A DNA stretch of 64,000 nucleotides from sequence record OQ032512.1; one strand, 5' to 3'. Positions within the stretch are counted from its first letter, which is position 1. Every line of letters begins with the position of its first letter. Of this stretch, positions 1 through 64,000 are shown in pieces. The position numbers were made by a program, and so were the translations under genes. Below the pieces are notes generated by a model. The model saw nothing but the letters and a program-made list of their open reading frames with translations, was not told the origin of the DNA and ran no database searches. The DNA comes from Acinetobacter phage nACB2.

Positions 1-90
1 GATAGATTTCATCTAGATCGAGCATTGGATAATATGTATAATATGTCATATCCAATGAAGCGCGTGTTGTTAGATTTCTACAATCGTTAA
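1..90 (+). CDS. 3' end of a CDS that starts outside the window (about 29 codons ending in TAA at 88-90)
   Basis: Open frame from position 1 to TAA at 88-90, followed directly by a terminator hairpin. Too short to assess further. Confidence 0.25.
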   Translation, partial: DRFHLDRALDNMYNMSYPMKRVLLDFYNR

Positions 91-116
91 AAAAGGGGCT
101 TGCGCCCCTTTTTTAA
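88..116. terminator. Bidirectional rho-independent terminator
   Basis: Hairpin AAAGGGGCTTGCGCCCCTTT flanked by A-run and T-run. Lies just downstream of the stop of the - strand gene at 124. The same hairpin recurs at 29673 and 62454. Confidence 0.7.
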
Positions 117-123
117 TCCACAT

Positions 124-1272
124 TTAACGCAAAGAACCAACATCTTCAGGGTTGAAACGAGCACCGAAGTCTCTAGCATGGGCTACGGCGTTGTCCAATA
201 ATTCAAAATCATCATCGTCCACTAATTCGCCCATCCAATTGGTAATTTGGAGGTTGTAATAGCATTTACCTTCTTCATCATGGAGTTTGAAAATACTCGC
301 TTCGCAATCCCCATATTGCCCGCAGTTCTTGGCTGTAATGAAGGCTGCGTCTTCATATGATTCGTCAAGACGGTATTGCGCTTCATTCAACTTTTTGTAT
401 ACGGCGTAGTCTTTGTCTTTAACGAAGTCAATGATTTCAGAGAATGACTTATCAATCTTGAACGCCTTGACACTTCCGTTTACTTGGAAAGCAGCCTTCC
501 AACGGTGATGCCCATCCACAATTACTTTATCATTGGAGATAACAATTGGCTTTTTATCCCAACTTTTTTCAGCTACAATACTGTTTACCTTTTCCATATT
601 GAATTCTGACTGAGATGGAACCAGTTGATCAGAAAGGTATTCACCTTCATCTACATTGATACCATACTTTTTCAGATCAACGATAAACTTGTCGAGTTCA
701 AGTTGAGGTAGGTTCTGGCGTTTATGGAAATTTTCATTTAAACCAATAGCGTAGAAATCGCCTACGTGTTTATTGATCCATTCAATAGGCTTGTCAGGGT
801 TGTCGCCATTAAATGACTCTTTTTCTGAACCGTATTCAAGAGTGAATGAGTATAGACTAGAGTAAGTCATTTTAACTTCACCAGAGTCTGGATCTTCTGG
901 AACAAAGAATACAGTAGTGTAAGCGTCTTCAGGTTTTGATTGCCAACCTGCATCGTAGAATGCTTTACGCAAACGAGTAGCGCACGCTGATGTTTCTTCG
1001 CCCCAGTCTGAACGTTCGTTCAGAGGTACTTCTTGACCTTCATTCAATTGTTTTTCAGAGAAGTCGTAGACCAAATCGCAACCTTCCAAAGTATAACCTT
1101 CAGTTAGACCAATTTTTTCTGCAATTTTATCCAAAGCAATCTTATTAGGGTGCGAAAATTTAAATGAGGAATCAGTTGACTCAGTAACAAGAGCAGCGCC
1201 CATATAGAGCATTGCAACTTTATTCAAACCCAGACTTGCTACTCGCTCATTAAAGGCGCTAATTTTGTCCAT
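124..1272 (-). CDS. ParB/sulfiredoxin-fold (DGHHR motif) nuclease-domain protein
   Basis: 382-aa ORF containing VIVDGHHRWKAA, which matches the ParB/Srx-fold DGHHR signature. The rest is unrecognised. Confidence 0.5.
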   Translation of the reverse strand: MDKISAFNERVASLGLNKVAMLYMGAALVTESTDSSFKFSHPNKIALDKIAEKIGLTEGYTLEGCDLVYDFSEKQLNEGQEVPLNERSDWGEETSACATRLRKAFYDAGWQSKPEDAYTTVFFVPEDPDSGEVKMTYSSLYSFTLEYGSEKESFNGDNPDKPIEWINKHVGDFYAIGLNENFHKRQNLPQLELDKFIVDLKKYGINVDEGEYLSDQLVPSQSEFNMEKVNSIVAEKSWDKKPIVISNDKVIVDGHHRWKAAFQVNGSVKAFKIDKSFSEIIDFVKDKDYAVYKKLNEAQYRLDESYEDAAFITAKNCGQYGDCEASIFKLHDEEGKCYYNLQITNWMGELVDDDDFELLDNAVAHARDFGARFNPEDVGSLR

Positions 1273-1359
1273 TTTGATACACTCGTATTTGATTTTAGAA
1301 AATAAAGCTATTATGAGTTATACTAAGGGTGAATTATACAAACAGAGATTCAATAACTC

Positions 1360-1764
1360 ATGTCTTTTACAAAACTCTTTCCTCATGTTGCATCAGGTAT
1401 CGTAGCTTGGGCAAACGAAAACAACATTGTTTGTCATATTAGTTGCGACACAAACCGCGTAGAAGGTCTACCAGCTACTATCACTAAGAAATATCCCGAT
1501 GCAATCACTTTATCTATTGGTGATGAAGCTACTAAAGGTTCTCTGGACGTAAATCAAGAATCAATGATTTTCAATTGTCGATTCAATGGAACTGAGACGC
1601 GTGTAGTTGCACCTCTAGAATGTATTCAATTTTTGAGCGTTCCTGATGCTGGAATGATTGTCGGTAATGAAGTTTATACTGATGTCAATCAGAAAAAGCC
1701 TTCAGATGAAATTACCTTCTCTGAACCTGTTAAACCTAAATCTAAATTGCGCATTGTGGAGTAA
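1360..1764 (+). CDS. hypothetical protein
   Basis: 134-aa ORF that opens the + strand early block. It is divergent from the 124..1272 gene. Confidence 0.45.
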   Translation: MSFTKLFPHVASGIVAWANENNIVCHISCDTNRVEGLPATITKKYPDAITLSIGDEATKGSLDVNQESMIFNCRFNGTETRVVAPLECIQFLSVPDAGMIVGNEVYTDVNQKKPSDEITFSEPVKPKSKLRIVE

Positions 1765-1767
1765 TAC

Positions 1768-2880
1768 ATGCTAGTAATTCCAGAAATTGTCATTGAAAGT
1801 CCAAAAATAGCGATGATTGGAGACCTCCACTTCGGTATTAAAAACGGCGACAAATACTTCCTAGACTTCCAAGTGAAGTATATGAAGCGTAAACTAGACA
1901 TGCTAGCAGGTATGGGAATAAAACAGTTATTTCAAGCTGGTGATGCCTTAGATAACCGCAAGCGCACAGAGACAAATGTAATTAATGCAGTTCAAGAAGT
2001 TTGTGCATATGCAGCTGAGCTGGGTATTGAAATTGTATTCATCGTAGGTAATCACAATACTTTCTATACCGATACAAACGCCGTTCATAATTTGAACATT
2101 GTGACACATATGTCTAATGTGAAAATAGTGGAAGAATATAGTCACGGCGTTTCTAAGCTTGATGGAAGTCCTGTCATTCTTTTGTTGGGATGGATTCATA
2201 AGAATAACCACGATGCACTAATGGAAGCTGTAGAACAGTCTACAGCGCCTTACTGTCTAATGCACGCTGAATTCGATGGATTCGAGATGTATAAAGGCAT
2301 TGAAGCAAAAGGCGGTATGTCTATTGTACCATTCCGTAAGTTTAAACGCGTTCTATCTGGTCATTATCATACCGTTTCTAGTAACGGAAATGTAGAATAT
2401 CTTGGTTCGCCATACGCTCTGACATGGATGGACTGGGTTGATGGAGTTAATCGTGGTCTATTCATTTTAGATGTTACTACAGATGAATTCAACTTCATAC
2501 GCAATGAAGAACATGAAACTCTGTTTGTGACGCATGAATATGACGGCGCTATTGTGTATGATGAATTCTTCTTTGAAAAATTCAAAAACAAAGTGGTGAA
2601 GTTCTTTGTCAAAGAAGTCGCTGACCCTAAGCACTACGACAAATTTGTGAAGTTGGTGAACAGCGTACCTTATATTGATCGACGTATCATTGATGAGCGC
2701 GAACTAGCTGTTATAGAGCACGCTGCAATTGATATTCGTTCAATGAATCTTACTCCAGCAAAAGTTATTGATGATTATGTTCGTGAAGAAGCTATAGTCA
2801 ATAAATTGAATCCGGATGACGTAGCAAAAGAAGCGTTATCATTATATCAGTCGGCTCTCGAAGAGCAATCAAAGGTATAA
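1768..2880 (+). CDS. gp47: Mre11/SbcD-like recombination endonuclease subunit (T4 gp47-like)
   Basis: N-terminal calcineurin-like phosphoesterase motifs (IGDLHFG ... GDxxD ... IVGNHN ... GHYH). Immediately upstream of a gp46-like gene, as in T4. Confidence 0.8.
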   Translation: MLVIPEIVIESPKIAMIGDLHFGIKNGDKYFLDFQVKYMKRKLDMLAGMGIKQLFQAGDALDNRKRTETNVINAVQEVCAYAAELGIEIVFIVGNHNTFYTDTNAVHNLNIVTHMSNVKIVEEYSHGVSKLDGSPVILLLGWIHKNNHDALMEAVEQSTAPYCLMHAEFDGFEMYKGIEAKGGMSIVPFRKFKRVLSGHYHTVSSNGNVEYLGSPYALTWMDWVDGVNRGLFILDVTTDEFNFIRNEEHETLFVTHEYDGAIVYDEFFFEKFKNKVVKFFVKEVADPKHYDKFVKLVNSVPYIDRRIIDERELAVIEHAAIDIRSMNLTPAKVIDDYVREEAIVNKLNPDDVAKEALSLYQSALEEQSKV

Positions 2881-2884
2881 TATC

Positions 2885-3235
2885 ATGAAACTATTTCCGC
2901 TCATCGCATCTATATCTGTGGTACATCTTTTCCGTAATAAACAGATGGACATCGTGAAGCTTTCAAAGGCTTCTTTAACGTACAAAGAATGTTGTTTAGA
3001 ATGTAATCCATCTATTGTTCGCATGAATTCTGTGCACGGATACGTTACAGAAGAGCAATTCAATCATTTGAAACAGTATAATGATCAGCGTATGGCTATT
3101 TGGACGAAATATAACGAAGATATGAAAGCCATCGAAGATCAATATAAGATGGACGTTCAGACCTTTAAAGAAATTAATGATTCAAAAGGCTTAACCATCG
3201 AAAAGCAATTGGCTAACACTACGGAAAAACAATAA
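2885..3235 (+). CDS. hypothetical protein
   Basis: 116-aa ORF packed between the gp47-like and gp46-like genes. ATG at 3235 overlaps its stop. Confidence 0.4.
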   Translation: MKLFPLIASISVVHLFRNKQMDIVKLSKASLTYKECCLECNPSIVRMNSVHGYVTEEQFNHLKQYNDQRMAIWTKYNEDMKAIEDQYKMDVQTFKEINDSKGLTIEKQLANTTEKQ

Positions 3236-5373
3236 TGTCTCATATCAATTTCAAATCTCTTGAAGCAAAGAACTTTCGTTCCATTGACAACATGGGTTTA
3301 AAAGTAGATTTTAAGAGTGGGAAAACCACTCTAGTTGCATCTACCGACAATGGATCTGGTAAATCTTCCATTTGGCGCGACGCCTTGTTCTATGCCTTGT
3401 TTGATAAACCGTATGCCAAGGGGCAGTCAAAGACACAGCTTATCAACTCGCGCTCAGGTAACAAACTGTACGTCAAATTGCAATTTGAAAAGGGTGGCGT
3501 TGACTACATCATTGAACGCGGACAAAAACCTTCTGTTTTTGAAATCACGGTAGATGGAGAAAAGTTGAATAAAGAAGCAGTTGATTTTCAAAAGACTCTT
3601 CTCGATATTCTTGGTGCAGATGAAAAGCTATTCTCTAACAGTATCATCTTGGGCGCGGACAAATTTGTACCGTTCACCAATATGGGGGCTGAAGAGCGCC
3701 GTCGCTTTGGAGATCAGATGCTCGATCTCATTGTAATAACAAAGATGAGCGCCTTGAACAAAGAACGATTGAAGGAGGTGAACCAAAATATTACTTCCAC
3801 AAATCAAAATTTATCCATTTTGGAGACGCGTCAGACAGGCATTGAAGCTATTATCAGCGCTAAAAAGGCTAACTCAGTTGATCTTCAGAATCGCATCCAA
3901 GAAGACATAAACAACCTAGAGTCAGACAAAGCAGCATATGAGCATGATAAAAACGTAGCTGAATCCGACGTTTCTTCTCTAGAGGAGTACGTTGAAGAGA
4001 AAAGAACTGCTAAAGCTCAACAAGAACAGGTATTGTTAGAAAAATACAAACCTCTTATTGAAGAAGCGCGCAAAGGCATTGCTGAAGCTGAGAATCTAAG
4101 TGCAGATGAATTAACTGTTTGTGTTAACAGCCTTCAGGATAGTCTTAATCAATGTATGATGTCTATCACTAAAGAAGAGAAGACAATCGCTGAACAACGC
4201 AAACTCTTCAAAGAACAATTCGATACGCGTCAAAAATACGAAGATATGGTAGTGGCTCTGAAGAATAAACTTTCAGAGTTGAAAGAGCCAAATAAAGATG
4301 AACCGTGTTCTCATTGCGGCGGTATAGTAGGTGAACAGTACTATCAAAAGCATCTTGATGAATATAACGCTAAGCGCCAGAAGCTGGAAGATGGTATAAA
4401 AGCAGCAGAAATGAAGGTTCAAGAAGGCGTGAACCTAGATTCTCTGTTTGCTCAATGGGAAGAACACTGCGAGAATGAACTCGAAGGTTATCGCAAAGAG
4501 CAGAAACAACTTTCTGAAGAATTGAATGACGCTAAGGTGAACCGTGGTACATTTGAGAGCGATCGTCATAAAAAGATTTCAGACGCTAAGCATAAGTTGT
4601 CACAAGTCCAAGCTGATCTTACTCGCGAAACTCAAGAAATTATCAATCCATTAACTCAAGAACTGAATAAAGTCATTTCTGATCTAGGTTACAAGCGTCA
4701 AGATGTAGAGCGCCTTAATGGTCTTATGGACAAACTACATCAAAACATTCTGTCTAAACAACAACAGTTAGAATCCGCGAAGAACAACAGCTCTTATTCA
4801 ACTGAGGAAGCTGATTTGGTTGAGTGTCAGCATGAAATCAATGAACACAAAAACATTCTGGATGAATGCTACAAAAAGCAAGCTATCGCTAATCTTTTGA
4901 CGCAATCTCTAAAAGACGACGGCATCAAAGCCAAGTTGGTTGAAAATTATCTACCGTATATCAATGATCGTATCAATTTCTATCTTGAAAAGATGAATTT
5001 CTTTGTACGCATTGAGCTGAACCGTGAATATGAATTGGAAATGTTTGCTCCAGAGCGTAAGGGGCAAAATATCCATTGTTTATCAGCTGGTCAGCAGAAG
5101 CGTATCGATCTGTCTGTACTACTTGCGTGGCGCGATCTAGCTCGTCAGGCGTCCACTAATAGTTGTAACATTCTTATCATGGATGAGTTATTAGAAGCGA
5201 TGTCGGAGTCAGGTATCATTGACTTCATGGAAATGTGGCGTACTATTGAAGAATCGAAGTACACTAATCTTGTGGTCATTACTCAACGTAAAGCTGAATT
5301 TGAACCTCTGTTCGATGAGTGTAAAATGTACAAGTTGGTTGATTTAGCAACAGTGGAGATTGAAAATGAGTAA
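3235..5373 (+). CDS. gp46: Rad50/SbcC-like recombination ATPase (T4 gp46-like)
   Basis: Walker A (TDNGSGKSS). Segment ERGQKPSVFEITVDG matches the gp46 N-terminus. Long central coiled coil with a CxxC zinc hook (CSHCGG). C-terminal signature and D-loop (LSAGQQKRIDLSVLLAWRDLA ... LIMDE). Confidence 0.85.
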   Translation: MSHINFKSLEAKNFRSIDNMGLKVDFKSGKTTLVASTDNGSGKSSIWRDALFYALFDKPYAKGQSKTQLINSRSGNKLYVKLQFEKGGVDYIIERGQKPSVFEITVDGEKLNKEAVDFQKTLLDILGADEKLFSNSIILGADKFVPFTNMGAEERRRFGDQMLDLIVITKMSALNKERLKEVNQNITSTNQNLSILETRQTGIEAIISAKKANSVDLQNRIQEDINNLESDKAAYEHDKNVAESDVSSLEEYVEEKRTAKAQQEQVLLEKYKPLIEEARKGIAEAENLSADELTVCVNSLQDSLNQCMMSITKEEKTIAEQRKLFKEQFDTRQKYEDMVVALKNKLSELKEPNKDEPCSHCGGIVGEQYYQKHLDEYNAKRQKLEDGIKAAEMKVQEGVNLDSLFAQWEEHCENELEGYRKEQKQLSEELNDAKVNRGTFESDRHKKISDAKHKLSQVQADLTRETQEIINPLTQELNKVISDLGYKRQDVERLNGLMDKLHQNILSKQQQLESAKNNSSYSTEEADLVECQHEINEHKNILDECYKKQAIANLLTQSLKDDGIKAKLVENYLPYINDRINFYLEKMNFFVRIELNREYELEMFAPERKGQNIHCLSAGQQKRIDLSVLLAWRDLARQASTNSCNILIMDELLEAMSESGIIDFMEMWRTIEESKYTNLVVITQRKAEFEPLFDECKMYKLVDLATVEIENE

Positions 5374-5581
5374 TCTTGTTGTATTAAAGGAAGGACGTTG
5401 GATTGTAGATATATCTCAGGTTGCGTCTGTGTTTATCACTAAACGATGCGATAATATCTACGTCGCGTTGAAAGGATGTGAAGAAATGGAACGCTTCTAT
5501 GACACCAAAGCGGAATGCGAAATTGACTACAAAGTTTTATCAGAAGCGCTTTTATCGCATCACGCAGAAACAGAAATTTGA
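5360..5581 (+). CDS. hypothetical protein
   Basis: 73-aa ORF overlapping the gp46 stop. Followed by a terminator hairpin. Confidence 0.4.
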   Translation: MKMSNLVVLKEGRWIVDISQVASVFITKRCDNIYVALKGCEEMERFYDTKAECEIDYKVLSEALLSHHAETEI

Positions 5582-5598
5582 TTTAGAATGAAAACAAA

Positions 5599-5635
5599 CC
5601 CTGAGATTATAATAGTCTCAGGGTTTTTATTTTTG
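5599..5635 (+). terminator. Terminator hairpin with a TATAATAG -10-like box in the loop
   Basis: Stem CCCTGAGA/TCTCAGGG, loop TTATAATAG, then TTTTTATTTTT. Confidence 0.6.
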
Positions 5636-5644
5636 GATAATACA

Positions 5645-5839
5645 ATGCTTTTTGAGATAAAGGCGTCCGAGTACGTTAATCTGAAACATGTTGCTTTCCT
5701 TAGTCTGGGGCGCTACGATCCGTATAGTTCAACGTACTCTTTTGTAGAGGTTACAATGACATCAGGTATCAAAATGACATTCGAACGCGTTGAAAATATA
5801 GTGGTTGTTAATATGAAAGCCAAAATGGGTGAGTTATGA
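5645..5839 (+). CDS. hypothetical protein (start moved to an internal ATG)
   Basis: The listed ORF 5588..5839 would run through the terminator hairpin. The ATG at 5645 (MLFEIK...) lies after the T-run. Confidence 0.4.
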   Translation: MLFEIKASEYVNLKHVAFLSLGRYDPYSSTYSFVEVTMTSGIKMTFERVENIVVVNMKAKMGEL

Positions 5840-6162
5840 ATGAAAGACATAAAGCTGCTAGCGTCAACCTGCTAAAGATAATGGAACAAAAACTCAAGTT
5901 ATTCGAGAATACTAATTCTGTTAAAGAGCTTTTTGAAATGGTTTGTCGCAGTATTGAATCTGAACAGGACTTTCATGCTACGGTGAAAGATGGTGGTATC
6001 GTCTATTCAAAAGAATATACCATGAAGGGTATGGCTAGTATAGAAGCAATACAAGGTATGTGTATAGAACTTACATTACGATATGGGCCATACGTAAAAA
6101 CAGCAAAACCTACCAGTATGCGCTCTGTTAAGATAGAACTATACGGAGAAGCCTTCCAATGA
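5836..6162 (+). CDS. hypothetical protein
   Basis: 108-aa ORF with ATGA overlap to the previous ORF. Confidence 0.45.
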   Translation: MNERHKAASVNLLKIMEQKLKLFENTNSVKELFEMVCRSIESEQDFHATVKDGGIVYSKEYTMKGMASIEAIQGMCIELTLRYGPYVKTAKPTSMRSVKIELYGEAFQ

Positions 6163-6171
6163 TTTGATTAT

Positions 6172-6220
6172 TTTACAAACCCAAGCCCTGAGTTTATAAT
6201 AGTTCAGGGCTTTTTATTTG
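6172..6220 (+). promoter_or_regulatory. sigma70-like promoter (TTTACA-17-TATAAT) whose spacer and -10 box sit in a terminator-like hairpin
   Basis: TTTACA at 6172-6177 and TATAAT at 6195-6200. Inverted repeat AGCCCTGAG/TTCAGGGCT (6183-6210) with loop GTTTATAATAGT, followed by TTTTTATTT. Confidence 0.55.
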
Positions 6221-6228
6221 GTAGCAAT

Positions 6229-7293
6229 ATGATTTATGAACTAATAGGCTACGTGAATCAGGTAGGCATGCGGCTTGAAGGCTTCAAGCGCGTCAGAGAC
6301 AACGTTTGGAATGCGCGTTGCCCTATCTGCGGCGATAGTCAACAAAGAAAGGGTAAACAGCGTTTCTATATCCATCCTGATAAGGAACGCACAACACTTA
6401 TGACTTCTTGTCGCAACTGTTCATACGCATCACCTTTTCTCTATTTCTTGAAAGACCACTACAATGACTTATATCTACAAGCTATTATGGATATATTCAA
6501 GAATAAGGCTGAACGCAAGCCCAAGAAGGTTGAACAACCAGTTGAAGCCGAAGTTACATTAGATGAAACAAACGTTGAGCGCCCCTTTCTTGAACCCATT
6601 GAAGGTCTTGACAATCTTCATCCAGTAATGAAATACGTGAATTCTAGATACATTCCTAAGCAGAGATTCTCTAGACTTGCTTGGTGCGAGAACTTCAAAG
6701 AATTCAGTTTGAAGTTTCCAGAGTATCAAGAAAACAATGAGATGCCCGAAGATATGCGTTTGTTGATACCATTCTATGACTCAAACAATAGAATGACACA
6801 TATTCAGGCTCGAGCTATTGACCCTAACGCATACATTCGATACATTACATTGAAGTTAGATGAGAAAGCGCCTAAATGGTTTGGCGTTGAAAGTCTGAAG
6901 GAAGGTAAACGCTACGTGATTGAGGGACCAATTGATAGTTTATTTCTACCTAACTGTGTAGCCACAGCAGATGCTAACTTATTATCGTATCCGGATGGAG
7001 ACATATACATTCCAGATAATCAATATAGAAACAAAGAAATTGTTCAAATTGTTGAACGCATTATTGATTCAGGAAAGTCTGTAGTTTTGTTTCCGTCCTC
7101 ATTTGCCCATAAAGATATCAATGACGCCGTTATAGACGGAGTACCTTTGTCTGAAATCTATATGATAATCAAAAGTAACACATTCAAAGGTTTAGCAGCT
7201 AAACTTGAATGGTCTCAACGTCAAAAGGTAGTGACTAACAATGGATTTAAGCGTAGAAGAAATAAAGCACATAATAACTTCTCTGGATTTTAG
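6229..7293 (+). CDS. gp61: DNA primase (T4 gp61-like; zinc ribbon plus Toprim)
   Basis: N-terminal CPICGD..(17)..CRNC zinc ribbon. Toprim-like acidic motifs (IEGPIDSLFL ... DADANL). Confidence 0.75.
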   Translation: MIYELIGYVNQVGMRLEGFKRVRDNVWNARCPICGDSQQRKGKQRFYIHPDKERTTLMTSCRNCSYASPFLYFLKDHYNDLYLQAIMDIFKNKAERKPKKVEQPVEAEVTLDETNVERPFLEPIEGLDNLHPVMKYVNSRYIPKQRFSRLAWCENFKEFSLKFPEYQENNEMPEDMRLLIPFYDSNNRMTHIQARAIDPNAYIRYITLKLDEKAPKWFGVESLKEGKRYVIEGPIDSLFLPNCVATADANLLSYPDGDIYIPDNQYRNKEIVQIVERIIDSGKSVVLFPSSFAHKDINDAVIDGVPLSEIYMIIKSNTFKGLAAKLEWSQRQKVVTNNGFKRRRNKAHNNFSGF

Positions 7294-7633
7294 AATCCAC
7301 AAGATGGAGGAAGATTTTCATCAGGTGCGATATCCTGACCCAGATGAAAGAATTAGATTTATCAAAGGGTATAGAAAACTATCTGAAAAGTTCAAAGAGG
7401 TTTTGGAATCTGCGTTTGATGACGGAAAATCAAATTTCTCAGTTCCGTCTACCATAGATGGTTTAATAGAAGTAACCAAGGTCAAGGCTTTTAGTGATAC
7501 AGAACAACTGAATGAGTTTCTAACAAGGAAATGTGTCAATAAGGTTGTTTCTATAACTCCATGGCTGCGTAACCATGGTTACGCAGAATATCTTTTAACA
7601 TACACTGAGATAGTCGAAAACATTGATCAGTAA
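7241..7633 (+). CDS. hypothetical protein
   Basis: 130-aa ORF overlapping the primase 3' end by 53 nt. AAGGTAG lies upstream of the ATG. Confidence 0.4.
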   Translation: MDLSVEEIKHIITSLDFRIHKMEEDFHQVRYPDPDERIRFIKGYRKLSEKFKEVLESAFDDGKSNFSVPSTIDGLIEVTKVKAFSDTEQLNEFLTRKCVNKVVSITPWLRNHGYAEYLLTYTEIVENIDQ

Positions 7634-7666
7634 ATTGCGAATTTTGTAATTTTTGGTCTGTAAAGT

Positions 7667-8116
7667 ATGGATCAAAACACATATATTTTTACACAACCAC
7701 ACGGTAGTTTGGAGAACATTATGCAATACTACGCTTTGAGTCTTTCTTCTGAGATATCAGATTTTATGAAAAGTCGTATGACAGATATGGGGCGCGGAGT
7801 CTTCACCTTATCCCATATTCCAGCTAGACACTTTTTAGATTCATTCCGTCATCCTGGATATACTGTAGATGACAAATACGATTACGTTTCTCTAGCTGTA
7901 CTGCGCGGAGAAATACCATTTGAAGAAATACAGAATATGACAGAACAATGTAACGCCGTTTTAGTCACTGTTTTCGATGGAAAGTTGAGTGTCAATGGCG
8001 GTACATTGAAGACTAATGATATAGCCGTAATAAAGTCTGGAGATAGCATACGCCCATCAGCTAATGCACTTTGGGGTCTATTACCTTACGGTTCAGCAGT
8101 AGTTGCGACTATTTGA
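7667..8116 (+). CDS. hypothetical protein
   Basis: 149-aa ORF. Confidence 0.45.
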   Translation: MDQNTYIFTQPHGSLENIMQYYALSLSSEISDFMKSRMTDMGRGVFTLSHIPARHFLDSFRHPGYTVDDKYDYVSLAVLRGEIPFEEIQNMTEQCNAVLVTVFDGKLSVNGGTLKTNDIAVIKSGDSIRPSANALWGLLPYGSAVVATI

Positions 8117-8136
8117 TTTTTATTCATTTCAGTAAA

Positions 8137-8150
8137 TGACTCTATAATAG
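8137..8150 (+). promoter_or_regulatory. TGACTCTATAATAG box, identical to the 14-mer at 10771-10784
   Basis: Exact 14-nt match to the loop region of the 10766 hairpin. Here no clear flanking stem. Lies 27 nt upstream of the ATG at 8177. Confidence 0.4.
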
Positions 8151-8176
8151 ACGCAGATTGATATATTACCATTCTT

Positions 8177-10750
8177 TTGAGGAATACAATGCAACTTCAC
8201 GACACAGATCAAACCGTTTCAGTATCAGGCGGTACAGCTATTCAGATGACAATGGACGCCAACTCGGCTATTGGCTTTTCTCTTTCTATTGACAAATTGT
8301 ACGTTCATAAAATTGAGTCAGTGATTCGAGAAATTTGCTCCAACGCTCGTGACTCCCACGTAGAAGCTGGAAAAGCGGATGTGCCGTTTGAAATTTACCT
8401 TCCGTCTGAAATTTCTCCGTACCTTGTTATTAAAGATCAAGGTACAGGTTTGAATGAAGCTGATGCTATCAAATATCTGTCTCAGTTGTATTCTTCCTCT
8501 AAGCAAAATACAAACAAAGCAGTGGGCGCTTATGGCATCGGAGCCAAATCCCCTTTTGCTATCTCAGATTCATATAACATTGAATGTATCAAAGATGGTG
8601 TGAAGTGTTCATTCCAGTTCTTCCGTTCTGGGCGCAGCCTACCACAGTTAATGCTTTTAGATAAGTCTACGACAGATGAACCAAACGGCGTAGCTTTCCG
8701 TATTCACGTACGCGATCTTCAACGCAAGAAATATGAAGATGCTCTGAAGACTCAGATGTTCATGTTCGAGCCTAAACCTAATATTGACGGTGCAGCATGG
8801 CCATATGATAGACCTTCGTTGACTCTAGAGCGCGGAAATGTTCGAGCGTACAGAGCTGAAGATCAGCGTGAATTCTTCGGCGCTTTTGCTCTGGAAATGG
8901 GTGGCGTGACGTATCCATTCAAACCAGATTCTGTAAATCCTGAGTGCGAACAGTTATTCAAAGCTATTCAACAGACGCTAGGTTATAATGAAATTGTTGT
9001 GATTAGTGTTCCTATTGGTAGTGTAGAAGTACCAGGAGACCGCGAGCGCGTAGAATATAGCGACTTCACAATTGAAAATCTAGTGAAGGAGTTGCATAGT
9101 GTAGGGGATGCGTTTACTAAAGACAAGACAGAAGAATACTTGAAAAACTTTTCTGAAGTCAAAAACTTTCTTGAGGCAACAAGATTAGCCGCAGACTTTT
9201 CCGGAGAGATGAAGTATATGCTTCCGTTTGTGAGAAATACAAACGGCATGGAAAATTACAAAGAATGGACTATGTATGAGAAGCCTATCATCAACGAAAA
9301 GGGTGAAGTGGTAAATGTGACAATGCGTTTTGCCCCTTATAATACAGAACGTAGCGACTTTCACTGGACTTTCTCTGCGCCATTTTTTGAAGATACGCAT
9401 GTAGTGCAAACGACAGACGAGAAGGGGCAGAAAGTAGATAAGGTTGTTAAGAATTACAATCCAAAATATTCTTTTTCAAAAGCTTCCGTAGCGTATAATA
9501 GCACAAAGGTTGTTTTGGATCAATATGAGCATATAAAAATTTGGTCTTCAGGACAAGCATCGCGTTTCGACAACATGACTGTAATATTAGTTGATACAAA
9601 TTCTAAACCAGTTGCTAAGACAATAGAACTCTGGTTAGCAGAACCTACTACAACTGTATCTAATCGTAATATATACGTTGTTCGTTGCGCTGACAAGAGT
9701 TATGATTTTTCTGAGTTTGAATACATTCTTTCAGAATCTTTACCTGTAAACGTGAATATTGTGCGTTTATCTGAGCTGAAGTACACTAAGGCAGCAACAG
9801 ATAAAGTAAGCAACGCTGCTGGTTTTAGACGTATGCCAGCTGTTCTTGATTTGTTTGTACCAGAAACTAGGAAAACTCGCTTTGATACAAAGCCGTCTCA
9901 AATTAAGATGTCCGAACTTCAAGAACACTTCAAGGCTTATGATGAAGACAATTTGGATGAATCTCAATTCTTCGCATACGGTTATTTTGACGTTGACACA
10001 AACACAATATATTCAGATCCTGAACATAAGCAAAAGGTGGACATGAAAGCCCTTTCTATCATGACCACGGCTAGATACTTCGGAAAGTCAATTCTGTTGA
10101 TGTCTAAAACAGCAGCTAAGAAATACGGAGAAATTATCTCTGAGACAGGTATTCCTAATATTTCGGAGTTGTCGGACGCTGATAAGTGGTTCAAAACTTT
10201 AAGTTTAGAATGTAAATCCATTTGGATGTTCATATTGCGTTATCAATCGGTAACTATGAATAGCACAGCTCGCGAAAATCTAAACTATTTGGATGATTAT
10301 TTCTACAAAGTAGCTGAAGAAATATTTGATGTCTATAATCCTAAAGAATATCGTTACAACTGCGAACTAAGATTCCAAAATTTCGTTAATGCCATTCACG
10401 GTATAAGTTATAACAGCACTAACATTCGCAAAAAGTTTTTCAAAGACGATACTGAAGACCTACAGCATTTCAAAGACGCTATTTCTGTATTGTTCTATGC
10501 AAAACATTATCCTAAATCTCAAATTGGACGCAAGATAAACAATATCTTTAGAAACATACAAGGGGGGTACGTTGAAGAACGTGCAAAATCATTAGTGGAA
10601 AAGACTAAGAAAAATAATTCTGTACCAGAATCCTTTACTGAGTTTTTAGTTTATACGGCTCTGAATACTTTATCAGAATCGGATGCATTGAAAGCTGCAA
10701 TACGTTTTGAGAAACAAAGAACTATCTTTGATTTTAGTTTCCAAAATTGA
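8177..10750 (+). CDS. GHKL-superfamily ATPase, MORC/HATPase_c_3-like (857 aa)
   Basis: N-box ESVIREICSNARD (ExxxNxxD). G1 box VIKDQGTGL. G2 box GAYGIGAKS (the GxYGxGxKS form typical of MORC-type GHKL). No Toprim or GyrB transducer motifs in the about 650-aa C-terminal part. Confidence 0.6.
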   Translation: MRNTMQLHDTDQTVSVSGGTAIQMTMDANSAIGFSLSIDKLYVHKIESVIREICSNARDSHVEAGKADVPFEIYLPSEISPYLVIKDQGTGLNEADAIKYLSQLYSSSKQNTNKAVGAYGIGAKSPFAISDSYNIECIKDGVKCSFQFFRSGRSLPQLMLLDKSTTDEPNGVAFRIHVRDLQRKKYEDALKTQMFMFEPKPNIDGAAWPYDRPSLTLERGNVRAYRAEDQREFFGAFALEMGGVTYPFKPDSVNPECEQLFKAIQQTLGYNEIVVISVPIGSVEVPGDRERVEYSDFTIENLVKELHSVGDAFTKDKTEEYLKNFSEVKNFLEATRLAADFSGEMKYMLPFVRNTNGMENYKEWTMYEKPIINEKGEVVNVTMRFAPYNTERSDFHWTFSAPFFEDTHVVQTTDEKGQKVDKVVKNYNPKYSFSKASVAYNSTKVVLDQYEHIKIWSSGQASRFDNMTVILVDTNSKPVAKTIELWLAEPTTTVSNRNIYVVRCADKSYDFSEFEYILSESLPVNVNIVRLSELKYTKAATDKVSNAAGFRRMPAVLDLFVPETRKTRFDTKPSQIKMSELQEHFKAYDEDNLDESQFFAYGYFDVDTNTIYSDPEHKQKVDMKALSIMTTARYFGKSILLMSKTAAKKYGEIISETGIPNISELSDADKWFKTLSLECKSIWMFILRYQSVTMNSTARENLNYLDDYFYKVAEEIFDVYNPKEYRYNCELRFQNFVNAIHGISYNSTNIRKKFFKDDTEDLQHFKDAISVLFYAKHYPKSQIGRKINNIFRNIQGGYVEERAKSLVEKTKKNNSVPESFTEFLVYTALNTLSESDALKAAIRFEKQRTIFDFSFQN

Positions 10751-10765
10751 TTTTTAACTTAAATT

Positions 10766-10793
10766 GGAACTGACTCTATAATAGGTCAGTTCC
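10766..10793 (+). promoter_or_regulatory. Hairpin with TCTATAATAG loop just upstream of the 10811 gene RBS
   Basis: Stem GGAACTGAC/GTCAGTTCC (9 bp), loop TCTATAATAG. TTAACT lies 17 nt upstream of the TATAAT. No T-run follows; AGGAGAAGCCCAATG follows instead. Confidence 0.5.
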
Positions 10794-10810
10794 CAACTAG
10801 GAGAAGCCCA

Positions 10811-11935
10811 ATGGCTGTCAAATACACAGATGCACAAAAGAAAGATTACGCTATCAAAGCATGTAAAATCATCAAATCTGGTGGTTCTATTAACTCAGCT
10901 GCTAAAGAATTGGGTATTGCGAACCGTACTATCAAAAGCTGGATCGAGCAATACGCCCCTGCTGAAGCTACTGATAAAGACGGTAAAGAAGTTGAAGTCG
11001 AAACGACTCGAAAAGCGAAAGCAAAGCGCCAACCAGCAGCGAGCACCACTCGACGCAAAAAAGCAGGTGGAAGTAAAACCACTAAACCGAAACAGCAGAA
11101 AGCTACTACAGCAGAAGTTGGAACGGAAGCGCAAACTACAGGATCGGTGGAGCTGAAAGTTATCACTCTTCCAAACAGTACTGTAATCGCAATTGCTTCT
11201 CAAAGCCATGAAGTGAAAAAAGATCACCCTCGTTTCAACCAAATCAACATATTCTTGAGCAAAGTGGTTGATAATGTTATTACAGAAGATCAAGCCAAAG
11301 AACTTGAAAACCTAATTGAAGGCGAACAGGTTACTCAGCTGAAGACTTGGTCGCAGGGTAAACTTTCTATTGACAACGGCGTTGTGCGTTGGGATGGTAA
11401 ACCTCTTGTTGGCGGTCTGAAAGAAGTTATGTTGCGTCTGGCGGCTTCTGGAGATACGAAACGCCTCAAAAACTTCTCTGCTTTCATTGAGAAGGTGCGT
11501 CAGTGTGTATCTTATAAAGTCAACCAACGCTTCTTTGACTTTATCTCAAAGAACAGCCTTCAGATCACTGAAGATGGTGATATTATTGCATTCAAAGTAG
11601 TTCGTCATGACTATAAAGATAAACACTCTGGCACATTTGACAATAGCGTAGGCAAAACAGTCCAGATGCCTCGAAACGAAGTGGATGACCAAGACACAAA
11701 TACTTGTTCTAATGGTCTACACATTTGCTCTGAATCCTACATTAAGTCATTCAGCAGCTCTAATGACCGCCTAGTGTTAGTGAAAGTAGATCCACGCGAT
11801 ATCGTGTCTATCCCAACAGACTACAATTCGTCAAAGTGCCGAACATGCCGTTACACTGTAGTGAAAGACGTTACTGATGAATGGAAAGCTGGAAAGCATA
11901 TCCAATACACAGACGACTATAAGTTCAAAGCGTAA
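10811..11935 (+). CDS. HTH DNA-binding protein with a Lys/Ala/Thr-rich linker
   Basis: N-terminal helix-turn-helix (SINSAAKELGIANRTIKSWIEQY). H1-like basic low-complexity linker. C-terminal Cys-containing domain of unknown family. Confidence 0.55.
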   Translation: MAVKYTDAQKKDYAIKACKIIKSGGSINSAAKELGIANRTIKSWIEQYAPAEATDKDGKEVEVETTRKAKAKRQPAASTTRRKKAGGSKTTKPKQQKATTAEVGTEAQTTGSVELKVITLPNSTVIAIASQSHEVKKDHPRFNQINIFLSKVVDNVITEDQAKELENLIEGEQVTQLKTWSQGKLSIDNGVVRWDGKPLVGGLKEVMLRLAASGDTKRLKNFSAFIEKVRQCVSYKVNQRFFDFISKNSLQITEDGDIIAFKVVRHDYKDKHSGTFDNSVGKTVQMPRNEVDDQDTNTCSNGLHICSESYIKSFSSSNDRLVLVKVDPRDIVSIPTDYNSSKCRTCRYTVVKDVTDEWKAGKHIQYTDDYKFKA

Positions 11936-11972
11936 TGGTTTCGGGGGAGAAATCCCCCACTTTGGTGAAATG

Positions 11973-12353
11973 GATATGACAATCTTTTATATTGACTTAA
12001 AACAACGAATAGATGGCTGCTACGGCGCTTCTAATCTGAAACACGAAATACAACAGCGCGTTGAAGCTGGATACATCGTGCATTTAGACCTTAGCAATCT
12101 AACTAAAATACCTCAGTTAGACTTTTTTGAAGAAGGTATTTCTGAAATTATTACTGATGGTATGCCTTTAGAAAAATTGAAAGCGCATCTGAAGTTTAAA
12201 TGTTCTGAATCTGATCTTTTGAAGATTGTTGAATTATTGAAACAAGCAGAAAAGTCTAGATTCAATGCGCTGCGAAACAAAGATGTTTTGGGGCACTTAA
12301 AAGACACAATCAAAGGGTTCGGAAACAACCCAGTAGTATCACGGGGGCAGTGA
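11973..12353 (+). CDS. hypothetical protein (start moved to an internal ATG after a hairpin)
   Basis: The listed ORF starts at 11877, inside the previous gene. A GGGGGA/TCCCCC hairpin lies at 11942-11958, then GGTGAAATGG with the ATG at 11973. Confidence 0.4.
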   Translation, partial: DMTIFYIDLKQRIDGCYGASNLKHEIQQRVEAGYIVHLDLSNLTKIPQLDFFEEGISEIITDGMPLEKLKAHLKFKCSESDLLKIVELLKQAEKSRFNALRNKDVLGHLKDTIKGFGNNPVVSRGQ

Positions 12354-12772
12354 TGAAGTTTTATGTCGGTAGTGTAAAAATGGAACATGATGGTAAAAAC
12401 ATCTTTCTCACAACCGAGATAAAGCCCTCAGATGTTGAAGGTGTGAGTCCTTTATTAGATTGTGTAGCAAATCTAGACATCTGGGAATCTGATGATGTTG
12501 TAGAGTTGACATCAGCTATATGGTCTAAAAACGGTCTTTTACCATTTGATGTTATGTTTTTAACAAATTTCAGCGATGAAATAGTTTCTTATGAAGGTGA
12601 TGTTGATGTCATGTATATCAATATTCTAGACTTCAGATTGGCGCTAGTGAAGTTTGATGACTTCAATAGCTTATTCGTAGAGCGTAAACAGCTCAAACAA
12701 TTTGTGAATGCCCTAACAACTAACAGACAGGGTCGTTACACTCAACATGGGAGAAAGGCGCAATGCGCTTAA
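12350..12772 (+). CDS. hypothetical protein
   Basis: 140-aa ORF with overlapping stop and start. Confidence 0.45.
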   Translation: MMKFYVGSVKMEHDGKNIFLTTEIKPSDVEGVSPLLDCVANLDIWESDDVVELTSAIWSKNGLLPFDVMFLTNFSDEIVSYEGDVDVMYINILDFRLALVKFDDFNSLFVERKQLKQFVNALTTNRQGRYTQHGRKAQCA

Positions 12773-13575
12773 ATTTAAATCAGTATGGTATTTTACCTAA
12801 AATTGCTGCTATTGTTATTGCTATTATTGTGGGGTTGATTTTCTTATCATCTCTGTTCTTCACTGTACCAACAGGTCATAAAGGTATTGTAACTCAATTC
12901 AATGAATTGCATACGGTGAAAGACTCAGGCTTGAACTTCAAAATGCCATTTATACAAAAGGTGATCTTGGTAGACACGCGTACTGCTAAGGCTGAAACAG
13001 CTATTCAAGCAAACACGCGTGACATGCAACGCGTGTCGTCAAAAGTTGTAGTGAACTATCATATTAATCCGTCTAGTATTGAAAAATTGTTCAGTCAGAC
13101 AGGTTTGGACATTGAAACAAAGATCATCGATCCGCGTATCCAAGAAGCAACTAAATCCGTTGTGACAAAATATACAGCCGATCAATTGACAAAACAACGC
13201 GATGACGTGAAGAATGCTTTGTCTGTTGACTTAACAACGCGCCTTGCAAAGTACGGTATTGTAGTTGAAGACGTTCAGGTCACTGAATTCACTTTCTCCA
13301 AAGTTTTCTATGACTCAATCGAATCTAAGCAGATTGCTGAACAAAGTGCATTGAAGGCTGAAAATGACCTCAAGCGTATCGAAGTAGAAGCGAAACAAAA
13401 GATTGAAATGGCAAAGGCTGAAGCCGAAGCTATTCGCATTCAATCTGAAGCTGTTCGAGCTCAGGGTGGTACTGAATATGTACAGTTGAAAGCTATTGAA
13501 AAGTGGTCTGGTAAACTTCCTGAAACTGTAGTTGGCGGCAACGGCGCTCTTCCATTCATCAATGTAGGTAAATGA
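12763..13575 (+). CDS. SPFH/band-7 (prohibitin/HflKC-like) membrane protein
   Basis: N-terminal transmembrane helix, then a band-7 core (TVPTGHKGIVTQFN ... TRDMQRV ... YHINP). C-terminal Ala/Glu-rich coiled coil. Confidence 0.7.
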   Translation: MRLNLNQYGILPKIAAIVIAIIVGLIFLSSLFFTVPTGHKGIVTQFNELHTVKDSGLNFKMPFIQKVILVDTRTAKAETAIQANTRDMQRVSSKVVVNYHINPSSIEKLFSQTGLDIETKIIDPRIQEATKSVVTKYTADQLTKQRDDVKNALSVDLTTRLAKYGIVVEDVQVTEFTFSKVFYDSIESKQIAEQSALKAENDLKRIEVEAKQKIEMAKAEAEAIRIQSEAVRAQGGTEYVQLKAIEKWSGKLPETVVGGNGALPFINVGK

Positions 13576-13994
13576 TCATGAAAAAGTATTATGGTACAAA
13601 AGTATTAACAGCTGTTTCAATGACATTAGGTGCGTATAATCACACTCGTGGTTGGAATCTACCACCCAATGAAGATCCTGAAACAGAAGGTTATTTGGTT
13701 TGTTACCCAGACCAAAAACCAAATGTTGAAGGTTTTGATGGTTACGTTTCTTGGTCACCTAAAGATGTATTTGAAAAAACCTATAAAGAATTACCTGAGC
13801 GCGCATTGCCTCATCAAGAACGAGTGGATGTTGAACGCGCTCAGTTGAATGAACGCGCTGAAGGTCTTGAGTCATTCATTGGTTCAAGCGCATTCTTTGC
13901 CTTACCTCAGATTGAGCAAAAAAGTCTCACTGAACAACTTGAAGCCATGGTGTGGTACCGTGACATTTTAGATCAGCGGATCTCGCGTTTCTAA
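13572..13994 (+). CDS. hypothetical protein
   Basis: 140-aa ORF. A terminator follows. Confidence 0.45.
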   Translation: MIMKKYYGTKVLTAVSMTLGAYNHTRGWNLPPNEDPETEGYLVCYPDQKPNVEGFDGYVSWSPKDVFEKTYKELPERALPHQERVDVERAQLNERAEGLESFIGSSAFFALPQIEQKSLTEQLEAMVWYRDILDQRISRF

Positions 13995-14005
13995 AATACA
14001 GTCTT

Positions 14006-14040
14006 TGGAAAAGGAGCTTTATAGCTCCTTTTTCTTTTTA
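14006..14040 (+). terminator. rho-independent terminator
   Basis: AAGGAGCT-TTAT-AGCTCCTT hairpin followed by TTTTCTTTTT. Confidence 0.65.
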
Positions 14041-14225
14041 CATTAATACCTTTATGATAACTTAATGGAAGACATTATGCCAATGATATACTTGGTGTAC
14101 TGCGTAACATTTGTTATAGTAGCTGGTTACGCAAATGACAAACTCATTCACCCTAGCGTGTTTGTGCCTTTATCCTTGGCTGCTTCTTTAGTAGCTTCTT
14201 TAATAGCATTCTGTTTAGGAGTAAG

Positions 14226-14690
14226 ATGATGAATGAGCAAGAACGTATAAAATCAGATCAATCTTTTGATAGCGAGAGAATAGAGCTGACTAAAAAGTTG
14301 ATAGATGATCTATCATTTTTAGATTATTACAAAAAAGCCTACGTGAAGAGTGAAAGAGAAAGAATCACGGTGTATCTACCAGCTCATACTCCATTCTTGA
14401 ATGATGTATTGAATAGAAGCACTCTAGCTGTATCTCTTCAACACGACCTATTCTTGAAATATGAACTAGCTTTAACAGATTCAGCTGAAGTTCTACCAAT
14501 AAATACCGACCTTTTCCTTGGTAATAGCATGGTTCGTAACCGTATACAAGGGGTAGTGGTACCAATGATTGGAGTTTCGTTAAAAAGGGAAGCAGACGTA
14601 TTTGAAACAGTCACTTCCCTCATTATGTTTCAAAAGCATATAATGTCTACGCTTGAGAAACACTACTTTCCGATTGCAGGTTGCGAATGA
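14226..14690 (+). CDS. hypothetical protein
   Basis: 154-aa ORF. Confidence 0.45.
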   Translation: MMNEQERIKSDQSFDSERIELTKKLIDDLSFLDYYKKAYVKSERERITVYLPAHTPFLNDVLNRSTLAVSLQHDLFLKYELALTDSAEVLPINTDLFLGNSMVRNRIQGVVVPMIGVSLKREADVFETVTSLIMFQKHIMSTLEKHYFPIAGCE

Positions 14691-14949
14691 AGGCTTGTCT
14701 AGCCTTCTTCAATTCTCTGATCTTCTCGTAGGTTTGGTCATCGCAAGTCATAGCGCGTTCTACCTCTTCCAATGTATCGCAAACTAGAGCAATACCTGAA
14801 GGGAATGTAGAAATAACGTCTCCATTTTGTTCCACCTCTACTCTCATACCGTTGAAAGATGCGATGCGTCCAACGTTCCCAAAAGATTTATCAGCCTGAA
14901 GCGATATCATAACCGCAATGCGCCCTACTTCAATATTATTGTCGATCAT
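14647..14949 (-). CDS. hypothetical protein; the only - strand gene in the + strand early block
   Basis: 100-aa ORF with protein-like composition. Convergent with 14226..14690; the 3' ends overlap by 44 nt. Confidence 0.4.
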   Translation of the reverse strand: MIDNNIEVGRIAVMISLQADKSFGNVGRIASFNGMRVEVEQNGDVISTFPSGIALVCDTLEEVERAMTCDDQTYEKIRELKKARQAFIRNLQSESSVSQA

Positions 14950-15023
14950 ATCAATTCTCTTTGATTTTTATCCCAAACCGTAATATATAGTATAATTCTC
15001 TGAACTACAACGGAGACCATACA

Positions 15024-15578
15024 ATGAATCTCGAAAATTTGCGCAACCTTATCCTTTCAATGGCAGACGTGTCAACGCGTATTGTAAATCACGTAGAACA
15101 CGGCTTAGACTCAACCCTATTGAGTCAAGGTTTGTTTCGAGTTTTTACAGCTAACTACGAAACTCAAGTGCGCCTTCCACACTCTCACAAATACGATTTT
15201 GCTTGTCTAGTGCTCAAAGGCTCTGTATTGAATCGCTTGTATACGCCTATTGAAAATAGCAAATACAAAGAAAATAACGAGCTTCACGCTGAGTATTGCG
15301 TGACTATTCAAACTGGACAGTTGGGCGACTATAAGTTCAATAGACGTCAACGCCAAGCGTTTCAGATTTCTGAAAAACTTCATACTGAAGGTGAATGGTA
15401 TCAAATGAACTCAGAAGACATCCACACCATTCGCTTCAGTAAAGGCGCAGTTGTATTGTTTATTGAAGGACCTGCTAAAACCGATCATGTTGAAGTTCTA
15501 TTTCCGTATGCATCTAATGGTCGAGCGTACAATCCGCTAGACGACAGCAAAACATTTCTTACAGGCGACAAAGTTTAA
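15024..15578 (+). CDS. hypothetical protein
   Basis: 184-aa ORF. Upstream TATAGTATAAT and ACAACGGAGA RBS context. Confidence 0.5.
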   Translation: MNLENLRNLILSMADVSTRIVNHVEHGLDSTLLSQGLFRVFTANYETQVRLPHSHKYDFACLVLKGSVLNRLYTPIENSKYKENNELHAEYCVTIQTGQLGDYKFNRRQRQAFQISEKLHTEGEWYQMNSEDIHTIRFSKGAVVLFIEGPAKTDHVEVLFPYASNGRAYNPLDDSKTFLTGDKV

Positions 15579-15865
15579 TGAAAATAACAGATATAGGTCT
15601 AATGGCTGAAGCTTTGCGCGTTCCTATTGAATATATTCATATTATGCGCCAATCTGGTCTAGAATTTGAAGTCGTTATGGAACTGAATATTGAATCTTAT
15701 AGCGGTTCAATGACTCAAATGAAACCGCCTGTATCTGTTTCAGTAGGAAAATCTGGACTACGCTATGACCCAATTACAGGAGGTACTGTAAAAGTGTTCG
15801 AAGCGTATAACATCGAAATTATTAAGAATCTCATTAAGACATCAATGGAGAACAAAAATGTCTGA
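15578..15865 (+). CDS. hypothetical protein
   Basis: 95-aa ORF with ATGA overlap. Confidence 0.4.
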   Translation: MKITDIGLMAEALRVPIEYIHIMRQSGLEFEVVMELNIESYSGSMTQMKPPVSVSVGKSGLRYDPITGGTVKVFEAYNIEIIKNLIKTSMENKNV

Positions 15866-16175
15866 CGTTAAAAATGTAAACGAAACCAACCTTGTAAGCG
15901 TGGCTGTAAAGGTAGATGAGGCTTCAATTAAGGCTTCAACTGACTCGATTGTTCGTATTCTGGATGCGGCTGCGAAAAATCACACCAATGATAAAGTCAC
16001 TCTGAAAGCCCTAGACGCGTTCAAAGCGTCAGCCACAATTGAACACTGTCATTTCAATGGCTTCTCTATTGTAAATGACAACTCGCGCCGTACTGAAGTG
16101 AACGTTCAAGGCGATCCAAATGACGTAGACGCGGATGTCAATGGCGTGAAAGTGGATGGTCAACTAAATGGCTAA
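15858..16175 (+). CDS. hypothetical protein
   Basis: 105-aa ORF. Confidence 0.4.
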   Translation: MSDVKNVNETNLVSVAVKVDEASIKASTDSIVRILDAAAKNHTNDKVTLKALDAFKASATIEHCHFNGFSIVNDNSRRTEVNVQGDPNDVDADVNGVKVDGQLNG

Positions 16176-16430
16176 TGAATTTATCGGGTTCAAGATTCTT
16201 AGCGCGTCTAATATTACAATATCTTATTGTAACGTTGACGGCGGTTATAGACCAAAGAATCATAAGGTTGCTGTTCGGGTAACGAAAGATAAATTGATTT
16301 TAAGCCGTTAATTTGTCTTGACTATATAATACTGTTCATGTCAAGGCTCAGCCTAACTTGAACTTGGGTAGCTACATTTGACAAAGGGCTTGTCCTCCTT
16401 CCTCAACCCCAAGAGGAGAATGGACAGACT

Positions 16431-16507
16431 ATAACGTAATAACAATTGTTGCCCACTAAGTGAATGGGTCATGGAGTGGGTTATTCCCAATAGTTGTTAT
16501 TACGTTG
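16431..16507 (+). ncRNA. Candidate structured small RNA upstream of the tRNA cluster
   Basis: Long imperfect inverted repeat CGTAATAACAATTG ... CAAT(AG)TTGTTATTACG enclosing an inner CCCACT/AGTGGG stem. No coding potential. By analogy, the T4 tRNA region also encodes small stable RNAs. Confidence 0.35.
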
Positions 16508-16516
16508 TAGTTTGAA

Positions 16517-16593
16517 GCGCCTGTAGCTCAGTTGGATAGAGCATCCGCCTTCTAAGCGGATGGTCACAGGTTCGAGTCCTGTTAGGCGCGCCA
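16517..16593 (+). tRNA. tRNA-Arg (anticodon TCT)
   Basis: Cloverleaf folded by hand. Acceptor GCGCCTG/TAGGCGC (one G-U pair), D stem GCTC/GAGC, anticodon loop CTTCTAA, T arm ACAGG-TTCGAGT-CCTGT, encoded CCA. Confidence 0.85.
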
Positions 16594-16708
16594 CTTTCAA
16601 ACTCCAGAATGCGAGGACAACAGTATCACCCAGAACACGGCGGTGGTTGCGTTATTAGCATGGACAACGCGGCAGTCGGTAAAAGCCGTGGGCGTAGCAA
16701 TACGCTCT

Positions 16709-16784
16709 AGCCTAGTAGCTCAGTTGGTAGAGCAGCGGATTGTTAATCCGTTGGTCACAGGTTCGAACCCTGTCTAGGCAGCCA
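16709..16784 (+). tRNA. tRNA-Asn (anticodon GTT)
   Basis: D stem GCTC/GAGC, anticodon loop TTGTTAA, T arm ACAGG-TTCGAAC-CCTGT, encoded CCA. The first acceptor pair is an A-A mismatch. Confidence 0.75.
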
Positions 16785-16786
16785 TT

Positions 16787-16863
16787 GGGACTTTAGCTCA
16801 GAAGGTCAGAGCATCCGACTCATAATCGGGCGGTCACTGGTTCGAAACCAGTAAGTCCCACCA
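16787..16863 (+). tRNA. tRNA-Met (anticodon CAT; could be an Ile/lysidine type)
   Basis: Acceptor GGGACTT/AAGTCCC, anticodon loop CTCATAA, T arm ACTGG-TTCGAAA-CCAGT, encoded CCA. Starts 2 nt after the previous tRNA. Confidence 0.8.
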
Positions 16864-17000
16864 TATCCAGCGTTAGTGTACGGTGCACGTCAATACGGTA
16901 AACAGACGTATTGAAAGACTAGGGTTTAATTCCCTAGACAATGGGCCATATTTGATTTCTTATAAAAATAACAAACAGTAATAAAATAATCTCAGCAATA

Positions 17001-17315
17001 ATGGAGATTATAACATTGAAACTCTTATCATTCATCTACAACTATCTACGTTACATGCCAGTTCACTACTGGTTATTTTTCTTCTTCATGCCTGATCTGT
17101 ATTCAAAATACCCTCGCGTCAGCGTGAAGGGTCGATATAACATTAAGGTGTTCCGTGTCTACTTTGGAGCAAATGAAGTGGTTAATAAGTTTGTTGAAGG
17201 CTCTAAGAATAAAGCCTATATCAAACTGCGTTACGAAGCTCTGAGACAAGATTTTAGAACGCCGCAGCCACTAGGCGTTGAATACAGCATGAAGAAGGTA
17301 GAAAATGAAGATTGA
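17001..17315 (+). CDS. hypothetical protein
   Basis: 104-aa ORF. Its ATG sits in a small hairpin (TAATCTC/GAGATTA). Confidence 0.35.
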   Translation: MEIITLKLLSFIYNYLRYMPVHYWLFFFFMPDLYSKYPRVSVKGRYNIKVFRVYFGANEVVNKFVEGSKNKAYIKLRYEALRQDFRTPQPLGVEYSMKKVENED

Positions 17316-17511
17316 TCTAACGTTGCTTGAGTCATTGAAACGCGCTGCTGATGGGTCAATGTTGAGTTCTAGAATATCATTGAAACAGCAGATGAGTAGA
17401 AAGGAGCGCCAACTCAAGAAACGCAAAAAGGAAAATAAAGAATTTGAAGATTCCTTATTTTCTATGGGCGCTCATCACAGAGCCGCCATGTTTCAAAAGT
17501 ACTGGAAATAA
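17305..17511 (+). CDS. hypothetical basic protein
   Basis: 68-aa Lys/Arg-rich ORF. Confidence 0.3.
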   Translation: MKIDLTLLESLKRAADGSMLSSRISLKQQMSRKERQLKKRKKENKEFEDSLFSMGAHHRAAMFQKYWK

Positions 17512-17538
17512 AAATATTTGATTATTTCCGAAATAATC

Positions 17539-17612
17539 CTTTACTTCCGTTGATGGTTAGGGTATAATGAATCTCATAAGGTTCAATAACACTCAACGGA
17601 GTAAATCAAATG
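17539..17612 (+). promoter_or_regulatory. Early promoter P1 (CCTTTACTT -35 box, TATAAT -10) with a conserved leader TTCAATAACACTCAACGGAGTAAATCAAATG
   Basis: -35 TTTACT at 17539-17544, -10 TATAAT at 17563-17568. The leader is near-identical to the leaders at 18309-18341 (+) and 39014-39047 (-). Confidence 0.65.
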
Positions 17613-18212
17613 ACTACATTAACTGCTAACCAAACTCAAGTACTTGTTGCTCTAGCTACAGACACTACTATTGAAAATCAACCTTGGGTTACAACTACTC
17701 AAATCGCAGTCATCTCTGGTTTAACTAAATTGGTAGCATCGGGCTTAGTTTGCTCTATGATCCACAAAGAACTTCTTGTATCTAAAAAAGAGAAAACTGG
17801 TTCACAATACCAATACACTGTTAAAGGTCTTGAAGCTGTCGCTCACTTGATCAAAACTGAAGAAGTAGTTGAAGACAAGCCTAAAGCTAAACGCAAATCA
17901 ACTAAATCTTCAAAAGAATTCTCAATTAAAATCACTGCAAATGAGGAAGCAGTTATCAAAGCAATTGCTTACTCAGAATGGTGTGAAGTGAATGGACGCC
18001 CTGAAGTTGCAGAATCAGCTGATGACGTTTCTACTTGGTGTTACACTGATACATTCGCAGAATACGCTAAGTTGACTGTTCGTACTGTAAAAGGTACTTT
18101 GGGTTCACTGGCTAAAAAGGGTATCATTGACGTACTTGATAACTTTGATGAAGATAACTCAGTGCGATTCACTGAAGAAGGCTTCAAGCTGATGAAAGAA
18201 GTTATTGCATAA
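17610..18212 (+). CDS. hypothetical early protein
   Basis: 200-aa ORF driven by P1. A terminator follows. Confidence 0.55.
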   Translation: MTTLTANQTQVLVALATDTTIENQPWVTTTQIAVISGLTKLVASGLVCSMIHKELLVSKKEKTGSQYQYTVKGLEAVAHLIKTEEVVEDKPKAKRKSTKSSKEFSIKITANEEAVIKAIAYSEWCEVNGRPEVAESADDVSTWCYTDTFAEYAKLTVRTVKGTLGSLAKKGIIDVLDNFDEDNSVRFTEEGFKLMKEVIA

Positions 18213-18217
18213 TAATT

Positions 18218-18252
18218 GAAGACCGAGATATTTTGAATATCTCGGTCTTTTT
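18218..18252 (+). terminator. rho-independent terminator
   Basis: GACCGAGATATT-TTGA-ATATCTCGGTC hairpin followed by TTTTTT. Confidence 0.7.
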
Positions 18253-18255
18253 TCC

Positions 18256-18341
18256 TTTACTTTTCTCTGGCGCGCCCACATAATTTTAATCATGGACAAC
18301 AAGTTCATTATTTAATTACACTCAACGGAGTACAAGATATG
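18256..18341 (+). promoter_or_regulatory. Early promoter P2 (TTTACT-17-CATAAT) with the conserved ACACTCAACGGAGTA leader
   Basis: -35 at 18256-18261, -10 at 18279-18284. Leader TTAATTACACTCAACGGAGTACAAGATATG. Confidence 0.6.
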
Positions 18342-18668
18342 ACACATTTAGGCTTAGTAGATTTTGATTTAGATTTTGACTACGTTTCTGGTCTAATTGA
18401 CGAAGATATCATCCAACAGATTCTTGCCAATGAGCTTGTAGCTCCTCATTACAAATCTATTGTGGGCGATTCTGAGGCTCTAGTTGCCTGCCCATCGAAC
18501 AGCGATATCGTTGAGGCTTCTGACGTTCCAGATATGGTTCTTGTTCAACGCGATGTTCGCAACAACGGTTTCGTTCTAGGTGACTTCTATGTTGGCGAGG
18601 TCAACGGACGCCGTTGTTTAGCTCTTAATTGGGACTACACTGGTCTCTTCATTATTACCACCGCTTAG
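18339..18668 (+). CDS. hypothetical early protein
   Basis: 109-aa acidic ORF driven by P2. Confidence 0.5.
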   Translation: MTHLGLVDFDLDFDYVSGLIDEDIIQQILANELVAPHYKSIVGDSEALVACPSNSDIVEASDVPDMVLVQRDVRNNGFVLGDFYVGEVNGRRCLALNWDYTGLFIITTA

Positions 18669-18671
18669 TTT

Positions 18672-18705
18672 CAAGCCCCTTCGGGGGCTTCTTGATTTTT
18701 ATTTC
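18672..18705 (+). terminator. rho-independent terminator
   Basis: AAGCCCCTTCGGGGGCTT hairpin followed by a T-run. Confidence 0.7.
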
Positions 18706-18747
18706 TTTTGCAATAATACTTCATAATTTCATTATTTGGAGAATGAT

Positions 18748-18870
18748 ATGAAAACATTTCGTTTTATCGCAGTGTCACAGTGTCGCTTCTGTAGCGAAAA
18801 AGCTACTACACAAGATAATACCTGCGCACTTTGTGCTGCAACCCTTCTAGCCGAATTTGGATGGTAATGA
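18748..18870 (+). CDS. small zinc-ribbon protein (40 aa; not in the ORF track)
   Basis: GGAGAATGATATG start. Sequence MKTFRFIAVSQCRFCSEKATTQDNTCALCAATLLAEFGW with two CxxC pairs. Confidence 0.35.
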
Positions 18871-19187
18871 CTATGGCTTCTGTCTCACTTCCTTTCTCAA
18901 CTTTATCGGAAACGGTTGGACAAGTTGGGATGAACTTTATCTATAACCATATGGATAATTTTCGGGATATTACATTCAACGCTTACGGTAAACACTACCC
19001 AGAACGCATGACATCGAAAATGGACGTCTATCCGGAAATGTTTAGAGCGCTGAAGGTTTTGTCTCATAACAAAGACCTGTACAAAGCTCTTATGGATATG
19101 GAGGATGCTTCTATAGTGAACGTCACGCTAGAGTCCAATGAATTTAGTGCATTTATCTTTTTCAAGGCTGAAAATAAAAATGGCTAA
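18868..19187 (+). CDS. hypothetical protein (start moved to ATGACTATGGCT)
   Basis: The listed 18831 start overlaps the zinc-ribbon ORF. An internal Met follows that ORF's stop. Confidence 0.4.
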
Positions 19188-19491
19188 ACGCAATCATAAA
19201 CCTTGTGGATATAATCACATTCAAGTGCGCCGTTTGGGTAAGCAATGGTACGTTTGTATCTATTGGAATTACAATTGGTATCAACCTAAATGTACTGGAT
19301 GCATCAGTTGCCAAACTGAGCTAGGGAAATCTAGAGGTTGGCAATGTAACCCCAACAAGATTGTCAAGGGTAAAACGCTTGACATCTTATCAGTCTGTAA
19401 AAATCGATCTGATGCCAACCGCGCAGCTGATGAATTAGTGAGACGCGAGGAAGAGGATATGCATTGGTATGGAGTATTTGATAATGAATAA
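19181..19491 (+). CDS. Cys/Trp-rich small protein
   Basis: Start at MAKRNHKPCGY. Eight Cys in 103 aa, arranged C..C..CxxC..C..C. Confidence 0.4.
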
Positions 19492-19843
19492 ACATTTGGT
19501 ATTGATTGCGGCGCTTTTATTCCCAGCCTGCTCAAAGATGGATTCTGTGAACAAGGTTGTTACAGAAATAAAGGTAGCTGATGTTGAGGTGATGGACATT
19601 AACCGACCTCCTCAATTTTCTTTACAGATACGATCCACTGACAGATCAATTAGTGATTATCTCGTATCAACTGAAGAGTGTCCCAACTGGAGAAATGTTG
19701 AATACGGAACTATCTACAAGATGGAATATACTGTAACAACAAAGTACTACAAGTCAGGAAAGACATCTAAAACAATCGCGCTTCCTAATTCTTGCACATT
19801 TGCGAACTACGCTGTGGTCAAATATAGATTGGATGTAAAATGA
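19469..19843 (+). CDS. signal-peptide / lipoprotein-like protein
   Basis: N-terminus MNKHLVLIAALLFPACSK, a hydrophobic segment followed by Cys. Confidence 0.4.
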   Translation: MEYLIMNKHLVLIAALLFPACSKMDSVNKVVTEIKVADVEVMDINRPPQFSLQIRSTDRSISDYLVSTEECPNWRNVEYGTIYKMEYTVTTKYYKSGKTSKTIALPNSCTFANYAVVKYRLDVK

Positions 19844-20046
19844 AAAGAATATCTTTGGAAGGGTGGGAGCTTAATGAGAAAGGAACTCTTATTAAAGATT
19901 CTGTGTTCATTTCTAGATTCAAATGTAAAGATTATAGTCTTCAGACTGTAACAAAATACAAAGTGCAAGACTACTCAGGAAAGATCAAAACGCAAATGTT
20001 TTCTAGTGTGTTTGAAGCAATGGTCTACGTTCAAAATAATTCATGA
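19840..20046 (+). CDS. hypothetical protein
   Basis: 68-aa ORF that ends the + strand block. Confidence 0.35.
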   Translation: MKRISLEGWELNEKGTLIKDSVFISRFKCKDYSLQTVTKYKVQDYSGKIKTQMFSSVFEAMVYVQNNS

Positions 20047-20067
20047 TCATTATTTTCTAAAATCCAA

Positions 20068-20100
20068 TAAAAAGCCCTTGTACTAGACAAGGGCTTTTGT
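20068..20100. terminator. Bidirectional terminator AAAAAGCCCTTGTACTAGACAAGGGCTTTTGT (copy 1 of a 33-bp direct repeat)
   Basis: Hairpin with A-run and T-run flanks between convergent genes. Near-identical (one mismatch) to 49111-49144. Confidence 0.7.
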
Positions 20101-20141
20101 ATGTAAAAATCCAACTCCACACGGTAGGCTGGACGGTAGAT

Positions 20142-21926
20142 TTAACTCCAACCGTTGAAGCCATAACCTCCGTATCCGTCTGAACCATAAGCTGGGCCAT
20201 CATCTCTATTCATGAAGTCATAAAGAGATTCTTGACGTTGAGACTCAATTTCCTCTTCAGCTTCCAAAGACTTGGTGCTAAAGAATGAAGTCATAGAGGT
20301 GTCCTCAATTGATGCTTCTCTGAGGGACTTCATTCTGTCTTGAATACTATCGCCCTCTTTGGTCTCATATTCAGACTTGAAGAACTCAGTCTTGGTCAAC
20401 CAAGAGAATAAAACCAAGTTCATTACTGTGTCATCTTTAGCGCCTTTATCAGCTGCATAAGAACCGTTTGTCTGAAGAACAAACGTACCCAGTTCATCAA
20501 CCATGATTTCTGATTCAATAAGCAGAATATCGAGTTCCAGAAGCGTTTTCAGGTTAGAACAACCAACAGATTTCGTCGATTTAGTGGTCTTAATTCCTGG
20601 TTTAGCCCCTGCTCCACCTATCTGAGTGCCCAAACCATTTTTCTTGTTAGAAGTCAGGAAAACGTTCTCGTATTCAATCTCATAGTAGAGAATCTGAATG
20701 ATTTGAGAGCCGATGGCGTTGTTCTCTACCAACACCCAAGCCTCATTATACTGAGAACAAATGCGCTCAATCTCATACGGAAACACTAGAGGTGAAACAG
20801 TATTGGAATGATAGGTTGCTACCACTCTGTACGGCTTTGATGTAACGTCAAAGATGGCTATAGTGGAGTTGTCTTCACCTATACCCTCAGCGCAGTCTAC
20901 GGTTGCAACATAGATGCGATCCTTTTCAGGTGGGTAGAGAATCTCGTACGCACCATCTTCAAACGTATATTCAGGTGTAGCAATCTTGAGTTTTTCTAGA
21001 ACCTCTGACGAGATCAAACCACCAGATGAAGACAAGAATTTACATTCATGCTCTTGTGAGAATCGAGATGAACCAAGCTGTTTCTTAGTTTTTACAGCCC
21101 AATCTTCATCTCGTCCTGGGACGTCCTTCCAAGTAACACTCAATGGAACATAACCATTCCAATCATCACCCTTAGCAACTGCTCCTTGCCAGAATTTGTA
21201 GAACTGACCTCTTGCCCCTTTAGGAGTAGAAGTGATCAGAATCTTAGATGTTTTACCTGAAGATACTACTGGAAATACAGAGTCAACAAAGTCTTGACCG
21301 CCGTCTGAGAAGCCCAAGAAAGCAAACTCGTCAAGATAAAGTAATGAAGCAGAACGACCACGGATAGAGTCAGAAGAACTCGCGTGACCTTCGCAGCTTG
21401 AACCGTTTTCAAGAATGATATTCCCTTGGTTGAATGCTACAATACCTTGCTGAAGGAAGTATGGCAACTCTTCGTACAGACGGCGGAGACGTTTCATGAT
21501 CTCCATAGCCTGAGCTTCCTTGTTCGCAAGAACGTGACAGTCCTTCTCAGCGTGGAATATCAGATACCAAGCCAAGAAGCCTACTACGCCTGTTGTCTTA
21601 CCTGCCTGACGACAAGTTAAAGCAATATTGAAACGATGCTCTTTGTAGTTCTTGATCATCTCTTCCTGATAAGGGTAGAGTTTCAATGGTACAAGACCAT
21701 GGTCAATATGCACTACTCGACCGTAGGTGGTCAAGAAGTAGATCGGGTCTTTTTTACATCTGATCCATTCTTTGAGCTGATCTGGTGTCATATCAATGGT
21801 GACACCAGCGCGTTTCACCCTCGGCTTACCAACAAACAATTGATCTTTTGATAAGATACAATCGTCAACTGGCCAAGGGTGTTTACCGCCACTCTTTTGG
21901 AACGTATTGATTCCATCAGCCTTCAT
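20142..21926 (-). CDS. gp17: terminase large subunit (T4 gp17-like)
   Basis: 594 aa. Walker A CRQAGKTT, ATPase coupling motif LLYLDEFAF, C-terminal RNaseH-like nuclease region. A Gly/Tyr-rich tail. Confidence 0.85.
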   Translation of the reverse strand: MKADGINTFQKSGGKHPWPVDDCILSKDQLFVGKPRVKRAGVTIDMTPDQLKEWIRCKKDPIYFLTTYGRVVHIDHGLVPLKLYPYQEEMIKNYKEHRFNIALTCRQAGKTTGVVGFLAWYLIFHAEKDCHVLANKEAQAMEIMKRLRRLYEELPYFLQQGIVAFNQGNIILENGSSCEGHASSSDSIRGRSASLLYLDEFAFLGFSDGGQDFVDSVFPVVSSGKTSKILITSTPKGARGQFYKFWQGAVAKGDDWNGYVPLSVTWKDVPGRDEDWAVKTKKQLGSSRFSQEHECKFLSSSGGLISSEVLEKLKIATPEYTFEDGAYEILYPPEKDRIYVATVDCAEGIGEDNSTIAIFDVTSKPYRVVATYHSNTVSPLVFPYEIERICSQYNEAWVLVENNAIGSQIIQILYYEIEYENVFLTSNKKNGLGTQIGGAGAKPGIKTTKSTKSVGCSNLKTLLELDILLIESEIMVDELGTFVLQTNGSYAADKGAKDDTVMNLVLFSWLTKTEFFKSEYETKEGDSIQDRMKSLREASIEDTSMTSFFSTKSLEAEEEIESQRQESLYDFMNRDDGPAYGSDGYGGYGFNGWS

Positions 21927-22443
21927 TCAGCTTACCCTCAGCTTCAGCCTGTTCACGCGCAATATCTTCATCAACCTGTTTCAGTAGGTCTGAAGTGTTC
22001 ACGGCTACAGTTTGAGCGATGTTAACGGTTGTACCGCCTTCTGACTCAGGTACTTCTTTTGGTTTGACCTTAGCATCTTTGTAAATGGTCTTAGCGGAAG
22101 TCTGAATGTTGACCAATTCCTTGACCGAGTTCAAAGTGTTAGATGACGCTGAGTTGAACGCCTCAATGGCTCTAGGGTGTTCTGTCTCTTTTGCTACCGT
22201 CATCGCTCTGTGTGTGATAGAAAGGTTCATTTGCACAATAGCATAGATAGCACTACGAGCGTATTCATAGTCAACCTTGGCGTCTGAGTCTTCGATTTCT
22301 GGAACATTAGATGCCTTCTGTTCCATTTCAAATTCTTCACGGGTTGGTCTATTGTCTGCGTTTATGTCATCTGTATTAGTATCAGCGCCAGCTGGGATAA
22401 TTCCCAATTCTCTTAAAATATCATTCATCTTTGTTCTCCGCAA
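21916..22443 (-). CDS. terminase small subunit (gp16-like, called by position)
   Basis: 175-aa ORF directly upstream of TerL and overlapping it. Size and position as for T4 gp16. Confidence 0.45.
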   Translation of the reverse strand: MRRTKMNDILRELGIIPAGADTNTDDINADNRPTREEFEMEQKASNVPEIEDSDAKVDYEYARSAIYAIVQMNLSITHRAMTVAKETEHPRAIEAFNSASSNTLNSVKELVNIQTSAKTIYKDAKVKPKEVPESEGGTTVNIAQTVAVNTSDLLKQVDEDIAREQAEAEGKLNEG

Positions 22444-23191
22444 GCGCTTGTTTCAACGAGCGTATTTCCAATTCATCTGTATTTACATGATCTGTAACCC
22501 ATGCATTTTCTTTAGAGAACAGAGATGCATCAAATTCAAGAATAACAGGTACGTCGTTGATCCGATTATACAGATAGCCCTTCAGTGTGAATACAAGTTC
22601 AAATTCAACAATACGCGTTTCATCAACGTTCTCGAAGTTGTCTTGAATGTCTAGATTAGGTTGCTTTCTGATGTTGATCACGCGTTCTACATCTAGAAGG
22701 TCTGAATCCATCAATCTGACATTCACGCCCTTAGCAAAGGCAGATTCTATTTGTTCAAAGATCAATAACGCTTCTGTTGTATTGTTGGCTCTGACTGTAA
22801 GATGAAAATCAACGTTGTACGGTGACGGAGACATTGCAGACTTGCTGTTAGCAGTAGAATTGTTGAAGTACAAATTGCGACTACGCATAGTGGCGTGATC
22901 TACAGTTTGGCGTTGACCATCCTTAACAATAGAGCCTAGAGTAAACGCCATAGCTGGAAGGGCTGGTTTCACTTTAGGTTGTAGTTGCTCATCTACATTT
23001 AACTGAGTGTCAGCTTTATTTCTGCTATTACCATTACCAAATCTAATAGGCACGCTGACTAGCTTATTGTTAATCTTTATACCGAAACCAGAAAATAAAG
23101 AACCGAAGACAGCTGTGTACTTTGACAACTGACTCGTGTCGACTCTATGAGAGCCATCTGAGAATAGGGAGATGCTCATGTTATTCTCCAA
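22421..23191 (-). CDS. neck / tail-completion protein (gp15-like by synteny)
   Basis: 256 aa in the gp13-gp14-gp15-gp16-gp17 order. Confidence 0.3.
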   Translation of the reverse strand: MENNMSISLFSDGSHRVDTSQLSKYTAVFGSLFSGFGIKINNKLVSVPIRFGNGNSRNKADTQLNVDEQLQPKVKPALPAMAFTLGSIVKDGQRQTVDHATMRSRNLYFNNSTANSKSAMSPSPYNVDFHLTVRANNTTEALLIFEQIESAFAKGVNVRLMDSDLLDVERVINIRKQPNLDIQDNFENVDETRIVEFELVFTLKGYLYNRINDVPVILEFDASLFSKENAWVTDHVNTDELEIRSLKQALAENKDE

Positions 23192-23807
23192 ATGGGTTGT
23201 TTACGTCAAAGTCTGGGACATCAGTTACGTGCTTCTCAGACTCCATCACAAAATTATCAGACTCATCTTGAGAAGGTTGAACAAGATCACCTAACGTACC
23301 TTGGAACACGACTCCACTGAAGTCATCGATATTATCTTCATGCTTTGGTTGATAGATTACGCAGTTTAGAATCCAACAATATCTTTTGTTTCCAACGTAG
23401 TATTGGTCGTCAGTGCGTACGCGTCTAATTTCCCAAAGTCTATTACCCACTGGGTCATATAATACGTCACCCTCTTGGGGTTCAGTGATTCCTAGCTTAT
23501 CAGCTTCAGCCTTAAAACGAGTTATAGCCATCTTAAAGACAGCAGAATCAGCTGGTGTGAACCCAAACTGTCCGAATATATCAGACTCACCACCAAAGCT
23601 CTGAATCTCCATGATTTGGGCTTCAATGGTGAACTGTTGCTTTAGACCTTTAACGTCAGCGTCGTTCAAAGCATTATGATTACTTTCAAGTAATTGGATA
23701 TAGACTAAATCCACACCAATGACCTGAATTGCTTCAATAACCATCTGGTCAAATAGTTCGCATTCAGCGTTTGTAACCTGTATTGCGTTTAAGTGTGGAT
23801 TTAGCAT
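23181..23807 (-). CDS. neck protein (gp14-like by synteny)
   Basis: 208 aa. Confidence 0.3.
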   Translation of the reverse strand: MLNPHLNAIQVTNAECELFDQMVIEAIQVIGVDLVYIQLLESNHNALNDADVKGLKQQFTIEAQIMEIQSFGGESDIFGQFGFTPADSAVFKMAITRFKAEADKLGITEPQEGDVLYDPVGNRLWEIRRVRTDDQYYVGNKRYCWILNCVIYQPKHEDNIDDFSGVVFQGTLGDLVQPSQDESDNFVMESEKHVTDVPDFDVNNPFGE

Positions 23808-23828
23808 ATAGTGTCTCCTTTATTCTAT

Positions 23829-24659
23829 TTAAGCCAAATAGAACAGGTCGCAAGCTTCATTTCTCAAGCGTTCCATGATATCAGCTTCGTCTTGACGCCC
23901 TTGTTCCAACATAGCTTGACCTTGAATAACTTGTCCTCCAGGAAGTTGCATACCTTCATACTTGGACATAGTTTGACCAATGATTTGTTTACACAATGCG
24001 GTTGCTAAGTCTTGCATTGTCTCATTGTCGAAAATGAGACCACCGCCAATCGTACTCGTGGGTACGGAAGTCATTCCAGTATGTTCCTCTTCAGGAATAT
24101 AGTCTTCAAGTGCTCTAATACAGATCAGATCATTTTCTTTAACAGGAAACTTCAGAGTGATCTGATGATTAAACTTTGTGAATACAAATGGAAAAATATC
24201 CATGCCTGTAACAATCTTATATGTATCTACCCGAGCCATTGCCGCAAAGTAATCAACCATAGACAGAGGTGTCATAAACACGCCGTTTAAGAATACGTTG
24301 CGCGTCAATGTAAATTCTGTAGTTGCAAAATACAAAGGATCTGTATTGCTATTTCCAACTGGAATAATATCTGTCACTGCATCAAAAGAATCTGGTACTT
24401 GGAACCACCCTTGTTCTAGAATTTCCTTTGTGATCTTCACTACACAGAATGATTCAAATGAAAAGTTATTGTGCCAGCGCCACATTTTCTTGATAGCGCC
24501 GTCAATGGCTCCGTTAAGCTGTTCGTCACTTATGTTTACCTTAACAATAGGATACCCTAAACTGTTTAAGATACGCGCCTTCACATCTTTGCGTGTTCTA
24601 TTTCTGTACATGTCCCAGAATCTCCTGTAACAACAATTCTTGTCTATCCAAACGTTCAT
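23829..24659 (-). CDS. neck protein (gp13-like by synteny)
   Basis: 276 aa. Confidence 0.3.
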   Translation of the reverse strand: MNVWIDKNCCYRRFWDMYRNRTRKDVKARILNSLGYPIVKVNISDEQLNGAIDGAIKKMWRWHNNFSFESFCVVKITKEILEQGWFQVPDSFDAVTDIIPVGNSNTDPLYFATTEFTLTRNVFLNGVFMTPLSMVDYFAAMARVDTYKIVTGMDIFPFVFTKFNHQITLKFPVKENDLICIRALEDYIPEEEHTGMTSVPTSTIGGGLIFDNETMQDLATALCKQIIGQTMSKYEGMQLPGGQVIQGQAMLEQGRQDEADIMERLRNEACDLFYLA

Positions 24660-24798
24660 TTAGTGTTTTAACATTAGTCTGGAGTTCCTGAATTTGGTCG
24701 TCCTTCTGTTTTGCTAATTCTCTTTGTTTGGTATACTGTAAAAAGCCAGCTGTGTCAGTATTTGACACAGCTGCTCCATTTCTAACCCATTTATTCAT
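24598..24798 (-). CDS. small coiled-coil protein
   Basis: 66 aa, heptad-rich (QELQTNVKTLNERLDRQELLLQEIL). Confidence 0.3.
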   Translation of the reverse strand: MNKWVRNGAAVSNTDTAGFLQYTKQRELAKQKDDQIQELQTNVKTLNERLDRQELLLQEILGHVQK

Positions 24799-24807
24799 CG
24801 TCTACCT

Positions 24808-27800
24808 TTATGCCAAAGCGATCAATCTCAGCTCTTCCAATACTGGAGATTGAGAACCAACCTCACCTAACATTTCAATCTTGAGTTTCAGACCTAGGAA
24901 AGATTCATCAGCGTTTATTTCAAACTCAGCTTCATACATATCTGTAGAAGAGTTCTTGAACGCTTTTGAGACTTCTACGTCTGCCCATTCTTTCAGTGTT
25001 AAGTTATCATCGCCACTTGTGATAGCTTTGTATTTCAACTTAACGGTAGAACCGAATGGTACTCGACCCACAACATAGATTTTAGCTGAAGTGGATGGGT
25101 TGTTGAACTTCAAAGAACGCGTAACGGCGTTTGCAAGAACATTGTTTTCATCGTTGTTAAGACAATAACCAACCATTTCTAGACCTGCGCCATCTAGGTC
25201 TACGAGTGGCGTTAACCATTCATTATCAGACTTCAATGTTAGATTCAACTTGGGCTTCAAGGTAGATGAAGAAACGGCGTCAAAAGGCATATCAGCAAAT
25301 GTATCACTCTCTAGACCTTGTAATGTAACCGCCGTTCTATTTTCTTGAAGATGAGTTAACAGATCAATGTTCAAAGACGTACCATCCAGAATGAATGACC
25401 CTAACCACGGGCAAACCTTATTGTATGGGTTGTTCGCTTTGATAGCAATAGAACCACCTCCGATAGCCCCAGTTAGTTGAGCAACAGCCGTTGTTTCTAC
25501 AGAGAATGTTGAAGCATTTGCTGCTGTAACGCGGTGACGCGCATTGATTAGATTAGCGTCTATACCATTACCTGATACAGCTCCGGAAACTTCAACATAA
25601 TCGCCTACCTTTAAGCCATGCCCTAAGCAACCAAAGGCGATAACATTAGAGTCTAAAGTTGTAGAAATTGAGTTGTATGGTAATGCTTTATCTTCAGGTG
25701 AAGCGCCTTCTAATGTTGCAACGTACGCAGAATCAGTTTTGAACTTACAACCGTAAATCTTGAATTTCAAGTCTTCCAGTTGGTTTGCTGTCCATGTTTG
25801 ACCGTTAGATGACACAAAGAAAACACCAGTATGAGGTTGTTTAGCAACAACATAGCGGTTAGATAAATCAATCTCACCCATGCGCGCAAGATAAACATTA
25901 TATTCTTGAGTGTCAGCTAGTAATACAATTGCGTATTCTCTGTCTTTCTCAAGATAAACTGGATCACTAAACACAAACTGAGTAGCAACTGTACCATTTT
26001 CTGAAATGTTCACCTGAGACGGATTGAGAACAACTTCACCAAAAGTCAATACTTCATTAGATGGAACGCCATTGTACACGTTACGAACCTGAAGTGTAAC
26101 AGGAATTGACTTAGCCTTTGTGGCAAAGAAAATATCAACTGCTTTGATGAAACCACCGCCGTCTTTAGAGATATTGAACGTTTGAGCAACAGGATCACTA
26201 TTCCAACGCGCTGTCACACGAGAAGTAGATGAAGTCCATTTTGTCTGTTCAGCGCGCAGTGTCTTTGTGATAGTTGTAGTCTTTTGACGTACCTCTAATT
26301 CACCGCCTGATAGATGGGTTGCCTCACCGCGTGTAAAGTTGTTATTTGGGTTGTCATCATTGTTCGCTGAGTCAGTGAATTTCAGAATGTTAGAACCTGT
26401 TTTGAAACGGAAGTCATTAGTGTTTGGTACCTTGAATACGCCTGATACGTTACCAGATACGTCAGTAACAATGGCTTCTCCGTAGGCTTTACCTGTTTGA
26501 GCGCATTGCGATGAAACAGCTACGCCTGAGAAGAAAGGGTACAGGCGCGTTAGTGGCTTAAATCCGCGTAAATCGAATTTAACTTCAATGCTACGCATAT
26601 AAGGAATAATACTCAAAGACACTCGAGAATCGTCAACCTTCACGTCAGTTGAGGATGTGATTTTAGTATTCAGATACGTCTGAGTAGTCGTTTCAACGGT
26701 ATTACGCCACCAACTAGACCATTGGAATGAAGATGAAACCGTTGTACCTATAAGTTGATCACCAGCTTGGAGTCCATTGGTTAGATCATCTGTCACATTT
26801 AACACAATAGGTTTATTGTAAACAGTGTCGCGCCAGAAATCCTGAGCTGGTGTAAGTGTAACACTACCTGCCCACGAGAATACCGCAAATGGGTTGATGT
26901 TAGACGTTGTTGTTGCATACGGCTGACTAGCGAATTCAACTAATGTGTAAGGAAGAGATATAGTTGACGTATGCTTCTGAGCGCCAGAAAGATATGTCAT
27001 GTCAATACCATTTTGTACAATAGGAGGTGCAATACGCCCTAGATCAGTATCAATAGATGCAGCCCATTCAGAATCCAAAACGTCAACCAGTTTGAAATCT
27101 TTGAAACGATCAGCCGCAATACCATTCTTGAATCGGTTATTTCCAGTTACAGGGTCAAGAATTTGTGTACGCTCTGCTTTAGTCTCACTTTGACTCAAAG
27201 AGATATAATACTCCGTATTCTCAATACGTTTTTCCAAGCGACCAATATCAGCCATAGTGAAGCGTTTGTTTTCAACCTTGATTGCCTTAATCTGAGTCAC
27301 TGAGTCAGTGTAAGCTGGAATGTGAAGTTGATACAAAGCCATACCGTCTGCTGGTATAGTAGGCGCTTTAGGATTCTCTGATGGTATGCCGCGAGAAACT
27401 GAGTAATTTCCGGAAGATGAAACGTACAATACATCAATTCGAGGTAGATACATTGTCAAATCAATACGCACGTTGTCATTCGGGTTGATTACATCAAATA
27501 CAGCTGGAAGATTCGTGAAGCTACCGTCACTTGCTTTCAGAACACGGAAGTCAATGCAATCTGCTAGACTACGGATAACGCGGTCTGACGCTTCTTTAGA
27601 TGTAGGGATATCGGTACGCGCAATATCATAAGAATCGACACAGAAGAAATCGCCTGTGTTAGAATGTTCAAAGTACTCGTAAGTCACAGATACGTTTGCA
27701 GTAATGTTACCGCTAGTGCTGATCAGTTCACCTACTTCATACCAGTTAGGTCTTTGACCATCAAAGAAGCGGAAACCAGGAGTCATATCCAAACCGCTAT

Positions 27801-29619
27801 CAGTATTGGTAACGCTCACTATTTTAAAAATATCAGCTTTGTTCAACTTAACAGAAGATGATTCATTGAAAGAGATGTTTTCAGATACTTCTCTCAATGT
27901 CTTTGTTTTGTAAGTTGGATTCGTCTTAACAATAGAAGTAACAATGCGAACAACTGAACCAGAGTAAGATGCACCAAAGTCTAGATTAAGAGCCTTGCCA
28001 TTTGGAGAACCTGCTAACGAGATACCTGAAATAGGAAGCGCCGTGTCGCCATTTACACTCGCAAAATAGTCGAAGCTGTTAACTGAGTTGAATAGTTCAG
28101 AACCTGTAAGACCAATAGAAGCCTTACCTGAAGCATCTAATGTGACGTCAAATGAACGCGTAACATTGAATGACACGTCTTGACCAGCAGCGCCCGTCAA
28201 TGAGCTCACATTTGAGTACGGTAATGAGAATAAAAGGCTATCAGTTGTCCCACCGAAAACGCTAGAAGCAGCCAAAGTAGCTTCAAAGGTATCAGAAGGC
28301 GAGAAGCTGCCTAAAATACGTTTCACAGAGCCGAATGATTGACCCAGAGACATATTGATATCCATCAAGTAAAGGATCGCATTGTTGCCTTCGCGTTTGA
28401 TAGAACGCACTTTACAAGTGCCCAAGAGCGAATTGCTTTCATCTACTAGGCTGTGAAGACGCGTTAGGTCAAGTTTCGGAAGCCCTTTATCAATTGTAAC
28501 TACAATGAATGATCCGTATAAAGCCTGAAGAACACCATTGTTAACAATCTTTGTATCTCGCGCCTTACCAACCTCTACGTCTTTGTATCCCACGATTTCG
28601 TGACGGTATCCTTGAACGTAAGAAACACCGCGCTTCAGACGCGCTACAAACGTGTCTTCCTTACCACCTTCTACGTTTGTATATAGACCATCTACGTGGT
28701 CACCATCGCGTAGATGTTCCAATAATTCGATAGGAGGGTGTGTAACAGTGTAGTTACCAGATTCTTCGTAGGTACGCTGAGCTAGAATATCATTGAAAAC
28801 AGCGTATTGTGTATTATCATTTACACTTTGGATTACACCACCGTCAATGTCTACAATCTCAATGAAAGTGTCATCTTTTTCAGATTTATCAATCGCTTCA
28901 AGTTTTAATGTAACTTTGAGACGGCAAGCGCCAGCGCCTTTGAAGTTTGGTTCACCCGAAGCATTTGAATATAAAGATGGGTCTACAGTTTCGTCGATCA
29001 CTTCTTCATCAATACGGAAACCAACAAGTATAGATGGCGCTTCCTCTGGAATTAGAATATCTTGGCTATTCGTCCAGACAAGGTTTCCGCCTACGAAATA
29101 AACGCCTTCTAGAACAGAAGCGTAGAAGCCTAAAGCGCTTTCAACAACAGTGGACATTAATACGTCTACAGAGGAACCATCGATGTCTTGTGAGATGATG
29201 ATTGTAGATGCATCCTCAAATGTAGCGCCTTCAGTGCCGTCTGAGTTAAGGTATTCAATTGCTAACCATCCAGACGTTCCATCTATAGGAAGATACTTCA
29301 GAATCTTAGCATTCAAACCAGCATTAGATGCTCTTGCGTTCAAAGAAACATCACCTTCGAAAAAGGATGCATCAAAATTCACTGGAAGAACTATTTTAAC
29401 CATATTCTGGCGTTCTTTTAATGAGATTGATCCCTCACCTACAACTGAGCCATCTTTAAAAAAGTGCGAACCCATTCGATTGATTTGTTCTTGAAGAATG
29501 GATTGTAATTGGTTCAACTCTCGGGCTTGTACAACTCGAGGTCTGAATAGAATTTTATGAAACCCTTTAGATGGGTTGTAATCATCATAAAATGGAGCGT
29601 GTGAAGTGTCCAAGGCCAA
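24808..29619 (-). CDS. giant virion structural protein (1603 aa; putative baseplate or fibre component); TTG start
   Basis: Uninterrupted 4.8-kb ORF in the tail module. beta-rich, Ser/Thr/Gly/Asn/Val composition. Start codon is TTG at 29619. Confidence 0.55.
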   Translation of the reverse strand: MALDTSHAPFYDDYNPSKGFHKILFRPRVVQARELNQLQSILQEQINRMGSHFFKDGSVVGEGSISLKERQNMVKIVLPVNFDASFFEGDVSLNARASNAGLNAKILKYLPIDGTSGWLAIEYLNSDGTEGATFEDASTIIISQDIDGSSVDVLMSTVVESALGFYASVLEGVYFVGGNLVWTNSQDILIPEEAPSILVGFRIDEEVIDETVDPSLYSNASGEPNFKGAGACRLKVTLKLEAIDKSEKDDTFIEIVDIDGGVIQSVNDNTQYAVFNDILAQRTYEESGNYTVTHPPIELLEHLRDGDHVDGLYTNVEGGKEDTFVARLKRGVSYVQGYRHEIVGYKDVEVGKARDTKIVNNGVLQALYGSFIVVTIDKGLPKLDLTRLHSLVDESNSLLGTCKVRSIKREGNNAILYLMDINMSLGQSFGSVKRILGSFSPSDTFEATLAASSVFGGTTDSLLFSLPYSNVSSLTGAAGQDVSFNVTRSFDVTLDASGKASIGLTGSELFNSVNSFDYFASVNGDTALPISGISLAGSPNGKALNLDFGASYSGSVVRIVTSIVKTNPTYKTKTLREVSENISFNESSSVKLNKADIFKIVSVTNTDSGLDMTPGFRFFDGQRPNWYEVGELISTSGNITANVSVTYEYFEHSNTGDFFCVDSYDIARTDIPTSKEASDRVIRSLADCIDFRVLKASDGSFTNLPAVFDVINPNDNVRIDLTMYLPRIDVLYVSSSGNYSVSRGIPSENPKAPTIPADGMALYQLHIPAYTDSVTQIKAIKVENKRFTMADIGRLEKRIENTEYYISLSQSETKAERTQILDPVTGNNRFKNGIAADRFKDFKLVDVLDSEWAASIDTDLGRIAPPIVQNGIDMTYLSGAQKHTSTISLPYTLVEFASQPYATTTSNINPFAVFSWAGSVTLTPAQDFWRDTVYNKPIVLNVTDDLTNGLQAGDQLIGTTVSSSFQWSSWWRNTVETTTQTYLNTKITSSTDVKVDDSRVSLSIIPYMRSIEVKFDLRGFKPLTRLYPFFSGVAVSSQCAQTGKAYGEAIVTDVSGNVSGVFKVPNTNDFRFKTGSNILKFTDSANNDDNPNNNFTRGEATHLSGGELEVRQKTTTITKTLRAEQTKWTSSTSRVTARWNSDPVAQTFNISKDGGGFIKAVDIFFATKAKSIPVTLQVRNVYNGVPSNEVLTFGEVVLNPSQVNISENGTVATQFVFSDPVYLEKDREYAIVLLADTQEYNVYLARMGEIDLSNRYVVAKQPHTGVFFVSSNGQTWTANQLEDLKFKIYGCKFKTDSAYVATLEGASPEDKALPYNSISTTLDSNVIAFGCLGHGLKVGDYVEVSGAVSGNGIDANLINARHRVTAANASTFSVETTAVAQLTGAIGGGSIAIKANNPYNKVCPWLGSFILDGTSLNIDLLTHLQENRTAVTLQGLESDTFADMPFDAVSSSTLKPKLNLTLKSDNEWLTPLVDLDGAGLEMVGYCLNNDENNVLANAVTRSLKFNNPSTSAKIYVVGRVPFGSTVKLKYKAITSGDDNLTLKEWADVEVSKAFKNSSTDMYEAEFEINADESFLGLKLKIEMLGEVGSQSPVLEELRLIALA

Positions 29620-29672
29620 TCTCCGATATTTTGGAACGTATATGTCTGTCTTTATTTAGCATTAGACATAAG

Positions 29673-29695
29673 AAAGGGGCTTGCGCCCCTTTTTC
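29673..29695. terminator. Terminator AAAGGGGCTTGCGCCCCTTTTT (copy 2 of the GGGGCTTGCGCCCC family)
   Basis: Same hairpin as at 90-114 and 62454-62473. Lies between the fibre gene stop and the giant gene start. Confidence 0.7.
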
Positions 29696-32512
29696 TTACC
29701 AGTTGCCTCGTATGAAACTGTTAGCATTGTAATACTGCGATGATGTAATCGTTACACCATCTTTTTTCAATACTAGAGTTCCTCCACCAGATTTTATTAG
29801 ACCTGCAGCTCCAGCAGCTGTATTAACGCCAGTAGAGGTAGAAACGGCGCCAGCCATTCCTAGATCACCGCCCTTTCCGCCAATGTAATCCGTGGTCACA
29901 GAAGTTACTTCGTCAACGTGAGTGTACGTTCCGCCTTGAGCGCCCAAAAGTCTTGATGCTTGAGAACCTGCGTAGTCAGCAGTACCACCTAAACCTGTAG
30001 CTGCGCCACCACCGCCACCAACGTATTTTCCATTGATAGTAACACCACCGCCGCCACCACCACCTGACGCTACGATTACGTCTCCAGAATAAAGATTGAT
30101 GTTTAAAGTGTGACCCGACCCAATATTGAAAACATTTCCTCCAACTGCCCCAACTCTAGGAACTTTAGGATCAGCGCCCTGACCACCCTTTCCTATGATA
30201 CCACCAGTGCTGTTCCAATAAAGATTAACAACTGTTCCAGCCAACCAATTATCAGAAGTTACAGCGAATTTGTTTGTAGCGGAAGCCTCAAACCAAGATT
30301 CTCCAGTAACATAGAGGTTACAAATCCAAGGAACGTCTTGAGTACCAAACTGAGTTTCAAACAAAGTTTTCAAATCAACGTCTTGTTTTACTTCACCTGA
30401 AATGTACAGGTTTTGAATCGGGGTTGTCGATGTATCTTTAATCAACAAAGGTTTGTTAGAGTCAGCAACTATAGACGAGGTTGATTGATTCACCCACTCC
30501 ATATATAGAATTTCATCACCTTCTGTTTTACGGTCTGCGCGTATTACAATTTTTTGAGATAATATGATATTACCGTTGAATGACTGAGCTACAATATTAC
30601 TATTGGTGATGTCTACGTCATCGCCCTCGACAATATTACCAGTTGTACCGACTGTCTTGATGTTAGGTTTGAAGAACGTACCTTGAGTTGTACCAGACGG
30701 AACTCTCAGCACGAAGTAAACAGTGTCTCCTTCATTAGCCTGTGTAATAGCTGTAGAACCGTTAGAAGCTGTAGAATACCAACACTCAGCCTTCCAAGCT
30801 GTGTCCACTATTTGAATATTTGTAGAAGTAACCACAACACCTGCTAGAAGTACATTAAGCGTAATTGTCTCAGTGCCTTCGTACGGTTTAGTTGCATCGG
30901 CTTCAAATTTTACTGGTACAACAATTAAGTTATTGTTAATGTTTCTTGCAGCCCCAAATTCAACAATGTTTTCAATGTCTGAATCCGATGAACTAGAGAA
31001 GGTAAAAGATGTGCCGTTTGCAACATACTTTGACTCAAGCATAAGGTAAACAGTGTCACCTTCATTAGCCTGTGTAATAGTTGTAGAACCATCTGAGAAT
31101 CTAGACACCCGACTCTTGTATTCTGGTGGCCCAGATACATCTAGAACACTAATTTCTTTAAATGTATTAGTGGCAGCTAGAGTGAAACGCAATGTTTCAG
31201 TAGATTCTGGAAGGAAGTCTTGTACAATTGGAAGGTCAACAATACCTTGATTATTCTGAATAGTAACGTATCCTGATAAAGAACCATCTACGTCAGACTG
31301 AGATATTTGTGTAAAATTATATGCTAAGGATTCACCGTTCGCAAGACCATTTGCAGACACAATTACGCGTAAGGTTTGACCTTCGCTGATCTGAGTAGAT
31401 TCCGTGAATAATGAACCTTGGAGAATGCCCATTCTGATTCCTAGAACTACATCAGATTCCGAAGGCTTCGATTCATACACAACCCAATTGACCTTTCCAT
31501 TCCAAGTGTTAGCGGTTGGAGACTTAGCGACAACACCAAAACCGCCATTTGTACGACTAACAATCTGGAAACCTTGACAGTCAGTTAGAATTTTCTCTGG
31601 AGAAGCGTTAATGATATAACGACTCTGAGACAAGTCTATATTGGGCACTGAAATGGTTACTGGAGTGGAACCATTAAGGCTCAAAATGTCTGAACCACCT
31701 GCTACAGCTCTTGGATAGCGCTTGGACGTAAACACTTGAGTCCAGAAGCCGTAAACACCATTGTTTCTAGAACGATAATACATATCATTCTGGAGGTCGA
31801 TAAACAATTGAGCGCCGATGGATGTATTATTTGTGCCAGATATTGTATAACAAATACCAATACCGTCTGTATTTGGTCTAGAACCAGCTGTAGCTGGATT
31901 ACAAGAAGCGACAGACGAATAAACCACTTCATTGAGGTCTATGTTCACGCCGTTAGATGAATCTTTCACCTCAATAGCATTCACGTAGCCGTATTTTCTC
32001 TGATTCTTCAATTCTGTGAATTGAGGATAATCTACAGAAGGGTTCAAACGCCCCTGTGCGCTCATAGATGTGATTTCTACTAGTGCTTCGGAATACAAAC
32101 CAGATATCGCTGTCATTGAAATAATCAATCCAACGTTCTGATTTCCATTGCGTTTTGCTATGTACGCGCCCTTGAATTTAAAAATAGAAGGGTCTTCATT
32201 CATTGAGCTCAGAATGTTAATACTGTTATCGATACTATCTGAAGATAGGTCTGCTGATGATAGTTGTCCACTCGCAGCTATTACAATATTGAAACGCTTT
32301 TTGTTTAGAGAAATGTCAACGATATAAATGCCGTTGATGACATTACCCTCGTCAGCAACAAAATTATATTCATTTGACTTTCTTAACACTTTCAAAGCAG
32401 CCGAAGTGGTATCTAGCGTGAAATTCTTTTCAAGCGAAAGGTATTTTAATCCAGAGACGTTAGGCGTTTGAATACCTTCCGGAAATCTGGTAGATAGACT
32501 GTTGTCTGACAT
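29696..32512 (-). CDS. tail fibre / receptor-binding protein with C-terminal poly-Gly tracts (938 aa)
   Basis: Paralogous to 32942..35407 (shared blocks GVNIDLNEV..CNPA..SRPN..GIG.C.T and DIDL.Q.RY). C-terminal GGGGGGG and GGGGG runs and Gly/Ala/Thr-rich repeats. Confidence 0.6.
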   Translation of the reverse strand: MSDNSLSTRFPEGIQTPNVSGLKYLSLEKNFTLDTTSAALKVLRKSNEYNFVADEGNVINGIYIVDISLNKKRFNIVIAASGQLSSADLSSDSIDNSINILSSMNEDPSIFKFKGAYIAKRNGNQNVGLIISMTAISGLYSEALVEITSMSAQGRLNPSVDYPQFTELKNQRKYGYVNAIEVKDSSNGVNIDLNEVVYSSVASCNPATAGSRPNTDGIGICYTISGTNNTSIGAQLFIDLQNDMYYRSRNNGVYGFWTQVFTSKRYPRAVAGGSDILSLNGSTPVTISVPNIDLSQSRYIINASPEKILTDCQGFQIVSRTNGGFGVVAKSPTANTWNGKVNWVVYESKPSESDVVLGIRMGILQGSLFTESTQISEGQTLRVIVSANGLANGESLAYNFTQISQSDVDGSLSGYVTIQNNQGIVDLPIVQDFLPESTETLRFTLAATNTFKEISVLDVSGPPEYKSRVSRFSDGSTTITQANEGDTVYLMLESKYVANGTSFTFSSSSDSDIENIVEFGAARNINNNLIVVPVKFEADATKPYEGTETITLNVLLAGVVVTSTNIQIVDTAWKAECWYSTASNGSTAITQANEGDTVYFVLRVPSGTTQGTFFKPNIKTVGTTGNIVEGDDVDITNSNIVAQSFNGNIILSQKIVIRADRKTEGDEILYMEWVNQSTSSIVADSNKPLLIKDTSTTPIQNLYISGEVKQDVDLKTLFETQFGTQDVPWICNLYVTGESWFEASATNKFAVTSDNWLAGTVVNLYWNSTGGIIGKGGQGADPKVPRVGAVGGNVFNIGSGHTLNINLYSGDVIVASGGGGGGGVTINGKYVGGGGGAATGLGGTADYAGSQASRLLGAQGGTYTHVDEVTSVTTDYIGGKGGDLGMAGAVSTSTGVNTAAGAAGLIKSGGGTLVLKKDGVTITSSQYYNANSFIRGNW

Positions 32513-32534
32513 GCGATGTTCCTCTTTTGGTTAC

Positions 32535-32942
32535 TTATTTCAAATTGAAAAAACGGTAACCAATTTGTTTCATACCGTAATTTTTGTGAAGAGCTGAAAC
32601 AATTAATGAACCGTTCCAATCAGAAGGTATAGAAAAAGTCCATACGCACTCTGTTCCGTTTATGAATCTGATAGCTGGTAATTCGATGAAGTTACTTCCT
32701 GAACTATTGTCGCCAGAAGTTTGAAGAATAACAACTATTTCGTCTCCTGAGACCAATCCACTGAATGATGAAAAGGATACTTTATGCTGCTTCATTCTTT
32801 CTACGCTAGTGACGAGTTGGTTAACGCCATCTCTCACTACTGGAGAAACGGTAGCTGAACGCGTCACGCGTTCAATTACCATACTAGCTGTTTTTAGCTT
32901 GTTACTACCAACCTTGATATTGACTTGTGCTAATGCGCTCAT
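32535..32942 (-). CDS. small protein between the fibre paralogs (fibre chaperone or adaptor?)
   Basis: 135 aa. Position only. Confidence 0.35.
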   Translation of the reverse strand: MSALAQVNIKVGSNKLKTASMVIERVTRSATVSPVVRDGVNQLVTSVERMKQHKVSFSSFSGLVSGDEIVVILQTSGDNSSGSNFIELPAIRFINGTECVWTFSIPSDWNGSLIVSALHKNYGMKQIGYRFFNLK

Positions 32943-35407
32943 TAATGACCACTCACTATCCCAGATATGTTCTTGATATCTACGTTGAATTCATTTTGGA
33001 GAATGATTCTTCCTGCTTTACCGCCTTTACCCGCATTAACGACGACAGAATAAAAGGTGTTAACGTTGTCCATAATGCCGTCTGTACCGTCTTTTCCTAA
33101 ATCTCCGCCATTACCAGCAGAAGATGGAATAGCAATTATATCATTGTACTTTGCGCCTAGAGTTGCAGTTGCATCGCCCACGGGGTGTTTATTATCTACA
33201 GTTGTGACATTTCCTTCCATCTTGTACAGAACATTATCCCTAGAATACCATTGACGTATCAAAGCGTATGAAGGGGTATATTCTATCAACGATTGGGAGT
33301 TTTTACCTGCCCCAATGAATTCTACGCCTGCTCCCATTATTGGTGGGGTCTCCCCATAAGGAGCGCCACCTCCTCCAGACATAATTGGATTATAATTAGT
33401 TGCGCTATAACCATTTAGATTTATAAAACAAACGCCAGAAGCGCCACCCCCTCCGCCACCAGACATTATGTTTCCGTAGTTATACACTGTTAAGAATACA
33501 GTAGGACTTCCGTCAATACAAGCACCGCCGTTCTCACCGTCAAGCTGATTAATAGACATTGATGAAGGAGCGTAACCACCTCTTCCACCTCTTCCGTAGA
33601 TGTTACCGTTGTTCACTAGTGTTACGGTAGATCCGTACGGAAAATCTCCTACTGTTATCGCAGGTTGTATAACGGTAGATGCTGAAACAGTAACTCCAGA
33701 AGAAATAACAAATCTGATATTACAAGGATCGCTGATTTTTCCCAATACAGTCTTAGCTAAATTGTAAAGATTCAGGTTAGACTGGTCTGTTGTAATGTTC
33801 ACAACCTCTTCATCTACACTAGGTTGGTTTACGTTTATTGGATATGAAAAAACATTGTTATTATTAAACATGACGGCGATTTGACTAGGGAGTCCGCCTA
33901 AAACAAATTCAGAAAAAGTCGATCCTTCAAAGTCAATATGGTATTCGACACTTGGATCATATTCAACGCCTTTAACGATAACAAAGAACTGAAACCCATT
34001 ATCCAATTTTGTTATAGGTTGCGTACCCGCAGCGTCCTTTGAAAAATACAATTCAAATATAGGTGCGACAGAAGTGTCTTTGAGCATCAAAGAAGCAGTA
34101 ACACTTGTTCCATTAGCGAGTACCAATGAAAGATTTTTGTCCCCATCGGCTATTGCATCTCTAAGAACAGATATATCAATATAGGCTGATGAATTTCTAA
34201 CAACAAATTGGCCACTAAGAGGTATCCCTACATCAGACTCATTAACACCTTGAATAGTAAACGGCACGGAAGTTCCATCTGTGACATTTTGAGTTGAAAG
34301 TACGAATCTAGCTGTCTGACCTTCTTCAACAGAAGTAGCTGGACGAAAATCCTGACCATCCAAACGCCCGCAAGTTAAATTAAATACAGGGTCTGTTTCA
34401 GCTGCGCGTATCTCTGTAATGGAATAAGAAATTACACCAGCCCAAGGTTTTACAGTTTTTATCCCAAATCCATTTTCTGCTCTACTAGATACTTGAATAT
34501 CATCTGTTAAACTCACAACGTCGTATTGAGGCGTGAATGTTATAGAATATCTTAATTGACGCAGGTCAATATCATTAACTGGGATTATAGTCTCGTTTAC
34601 CCCATCTGAAGACACAAAGAATATTCCACTATAGACAACTTTCGGATAAGTTGAATTGCTATCAACCCCGACCCAAGATGAATTTCCGGAACGAAGATAC
34701 ATCTTACCGTCTTCAGACCAAAACAATTGCACTTTAAATGCATCTGCGATGAATGTGGTACACATTCCTATACCAGATTTATTAGGTCTAGACGATTGAC
34801 TAGCTGGGTTACAAAGTATTATGGAATTTTCATTAACATCGCTGAGATTAACGTTCACTCCTTCGCTATCATCAATGACCTTTTTCGTCGACAGAATACC
34901 AGTTACTGTGGTCTTGATATCAATGGTGTAGTCTGCGAAAGATGAAGATGGTCTCACCTTAGAACTCGAACCAACCTGAGTTACCTTAACCTTCACAGGA
35001 TAAGATTCAAACCCTGTCCCAGCTATACTCATTAACAAACCAACGTCTGTTGTAGATGAAGCCTTTACGTCCAAATATTCTAAGGACATGTTATTGACGG
35101 TTGTTAAACTCAATAATTGTACTGTATTTTGATATTCAATCGAACCTTCAAATGCAGATTGCTTAGCGTTCGCTGAAATAAGACAACGGAGTGAACCGCC
35201 GTCTATATCCTCAACACTAACAAAATAAAGTCCAGAGATTGTTTGCTTATAATCCAAAACAATATTACAGACAGAACCCGAAAAGCTCACTTGTATTTCT
35301 TCTGTAGAGCACCCAAAGTTACGCCCAAACAATAGCTGTTCAAGACCAATTAAAGACTTGGACATTGCTCCTTTAGGATATATGGATGGTAAAGAGATAT
35401 CAGTCAT
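32942..35407 (-). CDS. tail fibre / receptor-binding protein paralog with poly-Gly tracts (821 aa)
   Basis: Same architecture as 29696..32512, with GGGGGG and GGGG runs about 170 aa from the C-terminus. Confidence 0.6.
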   Translation of the reverse strand: MTDISLPSIYPKGAMSKSLIGLEQLLFGRNFGCSTEEIQVSFSGSVCNIVLDYKQTISGLYFVSVEDIDGGSLRCLISANAKQSAFEGSIEYQNTVQLLSLTTVNNMSLEYLDVKASSTTDVGLLMSIAGTGFESYPVKVKVTQVGSSSKVRPSSSFADYTIDIKTTVTGILSTKKVIDDSEGVNVNLSDVNENSIILCNPASQSSRPNKSGIGMCTTFIADAFKVQLFWSEDGKMYLRSGNSSWVGVDSNSTYPKVVYSGIFFVSSDGVNETIIPVNDIDLRQLRYSITFTPQYDVVSLTDDIQVSSRAENGFGIKTVKPWAGVISYSITEIRAAETDPVFNLTCGRLDGQDFRPATSVEEGQTARFVLSTQNVTDGTSVPFTIQGVNESDVGIPLSGQFVVRNSSAYIDISVLRDAIADGDKNLSLVLANGTSVTASLMLKDTSVAPIFELYFSKDAAGTQPITKLDNGFQFFVIVKGVEYDPSVEYHIDFEGSTFSEFVLGGLPSQIAVMFNNNNVFSYPINVNQPSVDEEVVNITTDQSNLNLYNLAKTVLGKISDPCNIRFVISSGVTVSASTVIQPAITVGDFPYGSTVTLVNNGNIYGRGGRGGYAPSSMSINQLDGENGGACIDGSPTVFLTVYNYGNIMSGGGGGGASGVCFINLNGYSATNYNPIMSGGGGAPYGETPPIMGAGVEFIGAGKNSQSLIEYTPSYALIRQWYSRDNVLYKMEGNVTTVDNKHPVGDATATLGAKYNDIIAIPSSAGNGGDLGKDGTDGIMDNVNTFYSVVVNAGKGGKAGRIILQNEFNVDIKNISGIVSGH

Positions 35408-35478
35408 GTTAAATGCTCTAATGCGCGTGATTTACTTTATTTACATTGTAAGTATATTAAACAGAGGAACATTTAATC

Positions 35479-35844
35479 ATGAACGTCATTGATAACCGTA
35501 TTAAGATTACAACTCGGATGGGTGCAGATATAAATGAAACAATATCTGGAACTGACCCTGTCTCTAAGTTGAGTTATCGTTTTGATGAATATGAAGATAT
35601 TCAACTACATCTTTCGCTTTCCAAAATAGGGCAGCCGTATTATTCTAAGCCTTTGGATTACGACGCAGCTTTACCCAGAACATTAATCATTCAATTAACA
35701 GAATCTGAACTATTGAATGAACATCCTGTCGAAACAATGGGTTTTGTAAACCCACCACCTTTCTTTCACTTTTATATCAATGCAAAGAAAGGTGGTAATA
35801 GAGTGGTATTGTTTAATGGTGTTATTGAACGCCCTCAATATTAA
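35479..35844 (+). CDS. hypothetical protein (single + strand gene in the - strand structural block)
   Basis: 121-aa ORF. Convergent with the gp25-like gene. Confidence 0.4.
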   Translation: MNVIDNRIKITTRMGADINETISGTDPVSKLSYRFDEYEDIQLHLSLSKIGQPYYSKPLDYDAALPRTLIIQLTESELLNEHPVETMGFVNPPPFFHFYINAKKGGNRVVLFNGVIERPQY

Positions 35845-36245
35845 GATGTGCGTACAATCTTAATAGAATCTTCAGACATCTCCAGCTCATTTTCGTACAG
35901 ATACTTGATCTTGATAATGAGATGGTGATGTTTTGAACCGTCAAAATCTATTGCTTTAATGACAATTCTTGGTTCATCAATTCTAGCAATCTCCTCAATC
36001 TTAGATGTTATCTGCGCTCTCAACAAAGCATTATCATTATCGAACAAAGTCTGATAGATATTTCCGCCGTGGATATCGCTGCGCATAATAAAATCTTCAA
36101 TCCCAGATAATACTAGGGTCTTGAATGCTTGAAATACAGCCTTTTTACCGCGCAACAGGTTCAAATCTCTAGTCTGCGGGTGTATGAGAAAATTGGGGTC
36201 GAAATCAGCCATTAGAGTTATCTCCAGTATTTTGTTGCGCACCAA
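35841..36245 (-). CDS. gp25: baseplate wedge protein, GPW/gp25 family
   Basis: 134 aa. The pattern of hydrophobic and charged residues matches T4 gp25 (about 132 aa). Adjacent to the spike genes. Confidence 0.55.
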   Translation of the reverse strand: MVRNKILEITLMADFDPNFLIHPQTRDLNLLRGKKAVFQAFKTLVLSGIEDFIMRSDIHGGNIYQTLFDNDNALLRAQITSKIEEIARIDEPRIVIKAIDFDGSKHHHLIIKIKYLYENELEMSEDSIKIVRTS

Positions 36246-37647
36246 GTGGTATTATTTGAGCGCCCATTCCAAGGTAGGGTAAATCATTGTAAACAAAGAA
36301 CCCACTATATTGAGAAGGCATTTCATCAAGTCTAGGAATGAACATACCATTAGCAACGTTCAAAGGCGCGTCTGGTTTGATCTGTTTACTGCCACCATCT
36401 TGATCAGTTTCAATCTGAATAGACTGAGACAGATTAGCTAGAGACATACCAGCTGGAGATCCGGGAGCAAATGCGTTAGCAAACTTTGCAACCTCTGCAG
36501 TAGCAGCATTGAGTTGAGCAACAGGCGCGGTACAAGTTAATTCAGCTGCGGTAACATCAGTGGAATTAATCTCTTTTGCATCCATAGGCTTAGAAAAGGC
36601 TGAAGGCGCGTTTACCTGCAAATCTGACGATTCTACGGTCATCTGATCATTAGACATAACCTTTTGACCGACCTTCTCATAAGATTGCCCCTCGACAATT
36701 TCTGCTTGGTCTTCCTTCTGAAGCTTCTGAACTGAACCGCCTGCAAGCAAATAAAGGTCTTTATGAGCCTTTATCACAACATCACCGTCCATATGCATTT
36801 CAATGTAAGAACCTGACATATGGAATATCATAATCCTTTCGGCGCCAGGAGTATCATCCACCTCAATGCAATGACCAGACGGCGATTGGTACACCTTATT
36901 ATGAGGATATTGAGGAGCTGCCTTACCTCTTGGTTCAGTTACTCCAGATATTCTAGAATCTGGAGTTGAGGCGTCAGTAGAGCTACCTGATGACTCAGGC
37001 AACTCCTCAACTTCCTTTCCCAATAAAACGCTCAATGCGCGTTTATACATTGACGTACGCTCTTCCATATGAAGACTAGCAGCATTAATGCGTTTCACAC
37101 AAACAGCCCAGTTTCCTGAATCAGCCTGACGGTTCAAACCTTTGTCGCTCCAGAACCAACAAGCCGAAGCTGATGCGGCAGGTTTTTGTTGCAATACTTC
37201 AGGGTTACTCAGAGAATTGAATGATGGTTCTTTACGATGAAAGGCTGCTACGTTACCTTTACCTGTTAACTGTATAAGACCTTGACCACGGTATTTCCAA
37301 CCATCACCCGAAGCTTCGGAACCATTACCATTTTTGTTAGCATAAACGTAGTTAGCAATCTTTTGAGGATTTCTAGCATATGACTCCGCCGACACCTTTG
37401 CGAACTTAGATGGAAACGTATTTCTCAACCCTTCAGCTGAATAGTTCAGATTTTCAACGAGGGTCTTGAAGTTATTAGATTCTACAGACAAGTTACCAAA
37501 GAACATAGAAATACGATACGTAGTTGTAATATCGTATTTCTTCATATATGGCCATAGCACTGAATGCCAATCTGACGCATTGCTCAGACCGAAAATCTTT
37601 TGTAGATGATCTACTGTTAATTCAACAGGAATATTTTCCGCGCTCAT
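36205..37647 (-). CDS. tail-associated lysozyme: N-terminal GH19-type muramidase plus a gp5-like spike C-terminal region
   Basis: YRGQGLIQLTGKGNVAAF matches the GH19/class-I chitinase lytic motif (GRG.IQLTG..NY). beta-rich C-terminal part (VYQSPSGHCIEVDDTPGAERIMIFH...). Confidence 0.6.
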   Translation of the reverse strand: MSAENIPVELTVDHLQKIFGLSNASDWHSVLWPYMKKYDITTTYRISMFFGNLSVESNNFKTLVENLNYSAEGLRNTFPSKFAKVSAESYARNPQKIANYVYANKNGNGSEASGDGWKYRGQGLIQLTGKGNVAAFHRKEPSFNSLSNPEVLQQKPAASASACWFWSDKGLNRQADSGNWAVCVKRINAASLHMEERTSMYKRALSVLLGKEVEELPESSGSSTDASTPDSRISGVTEPRGKAAPQYPHNKVYQSPSGHCIEVDDTPGAERIMIFHMSGSYIEMHMDGDVVIKAHKDLYLLAGGSVQKLQKEDQAEIVEGQSYEKVGQKVMSNDQMTVESSDLQVNAPSAFSKPMDAKEINSTDVTAAELTCTAPVAQLNAATAEVAKFANAFAPGSPAGMSLANLSQSIQIETDQDGGSKQIKPDAPLNVANGMFIPRLDEMPSQYSGFFVYNDLPYLGMGAQIIPLGAQQNTGDNSNG

Positions 37648-38600
37648 TATTTTTTCCTCAAGTTAGCAGTATCTGGGAATGAAGCTCCAATCAAAGATGA
37701 TCTCGCATATGATGTTCTTGTGACCTCACCGCCGTTTTGAGAAGCCTTATTCTTGGAAGACTGGTTACCACCCACTGCGTAAATGCGTCCATTCTTTTCA
37801 TATTCGCAGAAGAACACGTGTCCAGAACTAGCGCCCCGATTACCAGCAATGACACATATTGATCCAGGAGGTATTGGTTTTTGATTTAGGACATTCTTGC
37901 CGTATTTCACATAAGAACGCGCAGCAGCTGAACCAGAGCCTTTGATACCAACCTGATTTAGACACCAACCAATGAAAGAAGCGCACCAAGGCGTCTCACC
38001 ACCCCATTTAGATGAACCTCCGCCTTTAGCGTGGTATTGTCTGATCTGATTAGGGTGATCTCGCTCGTTCTTGCCTAGTTCACCAATGGCCACTTTCAAC
38101 CAAGGATAGTTCGCTAACTCTTCTGGACTGATTTGAGTTTCATTGCCATTAGTTGAGCCGTCAATATCGCCTTCAATTGCATTAGCGTCTTTAGCTGCAT
38201 AAACATCCGAAGACGTTACAATACCTCTAGCTAATGGGTTAACATCATGATCCGTACCATTTGGAAAGGGCATAGCTGTATCTGTAAGATTTTGACGTTG
38301 CCCAGCTATGGTGAACTGTACTTCCCATTCTTGGTAATCATTCTCGCTTTTTGGTCTTAGTCTGACCATTGAGCCTTCGAGAAGCCCTAATGGGGCAGCG
38401 CCTAGACCTGATACAAATGGATTAGTTGCAGGCACAGCAATAGAACACCAAGGTAATTTTTCTTTTGGTACTTCTGCTGTGTTTAATGAATGAATTCCAA
38501 ATATGCGTACGCGCACCCGACCTGTTTCAGTTGGATCCATAAGGTCTTCAACGATGCCCACATAATCGCCGCAATATAACGGTCTTGATATTTGAGACAT
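37647..38600 (-). CDS. baseplate hub/spike protein: gp5-like N-terminal OB-fold plus C-terminal CHAP peptidase
   Basis: N-terminus (CGDYVGIVEDLMDPTETGRVRVRIFGIH) resembles the gp5/VgrG OB domain. C-terminus has a CHAP Cys and His (PWCASFIGW ... SSGHVFF). Confidence 0.6.
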   Translation of the reverse strand: MSQISRPLYCGDYVGIVEDLMDPTETGRVRVRIFGIHSLNTAEVPKEKLPWCSIAVPATNPFVSGLGAAPLGLLEGSMVRLRPKSENDYQEWEVQFTIAGQRQNLTDTAMPFPNGTDHDVNPLARGIVTSSDVYAAKDANAIEGDIDGSTNGNETQISPEELANYPWLKVAIGELGKNERDHPNQIRQYHAKGGGSSKWGGETPWCASFIGWCLNQVGIKGSGSAAARSYVKYGKNVLNQKPIPPGSICVIAGNRGASSGHVFFCEYEKNGRIYAVGGNQSSKNKASQNGGEVTRTSYARSSLIGASFPDTANLRKK

Positions 38601-38610
38601 AAAAAAGCCT

Positions 38611-38653
38611 GATTGATAAATTCTCTATTGAGATATTTATCAATCAGGCAAAA
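38611..38653 (-). promoter_or_regulatory. 15-bp perfect inverted repeat immediately upstream of the spike gene
   Basis: GCCTGATTGATAAAT/ATTTATCAATCAGGC with a 13-nt loop. On the - strand it contains GATAAATAT (T4 late consensus TATAAATA, one mismatch), followed by TTTTTT and the ATG. Confidence 0.4.
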
Positions 38654-38685
38654 TAAAAGGGGCGTTTGCCCCTAGTATTATTTTA
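38648..38685 (-). terminator. rho-independent terminator (AGGGGCGTTTGCCCCT)
   Basis: Hairpin flanked by A-run and T-run, downstream of the stop at 38678. Confidence 0.65.
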
Positions 38686-39016
38686 AGTGTGGACCAAATA
38701 AATCCATTTTGATAAGCATTTGTTTGAACGCTTCAACCATCTCACCCGAGAATGGGTAGTGGCATGATTTGATATATTCAGACACTTCAGATAAAGTTTC
38801 AAAATGAATAGCGTCGCCCCCGTCACCAGCTTCAATGCTAGATTCATTAACCTCGTATAAACCACCAGCTGAATCAACAGACTTATCAAAAGCGATATAA
38901 ATCCAACGGTCGCCTTTGATATAATTTAGAGCAGGAAGACCACTTAATGAATGATCTTTAGAAGTCATGTGGATTTCTTGTGTGAAATTTTCGATGATGA
39001 TATCTTGTTTAGACAT
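38678..39016 (-). CDS. hypothetical early protein
   Basis: 112-aa ORF driven by early promoter P3 with the conserved leader. Confidence 0.5.
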   Translation of the reverse strand: MSKQDIIIENFTQEIHMTSKDHSLSGLPALNYIKGDRWIYIAFDKSVDSAGGLYEVNESSIEAGDGGDAIHFETLSEVSEYIKSCHYPFSGEMVEAFKQMLIKMDLFGPHLK

Positions 39017-39083
39017 TTGATTTACTCCGTTGAGCGTTATTGAATTTCATAGTACCATTATAACCTCTTTTTGATTTGAAGTA
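39014..39083 (-). promoter_or_regulatory. Early promoter P3 on the - strand (CCTTTACTTC-N14-GGTTATAATGG) with leader TTCAATAACGCTCAACGGAGTAAATCAAATG
   Basis: -35 at 39078-39083 and -10 at 39056-39061 in reverse complement. About 50 nt of near-identity to P1. Confidence 0.65.
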
Positions 39084-39152
39084 AAGGAATATTCGCGATT
39101 AACTCGAATTATTTTCTATGCTTCCATATAGTAGTCTGGAACCCACTATTTT

Positions 39153-39185
39153 GGTATTAAAAAGCCCTGTACTAAACAGGGCTTA
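39153..39185 (-). terminator. rho-independent terminator (AAGCCCTGTACTAAACAGGGCTT family)
   Basis: Hairpin plus T-run on the - strand, downstream of the stop at 39205. Related to the 20068 and 49111 repeat. Confidence 0.6.
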
Positions 39186-39204
39186 AAATTACATTTCTAT
39201 AATT

Positions 39205-39846
39205 TTATGATGATGATTTTGCTGCTTCAACTTCAGCCTTTTTCTTAGCTGCGCGCTCTTTTGCTGCTATAGACATTTGAACGCGCTTTTTGATTTCTTC
39301 ATCAGAAAGGTCTTTATACTTCGGATTCAACTTAGCTTCTGCAAAAGCTGCATCAAATGGGTCTGTATAACCATTCTGTTCCACAATTTGGTCTGAAACT
39401 TCTTGCGGTGTACGATCATCACCTTCAGAAGAACCTTCGAATGCCTTTTCGCTAGGCGTTAAAGCATCATTAAGTTTAGTTGCTGTTTCAGCAACTTCTT
39501 CTGCTACTTTATCGACATCCAAGACTGGTTTACTTTCTGGAACATCATCTTTTGTTCCAGTATCAGCCAGTTCGGCTTTAGGCGCGTCAATAGATACGTT
39601 AGCATCATCTTTTGTAGCCACTTCAATTGTTTCTGTTGATGCTTGAGTTGCCAGCTTTCGATTTTCAGATTGTTCTGCTCGGATTTCATCGAAATGATCT
39701 GAGTACATTTTGTCTGCATTTGGTAACCCCATTAAGAGTTCATCAATACGTTCTGTACGTTTCGCTACTACACCGCGTGGCGTTAATACAGCATTTGGAT
39801 TCTTGCGAATCATCACCTCGATATGAGGTGGCATACGTGTTTGCAT
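39205..39846 (-). CDS. acidic low-complexity protein
   Basis: 213 aa, rich in Glu/Asp/Ala/Lys with a basic tail. Confidence 0.4.
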   Translation of the reverse strand: MQTRMPPHIEVMIRKNPNAVLTPRGVVAKRTERIDELLMGLPNADKMYSDHFDEIRAEQSENRKLATQASTETIEVATKDDANVSIDAPKAELADTGTKDDVPESKPVLDVDKVAEEVAETATKLNDALTPSEKAFEGSSEGDDRTPQEVSDQIVEQNGYTDPFDAAFAEAKLNPKYKDLSDEEIKKRVQMSIAAKERAAKKKAEVEAAKSSS

Positions 39847-39847
39847 T

Positions 39848-40270
39848 TTAAATATCCTTCTGGATTATAGGCGTTTGTACAGGCTTAGAAAAGTTCAATT
39901 GTACCACTTCTACGCCCATACGCTTCAAGTAATCAATACCGTCTGTTAGACGATATCCTTCAATATATTCTACATAGGACACGCCTTGTTCAACTATACG
40001 TTTAGCGCAAGCTAAACAAGGTGAATGGGTGATGTGTAGAGATACAATATCATCAGACTGTTCTAAAACATGTTCTTCTCCATGAGTAACTTCATCTTTG
40101 GAACGCTCCATTGTTATCTCACACGGAGAACCGTCTTTCATATGATTCCAACCCAAGAATATATTTCCTCTTGAATCTTTTCCAATAGCTCCAACCTGCA
40201 GTCTGAGGCAATTTGAGTTCTTAGCTAGAGAATACAATTGATTCGGGCGAATGAGTCTATGCGGATTCAT
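39848..40270 (-). CDS. cd: dCMP / cytidine-family deaminase
   Basis: Zinc motifs HGEEH (H.E) and SPCLACAKRI (PCxxC). Confidence 0.7.
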   Translation of the reverse strand: MNPHRLIRPNQLYSLAKNSNCLRLQVGAIGKDSRGNIFLGWNHMKDGSPCEITMERSKDEVTHGEEHVLEQSDDIVSLHITHSPCLACAKRIVEQGVSYVEYIEGYRLTDGIDYLKRMGVEVVQLNFSKPVQTPIIQKDI

Positions 40271-40476
40271 TCTTTCACCGCCTTTACATTTTTTAGATAG
40301 AATATGTCGTTGTTAATATAACCTGTCAACGTATGAGTCACGCCAGAAAGACTGTTCTTGTATTTCAAGAATACATCGCGCTTCTCATCCATTCTACCGT
40401 TCCATTCAGAAAGGTTGATTGATAAACCCTTTTCTACAATTTTATCAATAATGAATTCAGGAAGACATAGTTGCAT
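40267..40476 (-). CDS. hypothetical protein
   Basis: 69-aa ORF. Confidence 0.3.
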   Translation of the reverse strand: MQLCLPEFIIDKIVEKGLSINLSEWNGRMDEKRDVFLKYKNSLSGVTHTLTGYINNDIFYLKNVKAVKE

Positions 40477-40477
40477 T

Positions 40478-41299
40478 TTAGAACAACTCCAATAAAGAGT
40501 TAGTCGTTGAATACTTCTTGATCAGCTCTTCAGACGGAGAGTATTTGTATTCTCTGTTAGAACGGTAGATTTCATTCCACTTTTCTAGGTCTGGAACAAA
40601 GTGATAATCATCTTCAAAGTCAACGCCTTCAATTGAGTTGTTCTTCAAGATATCAGCCACTATAGGTGCTAGATACTCAGTTGGGCCAATTAAAACATTA
40701 GCGCCGTAGAAGATAGCATGGTTTAGACCCTTTTCAGTGGACTTAATCTTCTCTAGCACATGTTTGATCTGCATTGGTTCAAACTTTCCAGCGCGCGCAC
40801 GACGTTCCATAATGCGTTCTAGATGGAGTTCACAAGGATGATTAAACCCGCACCATACAGATACGTGACCCATAGCTCGTAGCTCTCGGTCTAGGCGGTA
40901 CATTGCTGAGAATACTGAAGACCATAAGATGCCTTCCATAATAACAGACTTGGTGCGGATTAGGTCTTTGACCATAGGAGCAATAACATAGAAGTCGCGT
41001 ACGACATCTAGACCACCACAATCACGCTCATAAGAACCTAACAAAAAGAAGTCGTCATATTCATAATACGGGAATGTTAGTGTACCGTGCTTCTCAGAAG
41101 GTACTTCAATAGACTTCAACTCACCTTTACCAAAGTTTTCAATAATTTTGCGAACGGTGTAAGATTTACCCGAACCGTTGGAACCACGAATGTTTATCAA
41201 AACATTACCAGTTTGTTTAATCTCAGGAAGAATCTCAATATCAGAGTTCTTAGAAATAGTCTTTGAGATTTCAAATTTTCTTGTCATTACACACTCCAA
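40478..41299 (-). CDS. P-loop NTPase (nucleotide kinase-like?)
   Basis: Walker A NIRGSNGSGKSYTV. Family not resolved. Confidence 0.45.
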   Translation of the reverse strand: MECVMTRKFEISKTISKNSDIEILPEIKQTGNVLINIRGSNGSGKSYTVRKIIENFGKGELKSIEVPSEKHGTLTFPYYEYDDFFLLGSYERDCGGLDVVRDFYVIAPMVKDLIRTKSVIMEGILWSSVFSAMYRLDRELRAMGHVSVWCGFNHPCELHLERIMERRARAGKFEPMQIKHVLEKIKSTEKGLNHAIFYGANVLIGPTEYLAPIVADILKNNSIEGVDFEDDYHFVPDLEKWNEIYRSNREYKYSPSEELIKKYSTTNSLLELF

Positions 41300-41329
41300 A
41301 AAGAAGGGGCGATGCCCCTTCTTATGTAA

Positions 41330-41569
41330 TCAGGCTACGCGTTCAATACTTGCTTCAAGCTCGGCTTCCAAAGCAGCGTCTACTTTAGTTACACATTTCC
41401 ACGCTCCAAACTTCATATTGCCGTAATGTTGGCGCATATAAAGGTCACCATTCTGTACTTGTACCTGTTTCATTTCAGGTGTGATCTGTAAAGTGGCGTG
41501 ATTTAATACTACTGTAGCAATGGTAGATGCTTTTACGTTGTATTGCTTACAAATATTTTTCAACTTCAT
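41330..41569 (-). CDS. hypothetical protein
   Basis: 79-aa ORF. A terminator hairpin lies at 41303-41333 downstream of its stop. Confidence 0.35.
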   Translation of the reverse strand: MKLKNICKQYNVKASTIATVVLNHATLQITPEMKQVQVQNGDLYMRQHYGNMKFGAWKCVTKVDAALEAELEASIERVA

Positions 41570-41859
41570 TTCTTGAGTCCTTCAACTTTTTCCAATTCTC
41601 GCATAGCGATAGAAATATGACTGTATGTGTCGTGATCCAATTTATTGAATCCAGAGCTGTGACGGTTCATCAAAACCTTTAAAAATTCATAGCCCTCTTG
41701 AGTATGAACTAAATTTTGCTGAAGCTCGTTTTTCAATTTAGTTGAATCCACGCCCTGACCAACTTCCAAAGCAGCAGTCATTGCCTTCTTTGTAGCTTGA
41801 ATAACATCTTGTTCAGCGTTATACAATTTGCGCTCATCTTCAGTGAATAGTCCGCCCAT
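41566..41859 (-). CDS. hypothetical protein
   Basis: 97-aa ORF. Confidence 0.35.
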   Translation of the reverse strand: MGGLFTEDERKLYNAEQDVIQATKKAMTAALEVGQGVDSTKLKNELQQNLVHTQEGYEFLKVLMNRHSSGFNKLDHDTYSHISIAMRELEKVEGLKK

Positions 41860-43568
41860 TACATTTTAACCTCAATTATGCTGGAAAGGAACCAGTCAGG
41901 GAAAATTTCACGGTTGTCGTGTAGTAAGCGCCCGAAAGAGCTATCTGTAATATAGGTTGTAGCATGGTCATCTACGCCCCGCACAGAACGACCTGCAGCC
42001 TGAACAATCTGTAGAATTGCTTTGCGAGCATACCAGCCTGAACGATATTCTGAATTCAGTTTGATCAAAGGGTCGCCGAGATAACCGTATGGAACTTTAG
42101 CAATGACTTGGAAACGGCTCATATCACCTTTGAAGTCGTAACCTTTCACGATAGACGGACTGATACACACTCGACCTGAATTGTGATTAGACATCTCATC
42201 AACAATTTCATTTCGATCGCGTCCAATAAAAGCGCCACCCTTTTTCGGAAGGTGCTGGAAGATGTTATTACCCAAGGCGTAAGACACACAATGGATCAAT
42301 CCATTACTAGGCGCGTGACGCTCGATGATTTTACTCATGAATACTCCCATCTTTTCAAAATCTTTAAATCCCGCGTTGACTTTGAACTTAGGAATGTAAT
42401 AGATTTTACGGTTACTCAATGGGATGGGATTATCTAATTCACCGTAGACAAATTTTGAAAGCCCTAGAGTGGACGCGTATTCATCAATACCGCAAATGGT
42501 AGCAGACATATGCAGGAAAATATCAGCTTTACGGAACAATGCATAGTCAGCAACCTGCCAAGCGAAAATAGGTTTAACTACAGACATTTGTCTTTCAGCA
42601 TCGTTCATATATTCATTAACAATCCATTTAGCTCCTGCAGCAGCTTTACCAAATAGGGTCAATTTATCACCAATCTGTTGCATTAATTCTAGCATATCAC
42701 CGTAGCGTTCTACCTTGGAATCAGACATACCGTTGTCTTTGTCGGAAAGAATACCGTCCAGAGTTTCTTGAATATCTTCAGAGATATCATGAAGAATGTT
42801 ACACTCAGCTGCCAATTCTTCAGGTGTGTCAAAGTATTCTTGCTTAGAATACGCTTCCAACATTTTATGTAATTCAACCATACCTTCGTAGAATTGAGGA
42901 AAACCTAATTCTTCAGTAAATCGGTATTGTCCCGGAATGATTGTAATAGATGTATGGTCTACAATGGCATCATCAATCTCATGACATTCATCAATAACCA
43001 TAAGTTGAGTTTTTGTTTCATCTGTCATGCACAGAGAATCGCAAGCTTCAATTTGGAAGCTGAAATTTGAAGAACGTAACTCTGCTTCATTACACCATTT
43101 AGTGCGCTTAATGACGTACGGACATTCGCGTTTTGCAACGCAACCGCCGTTACGACGCATTGTTCGACACTGACCGCTGTTATATGGTCCTTTATTGAAT
43201 GGACATTTATAATTGGTACGTCCGCGAAGATCATAAATGCGCTTATCTGTCTCAATATACTGTTGTTGTAGACCAATAGTAGCAGTAATAATCGTGGTAC
43301 GGAAGCCTTTAGCTAGGTCTTTCAATACAGCGTCTACGGTAGTTGCAATTACAGATTTACCAATACCTGTAGGCGCTTGTAGTACAACGTGTTTCTCGCC
43401 CTTCAAAAATTGAGAGCACACCCAAACGATAGCTTGTAACTGTCCCGGATTTGGGGTTTCAAACGGGAAATGTTTTTTGGCTAATGTTAGCAACATTTCA
43501 TTTTCTGGAGCAGAACCAGAACGCAACAAGTTATATGGATTTACGTATTCTTCAGCTTCGTTAAGCAT
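41859..43568 (-). CDS. SF2 helicase of the DinG/XPD (Rad3) family with an Fe-S domain
   Basis: Motif I LQAPTGIGKS. Four-Cys cluster between motifs I and II (YKCP..GQCRTMRRNGGCVAKRECP). DEAH-like VIDECH. Confidence 0.7.
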   Translation of the reverse strand: MLNEAEEYVNPYNLLRSGSAPENEMLLTLAKKHFPFETPNPGQLQAIVWVCSQFLKGEKHVVLQAPTGIGKSVIATTVDAVLKDLAKGFRTTIITATIGLQQQYIETDKRIYDLRGRTNYKCPFNKGPYNSGQCRTMRRNGGCVAKRECPYVIKRTKWCNEAELRSSNFSFQIEACDSLCMTDETKTQLMVIDECHEIDDAIVDHTSITIIPGQYRFTEELGFPQFYEGMVELHKMLEAYSKQEYFDTPEELAAECNILHDISEDIQETLDGILSDKDNGMSDSKVERYGDMLELMQQIGDKLTLFGKAAAGAKWIVNEYMNDAERQMSVVKPIFAWQVADYALFRKADIFLHMSATICGIDEYASTLGLSKFVYGELDNPIPLSNRKIYYIPKFKVNAGFKDFEKMGVFMSKIIERHAPSNGLIHCVSYALGNNIFQHLPKKGGAFIGRDRNEIVDEMSNHNSGRVCISPSIVKGYDFKGDMSRFQVIAKVPYGYLGDPLIKLNSEYRSGWYARKAILQIVQAAGRSVRGVDDHATTYITDSSFGRLLHDNREIFPDWFLSSIIEVKM

Positions 43569-43571
43569 ATC

Positions 43572-44234
43572 TTATCCTTCGATTGAGTCATTACCTGAGA
43601 ATGTGAGCATGAAACGGTACGCATCTAGCGCCGCATCATGAGCTGGGTGGTGGTAAACAAATTGTTCACATTTAACGTCTTCGGGCTTGAGTTTTGCATA
43701 ACGGCAACCAGTAAACAATTTGAACATTACAGAACATTCCCAAGTAGCGTACGGATTGTACGGCAAAGGTACTTTGGTCTGAGACTTATCGTTACCCATT
43801 GTCACCATATACAAATGTTGTAATTTTGTAATATCGAAGTTGTTGCGATCAATAAGGCGCGTTTGATCTAGGCGCGTTCCGTTCTGAATATGATACGCCT
43901 GAAGTAGATTGAACATTTCCAATACAGAAATATCACCTTCTTTGGGCTTGATAATCATTTCTCGAACGGATTCTGGTTGATCTTTCCAGAATTGCATAGC
44001 ACTCTTGGAAACACCTCGACCTAGACGCACTTGCTCATCAATGTTAAACTTCCATGCTTTAGCGCGTTCAATCAAAGATTCTAGGGTCAATTCATCCGTT
44101 CCATCTAAATGACCCTGTTTTAGTTCATCGTCAGATATGTAACAAACGCCAGTCATTGCAATGATGGATGTATCCCATAGACTTAATGTCTCGTGGTCTA
44201 TAAACGTCCATCCAGAAGGGGCTTTATAGCGCAT
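43572..44234 (-). CDS. DEDDh 3'-5' exonuclease (DexA/RNase T-like)
   Basis: Exo III motif HHPAHDAALDAY (H.A..DA). Confidence 0.6.
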   Translation of the reverse strand: MRYKAPSGWTFIDHETLSLWDTSIIAMTGVCYISDDELKQGHLDGTDELTLESLIERAKAWKFNIDEQVRLGRGVSKSAMQFWKDQPESVREMIIKPKEGDISVLEMFNLLQAYHIQNGTRLDQTRLIDRNNFDITKLQHLYMVTMGNDKSQTKVPLPYNPYATWECSVMFKLFTGCRYAKLKPEDVKCEQFVYHHPAHDAALDAYRFMLTFSGNDSIEG

Positions 44235-44311
44235 ACGCTTGTCTTCCTATAAAAAGGAGATCACTATTGATCTCCAGTTATTATAAAGTATTTTTACGAA
44301 ATACCAAAAAA

Positions 44312-45145
44312 TCAAATAAGGGGTTGACCCTTTTCATCTACAAGCTGAGCTTTAGGTGTAGTCTGAACTTGAGCCACTGCCATTGATGCCGCTGCTGCCG
44401 CTGAGTCTTTAGTCATAGATGGAAAGTACGGTTCATGCCAGTCTGCTGATTTCAAGAACTTATCAGCATCATACGTTTTGCCGTCTGTACCAACTTGATC
44501 ACCTTTAGAGAAAACGGCAAAGATATTTGGCTCTACTTCTTCATGATAAAGCTCAACGCCTATTTCTTTGTATTTTTCGTATGTGCGTTCAAGAGCATCT
44601 TGACCTTGACATAGTTTAGAAAGGTTGGCTAAGGTGACTTGAGATAAGTCGGCGTGCGGATCAATGCCTACAAGGCTAGCAAATTGAAGTAAAACGTTCA
44701 ACAATTCGCGTAATTTTTCAACAAATGACTTATTAGATACTTTGAGAATACCTTGAAGAGACACGAAACAACTTAAATCATCAACCAGACGATCAATTTC
44801 TGTTTTATAGTTGTTAAACGCTTCTGAATTGAAGTGTTGTTCACCACCATGAGATGGAATAGAGTATAGATGAAAAATTGTAGAATCTTCGTCGCCAGCG
44901 CGCCAAAGACTTCCAATTACAGTAGTGAAAAGGTCTGCAATGCCGTCACGGAATTCATCAGAAACATATCCGTGTTCCATGGCTTCAACAGTTTCGTCCC
45001 ATTCTGATTTTGAATAAGCGTGCTGGTTGTATGCATTTTTAGAACCGCAAGGAGCGTCACCCAACTTACGCGTGAAAAGAGAATTCATACGAGCCACTTG
45101 AGTGCCCATAGACATTGCTAGAATATCGCGAATTGTAAAAGACAT
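44312..45145 (-). CDS. hypothetical protein
   Basis: 277-aa ORF. Terminator hairpin GGAGATCA/TGATCTCC downstream at about 44250-44280. Confidence 0.4.
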   Translation of the reverse strand: MSFTIRDILAMSMGTQVARMNSLFTRKLGDAPCGSKNAYNQHAYSKSEWDETVEAMEHGYVSDEFRDGIADLFTTVIGSLWRAGDEDSTIFHLYSIPSHGGEQHFNSEAFNNYKTEIDRLVDDLSCFVSLQGILKVSNKSFVEKLRELLNVLLQFASLVGIDPHADLSQVTLANLSKLCQGQDALERTYEKYKEIGVELYHEEVEPNIFAVFSKGDQVGTDGKTYDADKFLKSADWHEPYFPSMTKDSAAAAASMAVAQVQTTPKAQLVDEKGQPLI

Positions 45146-45165
45146 CTTTTGTTCCTACTGTAGAT

Positions 45166-45195
45166 AAAAAAGGTATGACCGAAATCATACCTTAG
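45166..45195 (-). terminator. rho-independent terminator
   Basis: AAGGTATGA-CCGAAA-TCATACCTT hairpin plus a T-run on the - strand, downstream of the stop at 45217. Confidence 0.6.
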
Positions 45196-45216
45196 TTTTT
45201 AAAAAGATTATAAAAA

Positions 45217-47205
45217 TCAAATAACAACCCTGAAGGAATCATCTGACGGTCTCGTTGCAATAGGCATAGACTGATAGATGTTAGTGTTAGACGAGCTTGT
45301 GTTACTAACATTGTTCACGTTAGTAGTTGAGTTGTTTTGAGCTGCAACAACAGCAGCTTCCTTCTCAACCTTAGCCTTTTCTTCCTTCTTACCAAATATA
45401 TCAGACAAAGACGGTAGTTTAGATAACGCCCTTTGAACAAAATTCTGCTCTTCAGGCTTCTTGGTCTCAGGTTTCTGTTCATCTTCCTTTTGCTTTGGTT
45501 TTTCTTCAGTTGGAAGCAGCTTATCACCTAGATCACCAGGAAGTACATTAAGAATCTGTCTAGCCTTTTCAGTAAACATCTTCTTGAGAGTTGGACCAAG
45601 ATTAGAGATAAAGTTGGAAATGTCATCAAGAATATCTATAAACACTTGGAATCCGCCCTTAATAGCAGAAATACCAGCATCTATCTTCTGCACAATGACA
45701 TCTTTTAGGTCTAATAGCATCTCGAATCTAGCTACAATCAAGTTTGGAATGTTAGAAAGCAGACCAGCAACCTTTTCTTTTACAAAACCGCCCATGTCTG
45801 TTTCAATACCAAACAGACCTAGTAAAGAATCTGCTATACCAACTATACCTCCGATGAAACCGCCTATACCTGCGCTCACTCTGTCCCAAAGTGTAATAGC
45901 TTCCTTAGCTTTACCCAGAACTTCGTCTGCATTCATGAAGGAACTGAAAAAGTCGAATATACCTACAACTACAGCTATAATTTGCCCGATATACGGTATT
46001 CCTTTGGCTAATTTACCGATTTTACCAATCTTACCCAATACACCGCCCAAATCATCGAACAATCCGCCCAATTTTCCGAAAATCTTACCAGCTAGATCAG
46101 TTACGACAGTCACTACGCCTTTTGCAAACTTCCAAATGTTCTTTGGATTGAGCATAGATAGAATCATGCCCCCTGCGCCTATGATGAACCGCATAAGAAC
46201 TTTCATCAGACCTTTTGGCCCAAACAGTAATGGAGTTATAAAATCTAGTAACCCACCTGATTTACCTTCTGGCTGCGTCTGAGTTGGTTGTTGACTAGCG
46301 TTATTGTTACCCTTTACTTTAAACTTTCTGAAATTGGCTTCCATGCGATGAGCATTGTCGCGTTCATTCTGATCTTGAGCCATAATGAGCTGCTCTTTCA
46401 TTACAGCCGAGATATCCTTGATATGCTCTAGAATACTCTCGTCAGCTTCTTTAACCGCATGAATATCAGACTTCAGATCGTCCATATGGACAATTACAGT
46501 AGGGGCTGGAGACGCAATAGTTGGGACTGTAATCTCGTTGCCGCTTTTCTCAGTAACCTGTACAGGCGGTAAAGCAACTGGTTTAGGCATATCTTGAACT
46601 GGTTTACGCTCAATCTGATGATCCAAGAATGCTGGTGTTTCATCCTTTGTATTCTTGGATACGATTACGCTAGATACCTTTTTCAATGCATCTTTCATAA
46701 GACCAAATATTGGCCCAGCGGTATCCATTGTGTCTCCGACAACACCTTGCTTCTGACTCATCTTATCCGCTATACGAGACATGAGACTTTCAGTCTTCAG
46801 GTTGTCTATAGCTACAACAAGATTACGTTTAACAGCTGCTTCATCTACATTATTCTTCGATGAATCTTCAGACAATTTTATGTTATCATTGATTGTCTTC
46901 AGAGTGATCATAGCCTGACGTCTGAGTCTAGGGTCATCTAAAGACTTCATCTGCATAGAAACGTCCAAAGCTGTCTGTATAGCCGCAGATGTTACAGTAT
47001 CAATAGTCTTTGATTCATTTAGCTTGATCTGTCTAGTCATCTCGTGCATAGCTTTGAACATATCTTCTTTGCTGAGATCATTTTTACCATTCTTAGACAG
47101 ATTGGACATAGCGTCATTAAGGTCTTTAGTTGCCTTAGCTGTCTCAAGCTCTTGCAGACGTTTATTAGCCAATTCTGTAGGCGTTTCTCTTTGATTTTCG
47201 CTCAT
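45217..47205 (-). CDS. tape-measure-like protein (gp29-like?)
   Basis: 662 aa. N-terminal coiled coil. Central Gly-rich hydrophobic segments (GAGGMILS, GIGGFIGGIVGIAD). Charged C-terminus. Lies in the tail module. Confidence 0.45.
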   Translation of the reverse strand: MSENQRETPTELANKRLQELETAKATKDLNDAMSNLSKNGKNDLSKEDMFKAMHEMTRQIKLNESKTIDTVTSAAIQTALDVSMQMKSLDDPRLRRQAMITLKTINDNIKLSEDSSKNNVDEAAVKRNLVVAIDNLKTESLMSRIADKMSQKQGVVGDTMDTAGPIFGLMKDALKKVSSVIVSKNTKDETPAFLDHQIERKPVQDMPKPVALPPVQVTEKSGNEITVPTIASPAPTVIVHMDDLKSDIHAVKEADESILEHIKDISAVMKEQLIMAQDQNERDNAHRMEANFRKFKVKGNNNASQQPTQTQPEGKSGGLLDFITPLLFGPKGLMKVLMRFIIGAGGMILSMLNPKNIWKFAKGVVTVVTDLAGKIFGKLGGLFDDLGGVLGKIGKIGKLAKGIPYIGQIIAVVVGIFDFFSSFMNADEVLGKAKEAITLWDRVSAGIGGFIGGIVGIADSLLGLFGIETDMGGFVKEKVAGLLSNIPNLIVARFEMLLDLKDVIVQKIDAGISAIKGGFQVFIDILDDISNFISNLGPTLKKMFTEKARQILNVLPGDLGDKLLPTEEKPKQKEDEQKPETKKPEEQNFVQRALSKLPSLSDIFGKKEEKAKVEKEAAVVAAQNNSTTNVNNVSNTSSSNTNIYQSMPIATRPSDDSFRVVI

Positions 47206-48509
47206 GATTTAGCTTCCGGAATTAATTTATCGGCTGGTTTGTTCTCGGGCTTCTGGGCTTCTTTACCTTCTACAACCTTCTTGTCTGATTCAGCTGCCGC
47301 AGGTAGTCCTATTTCCGATCTAACATCAGCCGCATAGCTATCCTTACAGAGTTCTAGTGAGCAACTGTAATTGTTTTGTCGAATAAGGTGACATAGAGAT
47401 ACAATAAGCCAACGCCCAGACGTCAGAGTTTCGTTCTGAACAGCAGAAGATGAGAAGTCAGGAACATCCATCTCGATAATCTGTCCAGCTCTATACCCAC
47501 TATCGCCAGGAACTACTATCTTCATACGATAAAAGTCTAACATGGACATCATCATGTTTCTGTAGACTTCACCTTCATGACTTTTGTCTGCTCTGGTATA
47601 CATAAAGCTAACATGAAACATTTTGCTATCCGCTTCTGGATACAGCGGAAACTGATCTATCTTAGCAAAATCTTCTGCTTCAGATAGCGTTCTGTAGTCA
47701 AATGTTTGTTTCTCAATGCTTCTAGACTCTGAATCGAGAAGAATGACATTCACGCCCCAAGCTGAATTAGACAGTTGACGCATTCTATCTGCTGAGGCTT
47801 TATATTCCCACTTTTGTACTCTTCTCCAAGCCTTGTCTCCGTCAGTGTCAACCCTAGATGGCTCAATAAAGACTTTTGTGTATGGCTCTTGAGAGTAGAC
47901 GTTGTACAAAGACTTGAAATTATAACCGTCCATTGTTTCCCAAAACATAAATGGATCAGTTTTAACGCCGTATGCCCTAGAAGCAACCCACTGACAAGCC
48001 TTTAAAGGCGACCAATATGGACATATGAAGGTCTGATTATAATTGGCTACATCCTTCACAAGAGATGTAGTCGTACCCAAATCTTTCAGCAACATATCAA
48101 CAATGTTGTCATACGTTCCATCGTAAGCCTTTGATAGATTTATTTTAAAGTCTAGATAACGGTCTTGAGTGATAAGGTGTAGAGTGTATACCTGTTTATT
48201 GGTTTGGTCAGTCTGTAAACGTTCACCCACCTTGGCCACACAAAGCGTAAGCGTTTGGACATCGGGTTGAGAAGGTGTTTTGAAACGTAGGTCTACGAAT
48301 TCACCTCCCACTAATGGGAAAGATTCTGGAAGATTGATCAAGTCATTCATTACAATATGAGCGAAAATGGTAGGAGAAAACATATCCTCATGTATAGCAA
48401 TCTCGTACGCAAAATCTCTTATATCAAACTTTTCGTCTTCAGGCGTTCCTTCTCTGTAAAGATTGATACACTCTATTCGAAATGTGTCTAATGGTATGAA
48501 GTCGCTCAT
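47202..48509 (-). CDS. baseplate protein (hub gp27-like?)
   Basis: 435 aa. Assignment by position only. Confidence 0.3.
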   Translation of the reverse strand: MSDFIPLDTFRIECINLYREGTPEDEKFDIRDFAYEIAIHEDMFSPTIFAHIVMNDLINLPESFPLVGGEFVDLRFKTPSQPDVQTLTLCVAKVGERLQTDQTNKQVYTLHLITQDRYLDFKINLSKAYDGTYDNIVDMLLKDLGTTTSLVKDVANYNQTFICPYWSPLKACQWVASRAYGVKTDPFMFWETMDGYNFKSLYNVYSQEPYTKVFIEPSRVDTDGDKAWRRVQKWEYKASADRMRQLSNSAWGVNVILLDSESRSIEKQTFDYRTLSEAEDFAKIDQFPLYPEADSKMFHVSFMYTRADKSHEGEVYRNMMMSMLDFYRMKIVVPGDSGYRAGQIIEMDVPDFSSSAVQNETLTSGRWLIVSLCHLIRQNNYSCSLELCKDSYAADVRSEIGLPAAAESDKKVVEGKEAQKPENKPADKLIPEAKS

Positions 48510-49054
48510 CTGAACATAGTCTCCAACTGAGTTGTTATATTGGAAACGTACTCAGGCAAAAGTAGTTTAATCTTTCTTTTCTCTTCATTCAAATTGTAAA
48601 AATGAGTGAAGTACGAAACAGACGTCAAACTGTATTTTTGAATTGCTTCGTTAGTACTTGACGCCTCACCTAGATCAACATAGGCTTCTGGTGTATGAAC
48701 ATTACCTTTTGAATCAACCCATTGATACACATCACTATACTCATTCTCCGGAAACGTTTTCTTAAACCATTCCCTGAATCCATACTCAGGTATTGGCCAA
48801 CTGTCATCTACGTTAACCATATCATTCAGAAGAGAAATGAGAAACCAATAGTGATGCGATCCATACACTGTTTTAGATAGACCTGAAAGTGTATCTGAGT
48901 CTTTTAAGGTGTATTGAATCCAATACTTTGAATTATTTTTGTATTCATCTGGAATAGCAACATGCTTAGTCAGATCAGGGATCGCTACAATCTGACCTTG
49001 CTTATTGTATTCTGCCTGTCCGAAAAAACGAGATATCATCGCCATTCTTCTCAA
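48506..49054 (-). CDS. hypothetical protein
   Basis: 182-aa ORF. Confidence 0.4.
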   Translation of the reverse strand: MRRMAMISRFFGQAEYNKQGQIVAIPDLTKHVAIPDEYKNNSKYWIQYTLKDSDTLSGLSKTVYGSHHYWFLISLLNDMVNVDDSWPIPEYGFREWFKKTFPENEYSDVYQWVDSKGNVHTPEAYVDLGEASSTNEAIQKYSLTSVSYFTHFYNLNEEKRKIKLLLPEYVSNITTQLETMFR

Positions 49055-49110
49055 AAGTTCAATTATTGAAACTACTTAGTGTTCATGATCAGTATTTCTT
49101 AAAATTCGAT

Positions 49111-49144
49111 AAAAAGCCCCTGTACTAGACAAGGGCTTTTGTAT
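49111..49144. terminator. Bidirectional terminator AAAAAGCCCCTGTACTAGACAAGGGCTTTTGTAT (copy 2 of the 33-bp direct repeat)
   Basis: Near-identical to 20068-20100. Confidence 0.7.
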
Positions 49145-49175
49145 ACTTTTTCGTCATTCCAGACTACTATATGGA

Positions 49176-50177
49176 TCAGTAGCTTTCATTAGGGTCGTTA
49201 TTCTCATCTTTCACGAGTCTCAACAACTCAGTGAATTGTAATTCTACAGTTACAGATTGAGGAACATAATCGCCGTCAGCAGTCTTGATGACAGAAAAAC
49301 CACCGTTAGGCGTTCTATTCACTGAAATGTTTATCAAACCAGCTGTTTGTAATTTTGTCCAATATTTTGAACGATTACCTGTTTTACAATCAACGAAGCT
49401 GATATCAAATGTATATGGCGCTCTGAAGTATGAACCGTTATCAGTGCCATTCACCCATAACTCAGGTAAAGCTGCGTGCTTGAACCGATGAATAATTTGT
49501 TGCATTGATTCAGCTTCTTTTTGATTTCTAGGCGTGAATGTAAATTGGAACGGAAGCATACGGTTGTTTACATTCGAGAATAGCATCTCAGTGAAGTCGT
49601 TTGCCTTGATACCAGCCATAAGCTCTACATAACGTCTAGCGCCGTCAGCAACCTTAGCTAAATTTCCACCACCCTTACCAGCAACCTTAGCTAAAACTCC
49701 GGGAGCAGCTGCAGCTACCTGTTGTCCTGCGCCACCAAAGTCACCTTGAACTACAGACTGTATGAGTTCAGCATTTCTAGCCAGACCGCCAAATTCAAAT
49801 TGCGTCCAAGCGATGTTTAAGTTTTCGATCCACTGATCGGGCATAGGAAGAACGATAGATTCTCCTGTTTTTCTGTATCCCGGAAGTGATGAACGTACAG
49901 AAGCAGCATTGGTTGCGTTTCCTTTCTTCTGCATTTCCACTTCAGTATTCTCCACGCCTGAAGTGTTCTTGGACTTCAGTTTACCGCCGCCAGTAGTGGA
50001 TGCTTCTTTAGTGTAATCAATGGCATTGAGCTCAAACATAACAACCAATCCAGGATGATCATCCCGATCAATTAGATCAATAGGCATAATCAGTTGCTGC
50101 TGTAGGTTTGATTTCTTCTCTGTACTATTGCCGTTGTTTAGCTTTTTTGACAGTTTCTCTGCGACTGACGTTGCCAT
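49176..50177 (-). CDS. tail-tube-related protein (gp54/gp48-like initiator?)
   Basis: 333 aa, beta-rich (FTFTPRN). Next to the tube gene. Weak call. Confidence 0.35.
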   Translation of the reverse strand: MATSVAEKLSKKLNNGNSTEKKSNLQQQLIMPIDLIDRDDHPGLVVMFELNAIDYTKEASTTGGGKLKSKNTSGVENTEVEMQKKGNATNAASVRSSLPGYRKTGESIVLPMPDQWIENLNIAWTQFEFGGLARNAELIQSVVQGDFGGAGQQVAAAAPGVLAKVAGKGGGNLAKVADGARRYVELMAGIKANDFTEMLFSNVNNRMLPFQFTFTPRNQKEAESMQQIIHRFKHAALPELWVNGTDNGSYFRAPYTFDISFVDCKTGNRSKYWTKLQTAGLINISVNRTPNGGFSVIKTADGDYVPQSVTVELQFTELLRLVKDENNDPNESY

Positions 50178-50673
50178 TTGTCTTCACCTTTGGTTTTGGA
50201 TGTTTATACGCCTTGATAGCGTTATGGTTAGGCATAATATGATCTTCGGTTAGAATGATGAACTGAGATCCGTCTTGTTTAGCAACTTCAATTGCTGCCG
50301 TCCATTTAGCCTTATTGATCAACCATGTCTTGCAACGTTCTTGGAATGTATATTCACTTTCACTTGGGCCACGTTTAGGTTCAACAGTTTCTTTCTTTGG
50401 TTTCACTTCAACCATGAACTTTTTAATACCGTCAGCCGTATTACTCCAGAATGCAAAATCTAAAATATATCTGTGCATTCTGGAATCTACAGGACTCCAG
50501 TAAGGTATTTCTTGCTCTTCAGACTGCCATTTCAAGATGTTTTCATTTTCATCTAAAAACTTCATCAGAATGCGTTCCCACGAACTTCTAAAAACGACGT
50601 TCGTAGGGTCTCCAATGTACTTCTTTGGATTAATTAGTTGATATTTGCCTTGATGCCATTTACCGTATGCCAT
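50125..50673 (-). CDS. PD-(D/E)XK nuclease-fold protein
   Basis: YILDFAF ... KKFMVEVKPKKE (D ... E.K). The 3' end overlaps the next gene by 53 nt. Confidence 0.45.
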   Translation of the reverse strand: MAYGKWHQGKYQLINPKKYIGDPTNVVFRSSWERILMKFLDENENILKWQSEEQEIPYWSPVDSRMHRYILDFAFWSNTADGIKKFMVEVKPKKETVEPKRGPSESEYTFQERCKTWLINKAKWTAAIEVAKQDGSQFIILTEDHIMPNHNAIKAYKHPKPKVKTNGNVSRRETVKKAKQRQ

Positions 50674-50993
50674 TAGTCATCATCCTCGATAGGTATCATA
50701 TCAACAGTCTGTCCAGCTAGCGAATGATGACAATCAGAAAGAAATTGGATCTTCCCGTCTGTCATGAAAAGATGACATCTGCTCTCTGGGTGGTGGTCAT
50801 TTACAAGTAATGACGGAGTGAATGTTGGTTTGTTCACATCTCCATTGAACTGCCATGTCGATCCATTTGGATGTGCGTTGGCATCTGTATGATATGGATG
50901 CATATATTTACATCCTGGACACTTGAAATAATAAACGCCAGTATCACTCTTTTCCAAATACGGACTAACCAGTTTCCAATATTCTGTACTCAT
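50673..50993 (-). CDS. zinc-binding small protein
   Basis: CPGC ... CH ... C ligands. 106 aa. Confidence 0.35.
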   Translation of the reverse strand: MSTEYWKLVSPYLEKSDTGVYYFKCPGCKYMHPYHTDANAHPNGSTWQFNGDVNKPTFTPSLLVNDHHPESRCHLFMTDGKIQFLSDCHHSLAGQTVDMIPIEDDD

Positions 50994-51568
50994 GCTTGAA
51001 CATCTCCACTTGTCACAGATTGTTTATCCATAGACTTCAGCTTGCGATATTTGAACGTCACTTGGAACGTTCCATATGTGTCGCGTTCATCTCTATTGAC
51101 TGTCACGTCAGTTATTGTAGATGGCCAAGCCTCAGTAATATCGCAATGTCTGGATACCTTGTCATCTCTAGTTTTTAACTTAACGCTCATTCTATCAGTT
51201 ATGTAATCGTCATAGAATGCCACACTATGGTCTTCCTTGAATATACTTTCCTTCCACACGGTGAATAGTTTATGTTCCATCATATCACCAGCGCACATGA
51301 ACGTGATACTGAAGTCTCCATTAGCCTTTTCGTATGCAACGTACGCAGTATATCCAACGTGAATTTCTGACGCAGCTGCCGTATATCCTGGTAGATTAGT
51401 GTCTTTAGCCATTAGCGTCAATCTTGAATTGATTGGTTCACTACCGTATTCTTGATTGAATTTTGTTATAACAGATTCAGGGATTGCAATTTCAACGTCA
51501 TATCTATTCGGACGTTGAACATCCTTGGTCTTTACTAGATTCACAAATTGTTGAAGTTGCGCACTCAT
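50990..51568 (-). CDS. gp19: tail tube protein (T4 gp19-like)
   Basis: N-terminal RPNRYDVEIAIP resembles gp19 RPNLFQVEISYL. 192 aa, beta-rich. Confidence 0.55.
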   Translation of the reverse strand: MSAQLQQFVNLVKTKDVQRPNRYDVEIAIPESVITKFNQEYGSEPINSRLTLMAKDTNLPGYTAAASEIHVGYTAYVAYEKANGDFSITFMCAGDMMEHKLFTVWKESIFKEDHSVAFYDDYITDRMSVKLKTRDDKVSRHCDITEAWPSTITDVTVNRDERDTYGTFQVTFKYRKLKSMDKQSVTSGDVQA

Positions 51569-51569
51569 G

Positions 51570-51602
51570 ATATATACCTCTCAATACATAAATATTTATG
51601 AC
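51570..51602. promoter_or_regulatory. Divergent promoter region with palindromic CATAAATATTTATG (late-promoter-like on both strands)
   Basis: CTCTCAA ... TTGAGAG inverted repeat around ACATAAATATTTATGA. The T4 late consensus is TATAAATA. Confidence 0.35.
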
Positions 51603-51625
51603 ATACAATTTGAGAGTATAGCAAG

Positions 51626-52297
51626 ATGTCTGATGAATATATGAGCCCAGTCATGCTGGACAAATACTGGAACAAGTTCTTCAAGGCAAACGCGACTCAA
51701 GAAAAACAATACAGTAAACAAGCGGTAGAATGGTTCCAAAAACGTATCGCAAAGGATTTAAAGGTACAAGCTGGAAAAATCATTGACGCGGACTCAGACT
51801 ACAAGAAAAGAACAGCTAAACAGACAGCTAGACTAAGCGCTGGTTCATTGTACACCTTTGAGTATGAGGCAGAAGGGGCTGGCGGAGAACACGGTATGTA
51901 TGACCGTTTTCCAATGTGTTTCTTCTTTAACTCATTTAAGAGTAAGGAGGGCAAGACTATTCTGTTGGGATTGAACGTCCATTACCTTACGCCAGCTCAA
52001 AGGGCTACACTGTATAAAGGGCTTATGAAGCTGAAGAATACAAAAGGTATGTCGGAGAGAACAAGACTGAGATTAGAATGGGAAGCAATATTATCAGTTG
52101 CAGGTAGTAAGATCGCAGACCTAGCAGTCCACGCGTACCGCGCAGACCGTTTTAGGTCGCATGTTGTTGAGATAAGACCAGAAGATTGGATTGTATGCGT
52201 CTTTTTACGCACGGAACGCTGGCTTAAACCTGTTTCAGCTGATCCAGCTGTACAATCTCATGTGCGTAGAATTATTAGGCGCAAAGCGCTACGTTAA
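51626..52297 (+). CDS. hypothetical protein
   Basis: 223-aa basic ORF. A terminator hairpin follows at 52388-52432. Confidence 0.45.
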   Translation: MSDEYMSPVMLDKYWNKFFKANATQEKQYSKQAVEWFQKRIAKDLKVQAGKIIDADSDYKKRTAKQTARLSAGSLYTFEYEAEGAGGEHGMYDRFPMCFFFNSFKSKEGKTILLGLNVHYLTPAQRATLYKGLMKLKNTKGMSERTRLRLEWEAILSVAGSKIADLAVHAYRADRFRSHVVEIRPEDWIVCVFLRTERWLKPVSADPAVQSHVRRIIRRKALR

Positions 52298-52901
52298 AAC
52301 AGCGCGCAATGATGTTATCCATATCATTCCAATGTTGCGTTTGAATGATACTACTAGAGACATCGCCGTTGGATAACAACTTCATATTTTGGGGCGTAAT
52401 TTGGTTTAGTTGAACTAGATGACGCCCCAATTTTTTATGCTCAAAATTCTGAGGTGCGTTGTGCACTCCCATAAGAACTTTTGGATTATCATCAATAAGC
52501 ATATTGAAGTCATAATGACTCTTACAACTCATAGAATCAATCATTTCAATATCTTCGCCAAAGTGACGTTGTAAGAATGATTGTTTTGAATCTTTATGAC
52601 CAGCATAACAAATTGTCAAGAAATAAACGTCAAAATGCTCTTTTAATTTTTCGTACGCTTCTACAGAACCATCCATTGGTTGAAGATTATCGTACAAGTC
52701 ATTCTTTTTCCAAAAATCATTAATCTGATCAGGATCAACGCCGTAAAGATTAGCTAGGTGATGATTATAGTGACCATCTAAGGATTCGTATGTCGGGCGA
52801 ATGTAATCTTCTGGATGGTTAACTCCCATCCATTGAACCCAAGGTTGTAGAACATCTACCACCGTCATGTCTACGTCTATCGCCAATTGTAATTTTTTCA
52901 T
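52275..52901 (-). CDS. HAD-superfamily 5'(3')-deoxyribonucleotidase-like phosphatase
   Basis: N-terminal DxDxT motif (AIDVDMTV). Confidence 0.5.
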   Translation of the reverse strand: MKKLQLAIDVDMTVVDVLQPWVQWMGVNHPEDYIRPTYESLDGHYNHHLANLYGVDPDQINDFWKKNDLYDNLQPMDGSVEAYEKLKEHFDVYFLTICYAGHKDSKQSFLQRHFGEDIEMIDSMSCKSHYDFNMLIDDNPKVLMGVHNAPQNFEHKKLGRHLVQLNQITPQNMKLLSNGDVSSSIIQTQHWNDMDNIIARCFNVALCA

Positions 52902-52929
52902 TTTGAATGATATTCCACTGAAAGTTATT

Positions 52930-52968
52930 GAGAAAAAGAAAGGTGACCGAAGCCACCTTTCTTTACGC
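52930..52968 (-). terminator. rho-independent terminator
   Basis: AAAGGTG-ACCGAAGC-CACCTTT hairpin with a T-run on the - strand, downstream of the gp32 stop. Confidence 0.6.
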
Positions 52969-52970
52969 CT

Positions 52971-54068
52971 TTAGTCGCGCAATAGATCCGCTAGGGAGTC
53001 TAAGTCATCTTCAGCAGCTGGAGACGCAGCAGCTGTAGTTGGAGCAGGAGTATTGGCGGCTGGAGTATCTGACGCAGCATCCAAAGAATTAGATGTATTA
53101 GCTGTATTTGGGTTTGAAGCGCCCGCACTTGGAGCAGGAGCGCTAGCAGCACCGCTAATATTATGCGCTTGAGTACCAGCTACTGGATTGAAGTTTTCGT
53201 CCATATTCATGACTTTACAAAATTCTTTCTTCATAACATCATATGAAGGGAAATTTTTACGGTCTAAGAATTCAAGCAACGAGAACGATTCGCGCCAGTA
53301 TTTTTCAATTTCAGCTTCATCGGCAGAAACAGGAGTTGATTTCGAATCCCATTCACAATGTTTAAAGTCTGGAACCCAAGATTCACGACCACCAAAGTTA
53401 CGTTTTTCAAATGTCAACTTCAAATGAAGGTTGCGACCTGCGAATGCGTCAAACGGATCAAACGGATCAGCGCCAAATTTAGGCTCATTCGCTTCATCAA
53501 GTAATTTACGCACCGCGCGACCAAATTTAAACAACTTCACTTTACCGTTGTTTTCTGGATTTACGCTGTCTGAGATAACAAGAACGTTCGCGTAATAGTC
53601 TTCAGATGGAATGTAATTCAACAAGTCCTTCTTACGGCGTTCATAGTCCGGATGACCCTCACCCAATTTCTTGAGATCACCCCACTTCGGACCTGACCAT
53701 TCACGAACTGGATCTTCTTCACCAAACGTTTGAGGAGAGTTGAAGTTGAACCATTTTCCGCCTGTACCTTTAAACTGATGACGTAAAACTTTAACAACAG
53801 GAGTTAAGTCTTCAGCAATGAATGTACCAGCTTCTACGCCTTCCATATCTACAGCTGGAATAGGCAAGAAACGAATAACGCAAACGGACTCGTTTGTTTT
53901 TTCGTCGCGCGCATATTTCCAGACGCGTGGATCATCGTAGTTGTTTTTCTCAGTTTTCTCCAAAGTTTTTTGGAGTTGAGCCATGTTGTTAGAACCTTGT
54001 TTGCGTAAAGCACCAAAATCTACAGGCATTTCTTTCTTCCTTCTATTTCCGTCATTCTGGTTATTCAT
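52971..54068 (-). CDS. gp32: single-stranded DNA-binding protein (T4 gp32-like)
   Basis: VIRFLP and YYANVLVISDSVNPENNGKVKLFKFG match the gp32 core (VIRFLPS; YWANILVVKDP..ENEGKV). Acidic Ala/Pro/Thr-rich C-terminal tail. Confidence 0.8.
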   Translation of the reverse strand: MNNQNDGNRRKKEMPVDFGALRKQGSNNMAQLQKTLEKTEKNNYDDPRVWKYARDEKTNESVCVIRFLPIPAVDMEGVEAGTFIAEDLTPVVKVLRHQFKGTGGKWFNFNSPQTFGEEDPVREWSGPKWGDLKKLGEGHPDYERRKKDLLNYIPSEDYYANVLVISDSVNPENNGKVKLFKFGRAVRKLLDEANEPKFGADPFDPFDAFAGRNLHLKLTFEKRNFGGRESWVPDFKHCEWDSKSTPVSADEAEIEKYWRESFSLLEFLDRKNFPSYDVMKKEFCKVMNMDENFNPVAGTQAHNISGAASAPAPSAGASNPNTANTSNSLDAASDTPAANTPAPTTAAASPAAEDDLDSLADLLRD

Positions 54069-54172
54069 GGTTGACGGCTGACCAACGTTTGGACTATTGC
54101 CCTAGTGAGTTTATCTCACCTCTTCAGTGAGAGATATTATATATCCCTCATCTGAATTTCTTAAAAATCAAA

Positions 54173-54427
54173 TTAAAAAAGATTATCTAGCGAAACGGTA
54201 GAGCGTTCCTTGCGAATGACGCGCTGTTCTACAACTTCAGCTTCAATTTTACTGATTAATGCAGGACTAATCATAGTTTTTACTTTATCGTAGTCAATCT
54301 GGTGTTCTTCTACAATTAATGAAAGTGCTTCAGAAAGGGTAATATCTTCAGCCCAGACTAAATCTTCAACTGCTTTTGAAAAAGCTTCAGCGCTACCAAA
54401 AGGATTTTCAACCGTTTCACCAATCAT
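54173..54427 (-). CDS. hypothetical protein
   Basis: 84-aa ORF. Confidence 0.35.
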   Translation of the reverse strand: MIGETVENPFGSAEAFSKAVEDLVWAEDITLSEALSLIVEEHQIDYDKVKTMISPALISKIEAEVVEQRVIRKERSTVSLDNLF

Positions 54428-54672
54428 CCCTTATACTCCTGTTTGTGCGTCTTCATTATTCCAGAAACAAGATTTTGGAAGTCTTGAGGCACTTTCTTCT
54501 GATCCAGGCGTCCAGTGTTATCAACATAACCTAAACCACCCCCTATATGAATATATAGCTCACCACCGCAGCTGACACAAGGTGAATCAGTAGGAGTATT
54601 GCGTTCATCAACCTTTTTAATTTCATCGAATTTGTTATCACAACTTCGACAAGCGTATGAATAAACAGGCAT
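54424..54672 (-). CDS. zinc-ribbon protein
   Basis: CRSC..(17)..CVSC in 82 aa. Confidence 0.4.
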   Translation of the reverse strand: MPVYSYACRSCDNKFDEIKKVDERNTPTDSPCVSCGGELYIHIGGGLGYVDNTGRLDQKKVPQDFQNLVSGIMKTHKQEYKG

Positions 54673-55110
54673 TTATTTCCCCACTAACATATTATAAGTG
54701 TCTAGACCGAATTCAGTAAATTCTTCAATCTCTGACAATTTCACAAATTTAGAAATAAATTCTACGTCAGATGGAATAGTATAATCTAAAAGCCCTGATA
54801 ATTTGCTTTTCAAGTTATAATCGTTTAGCGGAGAATCATCTCCCCACATGTATCCATCTCGTACGAAAAGTCCAAAATTGGCATGGTCTTTGATACCTAG
54901 TGGTCTGATTTTAGAAACAATAACATCAATGTTTTCAGACAGCTTACTAAATTTGTGCGGAGCGTCGTTGAAATACATCTCCATCGTTTGCTTCAAGTAC
55001 GGCGCTTTTTGAAATACGTAATTCACTCTTGCGCAACGTTCGGAAGGGGATACAACCGCGTTGATCCAATCCATCATTTCTTTAAATGATGTATAGCGGT
55101 CAACAATCAT
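54673..55110 (-). CDS. hypothetical protein (start trimmed to an internal Met or the GTG after GAGGAA)
   Basis: The listed 55230 start overlaps the upstream RuvC-like gene by 95 nt. GAGGAACGTATTGTG and ATG lie just past that gene's stop. Confidence 0.35.
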   Translation of the reverse strand: MIVDRYTSFKEMMDWINAVVSPSERCARVNYVFQKAPYLKQTMEMYFNDAPHKFSKLSENIDVIVSKIRPLGIKDHANFGLFVRDGYMWGDDSPLNDYNLKSKLSGLLDYTIPSDVEFISKFVKLSEIEEFTEFGLDTYNMLVGK

Positions 55111-55135
55111 TTTACTATCATTCACAATACGTTCC

Positions 55136-55693
55136 TCACATGAACATTTTAGCTTTCGCCTTTGGATCAAGTAATACATCACAGTGGGCAATTGCGTAAG
55201 CATCGACCAAGTCATTTTCAGGACTGTCATTTTCTTTCACCCCTAGAACATCAGAGAATCTCCACCCCTTCAACTCAAAGAATTTAGCGCACATATCTTC
55301 TTTTTTAGCTGATCCGTTGCCTGTAAAAGACTTCTTGGCTGTGGAAGGAGGTATGAAGTTCACAGCAATATTATGTTTTAAAATCTCATAGAATAAAATA
55401 CCACCGTGAGCGCCGATATCGAAAATCGCATTACCGTTAGATGCCCCCATCGAGAATCCTTCTACGTTCACAACTTCAACGCCTTCAGCCCGCAATATAC
55501 CTACAGCCCATTTTGCTAAGTGTATAGCGCGTTCAATTTTGGAGTTGTATTTTGGATGACGTTCTACAGAAATGGTTTCCGTTTCTTGTACTAGCTTGAG
55601 AACTTCTTGGACGATATACCATTTCTCGCTACCATCATCTCGCTGAATGTAGATTGCGGGACAGCTCATAGAATAGTCGATACCAGCTTTCAT
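55136..55693 (-). CDS. RuvC-like Holliday junction resolvase
   Basis: N-terminal AGIDYS (RuvC/YqgF GID motif). C-terminal DLVDAYAIAHC (RuvC D..DA.AIA catalytic motif). Confidence 0.55.
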   Translation of the reverse strand: MKAGIDYSMSCPAIYIQRDDGSEKWYIVQEVLKLVQETETISVERHPKYNSKIERAIHLAKWAVGILRAEGVEVVNVEGFSMGASNGNAIFDIGAHGGILFYEILKHNIAVNFIPPSTAKKSFTGNGSAKKEDMCAKFFELKGWRFSDVLGVKENDSPENDLVDAYAIAHCDVLLDPKAKAKMFM

Positions 55694-55696
55694 TTA

Positions 55697-55903
55697 TTAC
55701 TCCAAGGGTTCAGAACAGAATGGACAGAATACAGGCTTTTCGTTAGTTGCGTGTACAACTTTATATAGCTGCTCGCAATTATCGCATTCCTTTTCTTCTA
55801 CCTTCTCTTCAGGAGACTCTGGATCATATACATCAAACATTTTTACACCCTCAATATTACAATTTAAAATAGTTGTACTATAAAGGGGCAATAAAAAAGC
55901 CAC
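55697..55903 (-). CDS. zinc-ribbon protein
   Basis: CDNC ... CPFC in 68 aa. Confidence 0.35.
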   Translation of the reverse strand: MAFLLPLYSTTILNCNIEGVKMFDVYDPESPEEKVEEKECDNCEQLYKVVHATNEKPVFCPFCSEPLE

Positions 55904-55942
55904 CTTTCGGCAGCTTTCTTTTAAGATTATCTAAAGTTATGG

Positions 55943-56659
55943 TCAGGCTTCTTTAGGTGTCTCTTGTTCTGTCTTTTCTTCTGATTTCGGAGCTGTTTCA
56001 GCGCCTTCCACTTCAGAACTTTCTGTCTTGACTTCAGCTGCCGCTTGTTCTGCCGCTTTCGCTGCATTTTGAGCATCTTCAAGACGTTTTAAAGAAGCGC
56101 GTCCAGAAAGGAATGCTGCTCGAGCAGACAAAGCCATAACCTGTTCAAAATCAGAGATAATTACATTGTGACCGTCACCTGTTTGAACTGGAGCGATAAC
56201 ACCTGCAATTGCAATATCAAAGCCTTTAGCAGATAAACGTTTCTGCATATTCAATACCATTTCTAGAATACCAACAGCGTCATCAGCTGGGAAGCCAGAA
56301 ACATATACAGTACGTTTGATTTCAGCCATTTCTTCTTCAGTAATTTTATCACCTTTAGGATCAGAGTGATACATAAACTGCAAGGTCGGGTTGCCGAAAG
56401 ATGTCAAAGTGTACGCGCCTTCTACGTTATCAAGCTGAGTGCGCATTGTTTGACTGTAGTCTGTACCGAACTGAATGAAGATGGCTTTAATAAGTTCTAC
56501 AGGATCATTTGGGTCAACATTGTCTTTTAATTCAACTGTTTCTGAGATTGCGACAGGTTGAGCTTCAGCTGCTTGAGATGTATTGGTTTCATCCACCTTT
56601 ACTTCAATCGCTTCAGCGCGTTCGATGTCTTTTTGGTTGTCTACGTTTAACTGTGTCAT
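55943..56659 (-). CDS. hypothetical protein
   Basis: 238-aa ORF with acidic termini. Confidence 0.4.
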   Translation of the reverse strand: MTQLNVDNQKDIERAEAIEVKVDETNTSQAAEAQPVAISETVELKDNVDPNDPVELIKAIFIQFGTDYSQTMRTQLDNVEGAYTLTSFGNPTLQFMYHSDPKGDKITEEEMAEIKRTVYVSGFPADDAVGILEMVLNMQKRLSAKGFDIAIAGVIAPVQTGDGHNVIISDFEQVMALSARAAFLSGRASLKRLEDAQNAAKAAEQAAAEVKTESSEVEGAETAPKSEEKTEQETPKEA

Positions 56660-56700
56660 GAGAGGTTACTCCAAAATTTAAAAAACTTTCATTTAAGTGA

Positions 56701-56726
56701 ATACAGGGCTATTATAAACCCTGTAT
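56701..56726 (-). promoter_or_regulatory. Hairpin with TTTATAATAG loop (- strand copy of the hairpin-embedded TATAATAG element)
   Basis: Reverse complement reads ATACAGGG-TTTATAATAG-CCCTGTAT, between nrdB and the 55943..56659 gene. Confidence 0.5.
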
Positions 56727-56749
56727 TGCGATTATCTCTAAAATCAATA

Positions 56750-57793
56750 TTATTTGTAATTAGCACCTAAAGACAACATAGTCTTCAGGTCATAATCGCC
56801 CACAATGGCACCAGATACTTGATACGAACTCACCTTAGTTTCAAAGAATGAACTCACTTTGTTTTCTGTCAGAATAGGCTCAATCCATTCACAAGGATTT
56901 TCAGAAATTTCTGGCCATTCTGGTTTCAGACCCATCTGAATCATACGTCGATTTGACATAAAACGCATGTATGCCTTATTTTCTTCAATTGTGAATGTAT
57001 CTAGTTTCAGATGCTTGAACACTAAATCCAAAAACTTATCTTCAACAGTAATGAAACGGCGGTTCATCTCATAAATGTCTCGTTTCAGTTTGTCATCAAC
57101 AATTGGATGTTCATACGACAGCTGACGGAACAATTGAACGTTGTAGTCAGTATGCAAGGTTTCATCGCGCAGAGACCATGCATTGATCTTCGAGAATCCT
57201 TTTAGACGTCCACCGCGCTTACCATTGAAAGCAACGCGGTCACGGCGCATGAATTGTAAAAGACCAACAAACATACCGAAAAGTGCAACGCCTTCATCAA
57301 TAACAGAATGAGCGTGGTTGATTGCTAATTGCTCAACAGTATCGCATTCCAAGTTTACGAACATACCTTCAAGACGGTCTTGCATTTCTTTATATTCTTG
57401 GAACATAGAGAAAATGGTATCATCCATACCAAAGATTTCAGCTGCTAACGCGTAGGCTTCCTGATGGATACCTTCGCGGCACGCAATAGACATTAAGCCG
57501 TTACTGACTTCATTGTTCTTGTAATGTTTCAAGAAACAATCGCGGTAGTTTTTAGCTACAACGACGTCACCAGTTGTGAAGATGGTGAAAATCATACGGA
57601 TATATGATTTTTCATCATTTGTCAAGTTGTTTGCCCAGTCTTCGTGATCGTCTTGCATTTGGGCTTCGCCAGGAATCCAGTGGATCTTTTCATGATCTTG
57701 GTACATTTCCTGAGCCCACGGGTATACAAATGGACGGTATACCAGAGAATCTTGGAACAATGGGCTTGTTGAATCAGCAATTAAAATAGACAT
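56750..57793 (-). CDS. nrdB: ribonucleotide reductase class Ia small subunit
   Basis: Ferritin-like di-iron ligand pattern (E..H ... EGIHQEAY ...). 347 aa. Follows nrdA with a 6-nt gap. Confidence 0.85.
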   Translation of the reverse strand: MSILIADSTSPLFQDSLVYRPFVYPWAQEMYQDHEKIHWIPGEAQMQDDHEDWANNLTNDEKSYIRMIFTIFTTGDVVVAKNYRDCFLKHYKNNEVSNGLMSIACREGIHQEAYALAAEIFGMDDTIFSMFQEYKEMQDRLEGMFVNLECDTVEQLAINHAHSVIDEGVALFGMFVGLLQFMRRDRVAFNGKRGGRLKGFSKINAWSLRDETLHTDYNVQLFRQLSYEHPIVDDKLKRDIYEMNRRFITVEDKFLDLVFKHLKLDTFTIEENKAYMRFMSNRRMIQMGLKPEWPEISENPCEWIEPILTENKVSSFFETKVSSYQVSGAIVGDYDLKTMLSLGANYK

Positions 57794-57799
57794 GTAATA

Positions 57800-60442
57800 T
57801 TATCCTTGGCAGTTTTCGCAGTCTTCATCTTTCTCTTCAGAGAAAAGATTATCAGCTTGAGCGAGATGTTCTTTGTAAAGGGCTTGTACTTCTTTATGAC
57901 CGCCAATCCAAGCACCATCTAAGAACACTTGAGGTACAGAACGGCAAGAAGGGTCGCCTGTTACTTCAGCGGCAGTTTTTTCAATCTGTTGTAGATCAAC
58001 AAATTTGAATTCTACGCCCATATCACTTAACCAACGCTTAACTGTAGTACAATTAGGGCAGACTTTTGTACCGTAAACAATATTCTCACCAGACTTCTGT
58101 TCTTTCTTAACAGAATCTTTCAGAGCTTTACGCTCTAGAGCTTGAGACAATGTTTCAATCTCAACTTCAGGCTTCGTACGGTAGTAATACAGAGATTTTA
58201 AACCCCATTTCCAAGCGTAGAAGTGACATGCGACTACATAGTTGATATCACTTCCTGGTTTGAAGAACAAGTTTAAACTTTGAGCCTGACAGATTTCAGG
58301 TTGACGGTCGGCGGCAAGACGAACAATGCTCAATTGAGGAATCTCAAAAGCTGTAGCAAATACGCGCTTTTTATGATCGCTCATGAATTCTAGATGAGAT
58401 ACTGAACCTTCATTATGAGCAATGCTTGTCCATACTTCTTCAGTATCTTGACCTAGTTCTTGAAGATACTTCTTCAAATAAGGGTTGCGGCGTTCAAAGA
58501 TACCAACACGCGTTTCTTTAGTGTAGATGTTAGCGTATTCAGGTTCACAGCTGGCTGATGTAGTTAGCATATCAGCATTGTTAGAGTTAGGCGCGATAGC
58601 AAGTAAATGCATGTTACGACGACCAACGTGCGGATGATCTTTAGAACTAGCCGCATCTGGACATTCACCGCGCTCTTCACCTAATTTAAGTGTTTCGGCT
58701 ACAGCTTCTGTTTTGATGCGTTTGAATAATGCTTTGTTGAAAACACGCGCTTCTTCAGAATCAAATGGCATATCTTGCTTCTGGAAAGCGTAATGAAGAC
58801 CCATAACGCCTAGACCAATAGAACGTTCTTGAGTTGCTGAATTGATCACTTTGTACAAAGCCATTTTAATCAATTCACGGTGACGTGGATTATCATAGCG
58901 GTTCGCAATCCAGTCTGCAGTGCGAATGAAATGTTCAATGGCATTGTCCAATGCACGCACTAAGTCGCCTACTAAGGTAGGTGCCCATTGATCATGATAT
59001 TCAGCATTTAATGAAGACAAGCAGCACACTGGAGTACGGTCATCATTCGCTGGAAGAGTAATTTCAGTACAGTTAGAAACAAGCGCAACTCGATGATCGA
59101 AATCATTTTTACCGCCCACGCTTACATAGAAGTTATGGTTGTCTTCTACAGTTAAACAGTAAACATCTTGTGTTCCAACATTTTGCTCAACGGAAGCAAC
59201 TGTAAGATCAGAATTGTCAAAATTTACAGAGCCGTGACGGAACAGACGAGAATCAATTTGCTTACCAACAGAATCTTTTGCTTTTACGCGTTTTCCGATG
59301 GTTGTGAATAGTTCATGATCTTTCGTACAAGTGATAGTTTCACCTGAACGGAAAGTCAGGGTAACCATTTCTTTACGTCCAGTCAATTTAGCAGTAGCCG
59401 TTTTGACCTCAGGGTAGACTTTACCGTTTGAAACTCGTCCTGTCCATACTTTGAATGGAATAGAACCAGACGATTCACGCGCCAACTGTTTAATAGAGAT
59501 AGGCTTACGACCGTCTGCTACAATTACTTTTGTATCACCTGCAAGACACAAGTTTGAAGCGTATGAATACAATCCGAGACGTTTCTGAGCTTCAGGCAGT
59601 GCGCGGTTTGCATTACCACGGAAATACATGAACGGTTCGCCTGTGCGACCGCGTTCGACAATCATAGAACGGAAGTAATCTGTAGGATTTACAGTGTCCA
59701 CAACGCGTTTTGAATGCGGATCAATCAGGTGATATTCTTCAGCGCCGTCTTCAATGCGTTCCATGAGATCATCTTCAATAGAGAATCCAATATGGATGTT
59801 TTCAGCTTTGCGGTTCGCGTCACCTGTAGGAGTACGAATCTTCAAAAATTCTTTAGCGGAAGCGTGATTAGCAGATAACCAACAAGCTTCAGCGCCACGG
59901 CGTACTTTGCCTTGTTTCCACGCTAGAATTGCTGCGTCATCTTCAATAATGAACGGAATTGGGCCAGGAGATTTTTCAGATGTATAGCGGATATCAAAGT
60001 ATTTGCCGATACCGCCGCCAATTACAGACAGTAAAGACGATTCTAATTTACCCATCAATAAAGAAGGGATATTATCAGACACCATAGGAAGGAAACAAGA
60101 AATATTCTGAGAACCATTATGGTTGAAATCTTCTTCATGTTCCCAAATAGGTAATGATTGGTTAATCATACCAGCTTTCCACACTTCAGGCTTCAGTTCC
60201 GGAGCATTAGACAGCATAGGCGAAGACCACATGAAATGCAGCATAGAGTTGGCATCATAAAGGCGCTGAGCGTGATGAACGTCATCAGACCAAGCTACGC
60301 ATGCACGAGCTAGTGTTTCTTGGATTGTTTCCCCACTACGTGTATAAAAGTTTTTGATAAGGTCTTTCGCAGGTTCTGTAAGCAAATTATCTCGAGAATC
60401 ATCAATATTGATTCCCATGTAAACACGTGTCATATATTCCAC
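57800..60442 (-). CDS. nrdA: ribonucleotide reductase class I large subunit with an intein and a fused C-terminal glutaredoxin domain
   Basis: Active-site loop SCFLPMVSD and catalytic SNL|C..|TEITLP interrupted by a Hint domain. The C-terminus carries CPNC...VPQVF.DG.IGG (Grx fold) and then the terminal CENC redox pair. No ATP cone. Confidence 0.85.
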   Translation of the reverse strand: MEYMTRVYMGINIDDSRDNLLTEPAKDLIKNFYTRSGETIQETLARACVAWSDDVHHAQRLYDANSMLHFMWSSPMLSNAPELKPEVWKAGMINQSLPIWEHEEDFNHNGSQNISCFLPMVSDNIPSLLMGKLESSLLSVIGGGIGKYFDIRYTSEKSPGPIPFIIEDDAAILAWKQGKVRRGAEACWLSANHASAKEFLKIRTPTGDANRKAENIHIGFSIEDDLMERIEDGAEEYHLIDPHSKRVVDTVNPTDYFRSMIVERGRTGEPFMYFRGNANRALPEAQKRLGLYSYASNLCLAGDTKVIVADGRKPISIKQLARESSGSIPFKVWTGRVSNGKVYPEVKTATAKLTGRKEMVTLTFRSGETITCTKDHELFTTIGKRVKAKDSVGKQIDSRLFRHGSVNFDNSDLTVASVEQNVGTQDVYCLTVEDNHNFYVSVGGKNDFDHRVALVSNCTEITLPANDDRTPVCCLSSLNAEYHDQWAPTLVGDLVRALDNAIEHFIRTADWIANRYDNPRHRELIKMALYKVINSATQERSIGLGVMGLHYAFQKQDMPFDSEEARVFNKALFKRIKTEAVAETLKLGEERGECPDAASSKDHPHVGRRNMHLLAIAPNSNNADMLTTSASCEPEYANIYTKETRVGIFERRNPYLKKYLQELGQDTEEVWTSIAHNEGSVSHLEFMSDHKKRVFATAFEIPQLSIVRLAADRQPEICQAQSLNLFFKPGSDINYVVACHFYAWKWGLKSLYYYRTKPEVEIETLSQALERKALKDSVKKEQKSGENIVYGTKVCPNCTTVKRWLSDMGVEFKFVDLQQIEKTAAEVTGDPSCRSVPQVFLDGAWIGGHKEVQALYKEHLAQADNLFSEEKDEDCENCQG
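59072..59548 (-). mobile_element. mini-intein (Hint domain, about 159 aa) inserted at the NrdA catalytic Cys
   Basis: Block A CLAGDTKV directly after ASNL. Block F VYCLTVEDNHNFYV. Ends ALVSN followed by CTEITLP; removing it restores SNLCTEITLP. No homing-endonuclease domain. The penultimate residue is Ser rather than His. Confidence 0.6.
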
Positions 60443-60550
60443 CGTAAATTTATAAAACTGTCTAATAGCGTTCTATCCAGACACCCAAAGCCTATCATAA
60501 CCCTATTTATTAGAAAGCTGACTTTATCAAATATTTTTGGAGAATTTTAA

Positions 60551-61324
60551 ATGCTTCCTTCTATCCCGTACCAAGTCCATAACGTTAAACTTGAAGAGTT
60601 TGAATTCGACTTCAGACCATTCAACGTGGGTATGGAAAATAACCTGCTACTGATCAAGGACTCCAAAAAACCTTCTGAAATTTTCTCAGCCATTCTAAAC
60701 CTTGAGGATGAATGTCTAATTGGTAAATGGAAGGGGCGAGCTAAATCATTACCGTCATATATAGCAGAATTACTTTTCATAGAATTAAGAAAAGTGAGCA
60801 ACGGCACCGAGATTCCTATCACATTGCGCTGCAATAAGGAATTGGAAATTAAGAATGAAAATGACGAATTGATTCTAAAATCAGACGGTAGTCCTAAGAC
60901 AAAACCTTGTGGTAACGAGATGAACGTTATTCTTGATCTAGATAAAGTTGAACTCATTAAAACGGAAGGGTATAAAGACACCTTTGTGATTGAAGCTAAT
61001 CCTCCGATTTTCGTAAAATTACGCCAGATGCAAGCTGGAGAATACAGCCGAGATTTTGCCAATATTGACACAGCCACAGGTATGTACAAGCACCTAGATT
61101 CTATCACTCAAGGTGACCAGATTTTTGGTCTAGATGATTTCACTGAGGAAGAGTTCAAAAAATGGTGTAAAGATGTTCCGATGTCTACAAAGGCTGAAAT
61201 GTCTAAATTCTTCTTTGGGGCGCAACCTTACATCAGCCTGAAAACTAAGTTCAAATGCGAAAATCCAGAATGTAATCACGAACAAGATGTGGAGTTTACG
61301 TCTATTCTAGATTTTTTTATTTGA
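60551..61324 (+). CDS. hypothetical protein with a C-terminal Cys cluster
   Basis: 257-aa ORF. The antisense 186-aa ORF 60547..61107 is regarded as spurious. Confidence 0.4.
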   Translation: MLPSIPYQVHNVKLEEFEFDFRPFNVGMENNLLLIKDSKKPSEIFSAILNLEDECLIGKWKGRAKSLPSYIAELLFIELRKVSNGTEIPITLRCNKELEIKNENDELILKSDGSPKTKPCGNEMNVILDLDKVELIKTEGYKDTFVIEANPPIFVKLRQMQAGEYSRDFANIDTATGMYKHLDSITQGDQIFGLDDFTEEEFKKWCKDVPMSTKAEMSKFFFGAQPYISLKTKFKCENPECNHEQDVEFTSILDFFI

Positions 61325-61502
61325 TTGTCGGAGAGGATGGAAAAGACCTCATCCGACGGTTCGAAGATACACAGATGCTTCAGCAACATTTCAATCAGTC
61401 GATAGAAACGTCATACGCTCTAGCACCTTGGGAATTTGAACTAAGACTATCAATGATAATACAAAAGGAACAAGAAAAGGACTCGTGAGAGTCCTTTCTA
61501 TT

Positions 61503-61835
61503 TCAAGCTCCGTAAATCATATGATGAGCAGAATCGTATATTGTTTTATACTGCGGTTGAATATAACTACAGTATTTCTGAATAAGCTGTTCAACTTGAT
61601 CTTCAGTTCTAGGTGAATTTGAATTTATAAAATCAACGAGCGGACGTATCATACGAGTGAGTTGAAGAGCCATACTAGAGCGTTCATTTATGCGATAATC
61701 TAGATGAACACTCAAATTACCATCATACGCTTTTCTTATGGCAAAAATCGTACCGCGTACCAATTTTTTATCTGAAGAATTGTTGATGCTCTCAATAGGA
61801 TTCATCATATCTGTGTTAGGCGCGTAGACCTTCAT
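61503..61835 (-). CDS. hypothetical protein
   Basis: 110-aa ORF. Confidence 0.35.
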   Translation of the reverse strand: MKVYAPNTDMMNPIESINNSSDKKLVRGTIFAIRKAYDGNLSVHLDYRINERSSMALQLTRMIRPLVDFINSNSPRTEDQVEQLIQKYCSYIQPQYKTIYDSAHHMIYGA

Positions 61836-61904
61836 ATCTGCATCTCAGGTATTATAGTTCAGACCGAATTATAAACTAGAATAATTCAGTCTGGTAAAAT
61901 CAAA

Positions 61905-62438
61905 TCACTTTGATTCTTGCTCTGCCTTGAACCTGTTGTATTCATCTATTGTTGCTTTACATTGCTCATATTGCTTGAAGGCTTCTGCTGTAGCTCTGTC
62001 AGCCTGTTCTGATGATTCGACAGCATGTTGTTTAATTTCACTGTAGAGGTCAATGTAGGTTGTGGCAACTTTGGTTGCGTAGGCTGTGTCAGCACTGGAT
62101 ACAACGTTGGTTCTAATTTCTTGGGATTGGGTTGACAACCCACTAACGAGCTTGCGAGTGCTATTAATATTGTTGTTAATAGCATTGAGAGTTTCAGCAT
62201 AATCATTCTCCAGAGTAGTATGCTTTTCTATTAAGCGTTCAGTCAAATTATTAACTTCAGTCTGACGCTCTATAATTTTGTCTTTGTCTTCACCTTCTTG
62301 CTCAAGAACCGCGATTTTATAGTTCTTGAAGTCATTATTTGTATTGACCCAACAAACGGCAAAAACAATTGCTAAGACAGAAGCAATTACAAAATGCAAT
62401 TGTTTCAATAATAATTCTTTGAATAATACCCAAGTCAT
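61905..62438 (-). CDS. membrane-anchored coiled-coil protein (i-spanin-like); start at the second ATG, which has a GGAGG RBS
   Basis: N-terminal transmembrane helix then a long coiled coil. Adjacent to the endolysin. The first ATG at 62450 abuts the terminator hairpin and has no RBS. Confidence 0.4.
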   Translation of the reverse strand: MTWVLFKELLLKQLHFVIASVLAIVFAVCWVNTNNDFKNYKIAVLEQEGEDKDKIIERQTEVNNLTERLIEKHTTLENDYAETLNAINNNINSTRKLVSGLSTQSQEIRTNVVSSADTAYATKVATTYIDLYSEIKQHAVESSEQADRATAEAFKQYEQCKATIDEYNRFKAEQESK

Positions 62439-62453
62439 TTCGACCTCCATAAT

Positions 62454-62473
62454 AAAGGGGCTTGCGCCCCTTT
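62454..62473. terminator. Terminator AAAGGGGCTTGCGCCCCTTT (copy 3)
   Basis: Identical hairpin to those at 90 and 29673. Lies between the endolysin stop and the spanin-like start. Confidence 0.65.
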
Positions 62474-62475
62474 AT

Positions 62476-63081
62476 TTATTTTGGATACTTGTTCCAAGGA
62501 AGTTGCCAGTGTGGCCCATCTTTAAAGGACTTCCAATCTCCGCCCCATTCAATACTCACTTTCAATTCTTTAGCAGCCTGTTTAACTGCTTCTTCAATCT
62601 GATAGTAGTATTTCCAATCCCATGAAACAGTACCGTTAACATAGGCGTGTAGATCAACAGCGTGACCAGTCAAATGACGGCTATTCATAGTCTGAGTTGC
62701 ACCCTGTTTCATTAACTCTTTTTGGCGCGCTAGAGTTCTGAGTCCTTCACCTACCTTAAATTGTACTGGAGTAAGCTGAATAGCTCGTTCCACTACTTTA
62801 ACCAAATCAGGATGAATACCTTTCAAACGCTCCACGCAGCGTTCCGTTAATTGGTACATATCGCTAGGTTGCAAACCCAATTGGATACCTAAATGACCTG
62901 CGGTAGTAACACCCACAATGCCGTCAGATATCAAGCCGTTGTCTTTCTGATAAGCCTTAACAGCATTCTCAGTTCCTGAACCAAAGACGCCATCAATCAA
63001 ACCGTTGTAATATCCCAATTGTTTGAGAGCAGTTTGAATCTCTTCGATGATTAAGGCTTTTGAGCCTTTGCTATATTGCAT
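62476..63081 (-). CDS. endolysin: N-terminal peptidoglycan-binding domain plus M15 (L-Ala-D-Glu / VanY-type) peptidase
   Basis: PG_binding_1 pattern (LKQLGYYNGLIDGVFGSGTENAVKAYQKDNGLISDGIVG). Zinc ligands SRHLTGHAVDLH. Confidence 0.7.
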   Translation of the reverse strand: MQYSKGSKALIIEEIQTALKQLGYYNGLIDGVFGSGTENAVKAYQKDNGLISDGIVGVTTAGHLGIQLGLQPSDMYQLTERCVERLKGIHPDLVKVVERAIQLTPVQFKVGEGLRTLARQKELMKQGATQTMNSRHLTGHAVDLHAYVNGTVSWDWKYYYQIEEAVKQAAKELKVSIEWGGDWKSFKDGPHWQLPWNKYPK

Positions 63082-63177
63082 TATTAGTCTCCATTATAAT
63101 CTGAAACTTTATTTTGTATGTTCTATGTAGCTTTTCTTTTGCTATACATACTTTGATGCGAATATTAGGTGTAATTA

Positions 63178-63212
63178 AAACCTACGCATATTGCTATGCG
63201 TAGGTTTTAATA
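63178..63212 (-). terminator. rho-independent terminator
   Basis: AACCTACGCATA ... TATGCGTAGGTT hairpin with a T-run on the - strand, downstream of the stop at 63227. Confidence 0.6.
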
Positions 63213-63226
63213 AACTGAGCGGATAC

Positions 63227-64000
63227 TTAAATCACCTCTACTCTATTTATATACAGAGTAGCTGTTTGACCAGCAATAGTTTCTGCCGAACCTGAAATTT
63301 CAGTGAACATAATCTGAAGTGTATTTGCGCTTGTTACACTTGCCGTGAAATAACCACGGGTTTTTAAAGTTGAGCTTGGTACTACCTCAACTAAATCACC
63401 AACGGTTAAACCCGAAATATCCGTAATTGGAGTGAATAAGAAATTTCCATTTGCTACAGGTGGGAATGATGAAAAAGTCCTAGTTGTTCGAGCTATTTTG
63501 TTGTTGATAAAATATTCAAACACTGGATCTGTTGCCGTCCAACCTGTTAATACCCAATAACCCAGACCATCGTCTGTAGCGAACTTAGTACCAACAGCAA
63601 ACACATCTTTATTGGCAAGTTTGATAACTGGCCTCAATGCGGATGTAATATTAACAACCCTTCTGTTTCCTCCTGCCACTATATTATTCTCACCAATTCT
63701 GAATCCGAATTCTAATGTTCGGTTAGTGGTTTCGTTATATATGCCATTTACTTCAGTGACAATGTCGTTGTCGTAAATGTCCAACAATGCCGAGCCACTA
63801 GATGTAATAGCCCCCAATATTTTAGTGTCGAAAGCTCTTAAAGCTGCATCGTTGATATCATTACCATTAATTCTGACGTCATTAGGTGTGCGGACGGTGA
63901 TAGACCCTGTCTTATTGAAAGAAATGTTACCCTTCTTACAATACGACTGTGACATATACAAAAACAAGCGATCAGCCGTATTTCCTTCTATCTTGAAATT
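63227..64000 (-). CDS. partial structural (fibre-like?) protein; the N-terminus lies beyond the window end
   Basis: The ORF stays open to position 64000. beta-rich Thr/Asn/Gly composition. Confidence 0.4.
   Translation of the reverse strand, partial: NFKIEGNTADRLFLYMSQSYCKKGNISFNKTGSITVRTPNDVRINGNDINDAALRAFDTKILGAITSSGSALLDIYDNDIVTEVNGIYNETTNRTLEFGFRIGENNIVAGGNRRVVNITSALRPVIKLANKDVFAVGTKFATDDGLGYWVLTGWTATDPVFEYFINNKIARTTRTFSSFPPVANGNFLFTPITDISGLTVGDLVEVVPSSTLKTRGYFTASVTSANTLQIMFTEISGSAETIAGQTATLYINRVEVI

Follow-up and report, generated by a model that had tools for sequence, protein, structure and literature searches.

Promoter-like elements and hairpins in the window

In the DNA analyzed here (the window; 64,000 nucleotides of Acinetobacter phage nACB2, OQ032512.1), rIIA, rIIB, the primase gene, ssb (gp32-like), a dexA-like gene, tRNA genes, and ORFans lie 3' of copies of a two-part sequence. 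Its upstream part is a TTGATT(T) box. Its downstream part, 24 or 25 bp away, is TATAAT or a near match and is called the -10 below. A stable hairpin is centered on the -10 in 7 of the 14 copies. The copies and their hairpins are:

5578..5638, + strand: predicted promoter with putative terminator hairpin and T-run; TTGATT 5578-5583, N24, TATAAT 5608-5613; upstream ORF ends at TGA 5579-5581, in the box; ATG of the downstream ORFan at 5645
5596-5626, + strand: hairpin AAACCCTGAGA/ttataatag/TCTCAGGGTTT, then TTATTTTT
6164..6222, + strand: predicted primase promoter with putative terminator hairpin and T-run; TTGATT 6164-6169, N25, TATAAT 6195-6200; also TTTACA-17
6183-6212, + strand: hairpin AAGCCCTGA/gtttataatagt/TCAGGGCTT, then TTTATTT
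8113..8150, + strand: predicted rIIA promoter, without hairpin; the box TGA, 8114-8116, is the stop of the upstream ORF
10747..10793, + strand: predicted rIIB promoter with hairpin, no T-run; box 10747-10752, containing the rIIA stop TGA 10748-10750; TATAAT 10777-10782
10766-10793, + strand: hairpin GGAACTGAC/tctataatag/GTCAGTTCC, no T-run
56700..56747, - strand: predicted promoter 3' of nrdB with hairpin, no T-run; box 56747-56742, N25, TATAAT 56716-56711
56727-56700, - strand: hairpin AATACAGGG/tttataatag/CCCTGTATT, no T-run
54128..54171, - strand: predicted ssb promoter; -10 within the palindromic hairpin TGAGGGATATATAATATCTCTCA (54150-54128), no T-run
61860..61903, - strand: predicted promoter of the ORFan 61503-61835; 13-bp hairpin 61893-61860, whose 3' arm includes the -10; T-run absent
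45160..45220, - strand: predicted promoter; -10 TATGAT in the 5' arm of the putative terminator hairpin 45193-45170, then a T-run; the box TGA is the stop of the upstream ORF
44246..44332, - strand: predicted promoter 44315-44280 between two hairpins, a small upstream one (44332-44318) whose T-tract is the box, and a putative terminator (44275-44256) that starts 4 nt past the -10 and has the predicted +1 in its 5' arm
14961..14996, + strand: predicted promoter of the same class, no -10 hairpin; 5' of 15024-15578
16294..16330, + strand: predicted promoter of the same class, 5' of the tRNA-Arg/Asn/Met cluster 16517-16863; weak 6-bp stem, not kept in the relative L131
1289..1324, + strand: near copy, 5' of the SspB-like gene 1360-1764; -10 TATACT, identical in the SH-Ab 15599 orthologue
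18673..18727, + strand: near copy, predicted promoter 18692-18727 (-10 CATAAT); its box, TTGATTTTT, doubles as the T-tract of the putative terminator hairpin 18673-18690
16952..16987, + strand: weak near copy, -10 TAAAAT; 5' of 17001-17315
23..57, + strand: inverted repeat, not a member of the class; TATAAT in the 17-nt loop atatgTATAATatgtca, coding sequence, no box

An earlier note on this DNA had reported five hairpins with a -10-like sequence in the loop. We found four of these, at 5596-5626, 6183-6212, 10766-10793, and, on the - strand, 56727-56700. The fifth, at 23-57, lies in reading frame 0 of an ORF ending at TAA 88-90. We rejected it as a class member, as both a TTGATT box and a co-oriented gene 3' of it are lacking. 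Three -10-overlapping hairpins (54150-54128, 61893-61860, and 45193-45170, all on the - strand) had been missed. Direct reading bore out a 14-mer, TGACTCTATAATAG, common to the rIIA (8137-8150) and rIIB (10771-10784) promoters, and TTTACA-17-TATAAT at 6172-6200. The 10766 hairpin is, as reported, without a T-run and followed by an SD sequence (AGGAG) and the ATG at 10811.

A bipartite motif 5' of non-structural genes

We found that the bipartite motif is highly non-random. The window contained 10 exact copies of TTGATT(T)-N24/25-TATAAT (~0.1 expected) and four near copies. The exact copies comprised seven of the N24 form (0.05 expected) and three of the N25 form (0.06 expected). The distance from box to -10 peaked sharply at 24/25, both in the window and in Acinetobacter phage SH-Ab 15599, the nearest relative of this phage, which has 14 exact copies. 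Variants of the motif occur in the metagenomic relatives L005, L006, L008, and L131. A motif search had been proposed in the earlier note; TATAATAG on its own was not enriched (6 seen, 2.7 expected; at least 6 in 7/100 shuffles), and it was the larger motif that stood out. One TATAATAG copy, at 9494, is within rIIA.

In a logo of the promoter class, information was confined to the box and the -10, and no conserved -35 was present at N16-18. A generic scan for TTGACA-N16-18-TATAAT gave matches at chance level. What is conserved upstream is TTGATT at N24/25, and the perfect -35 at 6172 is exceptional. This invariant box is located at about -42 to -36, directly 5' of the expected -35 site, and its distance of 24-25 bp from the -10 is incompatible with ordinary sigma-70 recognition of a -35 and a -10. 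The -10 of the exact copies is a perfect sigma-70-type TATAAT, often TATAATAG. Their fixed spacing from another conserved box, 5' of co-oriented genes, makes it very probable that the TATAAT boxes are genuine -10 elements.

All 14 window copies were intergenic and co-oriented with the downstream gene. The distance from -10 to ATG was mostly 20-67 nt (13 nt at the weak copy at 16952), and that to the first tRNA was 186 nt at the tRNA-cluster promoter. The box TGA was the stop codon of the upstream gene in 5/14 copies, and in 4 more the stop was within 3 nt of the box. In SH-Ab 15599, further genes 3' of the motif are those for ligase, DNA polymerase, UvsY, NrdA, and HU. The structural module contained no copies of the bipartite motif. 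RNA-seq of SH-Ab 15599 showed early expression of non-structural genes (PMC13458397). We regard TTGATT-N24/25-TATAAT as a predicted, lineage-specific phage promoter motif that would drive genes of replication, recombination, and nucleotide metabolism, and small ORFans.

Hairpins centered on the -10

We measured where stable structure lies relative to the -10. At offsets -4 to +8, 6-7 of the 14 promoters had a 40-nt minimum free energy (MFE) at or below -10 kcal/mol. At all other offsets the number was 0-2/14, except that offset -8, which flanks the peak, had 4. At this threshold the background was 4.8% over the whole genome and 15.7% in the remaining intergenic DNA. The spacer between box and -10 scored 0/14 at five consecutive offsets in both genomes, the offsets concerned being -28 and -20 to -12 in the window and -28 to -12 in SH-Ab 15599. 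Hairpins in SH-Ab 15599 occupied two slots, one just 5' of the box, where most were found, and one over or just 3' of the -10. The window stems are arranged symmetrically about the -10, 0-3 nt from it on either side, and the loops of the -10 hairpins are 8-12 nt long.

The predicted +1 was inside the hairpin in 16/16 hairpin-bearing promoters (the 5578 promoter, for example, would start in the 3' arm, at ~A5620). The hairpin should thus fold only in RNA that reads through from upstream. The predicted MFE was -13 to -23 kcal/mol for read-through RNA versus -0.4 to -7.5 kcal/mol for the promoter's own RNA.

The suggestion that several of the reported hairpins are terminators fits two of the four that we confirmed, which have T-runs; the other two have none. 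Among all seven -10 hairpins, three have a T-run and the look of a terminator and four have no T-run.

Conservation, and alternative explanations

Orthologous hairpins retain pairing by compensatory changes. Between the window and SH-Ab 15599, the hairpin 3' of nrdB has three double compensatory changes and no disruptions, and the hairpin 5' of primase has one compensatory change. These comparisons point to selection on pairing. The arms of the rIIB hairpin are identical in L131. In L010, a relative with 41% identity, primase is also preceded by a putative terminator with TATAATAG in the loop, and the promoter there has a canonical -35 (TTGCAA-N17). Across relatives, hairpins appear and vanish at a given promoter: the rIIA promoter has a hairpin in L005 and none in the window, and the rIIB hairpin encloses the -10 in the window and sits 3' of it in SH-Ab 15599.

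The elements might be recombination cassettes of the PeSL type, in which promoter/stem-loop repeats flank ORFans and mediate their excision, insertion, or exchange, with regulation secondary. The 5578 and 6164 elements fit such a role. They are closely alike (~38 nt nearly identical) and flank an ORFan cassette (5645-6162). Three small ORFs (5366-6162) lack homologues in SH-Ab 15599, and the cassette holds two of them. Likewise, two of the three differences from the close relative L131 adjoin promoters (15574-16246 and 18740-18855). However, homologous recombination would find too little shared sequence in the other copies, which have only the short boxes in common. The ends of the 18740-18855 indel are marked by a leader repeat, TTTGGA, and not by hairpins, and most elements are 5' of conserved core genes at conserved positions. 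We consider this explanation unlikely.

A structure-dependent promoter, in which a cruciform or hairpin in supercoiled DNA presents a single-stranded -10 and aids or gates open complex formation or recognition by a phage polymerase, is very unlikely. The window stems are symmetrical about the -10, structure is centered precisely on it, and an AT-rich loop would favor local melting. Against this, 7/14 class members have no such repeat, the hairpin is absent or further downstream at the same promoter in relatives, SH-Ab 15599 hairpins are mostly 5' of the box, and cruciform extrusion is costly with loops of this length (8-12 nt). Promoters of the N4 virion RNA polymerase have an obligatory hairpin with a 5-7 bp stem and a 3-nt loop. 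The elements here are likewise associated with an inverted repeat, but they lack these hallmarks: their larger loops hold a sigma-70 -10, and the hairpin is optional. The hairpin is probably no part of promoter recognition, since half of the class has none and its presence and position vary among relatives. The tight centering of the window hairpins on the -10 leaves some chance of a direct role in initiation. The idea that transcription-coupled folding occludes the promoters found no support.

Inverted repeats around a -10 are a classic operator layout, and 54150-54128 is a perfect palindrome. Binding of a repressor or activator dimer across the -10 is nonetheless highly improbable: the arms differ among copies (CCCTGAG, AACTGAC, ACAGGG, GAGGGATAT), and orthologues conserve pairing rather than sequence, the signature of a nucleic-acid structure and not of a protein site.

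We give almost no credence to plain intrinsic terminators whose loops resemble a -10 by chance: the hairpins at 5596 and 6183 are among the top terminator-like sites in an independent scan, and TATAATAG alone is at unremarkable frequency, but each loop TATAAT is exactly 24-25 bp from a TTGATT box, the bipartite motif also occurs without hairpins 5' of other genes and recurs in SH-Ab 15599, and T-runs are missing in half of the four confirmed hairpins.

A proposed model for promoters laid over hairpins

We favor, with a probability of roughly 70%, the explanation that the phage, which is virulent and related to the Ackermannviridae, carries composite promoter/stem-loop elements, in which the promoter is laid over hairpins of the upstream gene. 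Host RNA polymerase would read the -10, and the box would be recognized by a putative factor acting like a class II or MotA-like activator. The lack of a conserved -35 makes it plausible that a phage factor helps to read this promoter class, as the earlier note proposed.

The upstream gene usually ends in the box or within 3 nt of it, and the intergenic space would consist of promoter and leader. If so, a hairpin that serves the upstream transcript must overlap the promoter. A GC-rich stem could be accommodated in one slot immediately 5' of the box, which would then supply the T-tract. In the other slot, the arms would occupy the non-conserved spacer (~-22 to -14) and the discriminator/start region (~-5 to +4), with the -10 in the loop. 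Transcripts of the embedded promoter would begin within the hairpin, in most cases in the 3' arm and in the others in the 5' arm, so that the promoter's own RNA could not fold the hairpin and would escape termination. RNA from upstream would fold it.

With a T-run (5596, 6183, 45193, and 44275), the hairpin would be an intrinsic terminator or insulator. These four resemble intrinsic terminators in having a GC-rich stem followed by a T-run (the U-tract of the RNA), and differ from them in that a promoter -10 is in the loop or arm or, at 44275-44256, just upstream, and in having four sister hairpins without a T-run. These sisters (10766, 56727, 54150, and 61893) are most likely attenuators, processing sites, or 3'-end stabilizers, with co-transcription continuing. 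"Terminator" does not explain these four of the seven -10 hairpins, and their role is the weakest step in the argument. The 8-12 nt loops, too, count against the model, since terminators typically have shorter ones.

Relation to known elements

A -10 in a hairpin loop had been called unusual. This was overstated, as the same arrangement is found in PeSL elements (PMC2839356) and in phage CBA120. The comparison with PeSL elements was itself apt, since stem-loops overlapping the -10 are a listed PeSL subclass and among the commonest positions (PMC2839356). In the PeSL and PmSL elements of T4-like phages (Arbiol et al. 2010, PMC2839356; Comeau et al. 2014, PMC4122927), as here, the position of the stem-loop varies: it may cover the -10, lie between the two boxes, precede them, or directly follow the -10. 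In both cases it is taken to terminate or attenuate upstream transcription. PeSL copies also flank ORFans in variable regions, to which the 5578/6164 pair is a possible parallel. PeSL elements are further characterized by transcription termination at the stem-loop, by recombination, and by the formation of mini-circles. Stem-loops of PeSL elements lie in or adjoin the promoter in five registers; in the window, 7/14 are over the -10 and others are 5' of the box or after the -10.

The elements described here differ from PeSL/PmSL elements in several ways. The phage is Ackermannviridae-related and of Acinetobacter type. TTGATT(T) at N24/25 takes the place of TTGACA/TTTACW at N17 or of a Mot box (TGCTT), and the PeSL spacing of ~17 bp between -35 and -10 is found only at 6172-6200. 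The sequence common to the copies is short, except in the 5578/6164 pair. PeSL elements are typical of hyperplastic regions, ORFans, and indels; the 5578/6164 pair flanks an ORFan cassette, yet most copies precede core genes. The space-saving design has already been described in T4-like phages, and what is unusual here is the upstream box at ~-40 that replaces the -35.

A passage of PMC7283392 cites TTCAAT[N14]TATAAT as a promoter-like motif of the Ackermannviridae. It resembles the motif described here in being family-typical and early/middle promoter-like, and in pairing a perfect TATAAT with an unusual box upstream. We found this motif in CBA120, with hairpins around the -10 in half of the copies checked. 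The window had a single match, inside a gene, and no such promoters. The box described here has another sequence and is ~10 bp, or one helical turn, further upstream.

That a box at ~-40 replaces the -35 suggests a middle-type class of promoters that depend on an activator. Like the MotA/AsiA-dependent middle promoters of T4, the predicted promoters have a good sigma-70 -10 and, where a -35 would be expected, a non-canonical box, and they precede the same gene set (rIIA, rIIB, gene 32, primase, polymerase, uvsY, and tRNAs). Unlike them, they have TTGATT 24-25 bp 5' of the -10, versus TGCTT at ~12 bp (centered near -30) in T4. No match to MotA or AsiA was found among 10 window proteins scanned against Pfam, the window being less than half of the genome. 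We tentatively raise the possibility, itself doubtful, that TTGATT(T)-N24/25-TATAAT represents a "middle-type" class that depends on an activator, has not been described before, and belongs to a small clade of Acinetobacter phages, with host sigma-70 reading the -10 and a clade-specific protein reading the -40 box. If this is true, the -10 hairpins would be the clade's own version of the PmSL arrangement.

A candidate for the box reader is a 200-aa protein with tandem winged-helix-like domains (17610-18212). Its own expression is predicted to be from a separate, canonical class, CTTTACTT-N17-TATAAT. The invariant TTG of the box contains TG, the dinucleotide that is preferentially hypermodified in SH-Ab 15599.

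The hairpins accompany a bipartite promoter-like motif

An earlier note had described at least five hairpins with a -10-like box in the loop. We read the five sites directly and ran a scan for hairpins with TATAAT in the loop. Four of the five were as described:

5596-5626, plus strand: 11-bp stem, loop ttataatag, then TTATTTTT
6183-6212, plus strand: 9-bp stem, loop gtttataatagt, then TTTATTT
10766-10793, plus strand: 9-bp stem, loop tctataatag, without a T-run; then AGGAG and the rIIB ATG at 10811
56727-56700, minus strand: 9-bp stem, loop tttataatag, without a T-run

The remaining site, 23-57, is not a member. It has a 17-nt loop and no conserved element upstream, and it lies within the final 30 codons of an ORF ending with TAA at 88-90. 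The suggestion that several of the hairpins are terminators fits 5596 and 6183, both followed by a T-run, and does not fit 10766 and 56727(-), which have none. The TTTACA-17-TATAAT arrangement at 6172-6200 is real, and the 14-mer TGACTCTATAATAG is indeed common to 8137-8150 and 10771-10784.

In the flanks of each loop TATAAT we found TTGATT, 24 or 25 bp upstream. The TATAATAG box by itself, previously taken as the recurrent signal, was not enriched in the window: 6 were found against 2.7 expected, and 6 were reached in 7 of 100 shuffles. TTGATT-N24/25-TATAAT was enriched and recurred in the nearest relative, Acinetobacter phage SH-Ab 15599. The window contains 7 copies with N24 (0.05 expected) and 3 with N25 (0.06 expected), expectations that were backed by Markov simulations. 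Four near copies deviate from the -10 at one position (1289, 16952, 18692 and 45220(-)). In a position logo of the class, information was confined to (a/t)TTGATTTt and TATAATa; neither a conserved -35 at N16-18 nor an extended -10 (TGn) was present in these copies. The generic sigma-70 consensus was at or below shuffle expectation in both gene-dense early regions (65 against 55; 46 against 53).

The box is sometimes doubled. TTGATTTT occurs again 20 bp upstream of the rIIB box (region 10727-10753), and there are TGATTTGATT tandems at 6160 (6160-6169) and 61907 (61907-61898, minus strand); in these, the upstream gene ends at the first TGA. An inverted partner, AATCAA-N6-TTGATT, was dropped because only 2 of the 14 copies have it.

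All 14 copies are intergenic and face the next gene. The -10 mostly stands 20-67 nt ahead of the ATG; it is closer (13 nt) at 16952, a weak copy, and its distance to tRNA-Arg is 186 nt. The genes behind the copies are non-structural and comprise rIIA, rIIB, primase, ssb, a dexA-like gene, an SspB-like gene, the tRNA cluster and ORFans. At five copies the TGA of the box is itself the stop codon of the upstream gene (5579-5581, 8114-8116, 10748-10750, 45219-45217 and 44314-44312), and at four more the upstream stop is no more than 3 nt from the box. The intergenic space therefore consists of promoter and leader and nothing else. From position, conservation and the perfect -10, we conclude that the TTGATT motif marks a putative promoter class. 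The earlier observation was mostly real, with the promoter rather than the hairpin as its unit.

The tRNA cluster (16517-16863, plus strand; Arg-TCT, Asn-GTT, Met-CAT) lies behind the class promoter at 16294-16330. An Rfam scan of the window found three tRNAs and nothing else. Gaps of ~190 nt and ~115 nt carry no annotation.

The motif recurs in related phages

SH-Ab 15599 (MH517022; Ackermannviridae according to its record) was the sole DNA match of the window in the phage collection. The two are syntenic across the window, in the order gp47/gp46-like nucleases, primase (6229-7293), rIIA, rIIB (10811-11935), terminase, structural genes, ssb (52971-54068), nrdB (56750-57793) and nrdA (57800-60433). 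The rIIA gene is an 853-aa ORF (8189-10750) with 40% identity to an SH-Ab 15599 protein. Time-resolved RNA-seq of SH-Ab 15599 showed early expression of non-structural genes (PMC13458397).

We found 14 exact copies of the motif in SH-Ab 15599, again spaced at 24/25. Genes behind them include ligase, primase, rIIA, HU and dUMP hydroxymethylase. DNA polymerase, uvsY, ssb, nrdA and the dexA-like gene are preceded by copies that deviate at one position of the box or the -10. TTGATW-N24/25-TAnnAT variants are present in three metagenomic relatives reached via primase homologues (L005, L006 and L008) and in the contig L131, which matches window 7202-19448 at 84-97% identity. Protein-pattern scans of IMG/VR, one with rIIA and one with a primase alignment, found no relatives. 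In an IMG/VR DNA scan with TTGATTTTT-N21/22-TATAATAG, the matches listed were single and chance-like, with no multi-copy contig among them. In L008, a TTGATT-N24-TATAGT promoter is followed by ~800 nt without an ORF (17288-18101) and with many long inverted repeats; this stretch had no credible match in Rfam.

Hairpins are placed on the -10

We folded 40-nt windows along the 14 promoters, with a cut-off MFE of -10 kcal/mol or lower. There was a sharp peak on the -10: 6-7 of the 14 promoters passed at offsets -4 to +8, and 0-2 passed at the remaining offsets, the exception being -8, at the edge of the peak, with 4. The background passing the cut-off was 4.8% genome-wide and 15.7% in other intergenic DNA, and hand arithmetic from these counts and backgrounds gave a binomial p of ~0.003. 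SH-Ab 15599 had two structure peaks: one lies upstream of the box, the other on the -10 or a little downstream of it. In the spacer between the two boxes, 0 of 14 promoters passed at five offsets in a row, in the window (-28 and -20 to -12) as well as in SH-Ab 15599 (-28 to -12). Three further hairpins involve the -10:

54150-54128, minus strand: palindrome containing the -10
61893-61860, minus strand: -10 in the 3' arm
45193-45170, minus strand: -10 in the 5' arm; T-run

Two other geometries were found. In one, the terminator is directly upstream and the TTGATTTTT box serves it as T-tract; examples are 18673-18690, 44332-44318 and several sites in SH-Ab 15599. In the other, the terminator begins 0-4 nt past the -10 (44275-44256; SH-Ab 15599 56590, 59518 and 115273). 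An independent scan for terminator-like sites ranked 5596 third and 6183 fourth, and also listed 45193 and 44275. The strongest terminator-like site of the window, 18218-18250, is a perfect 15-bp inverted repeat (GAAGACCGAGATATT...) with a T-run on the plus strand only.

Pairing is conserved and the hairpin appears dispensable

Downstream of nrdB, the arms are AATACAGGG/CCCTGTATT in the window and ACAGATAGGG/CCCTATCTGT in SH-Ab 15599, around an identical loop, tttataatag. The two differ by three double compensatory changes, with no disruptions. In the hairpin upstream of primase, the difference is one G-C pair replaced by T-A. In L010, a relative with 41% primase identity, a terminator (ACACCCTAA...TTAGGGTGT and a T-run) precedes primase with TATAATAG in its loop. 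TTGCAA lies 17 bp upstream of that TATAATAG, and the other L010 promoters are canonical TTGACA-N17. The rIIB hairpin in L131 has unchanged arms and a loop change of AG to AT. These comparisons indicate that selection acts on structure, neither on sequence nor on promoter function. A weak stem at 16294 (CTTGAC...GTCAAG) was not counted as conserved, because it is broken in L131.

A hairpin centered on the -10 might mean that the promoter depends on the structure. Our results argue against this: the hairpin is missing or shifted at orthologous rIIA and rIIB promoters, and half of the TTGATT class has no hairpin at all. The rIIA promoter is without one in the window and L131, and has ATGAGCC/GGCTCAT and a T-run around the -10 in L005. 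The SH-Ab 15599 rIIB hairpin (GGGAAC/GTTCCC) is ~20 nt downstream of a TAATAT -10. The hairpin therefore appears to be dispensable for the promoter. That the inverted repeats are an operator is likewise argued against, because the arm sequences vary from copy to copy.

A proposed mechanism

With +1 set at 7 nt past the -10 hexamer, the predicted start was inside the hairpin in all 16 hairpin-bearing promoters of the window, SH-Ab 15599 and L005. At four window promoters it is placed in the 3' arm, near 5620, 6206/6207, 10788/10789 and 56704. On folding, read-through RNA from upstream gave -13 to -23 kcal/mol, and RNA from the embedded promoter only -0.4 to -7.5 kcal/mol. We propose that the hairpin would be a terminator or attenuator of the upstream unit, invisible to the embedded promoter's own transcript. 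The only free slots for a GC-rich stem would be the spacer and the discriminator/start region; a stem so confined would leave the -10 in the loop.

Four hairpins lack a T-run and cannot be canonical terminators. At two loci, downstream of nrdB and upstream of ssb, the T-run-less hairpin is kept between the window and SH-Ab 15599. Because this state is conserved in both pairs, such hairpins are probably attenuators, processing sites or 3'-end stabilisers, with co-transcription going on; this is the least secure step of the proposal.

Comparison with PeSLs and Ackermannviridae promoters

In the PeSLs of T4-like phages, a strong sigma-70-like promoter is combined with a stem-loop terminator in one intergenic element, with five positional subclasses; nt-1 has a version with a middle promoter, PmSL (PMC2839356; PMC4122927). 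The analogy to PeSLs drawn in the earlier note holds, and with this precedent a -10 in a hairpin loop is not the unusual feature it had seemed. The promoter half sets the elements apart from strict PeSLs: their upstream box corresponds neither to a -35 at N17 nor to a Mot box. They are PeSL-like composite modules in which stem-loops are combined with a lineage-specific promoter that has a -40 box.

The published Ackermannviridae motif, TTCAAT[N14]TATAAT (PMC7283392), was absent from the window as a promoter motif; the window box is about one helical turn further upstream than the box of that motif. In the first 50 kb of CBA120 (L004), hairpins enclose the -10 at 3 of ~6 intergenic TTCAAT-type promoters, one of them followed by a T-run:

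12816, plus strand
37489, minus strand
31276, minus strand

The CBA120 box is found in either orientation, as TTCAAT or as ATTGAA, and has an ATTGA core in common with the window box. The composite promoter/terminator design, known from T4-like phages, thus also occurs in Ackermannviridae and relatives. This argues for a general solution to genome compaction, in which a terminator goes unseen by its own embedded promoter. The elements also provide a usable promoter/terminator map for a poorly studied Acinetobacter phage clade that includes a therapy candidate.

For the recombination side of PeSLs there are only hints here. The elements at 5578 and 6164 are near-identical over ~38 nt and flank two of three small ORFs (5366-6162) without an SH-Ab 15599 homologue. 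Two of the three differences between the window and L131 adjoin promoters. One is a ~670-bp stretch of small ORFs (15574-16246), lying just ahead of promoter 16294 and missing in L131. The other (18740-18855), also missing there, is a 36-aa CxxC...CxxC ORF directly behind promoter 18692, in an indel bounded by a TTTGGA direct repeat.

A second promoter class and a candidate box reader

The gene set served by the TTGATT class is the one transcribed in T4 from middle promoters under MotA control. We found a second repeated cassette, cCTTTACTT-N17-TATAAT with a conserved leader, CTCAACGGAG, in three window copies and at least six in SH-Ab 15599. The leader, (aataac)gCTCAACGGAG, is 5-8 nt ahead of the ATG. 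The window copies are:

17540-17609, plus strand
18256-18338, plus strand; -10 is CATAAT
39085-39017, minus strand

This cassette may be a host-sigma-70 (immediate-early) class, separate from the TTGATT class. Two promoter classes suggest two temporal classes, a scheme in which the TTGATT class would need an activator.

The -40 box, with its constant spacing of 24-25 bp to the -10, points to a candidate transcription factor. The gene at 17610-18212 (plus strand), behind a canonical promoter, encodes a 200-aa clade-restricted protein (five database homologues plus SH-Ab 15599) with two winged-helix-like halves and a Lys-rich linker between them. Winged-helix matches in Pfam were below threshold, a PDB sequence search gave no match, and PHROGs gave only families of unknown function. 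The AlphaFold model was poor (pLDDT 59.5), and Foldseek returned only generic MarR/ScpB-like matches (E of 1e-3 or worse). That this protein might read the TTGATT box is speculative, a lead only. The DNA of SH-Ab 15599 has thymine hypermodification with TG preferred (PMC13458397); the invariant TTG of the box contains one TG.

Neither promoter class was present at the structural genes (upstream of 49176-51626 and 32942-38600), and the Ackermannviridae late motif CTAAATAcCcc was not present upstream of structural genes. Upstream of several structural genes there are (A/T)TAAATA-like boxes, such as CATAAATATTTATG between 51568 and 51626, which recall T4-type late promoters.
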